Shown here: positions 1 to 64,000 of the stretch, one piece after another
How positions within the stretch are numbered: position 1 is the first letter of the stretch
Layout of the letters: the number at the start of each line of letters is the position of its first letter
Assembly (NCBI GenBank): GCA_030390025.1
Contig: CM059432.1
Span: 21,454,001 to 21,518,000 of the forward strand
Direction: 5' to 3'
Source: Squalus acanthias
Lineage: Eukaryota
Length of the DNA: 64,000 nt
Made by a program: the position numbers and the translations under genes
Notes under the pieces: model-generated
What the model was told of the DNA's origin: nothing
The model's input: only the letters and a program-made list of their open reading frames with translations
The model's database searches: none

Positions 1-165
1 AATCTGTTTTTATGTGTTGGTTGAGGGGTAAATAATGGCCAGGACACCAGGAAAAATGAGATCTTCTACATCCACCGGAGAGGCCAGACGGAGCCTCGGT
101 TTAATGCCTCATCTGAAAGATAGCACCTCGAACAGTGCAGCACTCCCTCAGCATGGCACTGAAAT
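1..165 (-). mobile_element. DeuSINE-like (SacSINE1/AmnSINE1-type) SINE fragment
   Basis: Reverse complement matches the SINE body at 5790-6145 (CAGTGC..GAGGGAGTGCTGCACTG..TCTTTCAGATGAG..AAACCGAGGC); family named from recalled Deu-domain consensus. Confidence 0.7.
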
Positions 166-254
166 ATTTCCTCAGTACCACACTTTTACTTCTAAAACAT
201 TACTTACTACATTCTTGTTAACATTGCTCTGTATCAGTACTACTTTGTGGCATA

Positions 255-710
255 CAATAGCAAAATACTGTGGATGCTGGAAATCTGAAATAACAACAGA
301 AAATGCTGTCCTCGGCCTCTTACACTGTTCCATTGAAGCTCAACGTAAGCTCGAGGAACAGCACCTCATCTTTCGATTAGGCACTTTACAGCCTTCTGGA
401 CTCAACATTGAGTTCAACAATTTCAGACTATAACCCCAGCCCCCCATTTTTCAGGCTGTTAATGATTCTGCCATCCCCATTTGCAACATTTAATCTCTCC
501 TGCCTCCTACCCGAGTACAGACTGTTCCTTCAGCTCCTTTCTCCCCTCCCCTCCCCCTTTTCCTGCCTCTGCACCTGCTTAAAACCTGTTACATCTCAAA
601 CCTTTTCCAGTTCTTATGAAGGGTCACAGACCTGAAACGTTAACTCTGTTTCTCTCTCCACGGATGCTGCCTGGCCTGCTGAGTGCTTCCAGCATTTTCT
701 GTTGTTATTT
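255..710 (+). mobile_element. 5'-truncated Penelope-like element: GIY-YIG C-terminus, 3' UTR/pLTR and an inverted terminal segment
   Basis: Peptide EAQRKLEEQHLIFRLGTLQPSGLNIEF* (~308-433) is typical of PLE ORF ends; ~281-308 is inverted relative to ~690-711; 15-bp direct repeat CTACTTTGTGGCATA at 240-254 and 711-725. Confidence 0.8.
613..643 (+). ncRNA. Minimal hammerhead ribozyme motif in PLE 3' end (core mutated)
   Basis: CTTATGA-AGGGTC-ACA-GACCT-GAAA-CGTT: CUGANGA core with G>T change, stem II GGTC/GACC, palindromic AACGTT. Confidence 0.6.
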
Positions 711-1015
711 CTACTTTGTGGCATATATCTGTTACATTTACAACTTTCCATATGTACTGGCTGCTCCTTTACAATAATATGTATCCCTTACCTTTGTACC
801 CTTCTTTAAGATGGAATTTTCTCTGTTGGCACTGAGCCAATTGCTGCTACAATTCAGTACTCCACTGCTTTATTTATTAACAATCTTTATGGCATTCATG
901 TTGATTAACTGGCTCGTTGGCTACTTGAGAAGCTTTAAAGGCTCATTATTACAGGTGCTATTTGTGTTTGTTATCACCAATGGAATCACATGCAAAAGAA
1001 CTGTTTCAAACATAT

Positions 1016-4000
1016 GGGCCACGATATTTACAGGGAGGCGGGGAGGGTGCGGGGGAGGCTGAAAAGGGCCGAAGATTATGTTCGACAGCACCACATTATC
1101 ATTTTATTCTTTCATTTCCCATCCGGCAGCCGGTAAAATTGACAGCCTGGCTGACGGCTGGGAGGGAACACCGGCAGGAGAAGGCCGAGGCCAGGGGCTC
1201 TTGGGGACGGTCCCCAGCAATCGGGAGGGGGAAGATCGGAGATCGGGCCTGCGGGGGTGGTAGGTCGGCAACTGAGACTAGGGAATAGGCTGCGATCGGA
1301 AGGGGGGAGAGAGGCAGGGGATCGGGAGGGGGAGAGAGGTTGGTGATTGGGAGAGAGAGAGAGGTCGGGGAGCGGGAGGGGTAGAGAGGTCGGTGATTGG
1401 GAGAGGGAGAGAGGTCGGTGATCAGCAGGGGGAGAGAGGTCGGTGATTGGGAGAGGGAGAGAGGTCGGTGATCGGGAGGGGGAGACAGGTCGGTGATCGG
1501 GAGGGGAGAGGGTCGGTGATCGGGAGGGGGAGAGAGGTCGGGATCGAGAGGGGGAGAGAGGTCGGGGATCGGGAGGGGGAGAGAGGTCGGGATCGAGAGG
1601 GGGAGAGAGGTCAGTGATCGGGAGGGGGAGAGAGGTCAGTGATCGGGAGGGGGAGAGGGGTCGGGGATCGGGAGGGGGAGAGAGGTCTGGGATCGGGAGG
1701 GGGAGAGAGGTCGGGGATCGGGATGGGGAGAGAAATCGGGAATCGGGATGGGGAGAGAGGTCAGTGATCGGGAGTGAGAGAGGTCGGGGATCGGGAGAGG
1801 GAGAGGGGTCGGTGATGGGGAGAGGGAGAGAGGTCGGTGATCAGCAGGGGGAGAGAGGTCGGTGATCGGGACAGGGAGAGTGGTCGGTGATCGGGAGGGG
1901 GAGAGAGGTCTGGGATCGGGAGGGGGAGATAGGTCGCGGATCGGGAGGGGGAGAGAGGTCGGGGAACGGGAGGGGGAGAGAGGTCGGGGATCGGGAGGGG
2001 GAGAGAGGTCGGTGATCGGGACAGGGAGAGTGGTCGGTGATCGGGAGGGGGAGAGAGGTCGGGGAACGGGAGGGGGAGAGAGGTCGGTGATCGGGAGGGG
2101 GAGAGAGGTCGCGGATCGGGAGGGGGAGAGAGGTCGGGAACGGGAGGGGGAGAGAGGTCGGTGATCAGGAGGGGAAGAGAGGTCGGGGAACGGGAGGGGG
2201 AGAGAGGTCGGTGATCAGGAGGGGAAGAGAGGTCGGTGATCGGGATGGGGAGAGAGATCGGGAATCGGGAGGGGGAGAGAGGTCGGTGATCGGGAGTGAG
2301 AGAGGTCGGGGATCGGGAGGGGGAGAGGTCGGTGATCGGGAGGGGGAGAGGTCGGTGATCGGGAGGGGGAGAGAGGTCTGGGATCGGGAGGGGGAGAGAG
2401 GTCTGGGATCGGGAGGGGGAGAGAGGTCGGTGATCGGGAGGGAGAGAGAGGTCGGTGATCGGGACTGGGAGAGAGGTCGGGGATCGGGATGGGGAGAGAG
2501 GTCGGTGATCAGCAGGGGGAGAGAGGTCGGTGATCAGGACTGGGAGAGAGGTCGGGGATCGGGAGGGGGAGAGAGGTCGGGGATCGGGAGAGGGAGAGAG
2601 GTCGGGGATCGGGAGGGGGAGAGAGGTCGGTGATCAGGACTGGGAGAGAGGTCGAGGATCGGGAGGGGGAGAGAGGTCGGGGATCAGGAGGGGGAGAGGT
2701 CGGTGATCGGGAGGGGGAGAGAGGTCGGGGATCGGGAGGGGGAGAGGTCGGTCATCGGGAGGGGGAGAGAGGTCGGTGATCGGGAGGGGAGAGAGGTCGG
2801 GGATCGGGAGGGGGAGAGGTCGGGGATCGGGAGGGGGAGAGGTTGGGGATCGGGAGGGGAGAGGTCGGTGATCGGGAGTGTGAGAGGTCGGGATCGGGAG
2901 GGGAGAGAGGTCGGTGATCGGGAGGGAGAGAGAGGTCGGTGATCGGGACTGGGAGAGAGGTCGGGGATCGGGAGGGGGAGAGAGGTCGGGGATCGGGAGA
3001 GGGAGAGAGGTTGGTGATCGGGACGGGGAGACAGGTCGGTGATTGGGAGAGGGTGAGAGGTCGGGATCGGGAGAGGGAGAGAGGTCGGTGATCGGGAGGG
3101 GGAGAGAGGTCGGGGATCGGGAGGGGGAGAGAGGTCGGGGATCGGGAGGGGGAGAGAGGTCGGGGATCGGGAGGGGGAGAGGTCGGTGATCGGGAGGGGG
3201 AGAGAGGTCGGTGATCGGGAGGGGGAGAGAGGTCGGGGATCGGGAGGGGGAGAGAGGTCGGGGATCGGGAGGGGGAGAGAGGTCGGGGATCGGGAGGGGG
3301 AGACAGGTCGGTGATTGGGAGAGGGTGAGAGGCCGGGATCGGGAGAGGGAGAGAGGTCGATGATCGGGAGGGGGAGAGAGGTCTGGGATCGGGAGGGGGA
3401 GAGAGGTCTGGGATCGGGAGGGGGAGAGAGGTCGGGGATCGGGAGAGGGAGAGAGGTCGGTGATCGGGAGAGGGAGAGAGGTTGGTGATCGGGAGGGGGA
3501 GAGGTTGGGGATCGGGACGGGGAGAGAGGTCGGTGATTGGGAGAGGGTGAGAGGTCGGGATCGGGAGGGGGAGAGAGGTCGGGGATCGGGAGGGGGAGAG
3601 AGGTCGGGGATCGGGAGGGGGAGAGGTTGGTGATCGGGAGGGGGAGAGGTCGGTGATCGGGAGGGGGAGAGGTCGGGGATCGGGAGGGGGAGAGAGGTCG
3701 GTGATCGGGAGGGGGAGAGAGGTCGGTGATCGGGAGGGGGAGAGGTCGGGGATCGAGAGGGGGAGAGGTCGGGGATCGGGAGGGGGAGAGGTAGGTGATC
3801 GGGAGAGGGAGAGAGGTCGGGGATCGAGAGGGGGAGAGGTCGGGGATCAGAAGGGGGAGAGAGGTCGGTGATCGGGAGGGGGAGAGGTCGGGGATCGGGA
3901 GGGGGAGAGGTCGGGGATCGGGAGGGGGAGAGGTCGGGGATCGGGAGGGGGAGAGGTCGGGGATCAGAAGGGGGAGAGAGGTCGGTGATCACGAGGGGGA

Positions 4001-5392
4001 GAGGTCGGGGATCGGGAGGGGGAGAGAGGTCGGTGATCGGGAGGGGGAGAGGTCGGGGATCAGAAGGGGGAGAGAGGTCGGTGATCACGAGGGGGAGAGG
4101 TCGGGGATCGGGAGGGGGAGAGAGGTCGGTGATCGGGAGGGGCAGAGAGTTCGGGAATCGGGAGTGAGCGTGGTCGGTGATCAGGATGGGGAGAGAGGTC
4201 GGGGATCGGGAGGGGGAGAGAGGTCAGGGATCTGGAGGGGGAGAAGTCGGTGATTGGGACGGGGAGAGAGATCGGTTATCAGGAGGGGGAGAGAGGTCGG
4301 GGATCGGGAGGGGGAGAGAGGTCAGGGATCTGGAGGGGGAGAAGTCGGTGATTGGGACGGGGAGAGAGGTCGGGTATCTGGAGGGGGAGAAGTCAGTGAT
4401 TGGGAGGGGGAGAGAGGTCGGGGATCGGGAGGGGGAGAGAGGTCGGGGATCGGGAGGGGGAGAGAGGTCGGTGATCGGGAGAGGGAGAGAGGTCAGGGAT
4501 CTGGAGGGGGAGAAGTCGGTGATCGGGAGGGGGAGAGAGGTCGGTGATCGGGAGAGGGAGAGAGGTCAGGGATCTGGAGGGGGAGAAGTCGGTGATTGGG
4601 ACGGGGAGAGAGGTCGGTGATCGGGAGAGGGAGAGAGGTCGGGTATCTGGAGGGGGAGAAGTCGGTGATCGGGAGAGGGAGAGAGGTTGGTGATCGGGGG
4701 GGAGAGAGGTCTGTGATCGGGATGGGGAGAGAGGTCGGTGATTGGGACGGGGAGAGAGGTCGGGGATCGGGAGGGGGAGAGAGGTCGGGGATCGGGTGGG
4801 GGAGCGAGGTCGGGAATCGGGTGGGGGAGTGAGGTCGGGGATCGGGAGGGAGAGAGGTCGGGGATCAGGAGGGAGAGGTCGGGGATCGGGAGTGAGAGAG
4901 GTCGGGGATCGGGAGGAAGAGGTCGGGGATCGGGAGGGGGAGAGACGTCAGTGATCAGGACGGGGAGAGAGGTCCGTGATCAGGAGGGGGAAGAGAGGCC
5001 GGCGATCAGGAGTGGGATGCTGAAGGCTTTCTTGAGGGGCCGGGTGGAGCAATCTTGCTGTTCCTGCCCCACAGGGAGTGCTGAGAAAGGGACTTACATT
5101 GTGGAGCCGGCTGGTCCCGCCTCCCTTCACTGCTGGGTTTCCCGACCCCCGCGAAACCCATGCTGCAGCAGTGAATTTTATGTCAGGCTCCCAATTGCAC
5201 CGTGGGAGCCCGATTTAAATATACTAATTAAGTATTCAGCCTCTCCACGGCGGAACAGTCAGACGTCCCGATAATCGTCACCGTAAAAATGGTGTGTTGG
5301 TGACGCGTTCCCCGTGTTTAAATCTGAACACTCTCGACCCTCTCCCAAGCGCCATTGGGGGTGGAGGGTGGGGGGCGTTAATAGTGAGGCCC
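1016..5392. mobile_element. Probable Harbinger-type non-autonomous element hosting the G-rich satellite
   Basis: Imperfect TIRs GGGCCACGATATTTAC vs revcomp GGGCCTCACTATTAAC (12/16); GC-rich arms; TSD not preserved. Confidence 0.45.
1290..4995. repeat. G-rich tandem satellite, ~23-25 bp unit GGGAGGGGGAGAGAGGTCGG(G/T)GATC
   Basis: Directly visible array of ~3.7 kb; produces the spurious Gly/Arg/Glu- and Pro-rich ORFs. Confidence 0.97.
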
Positions 5393-5511
5393 TGATATCT
5401 GCAGCATTGTTATCAGTTTATCACCTTTGAAGAAAAGTAGCCATTTTATCTATTTTTTGAAAAGCTTCGGAATACAGAATACATTTATCAATAGAACACT
5501 TTACCACTTAC

Positions 5512-5625
5512 CTCTCTGTCTCCGAGCTCATCTCATAAAATGTGCTTTCAGCAGTCACGAATGCTCTGCTGAACACTATCCTGTGTTTCACCATTAGTGA
5601 CACTACAGGAGAGCCACTTGTAATT
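5512..5625 (-). other. Candidate isolated exon
   Basis: TTTCTAG acceptor, GAG|GTAAGT donor, 114 nt with one open frame; product not recognised. Confidence 0.22.
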
Positions 5626-5789
5626 CTAGAAAGTTTTTTTCTTTGAAGCCGGTTTTATCATTTTCTTTGCTATGTTCGCTTCCATTTAAGGTGAGAGCTT
5701 GCAGTTTTGTACTTACACTCAAGATATTTATATTTCTTTCACATCATTGGGTGTCTCCAAGCCATGGCTGTTCTTGGGCTATTCCTGGC

Positions 5790-6145
5790 TGTATCAGCTA
5801 AGGCTGAGCGGTAGCACTCTTACCCCTGAGTCAGAAGGTTGTGATTCAAGTCCCAGTCCAGAGACGAGCACATAATCGAGGCTGACACTCCAGTGCAGTA
5901 CTGAGGGAATGCTGCACTGTCGGAGGTGCCGTCTTTCAGATGAGAAGATAAACCAAGGCCCCGTCTGCCCTCTCAGCTGCATGTAAAAGATCCAATGGCA
6001 CTATTGAAGAAAAACAGGAAGTTGTGTCCTGGCCAATACTTATCACTAACCCAGTATCACTAAACTAGATTATCTGGACATTATCATATTGCTGTTTGTG
6101 GAAAATTGCAGTGTGCAAATTGGCTGCCACCTTTCCTACATTACA
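5790..6145 (+). mobile_element. DeuSINE-like SINE, near full length
   Basis: tRNA-like head (GGTAGCACTCTT..GGTTGTGATTCAAGTCCC) followed by Deu-like core (GATGAG..AAAGATCC..GGCACTA..GTGTCCTGGCCAA). Confidence 0.75.
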
Positions 6146-6225
6146 GCAATATCATAGTATGATGCAGCACAGAAGGAGGCTATTCGGCTTATTGTGCAGG
6201 CTCTTTGGTAGAGCTGTCCAATAAG

Positions 6226-7192
6226 TGTAGAAAGTATGTACAGACCCTTAATTTTAATATTTCTTGAAATGCTTTGCCAGGTAAAAAGGTTTAACAAAAT
6301 GAAATAAAGTTGGTGAATGTAACAAGCAGTCTTTCACTGATAAGGCAGGAAACATGGTTGTGACTGCAGGGAGTAGTGATAGACAACAGAGATAAACAAA
6401 CCCCCTTAACTTCACCTGACGAAGGTGCAGCGCTCCGAAAGCTTGTGATTTCAAATAAAGCTGTTGGACTATAACCTGGTGTTGTGTGACTTCTCACTTT
6501 TGTCCACCCCAGTCCAACACCAGCATCTCCACATCATTAGTATTGTAGACATGGTGTCTCTGGTGACCTTTCTGAGGTGAGAAGTCAAACCTTTGAAGTT
6601 TTGAAATGCAGAATACGACGTAACTCATGAACCGAACCAAGTGGTTTTCTGCCACCTTTGTAAACTTTAGGAGTGAATGAACAATTTTGGGCTGTGATAA
6701 GGACAAACTGAATAATAGCCACACAGGATGTGTGATTGTAAATGTTTGACAGCTCAAAACAGCTCAGACCAACATGTAAAGGAACGTTTCACTATCTCTG
6801 AATGAATGATTTAATGCAAAAGACAAGGAAAGCTGTACAAAGCACAGTGGCTGAAGAATATCGGCACTGCAGTTAGAAGAAGGTGGCTTGGCCAGTCATC
6901 TCGCCTACGAGGATCAGGCTGCAGTCGGAGGAAGGAGGGGCCTGGCCAGTCTTTTCGCTTATGAGGACCTACAATCAACGCTGGACCGATCATCGGCGGG
7001 TGGTTGTATGTATGATTTCCTGTAATATTATTGGTGAACTGCTCGAATAGTGGTTGGGGTTTTGAATCTGTCTTCGGAACAATAAAAGGTTAAAGACAGA
7101 ACCCGTGTGTCTGGTGTAATTTCTCATCAGTCTCAAGTCCGAACTCTATAAACCTGTTGGACGGGGTGAGGGGTAATTCCGCATGTCTTACA
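6226..7192 (+). mobile_element. Probable solo LTR (~970 bp)
   Basis: TGTA...TACA termini; interrupts a CR1 tail; imperfect 4-bp TSD TAAG/GAAG; AATAAA at 7081. Confidence 0.6.
6410..6538 (+). mobile_element. Short PLE-pLTR-like cassette with hammerhead motif
   Basis: CTGACGA-AGGTGC-AGC-GCTCC-GAAA-GCTT, then AATAAA and GTTGGACTATAACCTGGTGTTGTG; homologs at ~36058 and ~56841. Confidence 0.7.
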
Positions 7193-8976
7193 GAAGTCCC
7201 ATTCCCCTGCTCTTTCCCCATAGCCCTGTAAATTCCTTTCAAGTAGTTATCCAATTCCCTTTTGAAAGTTACTATTGAATCTGCTTCCACCACCCTTTTA
7301 GGCAGTGCATTCCAGATCATAACAACTCGCAGCATCAAAAAATGTTTCCTCATATCGCCTCTGATTCTTTTGTCAATCATCTTAAATATGTGTCCTCTAG
7401 TTACAGACTCTCCTGCTACTGGAAGCAGTTTTTCCCTCTTTACTCTATCGTAACCGTTCATGATTTTGAACACCTTTATCAAATCCCCTCTTAACCTTCT
7501 CTGCTCTAAGGAGAACAATTCCAGCTTCTCCAGTCTCTCCAAATAACTCTAGTCCCTCATCCCTGGTACCATTCTAGTAAATCTCTTCTGCATCCTCGCT
7601 AAGGCCTTGACATCCTTCCTAGAGTGTGGTGTCCAGAATTGAACACAATACTCCAGCTGAGGCCCAACCAGTGTTTTATAATGGTTTAGCATAACTGCCT
7701 TGCATTTGCTTCTCTATGCCCCTATTAATAAAGCCAAGGATCCCATATGCTTTTTTAACAGCGTTCTCAACCTGCCCTGCCACCTTCAAAGACTTGTGTA
7801 CGTACACCCCCAGGTCTCTCTGTTCCTGCATCCCCCTTTATAATTGTACCATTTTGTTTATATTGCCTCTCCTCATTCTTCCTACCAAAATGTATCACTT
7901 CACACTTCTCTGCATTAAATTTCATCTGCCGTGTGTCTGCCCATTTCACCAGTCCGTCTATGTCTTCCTGACGTCTGTTACTATCCTCCTCATTGTTTAC
8001 TACATTTCCGATTTTTAAACTACTGGGACAGACAATTTGCATCCTGTCATCTGTCAGTACAGAATAGGTTGTGGCTGGCAGGCAGTGATTGGAGACAAGT
8101 GATGAGCATTGATGTAGATAAAGGTATGGCATTCTTAACTGAAGTATATTACTAGCGTTAAGGGATGCATAAAGGATACTACATAGAATTACATAGATTA
8201 TACAGAACAGAAACAGGCCATTCGGCCCAAACAGCCCATGAAGGCATTTATGCTCCACTCGAGCCACCTCCCATCCTTCTTCATCTAATATTATCAGCAT
8301 AATCCTCTATTTGTTTCTCCCTCATATGCTTATCTAGCTTCCCCTTAAATGCATCTATACTATTCGCCTCAACTAATCCCTGTGGTAGCAAGTTCCACAT
8401 TCTTACCACTCTCTGGGTAAAGAATTTTCTTCTGATTTCTCTATTTGTTTTCTTGGTGGCTATCTTATATTGATGTCCTCTAGTTTTGCTCTACAAATGG
8501 AAACACTCTCTCTGTGTCTACTCTATCAAATCCTTTCATAATTTTAAAGACCTCTATTAGGTTACCCCTCAGCCTTCTCTTTTCAAAAGAAAAGAGACCC
8601 AGCCTTTTCATCCTTTCCTGATAGGTATAACCTCACAGTTCTGGTATCATCCTTGTAAATTATTTTTGCACCTTCTCCAGTGCCTCTATGTCCTTTTCAT
8701 AATTTGGCGACCAGAACTGCACACAATACTTCAAGTGTGGTCTAACCAAGGTTCGATACAAGTTTAGCATAACTTCTCTACTTTTCATTTCTATCCCTTT
8801 AGAAATAAACTTAGTGCTTGGTTTGCTTTTTTTTATGGCTTTATTGACCTGTGTCGCAACTTTTAGAGATTTGTGAATTTGTCGTCCCAGATCCCTTAGC
8901 TCCTCTACCCCATTTAGATTCTTATTTTCTAAGTAATATGTGACCTTCTTATTTTTCTTACCGAAATGTAATACTT

Positions 8977-9241
8977 TGTGGCGGATCGCCACCTAAAATG
9001 GGCATAATCCACTCTTCCGTCTGTGGACAAATTTCCAGCCCCTTCTCCTTTAAGGCACATTACCTTTAAGGCAGAAGGGGGCGGGGCCTCAGGTTTTACC
9101 CAGAGAATTCTGGCAGTTTTTAGCAGAGAATTCTGGGAGCAGTTTTCTCTCAGCCTTTTTGTGTAGCATGCAGTGAATAAATGTTTCTTGTTTTCCACAT
9201 ATGGATTCAGCCTCCATTCGTGTTTCGCGGCAGCCTCAACA
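8977..9241 (+). repeat. 5' LTR
   Basis: TGTGG...CAACA; 5 substitutions versus the 3' LTR by manual comparison; GC box and AATAAA. Confidence 0.96.
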
Positions 9242-9242
9242 T

Positions 9243-9256
9243 TGGTGACCCCAACG
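9243..9256 (+). promoter_or_regulatory. Primer-binding site, tRNA-Trp type
   Basis: TGGTGACCCCAACG next to the LTR; 13/14 match to the tRNA-Trp PBS TGGTGACCCCGACG. Confidence 0.85.
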
Positions 9257-9281
9257 CTCAGAACGTATTCCGAGCACTGCA

Positions 9282-12200
9282 ATGGCGGACACGAACGCAG
9301 TTTCCGTGAAACTGCCGGAGTTTTGGGAAAACCAGCCCGAAGCCTGGTTTCTCCAAGCTGAATCTCGCTTCCGGCTGCGAAATATCACCACAGATGGGAC
9401 GAAGTACGACTATCTCGTCACATCACTCAGTAGCGCTGCAGTTTCCAAGGTTTGGACAACGCTGCAGAACCCACCAGAGGAAGGCAAGTACGCACATCTC
9501 AGAACAGCGCTCCTTAAAAAATTTACGGCCTCGGCATATCAGGAAACTGCCACCTCCTCGACCTTCCAGGCCTCGGTGATGCCTCACCGTCAGACCTCCT
9601 CTCCCACATGCTCTCCCTCACCGACGAGAGCCCACCCGGATCCCTCTTCCGCACGCTGTTCATCCGCCAGCTCCCTCTCAGCATCTGCCCAGCGATCGTG
9701 GCGTCCGGCCTCACGAACCTGGAAGCCCTGGCCGATGAGGCCGACAAGCTGCTGTCCGCTCACTCCAGCCGCGACGTCACTCCGGACCTGGCAGCCAGTG
9801 CCTGGGTGTGCCCCTCACCATCCAGCACGCGGCCACAAGGGCCTGTCACCAGGCCCACGGGGCCTTCGCGCCCCACTAACCCGGGCCACTGTTACTACCA
9901 CGCACGGTTCGGCGCCAGGGCACAACGGTGCACACCTCCCTGCTCTTTCAAGTCCGCCCCCGTTCTAGCCCCCGCGATGGCCGTGGGCCACGCGGGCTCC
10001 CTGCTGTTCGTCACGGATGACAAAACCGGCCGCCGGTTCCTGTGCGACACTGGGGCTCAGCACAGCATCATCCCGGCCTCCTCCCTCGACGTCCAAAAGG
10101 GCGAACGAGGACCGGCGCTGGCCGCTGCTAATGGCTTGGAAATCCGAACGTATGGCACCCGGACAGTCACCCTCGACCTCGCTGGTCACCGCTACCGATG
10201 GGAGTTCATCACTGCCAAGGTGCTCTCCCCCCTCATCAGCGCAGATTTCCTGTGCGCCCACGGCCTACTGGTAGACATCCCTCGTTACCGCCTCGTGGAC
10301 ATGAACACCCTGTCCCCCATCCTGAGCACCATGGCCCCCCATCAACCCGCCGACATGGCGTCACAGTGCCACGCCCGGGCCACGGATGACTACTCGGCAC
10401 TCCTGGCCGAATTCCCGGCCCTTACCAATCCGACCTTCTCTGCAGAGGCCGCCAAACACGGGGTGGAACACTTCATCCCCACCACAGGCCCCCCAGTGTA
10501 CGCCCACGCCCGCAGGCTGGACCCGGCCAAACTGGAGATTGCGCAGACCGAGTTTGCCACCATGGAACAGCTCGGCATCATCTGCCGCTCCAACAGTCCC
10601 TGGGCCTCCCCACTCCACATCGCCCCCAAACCAGGCGGAGGTTGGCGCCCCTGCGGGGATTACCGCCGCCTCAATGACGCCACCACCCCTGATCGGTACC
10701 CCGTGCCGCACATTCAGGACTTCTCGGCTAGACTGGCCGGCCGCTCAGTCTTTTCCAAGGTCGACCTGGTGCGCGGCTACCACCAAGTCCTCGTCCACCC
10801 CGCGGACGTCCCCAAGACGGCCGTAATCACCCCCTTCGGCTTGTTCGAGTTCCTGCGGATGCCCTTCGGCCTCAAAAACGCGGCCCAGGCATTCCAACGG
10901 CTCATGGACTCGGTCCTTCGGGACCTGAAGTTCCTGTTCGTCTACCTGGACGACATCCTGGTAGCCAGTTCCTCCAAGCAGGAACACCTCGAACACCTTC
11001 GCATCCTGTTAGGGCGCCTCAGCGACCACGGGCTCATCCTCAGCCCAGCCAAATGCCAGTTCGGCCTGGACAAGATCGACTTCCTTGGCCACCACATCAC
11101 CCATGCTGGGGCCATTCCCCTGCCCACCAAGGTGCAGGCCGTCCAACAATTTCCCCGCCCCACCACCATCAAAGGCCTCCAGGAGTTCCTCGGGATGGTG
11201 AATTTCTATAACCGCTTCATCCCCGAAGCGGCGTCCCTCATGAGGCCCCTGTATGAAGCCCTCCGGGGCAGGAGCGGCAAAATGGCGGTCGAATGGACGG
11301 CAGACGCGTCCGCCGCCTTTGATTCCACCAAGACCGCGCTCGCCAACGCTACCCTGCTCGCGCACCCACGGCCCAATGCCAGGGTAGCGCTCACCACGGA
11401 CGCCTCCGACCACGCGGTCGGCGCCGTGTATGAGCAGTGGGTTGACGGCGCCTGACAACCACTTGCCTTCTTCAGCCGCCAACTACGCCCCCCGGAGGTC
11501 AAGTACAGCACCTTCGACTGCGAGCTCCTCGCGCTGTTCCTGGCGGTCCGCCATTTCCGGTTTTTGCTTGAGGGCCACCCCTTCACTGCGTTTGTCGACC
11601 ACAAGCCCCTGACATTCGCAATGGCAAAGACAACCGACCCCTGGTCCGCCAGGCAGCAGCGCCAGCTCGCGGCAGTGTCCGAGTTCGCCACGGACATCCA
11701 ACACGTCTCCGGCCGAGACAATGTGGTAGCCGACTGCCTCTCCCGCCCCGCCATCCATGCCGCACACCTAGCAGTCGACTACGCTCAACTCGCAGCAGAC
11801 CAGAGCACCGACTCTGATCTGCTCTCCGCACCCACCAACCTACCAGGGCTACGCCTGGCCGACGTCGCCTGTGGCCCGACCGCAGTCACGGTCAAGTGCG
11901 ACATATGCCTATGTCAACCTCGGCCCGTCGTCCCAGCGTCCTGGCGCCGCCGGGTATTCGACATTCTCCACAACCTCTCCCACCCCGGTGCCCGCGCATC
12001 CATCAAATTGGTAGCCAACCGCTTTGTCTGGCGCGGCCTTCGCAAGGATGTGCGTACTTGGGCCAACTCCTGCCTAGCCTGCCAACGGGCCAAGGTACAG
12101 CAACACACGAAAGCACCCCTCGAGGAGTTTACCGTCCCCTCGCGGAGATTCGACAACATCCACGTGGACATCGTCGGGCCCCTGCCGCCGTCGCAAGGCC

Positions 12201-13093
12201 ACACGCACTTGCTGACCATCGTTGACCGCACCACACGCTGGCCTGAGGCAATTCCACTGACCTCTACCACCACCACCGACATCGCCAGAGCCTTCGTCAG
12301 CACCTGGGTCGCACGGTTCGGCGTCCCCTCCGACATGACGTCGGACAGAGGTCCGCAATTTACCTCTGAACTCTGGACCGCCGTCGCACGCAATCTCGGG
12401 GTGACCATTCACCGCACCACAGCGTACCACCCCCAAGCCAACGGACTGTGTGAGCGGTTCCACAGATCCTTGAAGGCATCTCTTCGAGCCAGCCTCCAAG
12501 ACGGCGCCTGGACCGACCGACTCCGTGGGTCCTCCTCGGCCTGCGCAACGCGGTTGAAGAAGACCTCCACGCATCGGCAGCAGAGCTCGTGTACGGTCAG
12601 CCGCTGCGCGTACCCGGCGAGTTCCTGCCCACCGCCACGACACCCTGGTCAGCTGACCAGCAACGCCACGACTTCGCCTCACCGGCGCTGCAGTTCGCCC
12701 CGGTGCCCATTGCCCGGCACGGCGAATCCACCTCACACGTCCCACTAAGCCTGCACCAGGCACGGTTTGTTTTCGTCCGGCACGACGCCCACCGCGGACC
12801 CCTTCAACCCCCGTACGACGGGCCCTACAAGGTGCTACAGGCTGGTGACAAATTTTTCACCCTGCAAGTGGGCGACAGGACCGAAAAAGTGTCAGGTGGA
12901 CCGACTCAAGCCAGCACACTCAGAGCCCGGTGAGCAGGTCCCTGTAGCTCGTCCACCTCCACGCGGCCGACCTGCCCTCAAGCCGGTTCACCCGGCTGCT
13001 CCACGCCCAGCCGTTCCACGTCCACCGGCGTCCTACAAGAGCCGCTCCGGCCGGCCTATCAGACCACCGCACCGTCTCGTCCACACCTCCTAA
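9282..13093 (+). pseudogene. Gag-Pol polyprotein, disrupted (frameshift ~9540, in-frame TGA 11453-11455, frameshifts ~12520 and ~12895)
   Basis: Gag VKLPEFW..PEAWF; CYYH-X9-CTPPC knuckle; protease LCDTGA; RT YLDD; RNase H TDAS; integrase HHCC, VDIVGP, SDRGPQF, NGLCERF; GPY motif. Confidence 0.93.
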
Positions 13094-13102
13094 GCGGATT
13101 CT

Positions 13103-13110
13103 GGGGGGAG
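13103..13110 (+). promoter_or_regulatory. Polypurine tract
   Basis: GGGGGGAG just upstream of the 3' LTR. Confidence 0.8.
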
Positions 13111-13113
13111 CTG

Positions 13114-13378
13114 TGTGGCGGATCGCCACCTAAAATGGGCATAATCCACTCTTCCGTCTGTGGACAAATTTCCAGCCCCTTCCCCTTTAAGGCACATTAC
13201 CTTTAAGGCAGAAGGGGGCGGGGCCTCAGGTTTTACCCAGAGAATTCTGGGAGTTTTTAGCAGAGAATTCTGGGAGCAGTTTACTCTCAGCCTTTTTGTG
13301 TCGCATGCAGTGAATAAAAGTTTCTTGTTTTCCACATATGGATTCAGCCTCCATTCGTGTTTCGCGGCAGCCTCAACA
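13114..13378 (+). repeat. 3' LTR
   Basis: Direct repeat of 8977-9241. Confidence 0.96.
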
Positions 13379-14427
13379 ACTTCACACTTATCTATGTTGA
13401 AATTTGTTTGCCAATTATATGCCCATTCTGCAAATTTATTAATGTCTTGTTACTTATTGCAGTCCTCCTCAGTGTGTCATCTGCAAATTTTGAAATTATG
13501 TTTTTGATTCCAAATCTAAATCATTAATATAAATTGTGAACAACAGTGATCCCAGCAGTGATCCCCACTTCCCACCTTCTGCCACTCTGAATAGTTAACC
13601 TTTACTCCTACTGTTGGCTTTCTATCTTTCAGCCAGCTGGCTATTCATTCTGCTACTTGTCCCCTGACTCTAACATGCTCTGGCCTTATTCATTAGCCTA
13701 TCATGTGGTACTTTATCAAAAGCCCTTTTGGAAATCTAATATAGGGTAGGGAACGAGTGAAAAATAATTGGAAACTGAGAAGTGGCAAAAGAGGTCGTTT
13801 TCAACCTTACTCCCTAGGTGGTAACCTGGCGGAAGGGTTCACCAGCCCATTGTAGAACATGCCTGATTTTCACTGCATACTATAGACACTCCAGAGTGGA
13901 TTCCAGTCTGTATTCAGTCTAGAGTGCATATACATTGCATTCAGTCTGACATGGGTTCCAATTTGTATTCACGTAGAATTACATAGGATTAGCAGCACAG
14001 AAACAGGCCATTTAGCCCAACTAGTCTATGCCGGTGTTTATGCTCCACACGAACCTCCTCCCACCTTACTTCAACTCATCCTATCAACATATCCTTTTAT
14101 TCCTTTCTCCCTCATGCACTTACCTAGCTGTGGTAAATGCACCTATGCTATTCGCCTCAACCACTCCATGTGGGAGCAAGTTCCACATTCTCACCCCTCT
14201 CATAGTAAAGAAGTTTCTCCTGAATTCCTTATTGGATTTATTAGTGACTATCTTATGTTTTTAGCCCCTAGTTTTGGACTCTCCCACAAGTGGAAACATC
14301 TTCTCTTCGTCTACCCTATCGAACCCCTGCATAATTGTAAAGACCTCTATCAGGTCACCTCTCAGTCTTCTCTTTTCTAGAGAAAAAAGCCCCAGACTAT
14401 TCAGCCTTTCCTGATAGTTGTACCCTC

Positions 14428-15314
14428 TGTAAGATTATCATGGACTAGTTGGTTTTCAGAATACTTGCTTTAATATCTTATAATCATTAGTATCTTATAA
14501 TCATCAGTAATGGATTTATAATCGTGTGTAAGAATTAAATTTAAAAGCCTGTAATCATCAAGTGTATGCAATGGTAACCTGAATTATATAGGACATGTAA
14601 ACCTTTTGCTTATAATTAAAAGTCTGCGAGTAAGCTGTAACCAGACAACCTGAGAAAGAGGATTGCTATAGTCAAATAGTGAGGCTGTGGGTGAAAGTTG
14701 GATATTAGCCAACAGTAAGGATAAGACGGAGTACAGCTAGCCTGGGAACCAAGGTTTGGTGCAGTTGTCACTGTGTTGGAATGTTGTAACATCCGCAGTG
14801 AATTAAAAAAAAGCAAAGGTCAACAGCAAGGGCCGTATCTCAACCTATGGAGACATATTCCTTTTGTGTTGCCATAACTACCCCAGATATGAGTCTTGAT
14901 GGTCAAAAACAAATGATGTAAGACTGTCATCAGACTAAAAACCTGTGTAAGCCAGGGTGCTACGAACATGGCATCTTTATGATTGAATTTTGGGTTGGGG
15001 GTCAGCCAGTGATTGGTTCAGGAGGACTCCATGGGTTTTGAATGAGAGGAAGGCTATAAGAAGGGGGTCTTAACAGCCACAAATTGTAGAAGATTTCAGG
15101 AGTAGAAGATTTCAGGAACAATCACGGAGACACCCAGAAGACGGCTTCTACCCAGAGAATATGTGGTAATATAAGTCTCAATTATACTCTGTAAACTGCT
15201 GCATGAATAGTGTACTGCATTAAGTCTTGCTTGTGCTGAATAAAGTTAAATCACTGTCCCCAATACGGGCCAACCTTGAATCATTTGGAACCAGGTTCCG
15301 TCTGGGATCTTAAA
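14428..15314 (+). mobile_element. Solo LTR (887 bp)
   Basis: TGTAAGAT...ATCTTAAA termini; 4-bp TSD CCTC on both sides; TATAAG ~15055; AATAAA ~15239; homologous 3' end at 56324-56473. Confidence 0.8.
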
Positions 15315-15417
15315 CCTCTCAGTTCTGATATCATCCTTGTAAATCTTTTTGCACCTTCTCCAGTGCCTCTCTATCCTTTCTATAATATGGAGACCAGAAC
15401 TGTGCACAATACTCTAT

Positions 15418-16174
15418 GGGCTAGAAATTGGCCTTCTTTGCGCCTCCCTTTATCGCCTCCGGTGGGGTGGGAGTGGGGGGGGGTGCGATAACGGGACGCT
15501 AACAGCTTACCGACCAGGCGTGGCAAAAGAAACGACTTCCGTGAAATTCAGTGGGGGGAGGGGTAGCGCCACCTCGATCTCCTGCGCCCCGGAGGTCGTG
15601 ATGTCATCTGGTGCGCATTGCCCCATTACCGCCCCGGATCCTAAATTCGCTTCCGCCCCCTGCAGCTTCGCCGGGAGTCAGCAACGGCAGCTGCAGGAGG
15701 CGTTGTTACCTCGGCCGGCCGCTTGGGGAACGGTAATTAAAGTGACTGGTGGCCAAAATCTTTTCTCACCCCTTTGTGCTGTTTTGTTTCATTTTTCATT
15801 GCCGCGATTGATCAGCTCTGCACTCTCTTAGAGTGCTTGGGGCTGTTCCTCGCGGATCGCGGGTGCTGCCTCCGACCTATCCCCAGCCTTACCTTTGACT
15901 GCTGCGATCATTGGCCCTTCCCTTTAAGAGAGGGAAGGAGCCTGTGAATCTGGCAGCGTTGCACAGAACATTGCTCAGCGCTCTGCCGATACTGCCCCTC
16001 TCACTCCCTTTAGCGCTCTAAGGGAAGTGGTAGCGCTTGACTTAGCGTTCCACTTCCTTCATGGAGCGCTACAACTGAATTTCGCGGGAGCCTCTCATCA
16101 TTAGCGCCTGGTGATCATTTTTCCGCTTCCGAAGTTTTAGCAACCCAAATGGGGCTATAATGAATTTCTCCCCC
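15418..16174 (+). mobile_element. Non-autonomous Harbinger element (family A)
   Basis: GGGCTAGAAATT...AATTTCTCCCCC; right end GGGCTATAATGAATTTCTCCCCC identical to 33638-33660; flanks TAT/TAA. Confidence 0.8.
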
Positions 16175-16307
16175 TAAGTGTGGTCTAACCGAGGTTCGAG
16201 ACAAGTTTAACATAACTTCTCTGCTTTTCAATTCTATTCCTCTAGAAATGGCCCCAAGTGCTTTGTTTGCATTTTTCATGGCCTTGTTAACCTGGAGTGA
16301 AGTCTAT

Positions 16308-16987
16308 GGGGGAAAAATTGAGTCGCGCCCCGAAAAAATTAGCGTCCCCTGCAGCCGATATTCACCGGTAGCGCCCCAAGAGGGAAGCGGGGTGCTACTG
16401 GAAGCGCCCCGCCTCCCTCTTGGGGCACCGTGAGTGAATCTCACGGCGCTACGTGCAGCAGCGCCACGCGCTGCGGCACATCGCGCCGTGGTACTGCAGG
16501 CCTTCCTCCCCTTCTTAAAGGGGAGGGGCCTAGCGCAGCGCGACCCGGGGCCCAGCTGGGCCACCAGGGATCGTAGTGCTGGCAAAAGACCCCAGCACTC
16601 AAGAGAAGTGCCGGGCTCACGGAGCGCAGCTGGCACTCCACGGGGGGGGGGGGGGGGCGGCTGCAGAGGAGGCTGGGGATGGCAGAGGGGGCAGGTGCTG
16701 GCAGGCAGCCAGCAACAAAAATGGACTGCCCGGCACTTTCCCTATAATTAGCGCCGCCCTGGCTGCAGGTAGGCCTCCCTGACCCCGTCAGACATAGCAT
16801 CCGGCGGTAAGTCAGGGGGCGCTACCGAAGATCGCGGCCGGGGCGCTGCGCACGGCAATGACGTCATCGTCGGCGGTGCAGCACCGTGGAGCGCTAACAG
16901 TTACCGCCGCCGCTAACCTCCCGCTGAATTTCGCGGGAGACGTTGGTGGCGCTAACGGGAGGCGCAAAGCAACCAAATTTTTAGACC
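16308..16987 (-). mobile_element. Non-autonomous Harbinger element (family A)
   Basis: GGGGGAAAAATT...AATTTTTAGACC; TSD TAT/TAT; subterminal GGGAGGCGCAAA shared with 38500-38529. Confidence 0.78.
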
Positions 16988-16994
16988 TATATCT

Positions 16995-17365
16995 CATTAA
17001 TTCTGGAGTGGATACACATAGTATTCACCCTGAATGAAGTTCATGCTACATTCATTTAGGAGTGGGGTCCACATTGCATTCACTTTGAAGTAGATTCCAC
17101 ACCTAAATCACTTTGGAGTGAGGATTACAGTTCATTCACACTGGAGTGCTACATATGTGCTACATAATTATGAATTCACTGGAGTTGAAATATACTGCAT
17201 GGATTCTGGAGTGGAGTCCATGCTTCATTCAGTCTGGAGTTGAGCCCACACCACATTCAGTCTGGAGTGGAGCCAACACCACATTCAGTCTGAATTTGAG
17301 ACTGCACCAGATACAGTCTGGAGTAGATCCACGTCTCAATCAGTCTGGAGCGGAGTCCGCGCTGC
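16995..17365. repeat. Degenerate tandem repeat (CATTCAGTCTGGAGTGGAGTCCAC-like)
   Basis: Repeated TTCA..CTGGAGT motif; related short run at ~13880-13975. Confidence 0.6.
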
Positions 17366-18579
17366 AGGGAATATTTTGTGAGGCACTTCTCCTAGTGTAA
17401 GTCCTTGCTCAATGGGAGCTGGATCAGAGAATCAGCTGCAGAGATCAGCATGTCCAATTCACAGTGCTCTCAATTTTCTGGTGATTAATTGGAATTTTAA
17501 TTAGAATCAGGAGTGCCAAGAACTGGGCATGCTGACCACTGTGCCCCATCATGATCTGCATTCTAATCGAGCGAAGCTTTGCACCAGCAGCCTTGCCTCG
17601 TAAAATTTCTGCTGCTTTCACTCTGGCATTAACTTGACCAACAAGCTATTCATTTCTATTTATTCCGATGGGGACCAATGCAATAGGATTTTAAGTGCAG
17701 CTATGCTTTTGCCTTGTTTTATTATAGATCTTAACCAGCAAAAGAAATGAGTACCAGATACCACACACAGGTTTTATTAGACATGCACTTTTAGCAAGAG
17801 GCACTATTGACTTCTCTGGATGATTACAGGGTGGACTTGTTTCTGGAGCAGCCAGTGTTAATAAAGCGACATAGTAAGCATTTCCCCAGTGATTTTGACA
17901 CCTTTTCCTTTTTGGTTACAGTTTACAATCTATGCTGTCGGAGGTGTCACAATGATGCGATTGCACACTGGATGATGGAATCCTTGCAATGTCTCTGCAC
18001 AAATTGTGATCCCACTGCATTTTTAAATAGATTTCTAACTGAATTAAAGAGTGAAAACGTTCCCTCGCTGCTACCCAGGAGCTTCCCAGTCGATATGGCT
18101 CAGCTGTTTAAGGCACTGAGTAGCTGAGCATATGGACTGGGAATGACCCAAGTACGATCTCTGGCGTGTGCTCGGTTAGCTAAACTATCGAGTGAAAATG
18201 CTGAACAAAATAGGACAAAAACAGGACTGAAAAATGTGCCAAACACACAGCACAAATTATTGCAAGCAGTGGGGAAGAAGCTAGGCTAGAAATTCCTCTA
18301 CTGGCCTGCTGGGGGCAGATCTAGGACAGGGCAGAACTTCCACTCACCCCATAGATATACCCCTGATCCCTTCTGAAATTCCAGGGTCAAGCTAAACGGC
18401 ATAACGTTGGGGGGCACCCATGCTATTTTCAGCACTACTGGAGCACTCACCTGAGTGGAGTGAGGGATTTCGCTCTGGCTCCTTGCCGCAGCATAGGAGG
18501 GCTGGCTTATGCTGGGTGAAGGTCTCCAAAAATAGTTCAAAAATGACATTCTTTTAACATGGCCATTGGAATTTTTTTT

Positions 18580-18995
18580 TTTCTAATTCGCTTATGGGAT
18601 CTGGGCGTCGCTGGCAAGGCCAGCATTTATTGCCCATCCCTAATTGCCCTTGAGAAGGTGGTGGGGAGCCGCCTTCTTGAACCGCTGCTGTCCGTGTGGT
18701 GAAGGTACTCCCACAGTGCTGTTAGGTAGGGAGTTCCAGGATTTTGACCCAGCGACGATGAAGGATCGGCGATATACTTCTAAGTCAGGATGATGTGTGA
18801 CTTGGAGGGGAACTTGGAGGTGGTGGTGTTCCCATGCGCTTGCTGCCCTTGTCCTTCTAGGTGGTAGAGGTCGCGGGTTTGGGAGGTGCTGCCGAAGAAG
18901 CCTTGGCGAGTTGCTGCAGTGCATCTTGTGGATGGTACACACTGCAGCCACGGTACACCGGTGGTGGAGAGAGTGAATGTTTAAGCTGGTGGAAT
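18580..18995 (-). mobile_element. LINE family B 3'-end fragment
   Basis: Near-identical to 58870-59280; T-run (poly-A) at ~18572. Confidence 0.9.
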
Positions 18996-19717
18996 TGATT
19001 GAGTGCTGCTGGGGCGGCCTCTTAAATTATTGTAGATCCGTCAGGCTCAAGTCCTGGCGTGCTGATATGCTTCCTTCGTGCATGTGTACATTGCGCAACT
19101 CAAGCGGGACTGACAAAAAATTTTGGAATGGATGACTTCATCTCGCCAGTCCCACCTCTATCATTTACGATTGCACGGAAGAGGGCAGATGCAAGAAGCG
19201 CCCTTCTCCAATTCCAGTGGAATGTGGCAATTGACAAAAAAAGACGTGTAACCAGAACCCACCCTCCCAGGTTGTGTGAATTAATATGAGTTACAGGGCT
19301 ACTGTATTCATTAAGTAGGTATCAAATAAGACCTCAAGGTCTTGTTTCTCTGAACCCTGTTATTTACCTGTAATTTTTTTTTTAATTAAGATACTTAGGT
19401 GAAGGGGGCGAAGACCCATTATTGCAGGACTCTGCAGTGGATGAAGAGTAAAGATAAGGTAAATCAAGAAGTAGAGCTTTGTTGTTACTAAACTTTGGTT
19501 TCAATGGCCTGTGTTATGAGAATGAGGCAGACATGATTGATTAGGGGAAAGGGAGAGAATAGAGACAAAAAAGAACCATCTCAGGACACTGGATCATCCT
19601 TGTGGAATTTGGCAGTGCTTATGAGAGGTGTTGGTAATATATAAAGGTATGCATACAGAAGGCAGTTTAGAATGTAAACAGATTCACTTCAGTTAAATTC
19701 TTGACTACGCACTAAGC

Positions 19718-20284
19718 GGGGCCAAGTTTAAGTTATTGCAACTGGTGTACAACTGGGGCTGTAAAGCCTCAAAATAAGGTTGGTAGCTTTAACGCTCCAT
19801 TACCTCCAATGATGCAGCCGGTGCCATTTGGGAAGGGGTCTACCACTGGGCATCCAAAGTGCTTGCCTGCTTCAGGCGTTAGGTTCCTCTTAATATGCAA
19901 ATCAAGGTCCGCAGACCCCGATTGCCATTTAAGTTTGGAATTGCCGTGCTCGCTCCAATCAGTTCCACAGGCAATAGGGGAGAAGAGGCACAGCAAAATG
20001 TTGAAATTATTTTGTGACACCTGGAGGAGCTCTTCTGGGCCCGACAAGAATAACATGGACTCTTCCACGACGGCGACCCGTCCCCTCCCTCCCCTGCACT
20101 TTCTTTGCTGCCCAATATTGGCCAGCCTTAAGGGTGCATCAGGACGCCTGTTTGTCGCCCTGCAGCTCACCGGCTCGATACAAGTGAGGCTGGGGCCTCA
20201 AAATCATGGGCATTCTTCGCCGCGGATATGGGCAACCGACAGGCACGCTCTGCCAATCAGTTGCCCAAAGGTCAAAATCGACTC
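19718..20284. mobile_element. Degraded GC-rich MITE-like element
   Basis: GGGGCC start, AAAATCGACTC end, TTAATATGCAAAT motif; boundaries uncertain. Confidence 0.4.
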
Positions 20285-20869
20285 TGATGTGTTTTTTTGT
20301 GTCAGGATGTGCAAGGGGCTTTTTTTTAGCATTCTTCTCTGTAATAACTGTCTGGAGCCTGAAAAGCTTTTATCATGTACAGAGGGGACTGCTTAACTGA
20401 GGTACTTTGAGAATAAACTAGCGCAACTTAATTGGAATAAAAACATATTTGGAAAATTCACCTTTAAGTAGCTGTCTGCTCCAATATTATAAAATGATGT
20501 TATGTAAGGTATCCTAGCAACAATGGCAGTTATATTTAGATGTAAAATAAATCCCTTTTCATCAACAAATGGATATAATTACAGGTCATTTTACTGCGCT
20601 TTACATTTTATATCCACGCTACGGGTAGTTAATGAAGCTAGATGAGCAGGCAAGCACTCCAGCGAGTTATACAAAATATGGGCTGCATCTGCCTCATATA
20701 GGCTCAGCTTGATGATTTGGCCAATTAATTGTGCATGTCACTGTCCATGTTCCATGACTAGCATGCAAAAATATTAAACAAGTACTTGACCATTAGCTGC
20801 ATTTAAAATAATAATAATACTTGCATTTATCTGGAGTCATATTAGATTAAGTAGATAAAAATAATAGGC

Positions 20870-21135
20870 ATTCAGCATCAGTCATTCCGCAGACAGCAAT
20901 GAGATGAATCATCCAGTCAATCTTGTTTTTTTTTGCTTGTGTTGGTTAAGGGACAAATGTTGGCCAGGGCAACAGTAGAATACCCTGCTCTTCATTGATT
21001 AGTGCAAGGCAGCGTTAATGTCTACCGGAATCACCAGATCAAAGAGATGGGATCTCAGTTTAACATCTTATCCCAAAACATGGGACCTCGAAGCAATTCT
21101 TCAGTACTACACTGGACTGCCAACTTAGAGTACAT
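20870..21135 (-). mobile_element. DeuSINE-like SINE, degraded
   Basis: AAATGTTGGCCAGG..CTGCTCTTC..TTTAACATC..CAGTACTACACTGG, reverse of the SINE core. Confidence 0.6.
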
Positions 21136-21344
21136 ACAAGTGGCCTGGTGTGACTGTGAAAGAGCAGCATTGGGTAATGCCAAGATAGCAAGGGCATTTT
21201 TCCCAGCGCTGAACAAGTCAGATGAGGCAAAAAGTATCCTGGCCATTCCAATTCACGTTATCCCATCTAGATCAGATAAGAAATAGCAAACACCATCCAC
21301 CAACCAAAATAAACGTTGACATAAATCACAGCATCTAGATACAA

Positions 21345-21950
21345 CCAGGTCAGAGGCTGGGTATTCTGCAGTGAGTGTCTCACCTCCTGACTCCCCAATG
21401 CCTTTCCACCATCTACAAGGCACAAGTCAGGAGTGTGAGGGATACTCTCCACTTGTCTGGATGAGTGCAGCTCCAACAACACTCAAGAAGCTCAACACCA
21501 TCCAGGACAAAGCAGCCCGCTTGATTGGCACCCGACCCACCACCTTAAACATTCACTCTCTCCACCACCGGTGCACTGTGGCTGCAGTGTGTACCATCTA
21601 CAAGATGCACTGCAGCAACTCGCCAAGGCTTCTTCGGCAGCACCTCCCAAACCCGCGACCTCTTCCACCTAGAAGGACTAGGGCAGCAGGCGCATGGGAA
21701 CACCACCACCTCCAAGTTCCCCTCCAAGTCACACACCATCCTGACATGGAAATATATCGCCATTCCTTCATAGTCGCTGGTTCAAAATCCTGGAACTCCC
21801 TCCCTAAGAGCACTGTGGGAGTACCTTCACCACACAGACTGCAGCGGTTCAAGAAGGTGGCTCGCCACCACCTTCTCAAGGGCAATTAGGGATGGGCAAT
21901 AAATACTGGTCTTGCCAGCGCTGACCACGTCCCAGGAACAAATTTTTAAA
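21345..21950 (+). mobile_element. LINE family B 3' fragment
   Basis: YSPLVWMSAAPTTLKKLNTIQDKAARLIG; ends in GGGATGGGCAATAAAT.. Confidence 0.9.
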
Positions 21951-21954
21951 AAGA

Positions 21955-22110
21955 TCTGAGAGGGCAGACAGGCCTTGGTTCAACATGTAACATCCAAAAG
22001 ATGGCATACCGATAATGCAGCCCTCTCTCAGTACTGCACTGAAGTGTCAGCCTTGAGTTTGTCTCTGGAATGGGAATTGAACCCACAACCTTCTGACTCA
22101 GAGGCAGAGG
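21955..22110 (-). mobile_element. DeuSINE-like SINE 5' fragment
   Basis: CTCTCAGTACTGCACTGAAGTGTCAGCC..AACCCACAACCTTCTGACTCAGAGG. Confidence 0.65.
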
Positions 22111-22527
22111 CTAACATGTCATTAGATTTAAAATGTGTTAATCTTGCTCTTCCTGAAGAGGATCTTAACCAGTGCTCCTAATGTTTTCTGCGAATTGCCC
22201 TGCTAAACTAGGTTCATAGAATCATACAGCACAGAAAGAGACCATTAGACCATCGTGTCTGTATCAGCTTTTTGAAAGAGTTATCCAATTAGTCCCAATC
22301 CCTTGCTTTTTCCCCATAGCCCTGCAATTTTCTTCCTTTTCAGGAATATATAGAATTTTCTTTTAAAAGTTACTTTTGAATCTTCCATCGCCCTTTCAGG
22401 CAGTGCATTACGAATCATAAAAACTCACTGCATAAAATAATTTCTCCTCATCTCATCCCTGGATTTTTTGCCAATTATGTTAATTCTGTGTCCTCTGGTT
22501 ACCGACACTTCTGCCAGAGGAAACAAT

Positions 22528-23294
22528 GGGCCAGAAATTAGGCTCAATGGCTTCCCGCGGGTGCAAGGATCGCGCACGCACCTACCGACCACGCCTGCCG
22601 TTGACCTCTGGGCCCACAGGGGACTTCGGCTCCTGGGCCTCCTGCAACTGCCGGCGCGCAGTGCTTGCGTATCCCAGGGGCGCAGTTAGTGCGATGCGTC
22701 CCCTGGGATCACGTGGGCCATGGAGAGCCAATGGCAGCAGACCATCTTTCATTCATAGATTTGACAGGAAGACCTGTCAAATCTATGAATACAGATCGGC
22801 CCCAAAACATCCCTAAAACTACAAATACATTTTTTTAAAAACATCACATTTTTTAAATAACTATAAATTACATTAATTAACTATTTTAAACAAAAATTTT
22901 AATTTTTGAAAAAATTAATTACACTTTTTAATGGGGTTAAAACTAAACTTACCTTTCTTTAAAGTAATTAAAAAAGATAAATCTGTGAAAAAAATGTTTA
23001 CATTTTAATAAAATCAACACTTACCTTGTTAAAAGAAGGCCTTGCGCCTCCTTTTTCAATGTGTATCTTCTCCGTGCTTACCCTCACGGAGGAACCTGTA
23101 AAAAAAAACGAAGTGCGAGGCGAACGCGCTGGCCCTCCGGCGTGCGCGTTCGACCTCTGAACCCCTTCCTTCAGGGGAACGGAAGTGCCAGTTTCCCGCG
23201 CATGCGCAGTGCATGCAAGAAACCGGCACTTTTGTTCCGTCCACGGGTGAGTACCCAACGCGTACTCACCCGTGGCGAGCCTAATTTCTGCCCC
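22528..23294 (-). mobile_element. Harbinger-type MITE (hairpin family H)
   Basis: TIR GGGCCAGAAATTAGGCTC vs GGGGCAGAAATTAGGCTC (17/18); TSD AAT; internal 18-bp palindrome. Confidence 0.88.
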
Positions 23295-23571
23295 AATATC
23301 TCCCTATCTATTATATCAAAACCCTTCATAATTTTGATCACCTCTATTAAATTTTCCCTTAACCTTTTCTGCTCTAAGAATACAATCCCAGCTTCTCATA
23401 ACTGAAGTCCCTCATTTCTGATACCATTCTGGTAAACCTCCTCTCCACACTCTCCAAGGCCTTGACATTCTTCCTAAAGTGTGGTGTCCAGAATTGGACA
23501 CAATACTCTAGCTAAGGCCTATCCAGTGATTTATAAAGGTTTAGCATAACTTCCTTTCTGTTGAACTCTAT

Positions 23572-24277
23572 GGGGGCGAAATTGGGTGCCTTTGTGCCTC
23601 CCGTTACTGCCCCCGGGGGCACTAACGGGGCGCAAATGGCTTTGCGACCGGGCGCGGTGCTGACATCGACTCCTGCCATATTTGGCGGGAGTTTTGCAGT
23701 GGCCCTATAGCATTGCGCCCCGATCTCCTTCGCCCGGAGATTGTGACGTCATCGCTGTGCGCATCACCCCGGACCTGAAATTGACTTCCGCCCCTGCAGC
23801 GATGGTCGAAAACACCGACAGCTGTAGGAGTTGTGCATCGGGTGGACGGCCACTTCGGGGCCGATGATGAAGGCGAGGTGGCCGAGATAAGTAAAAAAAA
23901 AACTTACCTTTCCTGTTCCAGTTTCTTTCGCGGGTTCCTGCCTTCGATCAATCAGGATTGCGGCTGCCTTGGTGGTCCAGGTAGGTACTTATTAAATTGC
24001 AGAGCCTGCAGCGATGGCCCATCCCTTTAAGGGAGGGAAGGAGCCTTTGAACGCGGCAGCGCTGCACGGCCCAGTGTTCAATGCTGCTGAAGTCTCTGCC
24101 CCGCCTGCTGCCGATTACACTCCAAGAAGGAAGAGGAGCTTGATTTAGTGCTCCACTTCCTTCTTGGAGCGCAAACGGTGAATTTTTCAAAAGTTTGAAA
24201 TCGTTAGCGCCTGGCACTAACTTTTCAAACTTTTAAAAATTACCGCCCCAAATGGGACAATAGTGAATTTCTCTCCC
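23572..24277 (+). mobile_element. Non-autonomous Harbinger element (family A)
   Basis: GGGGGCGAAATTGG...GAATTTCTCTCCC; colinear with 15418-16174. Confidence 0.8.
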
Positions 24278-25034
24278 GTGCCTCTATTTATAAAGCCAAG
24301 GATCTCACATCCATTTTTTAACAGCCTTATCAACTTGTCCTGCCACCTTCAAAGATTTGTGCACATGAACCCCTACATCTCTGTTCCTGTCCCCTTTTAA
24401 ATTGTACCATTTAATTTATATTGCCTCTCTTCGTTTTTCCTTTCAAAATGCATTACTTCACACTTCTCTGCATTAAATTTCATCTGTTATGTGTCTGCCC
24501 ATTTCACCAGTCTGTTTATGACCTCCTGAAGCCTGCTACTATCCTCCTCACTGTTTACTGCATTTCCAAGATTTGTGTCATCTGCAAACTTTGAAATGAT
24601 GCCCACTATACCCAGGTCCAGGTCATTAATACTAAAGGGAAATCTATTTCAAACATCCCTGACAAGAAGAAGAACTTTAACACAAAAGAAAACTTTTAAT
24701 GATGGCTATACTGCTTTGGAATGCAAGTGGACAGCAGAGTGTGGAGGAGCATTTTTAACAGACATTACTCATACAGGGACAGGTCTGGAGTTGCTAAGGA
24801 ACAGTGGAACTGACCAGCACTGTCTTGAGATAAGATCCTCATTAAACTGCAACAAGTGACACGCATGATGAAGTAACCCCACTAAACTTTAAACCAATCA
24901 TGAACAACAAGGAGAAAAGCCGTGCTTGAATGAGCCAATGATGGAGATATACACGTGAACGCCACATGAAGGATAAATGTATCCTGGTCTAACTAAGAGA
25001 AGACATCTAAAGATTCTAACTGACTTCAAGTGAG

Positions 25035-26028
25035 ATAAAAACAGAAAATGCTGGAAATACTCAGCCGGTCAGGCAACATCTTTGAAGATAGAAACAGAGT
25101 TAACGGGCTGGATTTTGCCAACGGGGAGCTTTTGGAGGCGGGACTACCACTTATTGGGTTTCAGTCCCGCCTCTATCAACTTCTGGCCAACCCATGCTAT
25201 TTTCCCTTGATTGACCTTGTTAAGCCCGCCCAGCGGGCTTAGGCCAATTAAGAGAAATCCGATTACAGAGAACGTTAATGTATGACGTTTCATCTGTCAA
25301 AAATCTGTGAAGCTGCCAAACACTGACATTCTCTGTAGTTTGATGAGTTCTTGAATTCAAGACCTCATCAAACCTCTTTCTTTTGTAGAAATTAGATGGT
25401 TGTTGCATTGGAGAATGCAACGGCCGTCTGTCATCTCTACTGCAGAGGTGCGAGACTCTCCGCATACCCACCGACTGAAGCCTGCAGGAAGAAACAAAGG
25501 TAAGTACACTTTTCTAACACTTTGCACTTACCACAGATACTCACCTCTCCACACTTGCACCCATCACTCATCTCCACAGCACACTTTTGCACCCCTCCGA
25601 CCCCCGCAGACCCACTACTCGCCTCGGTGACCCTAGTGGGGTTCGGAGCCTTCGGGAAGCCCGCACTTATGTGGGCAAAATGGTGATAATCCTCTTATCT
25701 GTCTGTTAACTACCTGTTAACAGGCAGTTAAATGGCTGTAATCCCTTCCCGCCTCCAAGGAGACGGGACCCGGCGCGGGACGGCTACCCGCCTCCTGGCA
25801 AGATGGCACGGAGGTGGGTTGGGGACGGGTTGGGCACCCGCCCCCAAATTCTGCCATTTTCCCAGCAGTCCCGCCTCCAAACCCACCTCCCCAGGGCTGG
25901 TAAAATCCTCTGTTAACGTTTCTCTGTTAACTCTGTTTCTCTCTCCACAGATGTTGCCTGACCTACTGAGCATTTCCAGCATTTTCTGTTTTTATTTCAG
26001 ATTTCCAGCATCCGCAGTATTTTGCTTA
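25035..26028. mobile_element. PLE-derived inverted pLTR pair with nested MITE
   Basis: 25035-25104 is inverted relative to ~25926-25996; 14-bp TSD TGACTTCAAGTGAG at 25021-25034 and 26029-26042; same family as 255-710. Confidence 0.8.
25105..25913. mobile_element. Harbinger-type MITE
   Basis: GGGCTGGATTTTGCCA..TTTGGAGGCGGGACT mirrored by AGTCCCGCCTCCAAA..TGGTAAAATCC. Confidence 0.65.
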
Positions 26029-26264
26029 TGACTTCAAGTGAGTGTTGGTTTAGCTAACTGGGCACTTGAAGACTTCAGGACAGGTTAAGTTGGGTTCTTA
26101 TTTAATCTGTGTTTTAGTGGTTAAATAAAAGATCTTTGGGAGATAGTTTATCTGTGTGGTTTTATGTTAAAGTGGATTCAGGCCTACGATCCTACTCTAG
26201 CACCTAATGTGGGAGATGTGAAAGTCGCAAATAATTCCTGCAATACATATCAGAAATAGCAGTG

Positions 26265-26385
26265 GTCCTAATACTGACCCCTGGGGAAAATACTGACCCC
26301 TGGGGGACATTACCGATCCCTGGGGTCAATACTGACCCTGGAGGCAATACCAACTCCTGGGGGGCAATACCGACCCCGGGGGACT
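26265..26385. repeat. ~19-bp minisatellite (AATACTGACCCCTGGGG) derived from a LINE RT motif
   Basis: About 6 diverging copies; reverse strand of the first copy reads PQGSVLGPLLFLI. Confidence 0.75.
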
Positions 26386-27639
26386 TTCAGGTTGGGGCAG
26401 ATACAGTGATCCTCAGGCAGTAGCCAATTTTTGAAGGATTGTAATTCCCATACAACGTACAGTTCAAACTTATTGGAAGGCTTGAAATTCTATAGTCCAT
26501 TAATATCTCGAAATCCTCAGTATCATGTTTCCATTGCTGACAAGCATTATAACTTTACAGAACCCTTATCAGTTTTGTGACAAAATGAGTAGCACTATCT
26601 ATATATCCTATTATATTATAATTATATCCCATTCCACCAAATACTGTATTTAAGTATTATCATCTTATCTATTAAGTCTCTACTCCCCTTAAGTATATGA
26701 AAAGCTAAAATTTTACGATTAATTTCTATGGGTCCTTGGCTGACATATGAGATAACAGCAATTAGATTTTTTTCTGTACAGTACTGCATTGTATACTTAG
26801 ATGTTTCTATTTGAGAATGATAATTTGTTAATGCAAAAAATTTACATTGATATAGTGCTCTTTCTGTGCACAGAAAAACATCTCAAAGCACTTTACATGG
26901 CAGGGGAAAAAAACAATGGATGTCGAACAGAAGGGTTAAAGGGAAAAGGGAAAAGTTAGGGGGTGGAGATTGAAGTCATGGTTTAAGGGAATGGTTTTGA
27001 TAAGCAATTAGGGAAGGCAGTGGCAAAGCTAATGGAGTTTTGGATGGCAGAGGTATAATGGTTGAAAGAATGGCCACCGATGGTGGAGTGGAACAGAGAA
27101 CAGGGATAGCTAATGGTTCCTTTTAAGTGAGTTTGTTTAACTTGTCATTTTTAGTAATTCCCAGAGTCATTCTAGTGTGAATATTTTTTACAAGATCACA
27201 AGATGGATATGGATGAAGAAAGACATTCTGTTAAAATTATGAAGAAGAATGAATGGATTGGAGTAGATAGCTGCAGTTGAAGGATTAGCATCAGTTCACC
27301 CTCAATGGATCATGTTTTCTTTCACTGCTTCAATTTCTATGATTTTTTTTTTCATTCAAAAAGCGTACAGGTTCAAACTGGTGAAAGGGAAGCTTAAGAT
27401 TAGTGTTTGCAAGTTTATCTTTACCCAAAGATGAATTATAATTATCCTAGCACATTCATCGAGAACAAGTCTACAAGATCTACCCCTCTCCACCATAGCA
27501 TCTAACTGTTGCTTAAGTTATTTCAGGATTTTTGCCTCTATTCTCCTAATCCGAAGTCCAGTCAAATGTTAATTTGTCTTTGAGTAAATTTGAACTTCCA
27601 AACACCAAAAAACAAGCTGTTACGTCAAAATGTTGATGG

Positions 27640-27975
27640 TTCAAACTCTAGGACCTGAGCACATAACCTAGGCTGTAGTGAAGTTAGCGCCACATTGTCG
27701 TAAATGCCATTGAACATAGGCCTTGTCAGCCTGCTCATCTGGGTGTAAAAGATCGCACGGCACTTTTTCACAGAAGACCAGATAGTTCTCAAAGTGTCCC
27801 GGCCAACTTTCAGTCAATAACACTGTAAAGAGATTAATTAGTCATCTCATTGTTGTGTTGGGACTTCACTGTGTGTGCAAATTGCCTGCCACATTTGCTA
27901 ATAAAACAACTGTAACTCATTTCTCAAGTAATTTAGTAGCTGTGAAGCACTTTGTGATGTCCTGATGTCTTTCTA
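27640..27975 (+). mobile_element. DeuSINE-like SINE, old copy
   Basis: GTAAAAGATC..GGCACT..GTGTCCCGGCCAAC..GTGCAAATTG. Confidence 0.55.
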
Positions 27976-28841
27976 AAGTTCTTTTTTTCTTTGATATTAT
28001 GCTGCACTGCTTATCTTGTTAATTCGGGCTGCTAAATTAATTAGTAACTTGGTGTATACTTCCTTTCAACTGTTCTTTTTCCAAAAATGTACTAGCCTGC
28101 TTGAACTGTATCTGCTGCCTATTTGTCCACTCGACTGACCTATCTGTATCCTCCCACAATCTCTGACATTTTTATTCACAGTTTGTCATTCCCCCAAATT
28201 TGGTATCATTTGGTTATTAGCTGGAGATGAAAATAAACAATGTAACAGAGTAAATTCACTGTACAATTCTGCCACCCCTTCAATGAATTTTATTGTCCTG
28301 CTACAAAGAATATCTTCTTTACCACTTTTCCAAATAAAGGGGGGGACATTTAGTTGGTTAGTGCTTCCAGTTAGTGCCTGGCAGAGGAGCCAACGGGGCG
28401 CTGATGCAGTAGCGCCAGGGTGAGGTGAATCAAGCAATGCACGCCAAATCTGACCCACCCATAGTGCCACCACTACGAGTTACCGCCGGGGACCTCAGCG
28501 CCAGGCAGATCATGATGTCAGTGAGTGTGCAACGCTCACTGGGCGCCCGATCTGCAAAATTCATTGTGCCCCCTGCCATAGCGCCTCGCCCCGACAACGA
28601 TAGGGAGAGGAGGCGTCAAGCAGGTGGATGCCGGCTCCAGGGGAAGTACTTAAAGGGATCATGAGTAATGAGTCACAGCTGTCAATGTTAGTGCTGTTTC
28701 ACTGCTTCCTTGTCAGTTTGACATTGTGCAACAGTTTAATTCAGTCATTTAAAGGTTTTTTAGTATGTGGACTGTTGTGGCTACTAACAATTAGTACATT
28801 TATTCTCACAACATATCAAAGTGCTACACTTGGTTACATTA

Positions 28842-29945
28842 ATGGGGGCTGTACTGGCAGTCGACCTCGCCCTCCAGGATCTATGGCAGAGGGAGCGGAG
28901 GCAGCGAGAAAGATTGGAACACGTGGCCAGAGGGAGGAGAAGGGCCATGAGGGCTCTCAACAGGAGGCCTTACGTTCCGAGGGTATTCTGAGAGCACTTC
29001 TCCTGCCTCCAGTTAAGCGAGGGGCAGTGTATTAGAAGGCTCCGCTTCAGCAAGGAGCTGGTCGCAGAACTCTGCCACCTCCTGCAACCAGACCTCCAGC
29101 CTCAGATCAGGGCTACCACGGCTCTCTCAGTGGCAATCAAGGTCACCATCGCCCTCAATTTCTTCGCCAGCGGATCCTTCCAGTCTGCAACAGGAGATAA
29201 AGGTAACATCTCGCAGCTCACTATCCATCGCTGCACCCGGGAGGTCACAGAGGCTCTCTACAGATGGAGAAGGGACTACCTTTCCTTCCCCATCACCAGA
29301 GAGAAGCAGGATGAGCGTGCATGTGGCTTTGCCAGGATAGCGGGCTTCCCCATGGTGCAGGGTGCCATTGACTGCACACATGTTGCTTTTCGAGCACCGC
29401 ATAACAATCCTGAGATCTTCCGTAACCACAAAGGCTACCACTCACTTAATGTGCAGTTGGTGTGCGACCACAGATAACAAATCCTCATCTTGCACCAGAC
29501 CGGTGTTCCAGCACTCTTCCAGCCACAACGTCAAGCTCACAGCTGGCTGGTCGGAGACAAGGTTTATCCGCTCTCCACCTGGCTCATGACACCCCTCCGC
29601 AACCCCAACACTCCTGCCCAGCACTCATATAATGAGAGCCATGCCACCGCCAGGAACATCATCGAGCAGACCGCTCGGGAGGAGCCCTCCAGTACTCGGC
29701 TGAGTGGGTGTCCCATTTCGTCGTGGTCTGCTGCTTGCTCCACAACTTGGCCATCATGAGGGCCCAGCCCTTGCCACCAGGGATTGCAGGACCACCTCAG
29801 GAGGAGGAAGAGGGAGAGGAGGAGCAGGAGGAGGAGGATGAGGAAAAGGAGGAGGAGAGCAGGAGCAAGGGAGGAGGCAGCCACTCAATCGGCCTTCCGG
29901 AAGGGTGGTCTGTGACCGCCTCATCAGACTGCAGTTCCAATTAAT
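28842..29945 (+). pseudogene. Harbinger (HARBI1-like) DDE transposase, disrupted
   Basis: ALNFFASGSFQ, GFPMVQGAIDCTHV, NHKGYHSLNVQLVCD, WLVGDKVYPL..WLMTP, YNESHATARNIIEQ; frameshifts, stop and two apparent internal deletions; Glu-rich tail. Confidence 0.9.
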
Positions 29946-30079
29946 TAAACCCCAGATCCCTGTTGCTCACCACATCCTTATGATTCCATCCCTGTCGCAG
30001 GACATATCACAGCGCAAAGCTGAAATGGAAGACACCACAAAATAATCCAAACTGAATTAATAAATTTATCAATAATCAG

Positions 30080-31380
30080 TGAATGGGCCTATACTCTCTG
30101 GAGTTTAGAAGACTGAGAGGTGATCTCATTGAAACATGCAAGATTCTGAAGGGGATTGACAGGGTAGATGCTGAGAGGTTGTTTCCCCTGGCTGAACTAG
30201 GGGGCATAGTATCAGGATAAGGGGTCGGCTATTTAAGACTGAGATGAGGAGGAATTTCTTCACTCAGAGGGTTGTGAATCTTTGGAAGTCTCTGCCCCAG
30301 AGGGCTGTGAATGCTGAGTCTTTGAGTATATTCAAGGCTGAGATCGATAGATTTTTGGACTCTAGGGGAATCAAGGGATATGGAGATCGGGCGGGGAAGT
30401 GGAGTTGAACATAAGAACATAAGAAATAAGAGCAGGAGTAGGCCATATGGCCCCTCGAGCCTGCTCCACCATTCAATGGGCCGAAAATTGATCCCGGGAC
30501 GCGAGAGTACGCACTGCATACTCTCGCGTATTCCCACTCCAATTGCCGGTTTTCTGCATGCCCTGCGCATGCGCTGAAAACCGGCAATTGCTCTTCCGAA
30601 AAGGGGGCGGGGCCTGGGTGCATCGCGTGCGCGCTACAGGCTGCGCGCACGCTGTGCACTTCATGCTTTGGACGCGCAGATAAGTAGGGAAGATTTTGGA
30701 AATGTAAAAAGGAGGAGTAAGACCCGCTTTTAAGAAGGTAAGTAGTGAATTAAGTATTTTTTTGAATTTTTTTTTACAGGTATATCTTTTTTATAGACTT
30801 TAAAGACAGGTAAGTTTATTTTTATAACTTTTTAAAACATTTTAAATTTTTTCAAAAATTTTATTTTTTATTTAAAATGGTTAATTTAATTAACTATACT
30901 TATTTTATTAATGTGATGGTTTTTTTTTTTTAATTTAATTGAGGTTTAGCTGTTATTTTGGGGGGGTGTAAGATTCATAAGTCTCACAGCCATGCTGTGA
31001 GACTTATGAATGGAAGATGGTGTGCTGCCATTGGCTCTAACTGAGTCACGTGATCCCACAGCTCGCACGAATTCACTACGCCGCTGGGATACGCAAGCCC
31101 AGCACAGCTGATGTCTGGAACATCAAGTTCGTGCGAGCTGGATCAGAAAAAGCATAAGCGAGGTCAGACATCGCGGGGAAGGCTTACCCCCGCGGGAACA
31201 GAGCGAGATCAATTTCTGGGCCAATAAGATCATGGCTGATCATCAACCTCAATTCCACTTTCCTGCCCGATCTCCATATCCCTTGATTTCTTGAGGTCGA
31301 TGATCAGCCATGATCTTATTAAATGGCAGAGCAGGCTCGAGGGGCCGTATGGCCTACTCCTGCTCTTATTTCTTATGTTC
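30080..31380 (+). mobile_element. CR1 3' end containing an antisense CR1 tail (30409-31290)
   Basis: LYSLEFRRLRGDLIE; TTGA duplicated around the antisense copy. Confidence 0.8.
30478..31222 (+). mobile_element. Harbinger-type MITE (hairpin family H)
   Basis: GGGCCGAAAATTGATC...GATCAATTTCTGGGCC; TSD AAT; homologous to 22528-23294 in the opposite orientation. Confidence 0.87.
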
Positions 31381-31404
31381 TAACACACATTTACAACAAC
31401 TTAC

Positions 31405-33300
31405 CTAGTCACCCTTATGCAATCTTTTAGTGCCTCTCGTTACTGTGCCTTTGCCTACTCTAGTGCTCCTACAAAGTGTTGGCCCAGTGGCTGCAGCAGG
31501 GCTGGTTGAAGGCTGCTGAGTGTCCGTGCGGGAGACTTCAGATGACCTTGCAGGATACCTTCGACCAGCTCTGGGCCTGGAAGGCCTGGCTGTAGACTGC
31601 ACCACCTCAGCATGGGCGGCAGCAGTCTGGGCTGGTTGGATGACAGGCAGCGACAAGGACAATGGTGGAGTGGCAGTGGTGGGATCAGGAATGCTTTTAT
31701 CCTGAGAGAGGACAGCAGCTTCCTGCTCCACTGACCCACTGCCACTGCCCAGGGGCAGCACCTCAGCATCCCTAGCAATCTGTTGGAGTAGAGATTGTTG
31801 GCCTGCTGCGACACCATGAAGCCCCGGTCGACGGTGGTAGACCCAGCTAGCAGTCAGAGCTTGTGTTGCATGAAGCTGAGACTGCATGAGAGCAGTCTGA
31901 GATTGAATGCCACTCAGCATAGACTGCATTATAGCACTAAGACGTTGCATCGCTTCTGCCTGTACTGCAATGGAAGCTGACAGAGTGCCCACCACACGCG
32001 GCATCAGGTCTGGGTCACAACGGTCTCTCTGGGAGTCTACCATCCTTTGCAGACTGGAAATGATGGGCTCCATGGTGTGCGCAGAGCTTTGTGGCAATGT
32101 TGGAGGCGAACTCCTCAACTCTCCTTACCATTGCCGAGAGGCTCTCGGGCACCTTTGCCATTGCACCTATCATCTCCGTGTGCATGCCCGTCACCCTTCT
32201 TCTAAAGGCCTCCTCATCGAGGTCCTCATCTGAGTCCTGTGCAGCAGAACTCACGCCCGAACTTGCCCTCCAGGGAGCTGGCTCCCGAGCTACCCTTTCC
32301 CCTGGCCTTGCTGCAGCCTGCTCGTCCCTGGTGCCTCACCCTGTGCAGATCCCGCTACTATACTAGCATCTAAAGAATGCGTAGTGCCAGTATCTGAGCC
32401 GGTGCCTGCGGGTGAGAGATGCAGTGACGCGGTGTGTTATTCCTCCTCCTCTTCTCCCACATCGCTCTCTACAGTGCCCTCGGGGACAGGCTGCTCAGGT
32501 GCTTGCTCATTATCTGAAAGCATAAAGGCACAAGGTTTGGGTTAAGGGATGGGAGGGGGTAGGAAGGGAGAAATAAATGCATACAGCATGATTAGCTGGA
32601 AAGTGCGAAAGGCTTGTGGGGTGAGGGTGAAGTGGGATGTGAGAAGAAGGATTAGGGATGAACATACCGTTGTTGTCCCCAAGGGGGTCAACGTCGCCGG
32701 TGGCCACGACGCTCACCACCAGGTACCCAATAATCTGCAGCACTCGAGTGTCTAGCTCAGACAGTGGTTGGGTATTTGCTTATCCCCCGCCTGTGCGCTC
32801 CTGCTCCCTCCTCTTGTGAGCCACCTTGGCCTGCAAGAGAAAGGAAAGTGTGTGAGTGAGTGTGGAGCAATGTGTTTGGGTGATGTGCCTGCCATAGTTG
32901 AATAGCTGTCATTGTGTGTAAGGTGTGAGATGCAGGTGTGAGTGCTGGTAGGTAGAGATTGTTGGTGGGTGAGTGCTGGGGGTGTGGTGCTTTGGGCAGT
33001 GTGTGCAGACTGTGGTTCAGATGGTGGTATGTAGCATTTGTTGAAGCATTGACTCACCCTGACCACACGAGTGAGGCCGTTAAATTTCTTCCTACACTGT
33101 TTATGGGTCCTGGGGACCACAGTGCTGCCTGAGACATGCTGGGCTACCTCCCTCGACATGGTGCGGAAGACTTGCGGCGAGGGCCTCCTGCCAATTGCCG
33201 GGTAGAGCACTGCCCTCCGTCTTTCCACTGCGAACACCAACACCTCCAATGCAAGGTCACAGAATCTGTGGGCTCTCTCCCTGGGGCATAGATCTGCCAT
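31405..33300 (-). pseudogene. Harbinger Myb/SANT-like DNA-binding gene, 3 predicted exons (33300-33058, 32830-32668, 32513-31405), disrupted
   Basis: RAHRFCDLALEVLV..RTHKQCRKKFNGL spliced (GTGAGT / TTGCAG) in frame to AKVAHKRREQERTGGG; premature stop and frameshifts. Confidence 0.82.
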
Positions 33301-33704
33301 CAGTATGGCTGCTTGAGTCGTCCGGCTCCTTCTCCTTGACCTGCTGCTGCTGGCTGAGACGGCTGCACAGCCAGCAATGATGAGAATGAGGTTCTGCAGC
33401 ATCAATGAACTTCCCCTTTAAGAACTGGAAAGAGTCTGTGGCAATGATGACTTGTGATTGGACTGCACCTGATATTGGTCAGTGCTTCGAGTTTAACGCC
33501 ACTGAGCTAGGCCATTAACACTTGATTTATTGCTCCAATCCTTTCTTTGTGCAATGAGACTTAATTTTGCGTGCAGTCTGAAGCATTGCCGCCTGGTGCT
33601 AATTCTCAAACTTTTTCAAAAGTTATTGCCCATTCCTGGGCTATAATGAATTTCTCCCCCAAAGTTTTTTTTATATGCTACAATAAAATTTTACCTGGAC
33701 AGCA

Positions 33705-34010
33705 CCTCGGGGTAGTAGCTTAGTAGGATAGAAGTGGTGGAAGTCATACAAACTAGGAAGGCTCCAGGTTCAATCGCTGGTCTGTGCTGAGTTACTTGAT
33801 CTGAACTGTTGGAAAGTGTAGCTGTGAGAATGTGGGATGAGGACAATACTAGTCTTGGCTGTGATGTTTCTCATGGTCAAATAGCCTGTTAACACTGACT
33901 GTTTGCATTCTCACATGAAGCAGGCCACTTGTGCGAGATAGTGGAGGGCTGCCAATACCTACAGGGCTTTACCCCAGCGTCAGTCAGCAGCCATAAGGAA
34001 AGGTGAAAGG
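33705..34010 (+). mobile_element. Second tRNA-type SINE family, degraded (related pieces ~18085-18185, 49630-49740, 52740-52860, 57095-57500)
   Basis: Shared CCAGGTTCAATC..TGGTCTGTGCTGAGTTA and AATAGCCTG..AACACT motifs. Confidence 0.5.
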
Positions 34011-36057
34011 AATGTGAGGAGAATATTGGAAAAAAATCAGTTATACAGTTAATTTGCAGTCAGTATTCTTTTTACTCTGTTTTCTTGGTTATAAAAAATA
34101 ATAAAATGTTTATTAAAAAGATTGATATCAGAGGTATGAAAAGTCAAGCAGCGAGGTTTAGCTTTTGTTGTAATATGGCCCCGTATTTTTTCCAAGCATA
34201 ATTAATAACCTAATTTCTCACCAAAGTGATTTTTGATGTTTGTTGAATAATTGCAGGCTGTCAAACCCAGCAGTTCCAATAGGTTATTCCCATGAATATT
34301 TATAAAATCCGATGCCTTAATATAAAATTGGTGTTAGAGCTGTTTAAAAAAGGGCTGCTGTACATAATTATAATTCTGCAGAAAATGACAAGACAATATC
34401 ATTAGAAACATCTGCTGATGTCAGAACTGTGTAGGGCTTTAAAGAAATCTTTGAATGTTTTCATTTTTTTTGAGCGATTGTGTAAGAAAACTGAATTTAA
34501 TTAGTTGTGACAAAATCTTTTGCTTTTCATGGGAAGAGGGATCTTCCCACACATAAGTCTGAGCTTCTGTTTAAAAATAATTAGGCTGGACTTGCACTTC
34601 TTCCTAGTGACTCTGTGGGATACATTTACTTTGCCTCTTCCTGTATTGAAGAGTTTGCTTTTATTCTTTTTTGTGTGAATTTTTGTGCTTATCAAGTTGG
34701 GTTCTTTTGGTGCTGGAGAATGGGAAACTTTCCAACTGTCTGTCAAGAACTTGTAGGTCAACTACCACATGGGTAGATGCAGAATAAAACCCTCTTGATC
34801 GTGCCCCAGCCCTCAACTCTCAGAGAGCACCTCACACCTGAACTTGTTTCCATTTCTCACACCAACCATCTCATGGCCTCTTAGATTGAGATGGCCAGTT
34901 TAATGTCACTTAGTTCTGAATTAGGCACAATTTTGTGTTGTGGTTCCATGTGCATTAGGAACTGAATTAAAACTACCATGAAGAAAAATAAATGCAAGAA
35001 ATGTCTTAATTTCTTCCTAACTTCTCTACCTCCTTTCACCTGCACATTCTCTCCTGCCTCCTTGATTTCATGCTGATTCCTTCTCCTCACCTATGCTATT
35101 TATCCAAAAGTTAAAAAATAACCGGAGGCAGAACCATCTGGTTCACTCAGTTGTTGATCCAGGTCAAGGAACCACTGAAGCTACTTATGCCTTGACCTGT
35201 TTTGGTCTTCTTATTAAATCAGGAACTCTTGATTTCTTTTCAGTAAATATTTGGCCTTCACTGCACTTGGTGGAAGTCTGTTTCTTAAATAAACTTAAGC
35301 TCTGAAATCTCATGATTATAACCAAGTTGACTTAGCTCCTTCTGGTTCGAACATAAAGAACTTCCCCATATCCAATGTACTGTCATTCTGTATCCTGGTA
35401 GTCACCAGTATGTCAAAATTGGGCGTCTGTGAGCTGAATAATACAGCTGCGATGTGCAAACTGCCTAATCCTTGCCAAGTCTTCTGTTGCTATCTGGCAC
35501 AAGCCTGTGGAAAAAAAAGTTGAGTGCTGCCATCAGTTTTGCTGCAATTGGCAGTGTAGTGTTGATGTGGCTTCTTGGCTGCAGGGCTAGTTCTAGAAGG
35601 TTGCAAAATTCATCAATGGTTTCCTAAGTTTGCATACAAAACAAGAATGACTATACTTCAAACGCAATGAATTGGTTACGAACTGCTTTGTGATATCCTG
35701 AGGATGTAAAAACCACTGTATAAATGCAAATTGTTTTCTCTCTTTCTTAAGCGAGTCTTAACTTCATCACACATTGCGTCAGTGAGGTTGCGATAACTCT
35801 GCCTTTGCAGTTAACATGCTGCCTAAGATAACAGTAGATGTCCTGATGGACCTCTTTCAATTGGTCATGGACCACTTCTTCTGCTTCTCCTTCTACTATA
35901 ACTTACCCAGTAAAGTAAGGCTTGCTGGTGGACCCCCTGGGACACATCTCATTGTCTTGGCTGTGCTCTTAGTGTGTCTTTGATGTTGGGAAATATTTGA
36001 ATAGATTTTGTCTGTGTTTAAATTGTGAATTCTGGGAGATTCTCTCACTGCTAACTT

Positions 36058-36141
36058 ACCTGAGGAAGGAGCGACAGCTCCGAAAGCTTGTAAAATTAAA
36101 TAAATCTGTTGGACTATAACCTGGTGTTGTGCGACTTCTCA
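36058..36141 (+). mobile_element. Short PLE-pLTR-like cassette with intact hammerhead core
   Basis: CTGAGGA-A-GGAGC-GACA-GCTCC-GAAA-GCTT, then AATAAA..GTTGGACTATAACCTGG. Confidence 0.7.
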
Positions 36142-36149
36142 TCTATTAC

Positions 36150-37367
36150 ATCAGCATCGGTGCCCCTGAAACTATATCACCTTGGTCCTCAGAATCCCAC
36201 CTCGATCAGCCCCAACACCAGTAGCTCCAGGCACACCAGCAGCACCAACAACAACATCAACCTTCTCCGCAATCAACTGATGCTGCACAGGACAGAGGGC
36301 ATCAGTGCCCGACTACATTGCTGCCCAGGACATCAGGGATGGCCTCACCATGGCCACATTTACTTCACTTGATGCTGTTGCACCCTGGCTGCCACATGAT
36401 GCGCCAGGTTGGCACCACCCCACACCAACACCATAAGGCATCCGTACAATACCCAAGCCATTCCTTTCACACTCATCACCATTGCGGGGGGTACTGTTAT
36501 GTCTCACCATTCACTGCAACTCACTAAGACACTTCCAAAGGTGTACACAAATCTGTCCAAGAATGCAAAGTGTTGAAAATAAAGGTTTCTATGTTTGACA
36601 GCACATTAACAGAAACTTTACATGAACATTGGCTAAAACACCCAAGTGCCTTGCCTTGTGTGTTGTTAGTTGGTATGATTGGACTAGGATGAGGGTGAGT
36701 TTGAGGGGTGGCTAGTGAGATGGGGAAGTGATAATGTAGATAGAGAGGGATGGGTGGAGGTGCAAGGTAAGTTGGTGTGAGTAAGGATGTGCAGGAGTAG
36801 GGTAGGGAAGGCAGAGTGATGGGGATGTGATGAGTGGCACAGCAGGATGAGGTTGAGTGTGGCTTTGTACTAACGTTTCATGATCTACTGAAGCCTGGTC
36901 CTCCTTACAACATCCCTGCTTGTGTCCTCCTGTACAATGTGCAACCAGGCTGCGTTGGTCTCCTGGGGAGGTCTCTTCCGCCCATTGGAAGGGAGGAGAA
37001 CCTCCCTGCGTGCTGTGACTCCCTCCATAACCATTTGGAGGGAGTCATGGGAGAGCCTGGGTGCAGCCCTGAACCTCTGTGCAGTGCTTGTCAGTGTTTG
37101 CAGCACCTCAATGCTGTAGAACACTGACAGCACAAACGTCAAAATCAATTTGCGCATGGTCCCTTTAAGGAAACTGCTGATGATGCGTCATCAAATGACA
37201 TCATCAGACCCGTTTCCTTCATTTGGCCGGCAAACGCGCTGGGTGGGCCTAACAAGCCCAATCAGGGGAAAATCATTTTGGACAGCGGTCTGGAGCCGAC
37301 AGCGGGGTCAGGACTCGCCACCGATGTCACCCGCCACGGACCCGCCGAGGTAGGTGAAATCGCGGCC
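36150..37367. mobile_element. Harbinger deletion derivative with Myb-like first exon (minus strand, ~36875-37100)
   Basis: RAAPRLSHDSLQMVMEGVTARREVLLPSNGRKRPPQETNAAW parallels the Myb exon at 33058-33300; terminus GAAATCGCGGCCC. Confidence 0.7.
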
Positions 37368-37674
37368 CACATTTCTCCTTTCTACGTCTCCTTTTCTTGC
37401 TACCTTGATGTCACCTTTGAAGCTGATACCATTCATTCCAAGTGCATTGGAAGGCAAGCATGAGTAAGTAAGGTGTTTCTTGTTAACTGCTGCTTATTAG
37501 AAAACAAAAAGAATCATTGGCAGAGGGTCCCTGAATTAACATGCATTAAACCAGATTAGTCCCGGGGACTATTTTAGGAGCAGGGCAAAAATTTTAGCAA
37601 CTGCTCTATTAGTGCTACTGCATAAAATTCCTACACCTTACCTCACTTAATTTGTATGCTAGCTGTAGCACATA

Positions 37675-38529
37675 GAGGGAGAAATTCAGTATCGCCCCAT
37701 TTGGGGCGCAATTATTGGCCGGGTGCAAAGATTAGCGCCTGGCGCTAATTATCGCCTCCGACTGCAAACTTGGCTTTTATCGCCCCTGGAGGTGATTGGA
37801 GCGCTAAATCAGGCGCTTCACAACTGTCTTAAGGCGCAAAGGCCGAGGAGCAAGGTGCTACCTCAGAGCGCTGGCGAAGTTCATGTGATGTCAGTCAGCA
37901 ATGGAACATAGACACAATGGCGCTGGCCAGTTCTTATTGCAGCCTTGAATCTCGACCTGGAGAGACCTGTACGTCAAATCTGCTGGAAAGAACAATGGAG
38001 AGACCCAGGGAAAGAGCTCAGAGTGCAGCCCCCACAGTCTCTTCTAAATCGATACAATGAAGGGCAAATCAAAATGAACCTGCAAAGTGCTGCTCAGTAC
38101 CCAAAACTCCTTCACACAGTTTTGAATCTCTCCAGAAGTCTCTCTCTCGCTCTCTCTCAGAATGCGTGGTGCAAAAATGTCACCAACAAAAAAAGGCAGG
38201 AAGCGGGTGCCTTTAAATAGCGCTCCCCCAGTCCCTTCCTGACTGCAAAACGCTCCCCTCAACCTGTCGTTGCTAGCGGCAGGCGGTAAGGCAGGGGGCG
38301 CCACTCAATATCTGGTCCGGGATGCTACCGGGGCGTTGCGCACCCGACTGACGTCATGATCTGCCGGCGCAGGAGATCGTGTCGGTACTGTTTAGCGCTG
38401 CCGCAAAATGTCTAGTTAATTTCGTGAGCGGCGCAAACATCGCCGCGCACGGGCGCTAGTTGCTTTGCGCCCCATTAGCGCCCTCTTAAGGCACCAACGG
38501 GAGGCGCAAACCAACTGAATTTTTCCCCC
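37675..38529 (-). mobile_element. Non-autonomous Harbinger element (family A)
   Basis: GAGGGAGAAATTCAG...CTGAATTTTTCCCCC; TSD ATA; both ends match the full-length element in reverse. Confidence 0.85.
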
Positions 38530-38897
38530 ATAGAGAGAGTTCCCCCCTGCCCCCAAGTTACCTTATTAATGAAGATTTCCAGCTTCTCTAAAGTTAAATT
38601 TCCACCTTATCCCAAGAGGGTTTAAATTTTGTAATGACTCATTAGCATCTGATTAAAATATTTAATAATAAATTCGAATTTGATTTCAGCATTTAATATT
38701 AATTAGTGTTTGATTTCAGCATTTAGTATTAACTTGCATGCTTTTCTTGATTGGTTTTCATATTCTCCATGCACGCATAACATTTTCACCTAAAGACCCC
38801 ACACAGCAAATGGAAAGATTAGAGAGCTGAAACTGTACAGTGCAGTATTAATAATGAACGTGTCCGTATGAAATTCCTCTCTTTGCTATTTTAATAA

Positions 38898-39238
38898 GGT
38901 TCTTCTCCCAGAGAATAGTGCACCTCCGGAACAGGGGTCCGGCTCATGCGGTGACGCCGATTCGCTGAATTCCTTCAAGCGAGAGCTGGGCCTGGACCTG
39001 TTTCCGGCTGGGATGGAGATCACCTTGTACAAAAGGTAGGTACTACATAGAACTGTCAGGGCCACAGCGGTCTCCTGGACCAGTTTCGATCGCCTAGGGG
39101 GATCCAAGAGGAAGTACCTCTCACAGGCAATCACATGCTTTCGAGTGTGGCGGAGAGTGTATATATTGTAGCACAATTGTGTGGGGCAGGCTGGATGGAC
39201 CAGAGGGTCTTTTCCTGCCCGTCATTGTTCGTATGTTC
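38898..39238 (+). mobile_element. 3' end of a divergent CR1 subfamily
   Basis: FFSQRIVHL.N..DSLNSFKREL C-terminal motif; long 3' UTR ending in a GGCAGG..CCTGCC hairpin. Confidence 0.6.
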
Positions 39239-39289
39239 ACACGTAACACCTTTGTTAAAATCTCACAAAACGTGTTAATGAATTTGTTA

Positions 39290-39545
39290 TTCTGTTGCCT
39301 AGGCCCTAAGCTCTGGAATTCCCTGCCTAAACCTCTCCGCCTCGCTACCTCTCTTTCCTCCTTTAAGACGCTCCTTAAAACCTACCTCTTTGACCAAGCT
39401 TTTTTGGTCACCTGCCCTAATTTATCCTTATGTGGATCGGTGTCAAACTTTTTTGTTTTAAAATACTCCTGTGCAGCGACTTGGGACGTTTTACTATGTT
39501 AAAGGCGCTATATAAATACAAGTTGTTGTTGTTGTTGTTGTTATT
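39290..39545 (+). mobile_element. L2-type LINE 3' end with (TTG)n tail
   Basis: GPKLWNSLPKPLR..SFKTLLKTYLF; AAGGCGCTATATAAATACAAG(TTG)n. Confidence 0.8.
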
Positions 39546-40589
39546 AATCGTGCCTACCACACTTCCAACGCATAAAGCTGCAACACAAATACAAGCACAC
39601 ACTTTGCATTGCAAATTCAGTTAGTGTTATGTAATAAAATTTGTTATCTACCCGAACATGATTAAGTGCACTATTCACTTCACTAGACATAACGGTATCA
39701 GAAAATAACATAAATTATTGGTGAATGTTCATGTTTTAAGACACATTGCAAAAGTTGTGAGGCAAACTGAATGTGTTATAATAACACTGAGCTTATCTTC
39801 CCCCAGACCCGTGCCGTTTTCTGACAATGTAATGAATATTGTCGCAGTAATAATAAATGCAACAGCTACCATCTTTATTAATGGAACTCATAAGGCATGC
39901 AGTATCAAATCATAATATCATCACATCCAAAACCTCAAATTTATTCAGTCAGACTACATCCTGTCAACTGGAGTCCTTTTAATAAGCTGTGATAAACTGC
40001 AGGAGACTAAAGGGCAGTAGTAGACGACTGGCTGATGATGATGTTAGCGCAGTTGAAATGTGCTTGCTGGGAACTTCATGTCTCTGCCAGGTCTATTCAC
40101 ACTCTCCTGAGCAGCCCTCAACAGGGCCCTTGTATATGAAACCCCAACTAAGAAGCGATTATTGTGTCACAGCTTCTCGGTGACAGGCATTTGAAAACTG
40201 GCAGGGTAGCTTGACCCTGCCATTGCTGCATGGGCGTCTGTGTGCGTGTGGGTGTGAATAGATTTTTTTTTTGGCTGAACGTTGCTTTTTAATCTACAAA
40301 GGCCCACGAAAAACATTTGATAAATGAAAGAGAATAGTTTCCTGATCAAACCTAACTACAAGAGGCAGTGTTGGGCCGTCCGTATTTTAACTAACTTATC
40401 GCCCAAATGATCTCGTATACTATTTTTGGAAGAAAGTATTTTAAGCTGCTTCCTAAAATTCTGTGCACTGGTAAGAGTGGTGGGAGGGCTCATGAAGTAA
40501 GCTTGTGTGCTGTTGTGAATGATTAATTGAATTACATAACACTTACAGTACAGAAACAGGCCATTCACCCCAACTGGTCTATTTTTTTG

Positions 40590-41245
40590 TTCTCATTCAC
40601 AGGATGTGGCATCGCTGGCGAGGCCAGCATTTATCGCCCATCCCTTGAGAAGGTGGTGGTGAGCCACCTTCTCAAACCGCTGCAGTCCGTGTGGTGAAGG
40701 TACTCCCACAGTGCTCTTAGGGAGGGAGTTCCAGGATTTTGAACTAGCGACAATGAAGTTATGGTGATATATTTCCAAGTCAGGATGGTGTGTGACTTGG
40801 AGGGGAACTTGGAAGTGGTGGTGTTCCCATGCGCCTGCTGCCCTTGTCCTTCTAGGTTGTAGAGGTCGCGGGTTTGGGAGGTGCTGTCGAAGAAGCCTTG
40901 GTGAGTTGCTGCAGTGCATCTTGTAGATGGTACACACTGCAACCACAGTGTGCTGGTGGTGGTGGGAGTGAAGGTTTTAGGTGGTGATTGGGGAGCCGAT
41001 CAAGCGGGCTGCTTTGTCTTGCATGGTGTTGAGCTTCTTGAGTGTTGTTGGAGCTGCACTCATCCAGGCAAGTGGAGAGTATTCCATCACACGCCTGGCT
41101 TGTGCCTTGTAGATGGCGGAAAGACTTTGGGGAGTCAGGAGGTGAGACAGTCGCCGCAGAATACCCAGTTCTTGTAGCCACAGCATTTATGTGGCTGGTT
41201 CAGTTCAGTTTCTTGTCAATTGTGACCCCCAGGCTATTGATGCTG
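40590..41245 (-). mobile_element. LINE family B 3' fragment
   Basis: MEYSPLAWMSAAPTTLKKLNTMQDKAARLIG. Confidence 0.9.
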
Positions 41246-42249
41246 GTGGAATTCAATGACTTTTTATCAGTTGCGGTCCAGAATTTGACACGTTTAAAAT
41301 TGCAAAGCTTAGGTGACGGGGTATGGCCCATAATGCATGACATCATCAAAAAAATAGGAGGAAAGATGTAGTCAGTCAAGAAGTTGTGGTTAGGTGGTGG
41401 AATGCTTGGTTTGTAAAAACCTCTAGATTATAGAAGGAAGAGAAATAAGTGAGAGATTATGGAAAACATGAGCAATTGAGTTTTTCTATGACAGTAACAC
41501 AAAAGGTGAATGTCATGATGCTGCTTTAACCTCTTCCAGATGTCAGTGTGTTTCCTACAAACACCCCTAACTGTTGGTTACTCTTCCCTCGGAACAGTCC
41601 CCTGCACTCACAGCTCGGATTACCAACTCTAGTTGGACATATTTCTGGAAGTTTCCTCACATTATCTTCCGCCTCCAAACGCCCCGTCCAATCGAATAGC
41701 TTCGCCCCCCCCCCGCCACCCCACCACCCCTGCCATTTCCAGTACTTTTATAACTAATAAATGTAAGTGTTCAAGGAAAATGAAAAAAAAAACACAACTT
41801 ATTATTTTTCTCCTGGTTTTCTCAAAGATGAATTGTTAATTGCTGAAGACTCTAGGCCAATCCTGGAGGATTGGTAACTCAAATAGCAGCAAAGAAGGAA
41901 GTGTGGTCACGTGGGTACAGAAAGCAAAGGGATAGGCATATAGAAAAAAAGTTTCTTAAACTGGAAAGATTTAGAGAGTTGTATTCCTCAAGGCTCTGTA
42001 TTGGGGCTCGTCTTATATTTACTATGTGCATAAATGATCTGAACTTAGGAATTGAGGGAATAATATTGATATTTTCTGATGACACCTTTTATTTCAACCA
42101 ACACCATTGTCTGGGGCCCCAAACGTTCTTTCTATGTGAAGCAATGATTTATTTAGACTTCCTCCAGTCTATGTATTGTACTCACTGCTGATATGTCGGC
42201 TCCCTCTATTGGGAAGACGAAATATCAATTGGGAGACTGTTTTACCAAA

Positions 42250-42540
42250 CATCATTTAAGGTGATTGGCAAAAGAACCAGAGGCAACATGAGGAAACATT
42301 TTTTTACACTACGAGTTGTTGTGATCTAGGATGCACTGCCTGAAGGGATGGTGGAAGCAAATTCAATAGTAACATTCAAAAGAGAATGGGATAAATACTT
42401 AAAGGGAAAAGAATTATAGAGCTATGGGGAAAGAGCAGGGGAGTGGGATTAACTGGATAGCTCCACCAAAGAGCCAGCACAGGCATGATGGGCCGAATGC
42501 CCTCCTTCTGTGTTGTAAGATTCTATGATTCTATGATTCT
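42250..42540 (+). mobile_element. CR1 3' end with (ATTCTATG)n tail
   Basis: Matches 56718-57090; octamer tail. Confidence 0.8.
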
Positions 42541-42729
42541 AGCTCTGTGCATCCACATGTGTCGTTCAGACCTTCCTGTGGCTCACCTCTCCAGCTCCCT
42601 CTCCCAGTCTGACACTGACCTTTCTATTTTTGGCTCTTACACTCTTCCAGCCAAGCTCAGTATAAATATTTAATGCCTCTGGCCTGAATAGCAACTTTAT
42701 GTCTTAGCTGTTTCTTTCATTGTTCTGAT

Positions 42730-43212
42730 GGGGCCGTATTTTCCGATCGGAAGCCTCCGATCTGGAAAAAAATCTACGCACTTACCTGAGGGCTCCCGAG
42801 GTGCGTATAGTTCCGATGCTGGGCCTCTCGAACTCCAAGTGTGCAGGACCCACGTATCCCAGGGGCGCATGCGGTTCGCAAGTGTCCCTGGGATCACGTG
42901 GACCATGGGGAGCCAATCAAAGAAGGGAATCTCCCTTCATACACTTGACAGGAAGACCTGTCAAAGATATGAATGGAGAGCACCCCAAAAATACTTCAAA
43001 ACATTAAATAATTTTTTTTTTAAATCACATTTTTTAAATTAGTTGAAATTACAATAAATTAAATATTTTAAACAAAAATGTAACTTCTTGAAAAAATAAA
43101 TTAAAGTTTTTTACGGGGCTAAAAAATAAACTTACCTTTTTTAAAGTATTTTTAAATGATAAATGACTGAAATTAAAAAAAAAACTTTTTCAGCTCTTAT
43201 CCTGGTAAAAGG
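42730..43212 (-). mobile_element. Truncated hairpin-family H MITE
   Basis: Colinear with 22528-23030 (GGGATCACGTGG..AGCCAAT, TTGACAGGAAGACCTGTCAA, AT-rich tract). Confidence 0.8.
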
Positions 43213-43214
43213 GC

Positions 43215-44997
43215 TTGTAGGGCTGGAGGAGGCTACAGAGACAGGAAGGGGCGAGGCCATGGAGCGATGGAAGAACCTGACGTGTTTTCGGATGATGTCG
43301 CTGAGGGGCAGCATGTAGATGAGAAATAGGAGGGGGCCAAGGGTAAATCCTTGGGGCACTCCAGAGGTAATGATTCGGGAGCAGGAAGAGAAGCCATTGC
43401 AGGTGATTCTCTGGCTACGACTGGATAGATAAGAATGGAATCAGGCCAGGGCAGTCCCACCCACGGAAGAGCGGCATTGGAGGAGGACGGTGTGGTCAAC
43501 CTTGTCAAAGGCTGCAGACAGATCCAGAAGGATGAGGAGGGAAAGTTTACCAGAGTCACAGTCACATAGGATGTTATTTGTGACTTTGCTAATGGCTGTT
43601 TCGGTACTGTGGCAGGGATGGAAACCTGATTGGAGGGATTCAAACATAGAATTGCGGGAAAGATGGGAAGCGATTCCACGTTCAAGGATTTTGGAGAGGA
43701 ATGGGAGGCTGGAGACGGGGCGGTAATTTGCAAGGACGGAGGGGTCAAGGGTGGGAGTTTTGAGGAGAGGGGTGATGACGGCAGATTTGAAGGAGAGGGT
43801 ACAGTACCTGAGGAGAGAGAACCGTTAACAAAATCAGCTAACATGGGGGCCAGGAAAGGAAGTTGGGTGGCCAGCAGTTTGATGGGAATAGGGACGAGGG
43901 AGCAGGAGGTGGGTCTCATGGACAAGGTGAGAGCACGATGGGAGATAGGAAAGAAACAAGAGAAATATGCGAGTTCAGGGCTAGGCAGGGGGGAACCTTA
44001 GGAGAAGTTTGGCGCAGTGAGCTAGGGGAAGGGAGGGAAGCGGCAGAGGCAGCTGAACAGATGGTCTCAATCTTTGTGACAAAGAAGTCCATGAGTTCCT
44101 TACACTTGTTGTTGGAGGTGAGAGTGGGGGAGGCAGGGGAGAGAGGTTCAAGAAGATGGTTTGTAGTTGGGAAGAGAAGCCGGGGTTATCTTTGCATTCC
44201 AGAATAATCCTGGAACAGTGAGGAGTTTTGGCCTAGGAGAGCAGGATCTGATAGTGCTTTATGTGGTCCAGCCAGATCAGGCATTGAATGGTTAAACCAG
44301 TTGTCTTTCATATCCGTTCAAGTCTGCGTCCCTTGGACTTAAGGGAGTGGAGATGAGGGATATACCGGGGCAACAACCAGGGTGAGAGAGAGTAATAGTT
44401 TTAATTGGGACAAGGGTAACAAAGGTGGAGGTGAGGGTGTGATTGAGCAGATCGGTAGCTGCAGTAACATTGTGGTGAATGGAGAGCCAAAGGCTAGACT
44501 GTTGGGAATTTGAAAGTGCAGTTGTAAGTGACTTGTGGGAGAGTTTTTCCAGGGGCAGAGACAGAAGGAAGTGGGGTTGGGAGGGGGAAGGGGGATGTGG
44601 GTGGAGAGGGAGACAAGGAAGTGACCAGAGATGGGTTTATCTGTGATTAACACGATGGAAGTAGCGAGGCCACGTGAGATGGTAAGCTCCAGAGGGTGGC
44701 CGTGAATATGGATAGGGGACTTTATATGGAGGGAGAGATTTAGCAAGGATAAGAGGGCAGTGAACTCAAAGGAGAGTATGATGAGTTGAAATGGAGGTTG
44801 AAATCACCAAGAATGAGAAGTCGCTCGGTGCAGAGGCTGAGGGAGGAAAGTAGTCTCAGTGAGAAACTTGACATGGTACATGGGTGGGCGATAGAGAACG
44901 AGGATTTTAAATGAGAGGCGAGAGGGGTTGAACAAGGTGAGATGCTCAAAGGAGGAGAAAGTACCAGAAGTGTAGGGGGACAGACCAAGGCTGATTT
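43215..44997 (-). mobile_element. L2-type LINE internal fragment (APE to RT), decayed
   Basis: LILGDFNLH; QSGF..HSTETA..LLDLSAAFDKVDH; PQG..LGPLLFLIYMLPL. Confidence 0.88.
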
Positions 44998-46059
44998 GGT
45001 CTGATTTCTAATTCATAATAACCTCATGCTGAAAGTAGCCTGATATCTCAATGGATTGTACCGTTTAAAGTATTAAACATTCTGTGAAAGTAAGAAAAGA
45101 CTTGCATTTATGTGGTGCCTCGTAGCTTCTCTGGGAAACATGTTAAAGTGCTTCAGGGGCAATAAATTACTTTGAATTGCATTGGCATTGTTATATGGTA
45201 AACATCACTGCAATTATATGTCTCTGAAGCACTTTATAAACATTTCAGAGATGCAATGCGAGTCTTTCTTTTTCTTCTCGCACAGAATACTTAATACCTT
45301 AAACTGTACAATCCATTTAGCTGGCTCTTATTGCACGCTCTATTAGAAAAAGCAACTAAAGATCATAAAACACACAGGGGATAGTTTTCATTATTGGTGG
45401 TGGCGGTAAAATATCAGTCAGCTATTAAGCACCTCACTCCATTTTCCTTGCCATTGACTTCAAGTCCTCTCATGTTCTCATTTTTATTTTTATTCATTCT
45501 CTCCTTACATCGCAGGTGCCCGCAGGTGAACAAATTGACGGTCATGGCTAAAGTCTGAAGTCAATGTTCAGAGCAGAGGACTGCAGGCTGCCCAGTAGAA
45601 AGAGGAGATAATGACTGCACTTGAAGCATGCCCGGAGCTTCACTAGAACTATTCAGGAGGTCAAATGCAGGGAGGTTAGAGTGGGAATGGTTGGGCGGGG
45701 AGGGGGGAGTGTGAGTGGGGAGGGCAGGATTTATTGTTTCTTCGAGTAATTTGAATGGGGTGCGACAGAAATTTCTTTGGGAGCCCCTCCGCAGTCCCAA
45801 CTCGCCATGCTTGATCAATTTTTAAGTGCAGCCACTTTCCAATTAGGCTTGTTTCGTGGACGCGATGAATCACACTGCAATCAACTGCCTTCAGAAATAA
45901 TTGCAAAATCCCCCCCCGAGGTCCTTAGCAACGGTGGTTGCCGGGGATATAAAGGCGTCCCTTGCACCCAGTGCTGCTAGAGTGCAAATGATGGGAAATC
46001 CACCACTTGCACATATGCGTGTGATGTGTTACGTACCCGTCCCTACTTCAATCAGAATC

Positions 46060-46937
46060 TCTTATGCCGGACACGCTGTGTAACTGGGTTTCGCCCCAAA
46101 ATTCAGTCCCACAGTTTCTGTGCCCCAAGCTCCTCAGGATTTGGGCGCTAATGGACCAGATTATGCTGGACTGAGGCATCTCATGGTGTCTCCCATTAGT
46201 TAGACTTACTACTGCATGTTTATGTTTTAATAAAATTTCCTCACAAAGTTGCTGGAAGTGCGAGCTGATAACGGCACAGTGAGGACAACAGGGCATCTGG
46301 GACCTTGGTAAACAATGGGACGAACAGCGTATCTCCGTAACCAATGATATTTAAGGACTGAGAAAGAAACAGAGGAAGAACTGAGAAGGAGGGTGAATTA
46401 GAGTGGGTGAATTCAATGTCAAATCAGATACAGGATGATAAATAAAGAGAGGGAAAGAAAGAATGGATTAAGAGAGAGAGAAAGAAGTGTCAGAAAGGAA
46501 AAACAAGAAAAAAAAAATTAAAAACTTTAAATTTGACATTTTTAAAATCTCCTAAAGCAATTCACAACTGAAGGAATGAGACTCCACACTTATAATTGTT
46601 CACTTTCTGGGCAAGAGAGGTTGATTAGCAGTCATTAACAATTATCAAGTTGTTAAAAGGGTAATTACACTGATAAGTATTGGACTTAACTTTCTGTGGC
46701 GAGTTTAATGGGCAATTAATGTGCAAATGCAGCAACTTCATCGAAATCACGGGAAGGTTAAGGTCGAGGTGCCGTTTCCGTGAAGCTAATGAAGGAGCGG
46801 AGCAAATCGACCAGCAACTTGTGGCGCTTCACAATTCACGGGGTATCTCTTCCTCGCCGCAAGTTGCTGGCTGATTTTTGCATTAATAATGGCGAGCGTC
46901 GTCCAGATGCTGTTATTTTTTCAGCAAAGTCTGGCCC
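46060..46937. mobile_element. Probable MITE-like element
   Basis: Right end CAGCAAAGTCTGGCCC followed by AAT; left boundary unresolved. Confidence 0.4.
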
Positions 46938-47734
46938 AATATCTTTTATTCTGACTTATATTAGCAGGTTCTTAAGCAGGTCATTTGAGTTATCTGGCAC
47001 ACATCAGACCTGCAAGTCAGGGCAGGGCCAATAATCCTTTTGATAGACAGCCTTTAGGTTTCGAGGACTTTTCTTGAGGCACAGTCTTTCCATGTAAATG
47101 AGATCAATCCTCCCGCCTTACCAGTAGGGTTCCCATTTGCAGGGGTGCCCAGAAGAAGCAGGGCGTACTCCCTAGTTGTACCAGGTAATGAGCAGCCTAA
47201 CCAATGGACCTTAAAGACACCACAGGAGGCCACTCACAAAACTGCCCGATTTCCTGCCCTCCCACAACTGGCGTGCTGCAACGGGGTTCCTGCTTGGCCC
47301 CACAGTTCGCCGTCGGCATGTGAATGAGGTCTGGGCCTCAAAGTGGCTTTGTTCCCATGCCAGCAACAATTTGTTGGTGGCGCGGTTGCTCTGCCGGCTT
47401 TGTGCCTGGTTCGGGCATAAGCTGAAGATCAGCCCCTGAAATTATAGTAAAAATATCGTAGAGCTTAAGAATCGTGCAGAAATGAACATATTCATTAAAA
47501 GAGCTGTTTAAGTTCCTCATCATAACGGAATTCTTATCCCACTTAATAAAACCGAGAGTGCAGTAAGTAGTTCTTGCTAATGTTGAGAGAGCAAGATTCT
47601 GTATCTCTGGTGGGAATGATATTACCAGTACCTTTGTTATTGCAACAGATAGCAGAGCTCTGCATCTGATTATGCTGACACAGAACCCTGTGAATATACT
47701 TCCCCATAGCCATTACCATGTAGATGCAACAATG

Positions 47735-48005
47735 CATGTGGAACTAGAGTCACATATAGGCCAGAATCAGGTAAGGATGGCAGATTTCCTTCCCTAAAGG
47801 ACATGAGTGAACCATTTGGATTTTTATGACAATCCAACAGCTTCATTGTCACTTTTACTGATATCAGCTTTTTATTTCCAGATTTATTTTAAACTGAATT
47901 CAAATAGTCTTGAACTGCCATGAGGAGATTTGAACTCATATTCCCTGGATTATTAATCCAGGCTTTTGGATTATGAGTCCAGCAACATAACCACTACACT
48001 ACCAT
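47735..48005 (-). mobile_element. tRNA-derived SINE (third type)
   Basis: Reverse strand GTGTAGTGGTTATGTTGCTGGAC..GAGTTCAAATCTC (A/B-box-like). Confidence 0.6.
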
Positions 48006-49159
48006 ATCTGATTAAAATTGGTTGGGCTCTACAACAGGTAGACATCTGCTCTGCCTGATTAACGCTCAGGTGGTGAAGATGAAACTAATCCTCAATGTTT
48101 TCTTGGAACAAGGCAGTAATTTGGTAGCTCCCTCTGCTTGCGTAGTATGAGTTTCGAGAGAGGTAAAGCATAGATCCACAGCCGTTTAGATTCTTAAATG
48201 CACATTTTATTGATTTTTATATGCTGATCAAGGTAAGGGATGTCAGTGCAAAATACCTTCCTAATTTTCACGATGTACTGCCAGCTTCAAGAACTCTCAA
48301 TTCAGGTAAAGCACAGGCTAAACGCAGAGTAAAGATCCCTTTCATTTGAAAGAAAGAAAAAAGAAAGACTTGCATTTATATAGCACCTTTCACGACCACC
48401 GGACGTCCCAAAGCACTTTACAGCCAATGAAGTATTATTTTTGAAGTGTTGTAATGTAGAAATTGTCTCTGTAATTTGTCTAAACTTCTGAATCAAAAGA
48501 GCACCACCTACTGTACAGCACATGTCTTTCCACTTTCCGCCCCACACGTCCACACAAGTCACTCTCATAAGTTCACTCAGCAAGACCGTCAATTTGTCTT
48601 AAATTAGTGTTAGGTTTGTGCTGTAGACGGTTGACGCTGCTCAAAATTTCATACAGGGCACTTGCATCTAACAGAGAGACGGAAGTTTATGTTCAATCAA
48701 TCTGGGTTAGATTCAAACCCAGATCCCAGAGGCAGACTGCAGTATAATAAGGGATTATGTAATAACATCATCTGTTTGGCAATTACATTGCTAATTATCA
48801 CCTTAAGCCAATAATGACCATAAAGCCCTGTCATTATGTTACTGCTATTGCTGTGCTTCAGATTTTACAAAACTGTACAGTATTAATCATATCTCAGCTT
48901 TCAAATATACCAAAATATGATAGGAAATAAAGCTCCCCACTTAGCAGCAATCCATTTCATTTTCAGAGTGGAATGGTGATAACAAGCATACAATGTGGTG
49001 ATGTGTGAGCCAATTGCCATTTAACATTTTTCCCTGGTCTGTCATGCCTCTTTAATAGGAGGTAAAATACACATACAGAGCTTGTAAACCATCCACTGTA
49101 CATGGAGATGTAGGTGGATCACAGAGCAAAGAAATGGGGAAATGGATTTGGAAACAACA

Positions 49160-49610
49160 GGGACATAGGAACAGGAGAAGGCCATTCAGTCCCTTGAGCC
49201 TGTTCCGCCATTCAATTAGATCATGGCTGATCTGTATCTTAGCTTCATTTACCCGCCTTAGTTCCATAACCCTTAATACCCTTGCCTAACAAAAATCTAT
49301 CAAACTCAGTTTTGAGATTTTCAATTGACCTGGCCTCAACAGCTTTTTGGGGAGAGAGTTTCAGATTTCCGCTACTCTTTGTGTGAAGAAGTGCATCCTA
49401 ACAGCACCCTTGAACTACCTAGCTCTAATTTTAAGGTTATGCCCCCTCTGGAACCCCCAACCAGAGAAAATAGTTTCTTTCTATCTCCCTTATCAAATCA
49501 TTTAATCATCTTAAACACCTCAATTAGCTTATCCCTTAATCTTCCATACTCAAGGGAATACAAGCCAGTCCGCATAATCTAACCCTTTTAGCCCTGGTAT
49601 CATTCTGATG
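49160..49610 (-). mobile_element. CR1 3' fragment
   Basis: GGCCATTCAG..CCATTCAATTAGATCATGGCTGAT tail hairpin region and CR1 C-terminal coding remnants. Confidence 0.75.
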
Positions 49611-49741
49611 AAAAACAGAACTACAAAGGGACTCCATCCATGGCTCAGTGTGCACTCTCCACTGAGGCACTGAGCTATGTTGGCTAGAAAGTTTCAGGTC
49701 TAATCCCTGGTATGTGAAGAGTAAGCTGATTTCAGCTGTTT

Positions 49742-52200
49742 TTTTTAATCGTTCCTGGGATGTGGGCGTCACTGGCAAGGCCACCATTTATTGCCTATTC
49801 CTAATATCCCTTGAGAAGGTGGTGGTGAGCTGCCTTCTTGAACCGCTGCAGTCCGTGTGGTGAAGGTACTCCCACAGTGCTGTTAGGGAGGGAGTTCCAG
49901 GATTTTGACCCTGCGACGATGAAGGAACGGCAATACATTTCTAAGTCAGGATGGTGTGTGACTTGGAGGGGAACTTGGAGGTGGTGGTGTTCCCATGCGC
50001 CTGCTGCCCTTGTCCTTCTAGGTGGTAGAGGTCGCGGGTTTGGGAGGTGCTGCCGAAGAAGCCTTGGCGAGTTGCTGCAGTGCATCTTGTAGATGGTACA
50101 CACTGCAGCCACGGTACGCCGGTGGTGGAGGGAATGAATGTTTAAGGTGGTGGATGGGGTGCCAATCAAGTGGGCTACTTTGTCCTGGATGGTGCAGAGC
50201 TTCTTGAGTTGTTGGAGCTGCACTCATCCAGGCAAGTGAAGAGTATTCCATCACACTCCTTACTTGTGCCTTGTAGATGGTGGAAAGGCTTTGGGGAGTC
50301 AGGAGGTGAGACACTCGCTGCAGAATACCCAACCTCTGACCTGCTCTTGTTGCCACAATATTTATGTGGCTGGCCCAGTTTAGTTTCTGGTCAATGGTGA
50401 TCCCCAGGATGTTGATGGTGGGTGATTCGGCGATGGCAATGCTGTTGAATGTCAAGGGGCGGAGGTTAGACTCTTGCTTGTTGGAGATAGTCATTGCCTG
50501 GCACTTGTGTGGTGCGAATTTACTTGCCACTTATCAGCCCAAGCCTGAATGTCGTCCAGGTCTTGCTGCATGCGGGCATGGACTGCTTCATTATCTGAGG
50601 AATTGCAAATGGAACTGAACCCTGTGCAATCATCAGCGAATATCCCCACTTCTGACCCTATGATTGAGGGAAGGTCATTGATGAAGCAGCTGAAGATGGT
50701 TGGGCCTAGGACACTGCCCTGAGGAACTTCTGCAGCGATGTCCTGGGGCTTTGATGATAGAAACATAGAAACATAGAAGATAGGAGCAGGAGTAGGCCAT
50801 TCGGCCCCTCGAGCCTGCTCCGCCATTCGATGAGATCATGGCTGATCATCTAAACTCAGTACCCTGTACCTGCCTTCTCCCCATATCCCTTGATACCTTT
50901 AGCTTTAAGAAATATATCTAACTCATCCTTGAATATATTTAACGACTTCGCCTCAACTACCTTCTGTGGTAGAGAATTCCACAGGTTCACCACTCTCTGG
51001 GTGAAGAAATTCTTCCTCATTTCTGTCCTAAATGGTTTACCCGTTATCCGTAGATTATGACCCCTGGTTCTGGACTCTCCGACCATCGGGAACATTCTTC
51101 CTGCATCTAGTTTGTCCAGACCTGTCAGAATTTTATATGTTTCAATGAGATCCCCTCTCATTCTTCTATACTCCAGTGAGTATAAGCCCAATCGACCCAA
51201 TCTCTCCTCATATGTCATTCCTGCCATCCCAGGTATCAGCCTTGTGAATCTTCGCTGAACTCCTTCCATGGCAAGAACATCCTTCCTCAGATAAGGCAAC
51301 CAAAACTGCACACAGTACTCAAGGTGTGGTCTCACCAAGGCCCTGTACAACTGCAGCAGGACATCCCTGTTCCTATACTCAAACCCTTTCGCTATGAAGG
51401 CCAACATACCATTTGCCTTCTTCACCGCCTGCTGCACCTGCATGCTTACTTTCAGCGACTGGTGCACAAGGACACCCAGGTCTCGTTGCACTTCCCCTTC
51501 TCCCAATCTATTGCCATTCAGATAATAGTCTGCCTTTCTGTTTTTGACACCAAAGTGGATAACCTCGCACTTATCCACGTTATATTGCATCTGCCACACT
51601 TCTGCCCACTCACCCAACCTGTCCAGATCATCCTGGAGTTTCTCGCTATCCTCCTCGCTGCACACACGCCCACCCAGCTTTGTGTCATCTGCAAACTTGG
51701 AGATATTACATTTAATTCCCTTATCTAGATCATTAATGTATATTGTGAATAGCTGGGGCCCAAGGACCGATCCCTGCGGTACCCCACTAGTCACTGCTTG
51801 CCACTCGGAAAAAGACCCATTAATTCCTACTCTTTGCTTTCTGTCCGCCAACCAGTTCTCTATCCAAGTCAATACCTTGCCCCCAATCCCAACAACCACA
51901 ACCTTCTTCATTTGTGCTAGGCATAACTCCAGCCAGTGGAGAGTTTTCCCCCCGATTCCCATTGACTTCAGTTTTACTAGGGCTCCTTGATGCCACACTC
52001 GGTCAAATACTACCTTGATGTCAAGGGCAGTCACTCTCACCTCACCTCTGGAATTCAGCTCTTTTGTCCATGTTTGGACCAAGGCTGTAATGAGGTCTGG
52101 AACCAAGTGGTCCTGGCAGAACCCAAACTGAGCATTGGTGAGGAGGCTTTTGGTGAGTAAGTGCCGCTTGCTAACACTGTCGATGTTTACTGATGATGGC
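49742..52200 (-). mobile_element. LINE family B (RT region to 3' end), split by a CR1 insertion
   Basis: 49742-50757 and 51891-52200 are colinear with 58870-60180. Confidence 0.9.
50758..51890 (-). mobile_element. Young 5'-truncated CR1 LINE with open RT C-terminal frame
   Basis: SGVPQGSVLGPQLFTIYINDLD..KFADDTKLG to stop at 50856 with no disruption; (CATAGAAA)n tail. Confidence 0.93.
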
Positions 52201-52334
52201 ATTTGGCGATTCTAAATTGCACCCTTTGGTATTGAAAAAAAGCCAATAATGACTCATTCTCCCTTTTTGGATTCAGGTGTGGATTCCGGTTAAGAACAGG
52301 GTCAATCTCACGTATGATATCCCAGTAATCTTGG

Positions 52335-52735
52335 CTCATGGTAACACTCTTGCTTCTGGGTGAAAAGGTTATGAGTTCAAGCCTCACTCCAGAGACTTGA
52401 GCACACAACCTAAGCTGGCATTTCAGTGCAGTACTGCGGGAGTGCTGCACTGTCAGAGGTGCAGTCTTTCAGATGAGATGTTAAACCAAGGCCCTGTCTG
52501 CCCTTTCAGGTGCATGTAAAAGATCCTATGGCACAATTCGATGAAGAGAAAGGGATTTCTCCCCAGTGTCCTGGCCCAACATTTATCCCTCAATCAATAC
52601 CTATAACAGATGATCTGGTCATTTATTTTGTTGCTGTTTGTGGGACAGCTACTACACTTGCAAAAAAATACTTCATTAGCTGCGAAGCACTTCCTGTGAT
52701 CATGAAAGATGCTATATGAATGCAAGTTCTTTCTT
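52335..52735 (+). mobile_element. DeuSINE-like SINE with L2-like tail
   Basis: Matches 5790-6145; ends GCTATATGAATGCAAGTTCTTTC. Confidence 0.75.
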
Positions 52736-53704
52736 TCAGTTGAATAGCCTGGCAACACTCATGGCCTAAACTGACATATGAAGATTGATCACTTGGATGA
52801 GACACTGGAGGGCCTCCATATAACCGTACCTCAGCATGAGCCAGCACCTTCAACAGAGAAGAAGATAAAATGGAAACAATGAAAAACAGGCACAGGAAAC
52901 TGAAGAAAACTACGAAAACCACACAGAAAACTTGGATACAGACAGAAATGATGAGAAAGATCCTGAAACTTATCGGCCTGAAATGACAAATGGTGATATG
53001 AATGTTTAATGCATTTGTATGACATTACTTCTGGCTGCTAATTTAACAGAGGCATGAACCTTTTAATATAACTTTTATATTAATAAACAAAACCTTCATC
53101 ACTAATATCCCCAATGATAATTTCTAGACTACAGTAAAAAAATACTGAAAGAAACTAAGACATGCATGGATATTCACTTCGTATGACTAAGGCACTCTAA
53201 GATGCAATTACAGCATTTATATTCTGAAAGACTAAAATTTTTTGAGGAGATTTCCTAATTTAGGGAAAAACAAGCTTGAAGCTGAAGCTACAGAACTCTA
53301 AATCCATTTCTAAATATTATTAGCAAACATTACAGTGTTATGAAGAGCATCTGTGAAGGCTCGAGCAGCTTGCTAACAATGACAAGATAATAGTGGGCTT
53401 AAAACATTGGAATAATCTCTCTCAGTTGGAACACTAAGGTTAAAAGGATAGATGCTGTGCAAAGTGATGAGTTTATTCAATGTAATACATTAAAAACACA
53501 AGTATTTTACTTTTACTTTGTTTTCTGTCTGATTTCGCTTCTGTGAAGTGCCTTGGGACATTTTCCCACGTTAACTAAAGGCGCTAAATAAATGCAGGTT
53601 GTTGTGCTTGGACATTCGTCCATCAAACCCTTTGACCTTTCAAATCTCAGCCCACACAACTGGCCACGCCCCCAATGCTGAAATGCGAGTATTCTCCAAT
53701 TCAT

Positions 53705-54097
53705 TTTTTTTTATTTGTTCCTGGGATGTGGGTGCTGCTGGCAAGGCCAGCATTTATTGCCTATCCCTAATTGCCCTCAAGAAGGTGGTGGTGAGCCGCC
53801 TTCTTGAACCTTGTGGTGATGGTCCTCCCATAGTGCTGTTAGGGAGGGAGTTCCAGGATTTTCAACCAGCGACGATGAAGGAACGGCGATATATTTCCAA
53901 GTCAGGATGGTGTGTGACTTGGAGGGAACTTGGAGGTGGTGGTGTTCCCATGCGCCTGCTGCCCTTGTCCTTCTAGGTGGTAGCGGTGGCAGACTTGGGA
54001 GGTGCTGTCGAAGAAGCCTTGGCGAGTTGCTGCAGTGCATCTTGTAGATGGTATACACTGCAGCCACGGTGCTCCGGTGGTGGAGGGAGTGAATGTG
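53705..54097 (-). mobile_element. LINE family B 3'-end fragment
   Basis: Near-identical to 18580-18995. Confidence 0.9.
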
Positions 54098-54854
54098 AAT
54101 TGTGCTTGTTTGAGGAAGTCTCTCAATATTGCAACCAGATTTTCAGGCGCAGCAGGAAAGTAAGTCATTCTTCTGAGGTTTAATAGCCTTTTCTCAGTGT
54201 TTTTTTTAAATTATCCTCACAAGCCTGCTCTGTATTTTCTGTTTCTTTGAATGGATTCTTATAACATAAGTAGAAGTCACATTAAAAATTGAAAAGCTTC
54301 TCCAAGTGCAAGTTCTTTGACATGCTGTGACTGTTATGCATGAAGGATGGTTAAATGAGCTTAATTTTCATAATGAAGGAAGAAATACATGGTGTGGGTT
54401 CAGCGCTTTCTTTGGACTCCGATTGTTTACGCTGATTTATGCTCATTTTAAGTTTGGCTGATTCTAACGTGATTTGGAGGGTACTTAGGCTTAACTTGAC
54501 ACCGGCAAAATGGGTGAAACTTTGGGTGCATTTTTAGGTCCATCTTCTGAGTTGCACTCAAGAAGGAAACTCCAGGCACACGTCTCCATGAAGCACCTTG
54601 GGATGTTTTTTCTACAGTAAAGGCATTATATCAATGCAAATTGTTGTTCTTTAAATATGCTAAGATGGTTCCTTAATATGAGGAGTGCAATAGAAATGTA
54701 AATTGTTGTATTAAACTATTCACAAGAACCAACAATATGTGATTAGAATTAAATTGATGACATTTCTAAACAGTGTTATGTGAATTTTTGAATCAATTAC
54801 ATTCTGCCTCACAACAAAAGAATGCTATTGCAACCCACAGCAAATCATCAGCAG

Positions 54855-56066
54855 ACATAAGAACATAAGAAATAGGAGCAGGAGTAATCGATTCAGCCCT
54901 TCGAGCCTGCTCTGCCATTCAATAAGAACATAAGAACATAAGAAATAGGAGCAGGAGTAGGCCATTTGGCCCTTGAGCCTGCCCCGCTTCTATCTCATCT
55001 CCACTTTCCTGCACTATCTCCATATCCCTTGATTCCTTAATATTCAAAAACCTATCGATCTCTGTCTTGAATATACTCAACAACTGAGCCTCCACAGCCA
55101 TCTGGGGTAGAGAATTCCAAAGATTCACCACCCTCTGAGTGAAGAGATTTCTCCTCATTTCAGTTCTAAATGGCCGACCCCTTATTCTGAGACTGTGAAC
55201 CCTGGTTCTAGACTCCCCAGCAAGGGGAAACATCCTCCCTGCATCTTCCCTGTCAAGTCCTGTAAGAATTTTGTATGTTTCAATGAGATCACCTCTCATT
55301 CTTCTAAACTCTAGAGAATATAGGCCTAGTCTACTCAATCTGTCCTCATAGGACAATCTCCCCATCCCAGGAACCAGTCTGGTGAACCATCGTTGCACTC
55401 CCTCTATGGCAAGTATATCCTTCCTTAGGTAAGGAGACCAAAACTGTACATAATACTCCAGGTGTGGTCTCACCAGGGCCCTATATAATTGTAGTAAACC
55501 ATCTTTACCCTTATACTCAAATCCTCTGTAATAAAGGCCAACATACCATTTGCTTTCCTAATTGCTTGCTGTACCTGCATGTCAACTTTCAGTGATTCTT
55601 GTACAAGGACACCCAGGTCCCTCTGAACACCAACATTTCCCAATCTCTCACCATTTAAAAAATACTCTGTTTTTCTATTTTTCCTACCAAAGTGAATAAA
55701 TATACATTTCTCCACATTATATTCCATTTGCCATGTTCTTACCCACTCACATAGCTTGTCTATATCCCCTTGAAGCCTCCTTGCATCCTCCTCACAACTT
55801 ACATTCCCACCCAGCTTTGTATCATCAGCAAATTTCGATATATTACATTTGGTCCCCTCATTCAAATCCATGGCTGATCTTCTACCTCAACTCCACTTTC
55901 CTGCACTATCCCCACATCCCTTGATTCCCTTAATATCCAAAAATCTATCTGTCTCTGCCTTGAATATACCCAATGACTGAGCCTCCACAGCCCTCTGGGG
56001 TAGAGAATTCCAAAGATTCACAACCCTTTTTGTGAAGAAATACCTCCTCATCCCAGTCTTAAATGG
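54855..56066 (-). mobile_element. CR1 copy (~54923-55870) nested in another CR1 3' end
   Basis: KFADDTKLGG and RPHLEYYVQFWSP; outer tail resumes at CATGGCTGATCT ~55869. Confidence 0.88.
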
Positions 56067-56069
56067 ATT

Positions 56070-56473
56070 AAGGTTAATATGGCCCAAAACCAATGCCTGG
56101 AGACAGAGCTCATGATTGGGTAGAATTGGGAATATGGGAGATACATGATTGGATGGATTTTTCTGTGGTTCCAGTTCGTGGGGTATATCTTAGTGGGTTT
56201 GGGTCATTCTTAGTGTAGAAGACTCCAGGAAGAACTCAGGCGACACCCAGGAGATGGATCAGAAGCAAGAGGCGAGGGGTTGTAGACGCATCTGGTCGCG
56301 GCTTATACCCAGGGCACAATGGGGTAATATAAGTCTCAATTGTATACTGTAATCTATTGCTCTAATACCATAATGTATTAAGTCTTGCTTGTGCTGAAAA
56401 AAGTTAAATCGCAGACACCAATACAGGTCAATGTCGAATCATTCGGAATCAGGGTCTCGCTGAGATCCTTACA
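56070..56473 (+). mobile_element. Partial LTR related to 14428-15314
   Basis: GTAATATAAGTCTCAATT..ATTAAGTCTTGCTTGTGCTGAA..GAATCATT shared; ends CTTACA. Confidence 0.72.
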
Positions 56474-56717
56474 AAGACTACAGAACTTGTTTTTACTGGC
56501 TTGGTACACAGGGCATAGCAGGGATGGCATGGGGGCAGATCCAAGAATGATTGCAAATTCTGCCTGCACTGGAGTATGCATATCACCAATGGTATCAGAT
56601 CTACCACACTCCATCCATTCATGGAGATTCCACAATGCTAATCATTACAAATCAGATTGTGCCAGAAATGGAAGCATCTAAGCTACCAAGTGGAAGTGGA
56701 AGCAAATAAAACTCTGT

Positions 56718-57090
56718 CACATGACAAAAGAACCAGAGGCAACATGAGGAAACAATTTTTTTACGCAGCGAGTTGTTGTGATCTGGACTGCCCTGCCTGA
56801 AAGAGTGGTGGAAGCAGATTCAATACTAACTTTCAAAAAGCGGAGATGCCGGTGTTGGACTGGGGTGGACAAAAATGAGAAGTCGCACAACACCAGGTTA
56901 TAGTCCAACAGTTTTATTTGAAATCACAAGCTCCTTCGTCGGGAATTGGATAAATACTTGAAGAGAAAAAATTTACAGGGCTATGAGGAAAGAGCAGGGG
57001 AGTGGGACTAATTGGGTAGCTCTTTCAGTTAGCCAGCACAGGCACGATGGGCCAAATGGCCTCCTTCTGTGCTGTATGATTCTATGATTG
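56718..57090 (+). mobile_element. CR1 3' end, interrupted by a PLE cassette
   Basis: Matches 42250-42540. Confidence 0.8.
56841..56943 (-). mobile_element. Short PLE-pLTR-like cassette, hammerhead core deleted
   Basis: Reverse strand CCGACGAAGGAGCTTGTGATTTCAAATAAAACTGTTGGACTATAACC matches 6410-6538 minus the stem II/GAAA segment. Confidence 0.75.
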
Positions 57091-58099
57091 TACGGGTTCT
57101 TCCAATGGCTCAGTCAGCAAGTCCATTGTGTCATGTGGAATCAAGCCATACAGACCAGAAAAGTCCCAGGCTTGATTCAAGGTCTGTGTTGAAGTAGGCA
57201 ATCTCAGTTGCAGCACTGTTGGGAGAGCTTTAGTTGGTCTTCTACGCTCCTGAGTAGCAGGGAGGGGGCGGGGAGGTGGACTCTGACAGAATTGTAACCC
57301 AGTACCCTCCTGCTGTAAATTCCAGATATATGGATACTGGGTGAAAGTAGCATTAGGCTTGTCTCTGATGCACTGCTATGATTGAAAGCCTGCCAACATT
57401 CATTATATAGTCTCACACATAAAGAGTGCCCACTTGAGTGAGGTACCAGAGCATATCTGGCAACTGTGACACACATGCTTTCAGCAGACAAATGGGAGGG
57501 TAAAAAATATCTATTTGTATAAAAATTTTGAGAGCATCCATTAAACACCGGACATCACGCTCCAGATGCCACATTTTGCATAAACCAACAATAAATCACA
57601 TTTGAGCCCGAACAATCTTTAAAGAAGTACTAAAAGACAAAGTTATCCATTTCTTTCCCACTGTTTTTTTCTGAACTTGAGGTAAGCTGGAGAGGTTGTT
57701 GAGATAACAAGCAGAGGAGCCAAGCAGCTGACGATCTAGAGAAACTTCCAGCAAAAACAATAATTAGCCCACGATTGACCTCAGAACCTATTTAGACACT
57801 TCCTCACAGGAAGCTCCTGAGCCCTGGCCTTAAAGGGACAGGCAAGGTTAGCAGCTAAACATTACAACCCACGCTTCAGACCTCAGACTGCCTGTGAGCA
57901 ATGCCCCAGAGATCAGCCAGCATGATTAACAAAAGCTTGCCACACATTGGAAACACATTGCACAGAGCAAATAGCACGGAATACACACTATCTTCTAACC
58001 ATACAACATTATATGCTGTACAACTCAAGTAAACTGCGTCACACACACGGTCATTGCATTGCAACGTAAAAGATTTAGCACGCTGACAGTAAACTCAGC

Positions 58100-58390
58100 G
58101 GGGCTCATTTTAACTTTCATCACCGGGCGAAAATTGGGTCATAGTGATTCGGCCGCCCCTTTTACACCTCGCCCAACGAAAGCTATTATCCAGTGGAAAG
58201 TCTGAACATATAATACAGCTCTGAGTGTACTTGGCAACAGATGACTTCTGTGTAATAATAAATATTTCAGTCTTGGATTTTAATTTCCTTTTGACTTCAA
58301 TGAAAATAAAACTCGGGAGAAATGTGAAACGTGCTGCGGACTCACTGTCACCCGTTTTACATTATCGCACACAGTCAAGATCAGCTCCTG
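58100..58390. mobile_element. Small degraded MITE-like element(s)
   Basis: GGGGCTCATTTTAAC start; central TTGACTTCAA palindrome-like motif. Confidence 0.4.
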
Positions 58391-58865
58391 TGATTCATAT
58401 GTTTTACACTTAATTCAACACCTCGGAGATATTTTACTCTTTTCCGCATGAAAAAATTGCCCTTATGTTATAGGAAATAATCTGAAATTAAAATAGCAGG
58501 TGCGCACCCTAGTGCTGCTGAGGCGTCCGTTCAATCCTTTAGTATTAACAAAAGCAAATTATCCAACCTGTAGTTAATGCTGCTTTCACACTTCACAATC
58601 ATCTAAATTGGCCAGAAACTAACATAATGCAGAATATTGTACATAGCAAGTTATGAACTTACAGTTGACAAGATAACAGACTTATCGGGGAAATTGAACT
58701 CTCCCCACTGGGTGAGAGCAGAGCAGGTGAGTAGTTAAAATGGGAGCGGTTCCATGTCCTGCTCCATTTCTGCCGATATCCTATGTTAATGCTGTTGGTT
58801 TTGCCAGCTGACGCTGTGCATGCCAAACTCAGGCGGGAGCCTCAGGCATAAATGCTAATTTTTTT

Positions 58866-61658
58866 AAAATTCGATTATGGGATGTGGGCGTCACTGGCAA
58901 GGCCAGCATTTATTGCCCATCCCTAATTACCCTTGAGAAGGTGGTGGTGAGCCGCCTTCTTGAACCGCTGCAGTCCGTGTGGTGAAGGTACTCCCACAGT
59001 GCTGTTAGGGAGGGAGTTCCAGGATTTTGACCCAGTGACGATGAAGGATCGGCGATATACTTCTAAGTCAGGATGGTGTGTGACTTGGAGGGGAACTTGG
59101 AGGTGGTGGTGTTCCCATGTGCCTGCTGCCCTTGTCCTTCTAGGTGGAAGAGGTCGCAGGTTTGGAAGGTGCTGCCGAAGAAGCCTTGGTGAGTTGCTGC
59201 AGTGCATCTTGTGGATGGTACACACTGCAGCCACGGTGCGCCAGTGGTGGAGGGAGTGAATGTTTAAGGTGGTGGATGGGGTGCCAATCAAGTGGGCTGC
59301 TTTGTCCTGGATGATGTCGAGCTTCTTGAGTGTTGGAGCTGCACTCATCCAGGCAAGTGAAGAGTATTCCATCACACTCCTTACTTGTGCCTTGTACATG
59401 GTGGAAAGGCTTTGGGGAGTCAGGAGGTGAGACACTCACCACAGAATACCTAGCCTCTGACCTGCTCTTGTTGGCACAGTATTTATGTGGCTGGTCCAGT
59501 TAAGTTTCTGGTCAATGGTAACCCCCAGGATGTTGATGGTGGGGGATTCAGCAATGGTAATGCTGTTGAATGTCAAGGTGCAGTGTTTAGACTTTTGCTT
59601 GTTGGAGATAGTCATTGCCTGGCACTTCTGTGGCACGAATGTTACCCGCCACTTATCAGCCCAAGCCTGGATGTTGTCCAGGTCTTGTTGCATGCGGGCA
59701 TGGACTGCTTCATTATCTGAGGAGCTGAACACTGTGCAGTCATCAGCGAGCATCCCCATTTCTGACCTTATGTTGGAGGGAAGGTCATTGATGAAGCAGC
59801 TGAAGATGGTTGGGCCTAGGACACTGCCCTGAGAAACTCCTGCAGCGATATCCTGAGGCTGTGATGATTGACCTTCAACCACCACAACCATCTTCCTTTG
59901 TGCTAGGTATGACTCTAGCCAGTGGAGAGTTTTCCCCCCGATTCCCATTGACTTCAGTTTTACTGTGGCTCCTTGATGCCGCACTCGGTCAAATGCTGCC
60001 TTGATGTCAAGGGCAGTTACTCTCACCTCACCTCTGGAATTCAGCTCCTTTGTCCATGTTTGGACCAAGGCTATAATGAGGTCGGTAGCCGAGTGGTCTT
60101 GTCGGAACCCAAACTGGGCATCAATGAGCAGGTTATTGGTGAGTAAGTGCCGCTTGATAGCACTGTTGATGACACCTTCCATCACTTTGCTGATGATTGA
60201 GAGTAGACTGATGGGGCGTTAATTGGCCGGATTGGATTTGTCCTGCTTTTTGTGGACAGGACATACCTGGGCAGTTTTCCACATTGTCGGATAGATGCCA
60301 GTGTTGTAGCTGAACTGGAACAGCTTGGCTAGAGGTGCGGCTAGTTCTGGAGCACATGTCTTCAGCACGATAGCCGGGCTGTTGTCAGGGCCCATAGCCT
60401 TTGCTGTATCCAGTGCGCTCAGCCGTTTCTTGATATCACGTGGAGTGAATCGAATTGGCTGAAGACTGGCTTCTGTGATGGATCATCCACTCGGCACTTC
60501 TGATTGAAGATGGTTGCAAACGCTTCAGCCTAGTCTTTCGCACTCACGTGCTGGGCTCCACCATCATTGAGTATGGGGATATTCATGGAGCCTCCTCCTC
60601 CCGTTAGTTGTTTAATGGTCCACCACCATTCACGACTGGATGTGGCAGGACTGCAGATCTTTGATCTGATCTGTTGATTGTGGGATCACTTAGCTCTATC
60701 TATAGCATGCTGCTTCCGCTTTTTAGCATGCATGTAATCCTGTGTTGCAGCTTCCCCAGGTTGGCACCTCATTTTTAGGTACGCCTGGTGCTGCTCCTGG
60801 CATGTTCTTCTACACTCCTTATTGAACCAGCATTGGTCCCCTGGCTTGATGGTAATGGTAGAGTGAGGGATATGCCGGGCCATGAGATTACAGATTGTGG
60901 TGGAATACAATTCTGCTGCTGCTGATGGTCCACAGCGCCTCATGGATGCCCAGTTTTGAGCTGCTAGATCTGTTTTGAATCTATCCCATTTAGCACGGTG
61001 GTACTGCCACACAACACAATGGAGGGTGTCCTCAGTGTGAAGATGGGACTTCGACTCCACAATGACTGTGCAGTGGTCACTGCTACCAATGCTGTCATGG
61101 ACAGATGCATCTGTGACAGGTAGATTGGTGAGGATAAGATCAAGTAGCTTTTTCCCTCATGTTGGTTCTCTCATCACCTGTCGCAGCTATGTCCTTCAGG
61201 ACTCAGCCAGCTCGGTCAGTAGTGGTGCTACCGAGCCACTCTTGGTGATGGACATTGAAGTCCCCCACATTCTGTGCCCTTGCTTCTTCCAAGTGGTGTT
61301 CAACATGGAGGAGTACTGATTCATCAGCTGAGCAAGGGCTGTAGGTGGTAATCAGCAGGAGGTTTCCTTTGCTCATGCTTAACTTGAAGCCATGAGATTC
61401 ATGGGTTCCGGAGTCAATGTTGAGGACTCCTTCCCGACTGTATACCACTGTGCCGCCACCCCTGGTGGGTCTGTTCTGCCGGTGAGACAGGACATACCCA
61501 GGGATGGTGATGGAGGAGTTTGGGACATTAGCTGAAAGGTATGATTCTGTGAGTATGACTATGTCAGGCTGTTGCTTGACTAGTCTGTGGGACAGCTCTC
61601 CCAATTTTGGCACAAGTCCCCAAATTTTGGTGAGGAGGACTTTGCAGATTTGACTGGG
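58866..61658 (-). mobile_element. LINE family B, near-complete APE endonuclease + RT ORF, decayed (CR1/L2/Jockey group, clade not assigned)
   Basis: PDIVILTESYL, RGGGTVVY, GDFNVHH (APE); QFGFR, ALDIKAAFDRV, QGSVLGP, LADD (RT); 3' stem-loop plus A-tail. Confidence 0.92.
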
Positions 61659-62677
61659 CTACCTCAACTCCACTTTCCCGCCCGATCCCCATATCCCTTG
61701 ATTCCCCTAGAGTCCAAAAGTCTATCTAGCTCAGCCTTGAGCAAAACCTTAAGTTGCAGTAAAAATAGAAGATGACTCAATTCCCAGTTTCCACCAATCT
61801 TGCCAACTGTTTATCCATATCTATCTTTTCAATTAACATTATATACAGAAGAAAATATGAGACTAAAAATGACCCTTGTCGTTTAACATTTAATGAAGTG
61901 TGTGTCATCCTCCTATCCACGATTTTAATGTAGTCATTTACTTTATATTAAATGGGTTAACACCTCCACTAAAATAATGTAAGAGGAATGTCAAATGAAT
62001 GCATTCAGTGTTCATTCACTTGTACATTCAACAGTAATTTCTAAGTTATTGTCTTGTGTGTGTTCAGTGGGTACTGTATTAGAAAATGAAATCAGGTTGG
62101 GGGTGTAACTCAGCCTGATTCAGTCCATTGAGGAGCTATGCTTGTCACCAATGGATAGATTTGTATTAACTATTTCATTTGCTATGGGTTAATTTATTAT
62201 CTTTCGAATGAGCCAATGGCAAGGAACAAACTACCAAAAAGAACTGAATTCCACTGTACCTACGATGTTTATAGTTGCAGGCTTTGAGAATTGAAATGTT
62301 AGGCCTTTCTCCAGCTGGGTACCAGGTTGTGGAGTGACGATATAGAGAGGTGAAGTCAGTCATTTTCCTTATAAATGCTCCTTCTTAGCCAATCAGTGAC
62401 ATGTGATTGAGTTGCTCATCATTGATGTGAAACATTAGCAGAAACAGACAGCAGTATTTCAGTCGTGCTGCTTTGCTTTTTTCACATATTAACTATTACC
62501 TTTCCTCATGCATCTTTAAAAATCCTGGCCTTTTGAAACACATTTGAGCACACAAGATCGGAAGCTTTCTCCACATCAACCTTGCCTTCAAAAATGCATG
62601 AATTTGATTTCATACACAAAACTTAGTTAGTAAAGATCTTAAGATTGGATAATAACCCCTCCAAGCTCTCAGACATT

Positions 62678-62862
62678 GGGGGCAATTTTAATTTAACCCG
62701 CTTGTCGGGAAACTGACGGGATCGCGTGCAACGCTGGTTTCACACCCCGCCCGATTTTACTCTCCATTGGAGTAAATGGAGAGCAATATTGGGCTGGGTG
62801 CAAACTGGCATTCCACCAGATCCTGTGGGTTTTCTCCTGGCGAGTTTATTAAAATTACCTCC
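62678..62862. mobile_element. Short MITE
   Basis: GGGGGCAATTTTAAT...ATTAAAATTACCTCC inverted ends; central CTCCATT..AATGGAG palindrome. Confidence 0.6.
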
Positions 62863-63107
62863 CCCCCTTACCCCCATGTTCTCAGTTGGCTTGGTTTGGT
62901 CTGCCTTCGGGTTTGCATTTCTTTGCAGCCAAGATGAAGAAATAGTGAAGTAGATTCTTGTGAAACTTATCTTTTCTACCTTTTATGAGCTCTCATAAAG
63001 AGATGGAGCTACAAGTTGCTTGTTTAATGTATGTTGCTTTTTCAAAGCAGTGGAAATTGTGCCATATCACGATAGAAAATGATTGATTTTCACTTTGCAT
63101 GGGTTAC

Positions 63108-63270
63108 CTTGGAGAGAGGCCTGATTTATGGAGATGAGCTAAGAAGAACCCTCCTCCTCCCGGCACACAAAAATAGTTTTCTCCTTTTTTGTAAATGTTA
63201 TCTTTGTAGTACAGGGAATAATAAATGAATCCAGGGCCGTGTCTTTTTAAGTGAGAATGTGAATGGAGAT
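63108..63270 (-). other. Candidate isolated exon
   Basis: CTTTCCTACAG acceptor, AAG|GTAAC donor, one open frame; product not recognised. Confidence 0.25.
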
Positions 63271-64000
63271 CTGTAGGAAAGCCTCCACTGATGTAGTTAT
63301 ACTTTATTAAAGAAGGACAATACAGAAAGGCTGAACTGTATCTTGAACAAGGCTGTGCTTTCATGCCGCATGTTTAGGATTCTAGTCAGGGAAGACCACC
63401 TAGAGACTGAACTTGACCTGATCCAATATGACATCAGAAACCGTGAATTTGTTTCCTGTGCATTGCTCTCTCTGATACACTGCCTTACACACTCTTTTGT
63501 TGCTCATCAAAGAACATCATTGGAGCAAATCCAGTAACCAGCTTACAGAAAATGTTGGCGCCAGGTTCAGTTATGTCACTTCGCCATTGAATGTGTGAGA
63601 ATTCTCTTGAGGTTTTTGTCAGAGCACAAAAAAAAAGAAAGCTGGAAGTTGTTGAAGGGACTGCAGCCAATAATTCGTATCTGTTGTCCTTTTCTGAGCC
63701 ATTCCATTTCCCAAAACATGCGTTGTGAGCTTAAGGGCATCATTGAGTATTTGACCAATTCATATTGGGGAAAAAATAAACAAAACTAGTCAGAAATGTC
63801 TGAAGAACCCTTCCAGAGCAGTTCAAGTGGCTTTAGGTGTCCACATACACATGTGTGGATGGAAAAGCTAGCTCATGGGATGAAAATTTCACTTTTTGTG
63901 CTGGGTGCAGCAAGATTAGAAACTCGTCGGGGTCAATTTATCATCTGTACCATTTGAGTGGGAATTATTGCCTGGGTGGAGTGCAGGGAAGAAAACCGGG

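What the first reader, a model, noticed from the sequence alone, without database searches (positions are those of the whole stretch)
22751..31011. MITE family keeps an internal 18-bp hairpin through compensatory changes
Seen: 22751-22790 is a perfect 18-bp stem (ATTCATAGATTTGACAGG-aaga-CCTGTCAAATCTATGAAT). The homologous site in the second copy, 30973-31011, is also a perfect 18-bp stem (ATTCATAAGTCTCACAGC-cat-GCTGTGAGACTTATGAAT). The two differ at 5 of 18 arm positions, and each difference is mirrored on the other arm. A third copy (42936-42973) pairs 14/17. The hairpin lies between a CACGTG+CCAAT block and a long AT tract, away from the TIRs. Inference: structure rather than sequence is maintained, suggesting a functional cruciform, RNA stem or symmetric binding site. 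A cut-and-paste MITE is not known to me to need one. Arm-to-arm conversion is the neutral alternative.
Basis: partly seen in the sequence, partly recalled or inferred. Interest (0 to 1): 0.72.

Follow-up and report, generated by a model that had tools for sequence, protein, structure and literature searches.

The report
Mirrored hairpins in shark mini-transposons
A very abundant small jumping element in a shark-like genome contains several short hairpins whose two halves change together between subfamilies, most likely because one half is re-copied from the other during DNA copying, a known process that does not by itself show the hairpin has a job.

Summary
In detail: two perfect 18-bp stems (22751-22790, 30973-31011) differ at 5 of 18 pairs, all mirrored; chance under independent mutation is about 1e-8 to 1e-10. 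They lie in a 745-767-bp non-autonomous Harbinger-type element (3-bp TSD; broken two-gene Harbinger nearby). The hairpin is not special: three further internal palindromes and the TIRs also show mirrored changes (11 mirrored against 4 unmirrored in 56 internal pairs), and 20 of 21 strong hairpins in bases 5001-64000 sit in such elements. The arms diverge as fast as the flanks (28% against 26-31%). Copy 3 has five arm changes, none mirrored, so pairing is kept in source lineages, not in inserted copies. In public contigs, copy 1's arms are the family's majority sequence; one common arm variant shows no mirror (unresolved); 5 of 7 joints end at the hairpin tip, hinting that it folds in germline DNA. 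Best reading (0.5): arm-to-arm template switching, probably during gap-repair copying of source elements. Selection for a symmetric site or cruciform stays open (0.27). No genome was held, so subfamily covariation is untested. The scan noted mirrored arms before in other genomes.

The parts
22528..23294 (+). MITE copy 1 (767 bp), complete; TIRs of about 18 bp, 3-bp TSD AAT/AAT
22671..22709 (.). internal palindrome H1 of copy 1 (10-14 bp arms); present in all three copies, altered with a bulge in copy 2
22710..22732 (+). CACGTG and CCAAT motifs, invariant in the three copies; promoter-like (inference from recalled motif names)
22751..22790 (.). hairpin H2 of copy 1: perfect 18-bp stem, 4-nt loop; equals the majority letters of the family
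22803..23060 (.). AT-rich tract (80% A+T) with two 5' splice-site consensus matches on the minus strand (22947, 23019)
23121..23152 (.). internal palindrome H3; 2 mirrored, 0 unmirrored changes in 9 pairs against copy 2
23183..23231 (.). internal palindrome H4; 2 mirrored, 3 unmirrored in 17 pairs against copy 2
23241..23275 (.). subterminal palindrome H5 (14-bp perfect stem); 2 mirrored, 1 unmirrored in 12 pairs against copy 2
30478..31222 (-). MITE copy 2 (745 bp), complete, opposite orientation, TSD AAT/AAT; another subfamily, about 30% diverged; nested in a retroposon fragment inside the broken Harbinger
30973..31011 (.). hairpin H2 of copy 2: perfect 18-bp stem, 3-nt loop
30499..30659 (.). 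palindromes H5 (30499-30529), H4 (30540-30590) and H3 (30618-30659) of copy 2
42730..43200 (+). MITE copy 3, left part only; followed by LINE-like sequence, no right end found
42930..42979 (.). hairpin H2 of copy 3: 14 of 18 core pairs, 3x3 bubble at pairs 8-10, and 5 extra outer pairs (42930-42934 with 42975-42979) that copies 1 and 2 lack
28339..33660 (.). broken two-gene Harbinger-type element with the same kind of TIR and a 3-bp TSD (AAA/AAA): DDE_Tnp_4 fragment on + (28992-29474), Myb/SANT-like exon on - (33058-33300); not the parent of this MITE (no internal similarity)

Best explanation
The element is a non-autonomous Harbinger/PHIS-type MITE that carries several short internal palindromes. 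Their arms evolve in concert because one arm is now and then re-synthesised on the other as template (quasi-palindrome template switching or repair of a folded-back strand). This acts mainly in the few source elements that are copied again and again, most plausibly when the gap left by excision is refilled from the sister chromatid, where the new strand is displaced and single-stranded. A mirrored change fixed in a source is then amplified as a subfamily; once inserted, copies decay and are not repaired. Shown: mirrored changes in four internal palindromes and the TIRs, arm divergence equal to flank divergence, stem extension in one subfamily, unrepaired decay in copy 3. Hinted: folding in germline DNA (joints at the tip). 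Inferred: the template-switch event itself and its coupling to gap repair. Weak selection on the outer half-sites may act on top.
For: (1) Mirrored changes are element-wide: H2 5, H3 2, H4 2, H5 2 (11 mirrored, 4 unmirrored, 56 pairs) and TIR 3 mirrored, 5 unmirrored of 18. (2) 20 of 21 hairpins scoring >=11 in 5001-64000 lie in TIR-bounded elements of several unrelated families (bounds read by eye, four tentative). (3) Arm divergence 5 of 18 (28%) against 122 of 405 (30%) and 82 of 318 (26%) in non-hairpin columns: concerted neutral evolution predicts equal rates, two-step compensation under selection predicts slower stems (my reasoning). (4) The copy-3-type subfamily has 5 extra outer pairs made from flank that is unpaired in copies 1 and 2 (loose ends of the same kind in X16 and X14); stem extension is a named template-switch signature (PMC8794818, parts 1 and 3 of 6 read). 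(5) 5 of 7 listed joints have their right end at 22767-22775, the tip; two are clean 39- and 42-base deletions of the left arm with 2-3 filler letters; about 1e-4 under a simple uniform model. (6) Repair synthesis has a 1,000-fold higher mutation rate with quasipalindrome mutations in yeast (PMC12891019, passages read).
Against: No template-switch event was caught in an individual copy, and no loop inversion was seen (loops of copies 1 and 2 are not reverse complements). Ordinary replication cannot be enough, since copy 3 has 5 arm changes and 0 mirrored; the gap-repair step that rescues the model is inferred from yeast, not shown here. Conserved blocks, including the outer half-sites, exceed shuffles (11 runs >=6 against 5.2, p = 0.002), and contigs with copy-3-type flank keep copy 1's left arm unchanged (records 13 and 21, my reading of matching depths): that points to constraint. 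The transition share of mirrored changes (5 of 11) separates neither from flank background (40 of 122) nor from the 61% reported for rRNA (PMC8794818). The joints are single contigs of one run, 3 of the 5 may be replacements, and the upper edge of the cluster is set by what can be laid. Only three copies were seen in phase.
Confidence: 0.5

Rival explanations
1. The palindrome is a selected DNA cis-element of the mobile element: a two-fold symmetric site for the Harbinger Myb/SANT partner or a host factor (outer half-sites read, inner arm free to co-vary), or a cruciform helped out by the AT tract, which raises the transposition of source elements. Copying may supply the mirrored variants, selection keeps them.
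For: [quoted passage not shown]
Against: Inner arm changes at the flank rate; stem length differs by subfamily (18, 18, 23); unrelated families in the window have unrelated hairpins; an arm variant at 22759 is carried by 21-39% of depth in 4 of 4 runs with no mirrored change at 22782 listed (unresolved, as those contigs seem to stop at the loop); other 35-46-bp stretches also have no listed variant, so low arm variation is not unique.
Confidence: 0.27
2. The stem works as RNA: a 5' leader hairpin behind the CACGTG/CCAAT promoter inherited from the parent element, an intronic stem on the strand of the splice donors, or a short perfectly paired small-RNA precursor (18-bp stem with 3-4-nt loop is the geometry of Ago2-cleaved miR-451-type hairpins, recalled), whose first 7 nucleotides, the would-be seed, are the invariant part.
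For: Strong local fold on both strands, with a longer lower stem on the minus strand of copy 1; 2 of the 3 bubble mismatches of copy 3 are G-U on the minus strand; splice-site consensus matches conserved on that strand.
Against: No Rfam match in the window (0 of 4227 families); no G-U pair in either perfect stem; 6 of 11 mirrored changes cannot pass through a wobble; a cut-and-paste element is not copied through RNA, so selection on its RNA is indirect; the two wobbles are expected one time in four by chance.
Confidence: 0.13
3. The hairpin is the remnant of a tiny nested TIR element (two TIRs and a 3-4-bp core) carried as a passenger.
For: A 39-40-bp perfect palindrome looks like a minimal TIR element; TIRs co-vary.
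Against: No duplication flanks it in any of the three copies; no copy outside the three MITEs in the window (nhmmer); it would not explain H3-H5.
Confidence: 0.05

Closest known systems
Template-switch (quasi-palindrome) mutation; Monttinen & Loytynoja 2022, PMC8794818 (parts 1 and 3 of 6 read); Ripley model (recalled)
   Same: Perfect Watson-Crick stems kept through multi-base mirrored changes, short loops, stem extension.
   Different: Described for rRNA and microRNA loci and reporters; here in a vertebrate cut-and-paste MITE, at several palindromes at once, and apparently confined to source lineages; no loop inversion seen.
Non-autonomous PIF/Harbinger (PHIS) elements, Tourist-like MITEs such as mPing; Han et al. 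2015, PMC4482050 (passages); Redd et al. 2023, PMC9921582 (passages)
   Same: Short, non-coding, GG-starting TIRs, 3-bp TSD, two-gene relative (DDE + Myb/SANT) in the same window; internal sequence can matter for mobility.
   Different: TSD AAT fits the ANT target of the Pangu group rather than TWA, while neighbours with the same TIR type have AAA and TAT; the mPing paper holds neither 'hairpin' nor 'secondary structure' (0 occurrences).
Repair-associated mutagenesis in gene conversion (PMC12891019, passages)
   Same: Supplies the high rate of strand dissociation and quasipalindrome mutation needed for homogenisation in repeatedly copied elements.
   Different: Yeast reporter; not shown for transposon gap repair in a vertebrate germ line.
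Palindrome centre-break deletions and cruciform-prone AT-rich repeats (search listing only; mechanism recalled)
   Same: Asymmetric deletions ending at the palindrome tip; AT-rich neighbourhood.
   Different: Those palindromes are hundreds of bases long; this one has 18-bp arms, and the evidence is five contigs.

Membership tests
MITE (non-autonomous TIR element) | short, TIRs, TSD, no coding capacity | tested here: met
   767 and 745 bp, TIRs 15/16 and 13/16 alike, AAT/AAT. Stop-to-stop frames of 134-161 aa overlap the copies but run out into flanks and are not shared between copies; they were not scanned against Pfam.
MITE (non-autonomous TIR element) | high copy number | tested here: met
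   4491, 219, 78 and 230 contigs laid on 281 bp in 4 of 4 runs; holders in several organisms. Not a copy count.
PHIS / PIF-Harbinger superfamily | 3-bp TSD and GG-starting TIRs shared with a DDE + Myb/SANT element | tested here: met
   DDE_Tnp_4, E 2.1e-05, just under cut-off; Myb_DNA-bind_4, E 4.2e-04, under cut-off
PIF/Harbinger group in the strict sense | TWA target-site duplication | tested here: not met
   AAT in copies 1 and 2; PMC4482050 gives TWA for this group and ANT for Pangu
PHIS / PIF-Harbinger superfamily | a cognate autonomous parent with matching ends and internal sequence | not testable with these tools
   no genome held; the element at 28339-33660 shows no internal similarity
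Template-switch-maintained palindrome | several mirrored changes with perfect pairing | tested here: met
Template-switch-maintained palindrome | stem extension from flank | tested here: met
   copy 3 and loose ends; one subfamily
Template-switch-maintained palindrome | loop inversion, or mirrored changes private to single copies | tested here: inconclusive
   none in three copies; contig tables give no phase
Selected RNA stem | slower stems, G-U intermediates, transition-type compensation | tested here: inconclusive
   stem not slower (28% against 26-31%); 5 of 11 transition-type; 2 G-U in copy 3
Known RNA family (Rfam) | match at gathering score | tested here: not met
miRNA / Ago2-cleaved hairpin | defined small-RNA product | not testable with these tools
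   no small-RNA or raw RNA run listed
Nested mini-transposon | own TSD and free-standing copies | tested here: not met
   (window only)

The most novel reading that the evidence does not exclude
Shark Harbinger-type MITEs carry an array of internal palindromes that are working parts: they fold out in germline DNA (breaks at the tip) and are selected in source elements, either as cruciforms or symmetric Myb-partner sites that drive amplification, or, for H2, as a miR-451-like hairpin with an invariant seed. This would be a structure-encoded internal cis-element in a cut-and-paste MITE, tuned by a transposition-coupled symmetrising process that dead copies do not undergo.
Probability: 0.18. Interest if true: 0.68.

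Novelty: new member of a known kind. Interest (0 to 1): 0.33.

Why it matters
If the best reading is right, these very high-copy families are a natural record of template switching in a vertebrate germ line, with a built-in contrast between copied source lineages (mirrored) and dead copies (unmirrored), and a warning that covariation in transposon hairpins is not evidence of function. If selection is right, it names an internal cis-element that helps explain why some MITEs reach huge copy numbers, a long-standing question that becomes testable by one-arm and two-arm mutants. I did not find the pattern described for Harbinger MITEs in searches (open-licence library only; supplements not seen).

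Tried and rejected
No whole genome is held for this window, so genome-wide copies, subfamily consensuses and phased covariation could not be built. Metagenome scan with the CACGTG/CCAAT motif: 36 loci, none similar to the element beyond the motif (best E 0.015): chance. Hairpin pattern in viral and prokaryotic contigs: 0 and 0. Rfam: nothing. Earlier findings by sequence and by relatives: nothing. No RNA holder listed; run X14 is only guessed to be RNA, shows the same variants as DNA runs and no joint, and is not used as evidence on expression. A test of 'fewer variants in arms than flanks' (1 of 40 against 38 of 241 places listed) was rejected as unsafe: 5 rows are hidden, variants cluster, and two flank stretches of 35 and 46 bases also have no row. 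Transition/transversion share of mirrored changes: too few events to decide. Four other frames scanned in Pfam gave nothing (1 of 6 matched). Two rows (H2 copy 1/copy 3, H4) and three right ends were off by 1-3 bases; corrected values come. Helitron/Helentron considered from the hairpin and rejected: TIRs and 3-bp TSD present, hairpin not terminal.
Full report
Observation. The stems are as described. Copy 1 (22751-22790) and copy 2 (30973-31011) are perfect 18-bp stems with 4- and 3-nt loops. They differ at pairs 8, 9, 11, 13 and 18, each mirrored; pair 18 closes the loop and may be part of a loop rewrite. Copy 3 (42935-42974) pairs 14 of 18. The copy 1 and copy 2 stems beat 40 of 40 local shuffles; copy 3 does not (19 of 40 reach it). 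Under independent substitution at 20-30% divergence the pattern has probability 2e-10 to 4e-10, or about 1e-8 without the closing pair. Some process couples the arms.

What the element is. Copy 1 spans 22528-23294 and copy 2 spans 30478-31222 in the opposite orientation; both have GG-starting TIRs and an AAT duplication. Copy 3 starts at 42730 and stops near 43200 at LINE-like sequence. These are the only three copies in the window. A broken element at 28339-33660 has the same kind of TIR, a 3-bp duplication, a DDE_Tnp_4 fragment (E 2.1e-05) and a Myb/SANT-like exon (E 4.2e-04), both below Pfam's cut-offs; it marks the TIR type as PHIS/Harbinger but is not the parent. AAT fits the ANT target of Pangu rather than the TWA of PIF/Harbinger proper (PMC4482050, passages), so I file it under the superfamily only. 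'Shark-like' rests on my recall of the repeat content and on earlier notes about this genome; it is not a result of my calls. The family is abundant and shared by several organisms: 20 runs hold words of copy 1, and 4491, 219, 78 and 230 contigs were laid on 281 bases in the 4 of 20 runs that I laid.

The hairpin is one of several. Copies 1 and 2 share four more palindromes. Between them H3 has 2 mirrored and 0 unmirrored changes (9 pairs), H4 2 and 3 (17 pairs), H5 2 and 1 (12 pairs); with H2 that is 11 and 4 in 56 pairs. H1 carries a bulge in copy 2 and was not counted. The TIRs, 750 bases apart, show 3 mirrored and 5 unmirrored in 18. Beyond this family, 21 hairpins score 11 or more in bases 5001-64000, and 20 lie in elements with the same kind of TIR (bounds by eye, four tentative); two unrelated families reach scores of 19 against shuffle maxima of 10.5. 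Internal palindromes are thus a trait of these elements as a group.

Rates. The H2 arms differ at 28%, the non-hairpin columns at 30% (122 of 405), 26% (82 of 318) or 31% (31 of 101 nearby). Arms that are homogenised without selection should diverge at the flank rate; stems that cross a harmful unpaired state should be slower (my reasoning). Of 11 mirrored changes 5 are transition-type; the flank share is 40 of 122 and rRNA instantaneous compensations show 61% (PMC8794818), so this does not decide. Against pure neutrality, 195 of 337 three-way columns are invariant and form 11 runs of 6 or more where shuffles give 5.2 (p = 0.002); the outer 6-7 bases of both arms are two of them, as are CACGTG, CCAAT and a splice-site match.

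Public contigs (contigs only, no phase, 40 of 45 variant rows shown). Copy 1's arms carry the majority letter in 4 of 4 runs while its flanks have private letters (22792, 22854), so its perfect stem is inherited from the source, not repaired in place. Two contigs with copy-3-type flank (records 13 and 21) have five other letters that match flank rows by depth, which leaves the left arm identical to copy 1; copy 3's arm changes are then largely private, and none of its five is mirrored. Copy 3 and loose ends of its type show 5 more outer pairs, a stem extension. One arm variant is common: 22759 A>T in 30%, 38%, 21% and 39% of depth. A one-base loop deletion is seen in all four runs. Of 7 joints, 5 have their right end at 22767-22775, at the tip; all five are single contigs of run X3, two are deletions of 39 and 42 bases with 3 and 2 filler letters, three may be replacements. 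A uniform model gives about 1e-4 but ignores how the tool seeds; it is a hint that the hairpin folds and breaks in germline DNA.

Mechanism. Template switching creates and maintains perfect stems, with multi-base compensation and stem extension (PMC8794818). Ordinary replication alone is not enough here, or copy 3 would be repaired. Cut-and-paste elements multiply when the donor gap is refilled from a sister copy (established knowledge; passage in PMC4168063), and repair synthesis in yeast is 1,000-fold more mutagenic and yields quasipalindrome mutations (PMC12891019). Source lineages pass through this again and again; inserted dead copies do not. That explains why all palindromes and the TIRs co-vary between subfamilies and decay within copies (0.5). 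Selection on a symmetric DNA site or cruciform explains the same contrast and the conserved half-sites (0.27); internal sequences do tune mPing mobility (PMC9921582) and the Myb-like partner binds subterminal sequence (PMC13668399). The two are not exclusive. An RNA role (0.13) has only the fold, two G-U pairs in copy 3 and a recalled likeness to miR-451 geometry; Rfam has no match. A nested mini-element (0.05) lacks a duplication and free copies.

Novelty and verdict. The family and its co-varying palindromes were not found in searches, which cover open-licence papers only. The process is known, and this scan has noted mirrored arms in mobile repeats of other genomes (unchecked notes). The finding is real and broader than reported, but covariation here is not evidence of function. 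Interest 0.33; the open point worth following is that pairing is kept in source lineages only, and that breaks appear to fall at the tip.

Noticed in passing
window 28339-33660: Broken two-gene Harbinger-type element, transposase on + and Myb/SANT-like gene on -, convergent; interrupted by a CR1/SINE-like fragment that itself holds MITE copy 2.
   Followed up: partly
window 15418-16174, 16308-16987, 23572-24277, about 25104-25910, about 37676-38529, about 46100-46937, 62678-62865: Further non-coding elements of other families with the same kind of TIR, each with internal hairpins of up to 23-29 bp; the 188-bp one has a central 26-bp stem.
   Followed up: partly
window 22947, 23019, 30736, 30808, 42780, 43130: Perfect 5' splice-site matches, two per copy, all on the same strand of the element; 6 of the 13 such 8-mers in the window. 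Similar motifs occur in the other MITE families.
   Followed up: no
   Followed up: partly
window 42964-42967: Copy 3's right arm has a two-base change that equals an in-place inversion of those two bases; a possible micro-inversion, one case only.
   Followed up: no
window 35900-37369: Probable remnant of another Harbinger end with Myb-like gene traces, TIR at 37357-37368.
   Followed up: no
window 9240-12930: Gypsy-type LTR retrotransposon with long gag/pol frames and 268-bp repeats at 8974 and 13111 (98% alike); a few breaks in pol.
   Followed up: no
window 1150-4980: About 3.8 kb purine-rich tandem array with a 25-bp unit.
   Followed up: no
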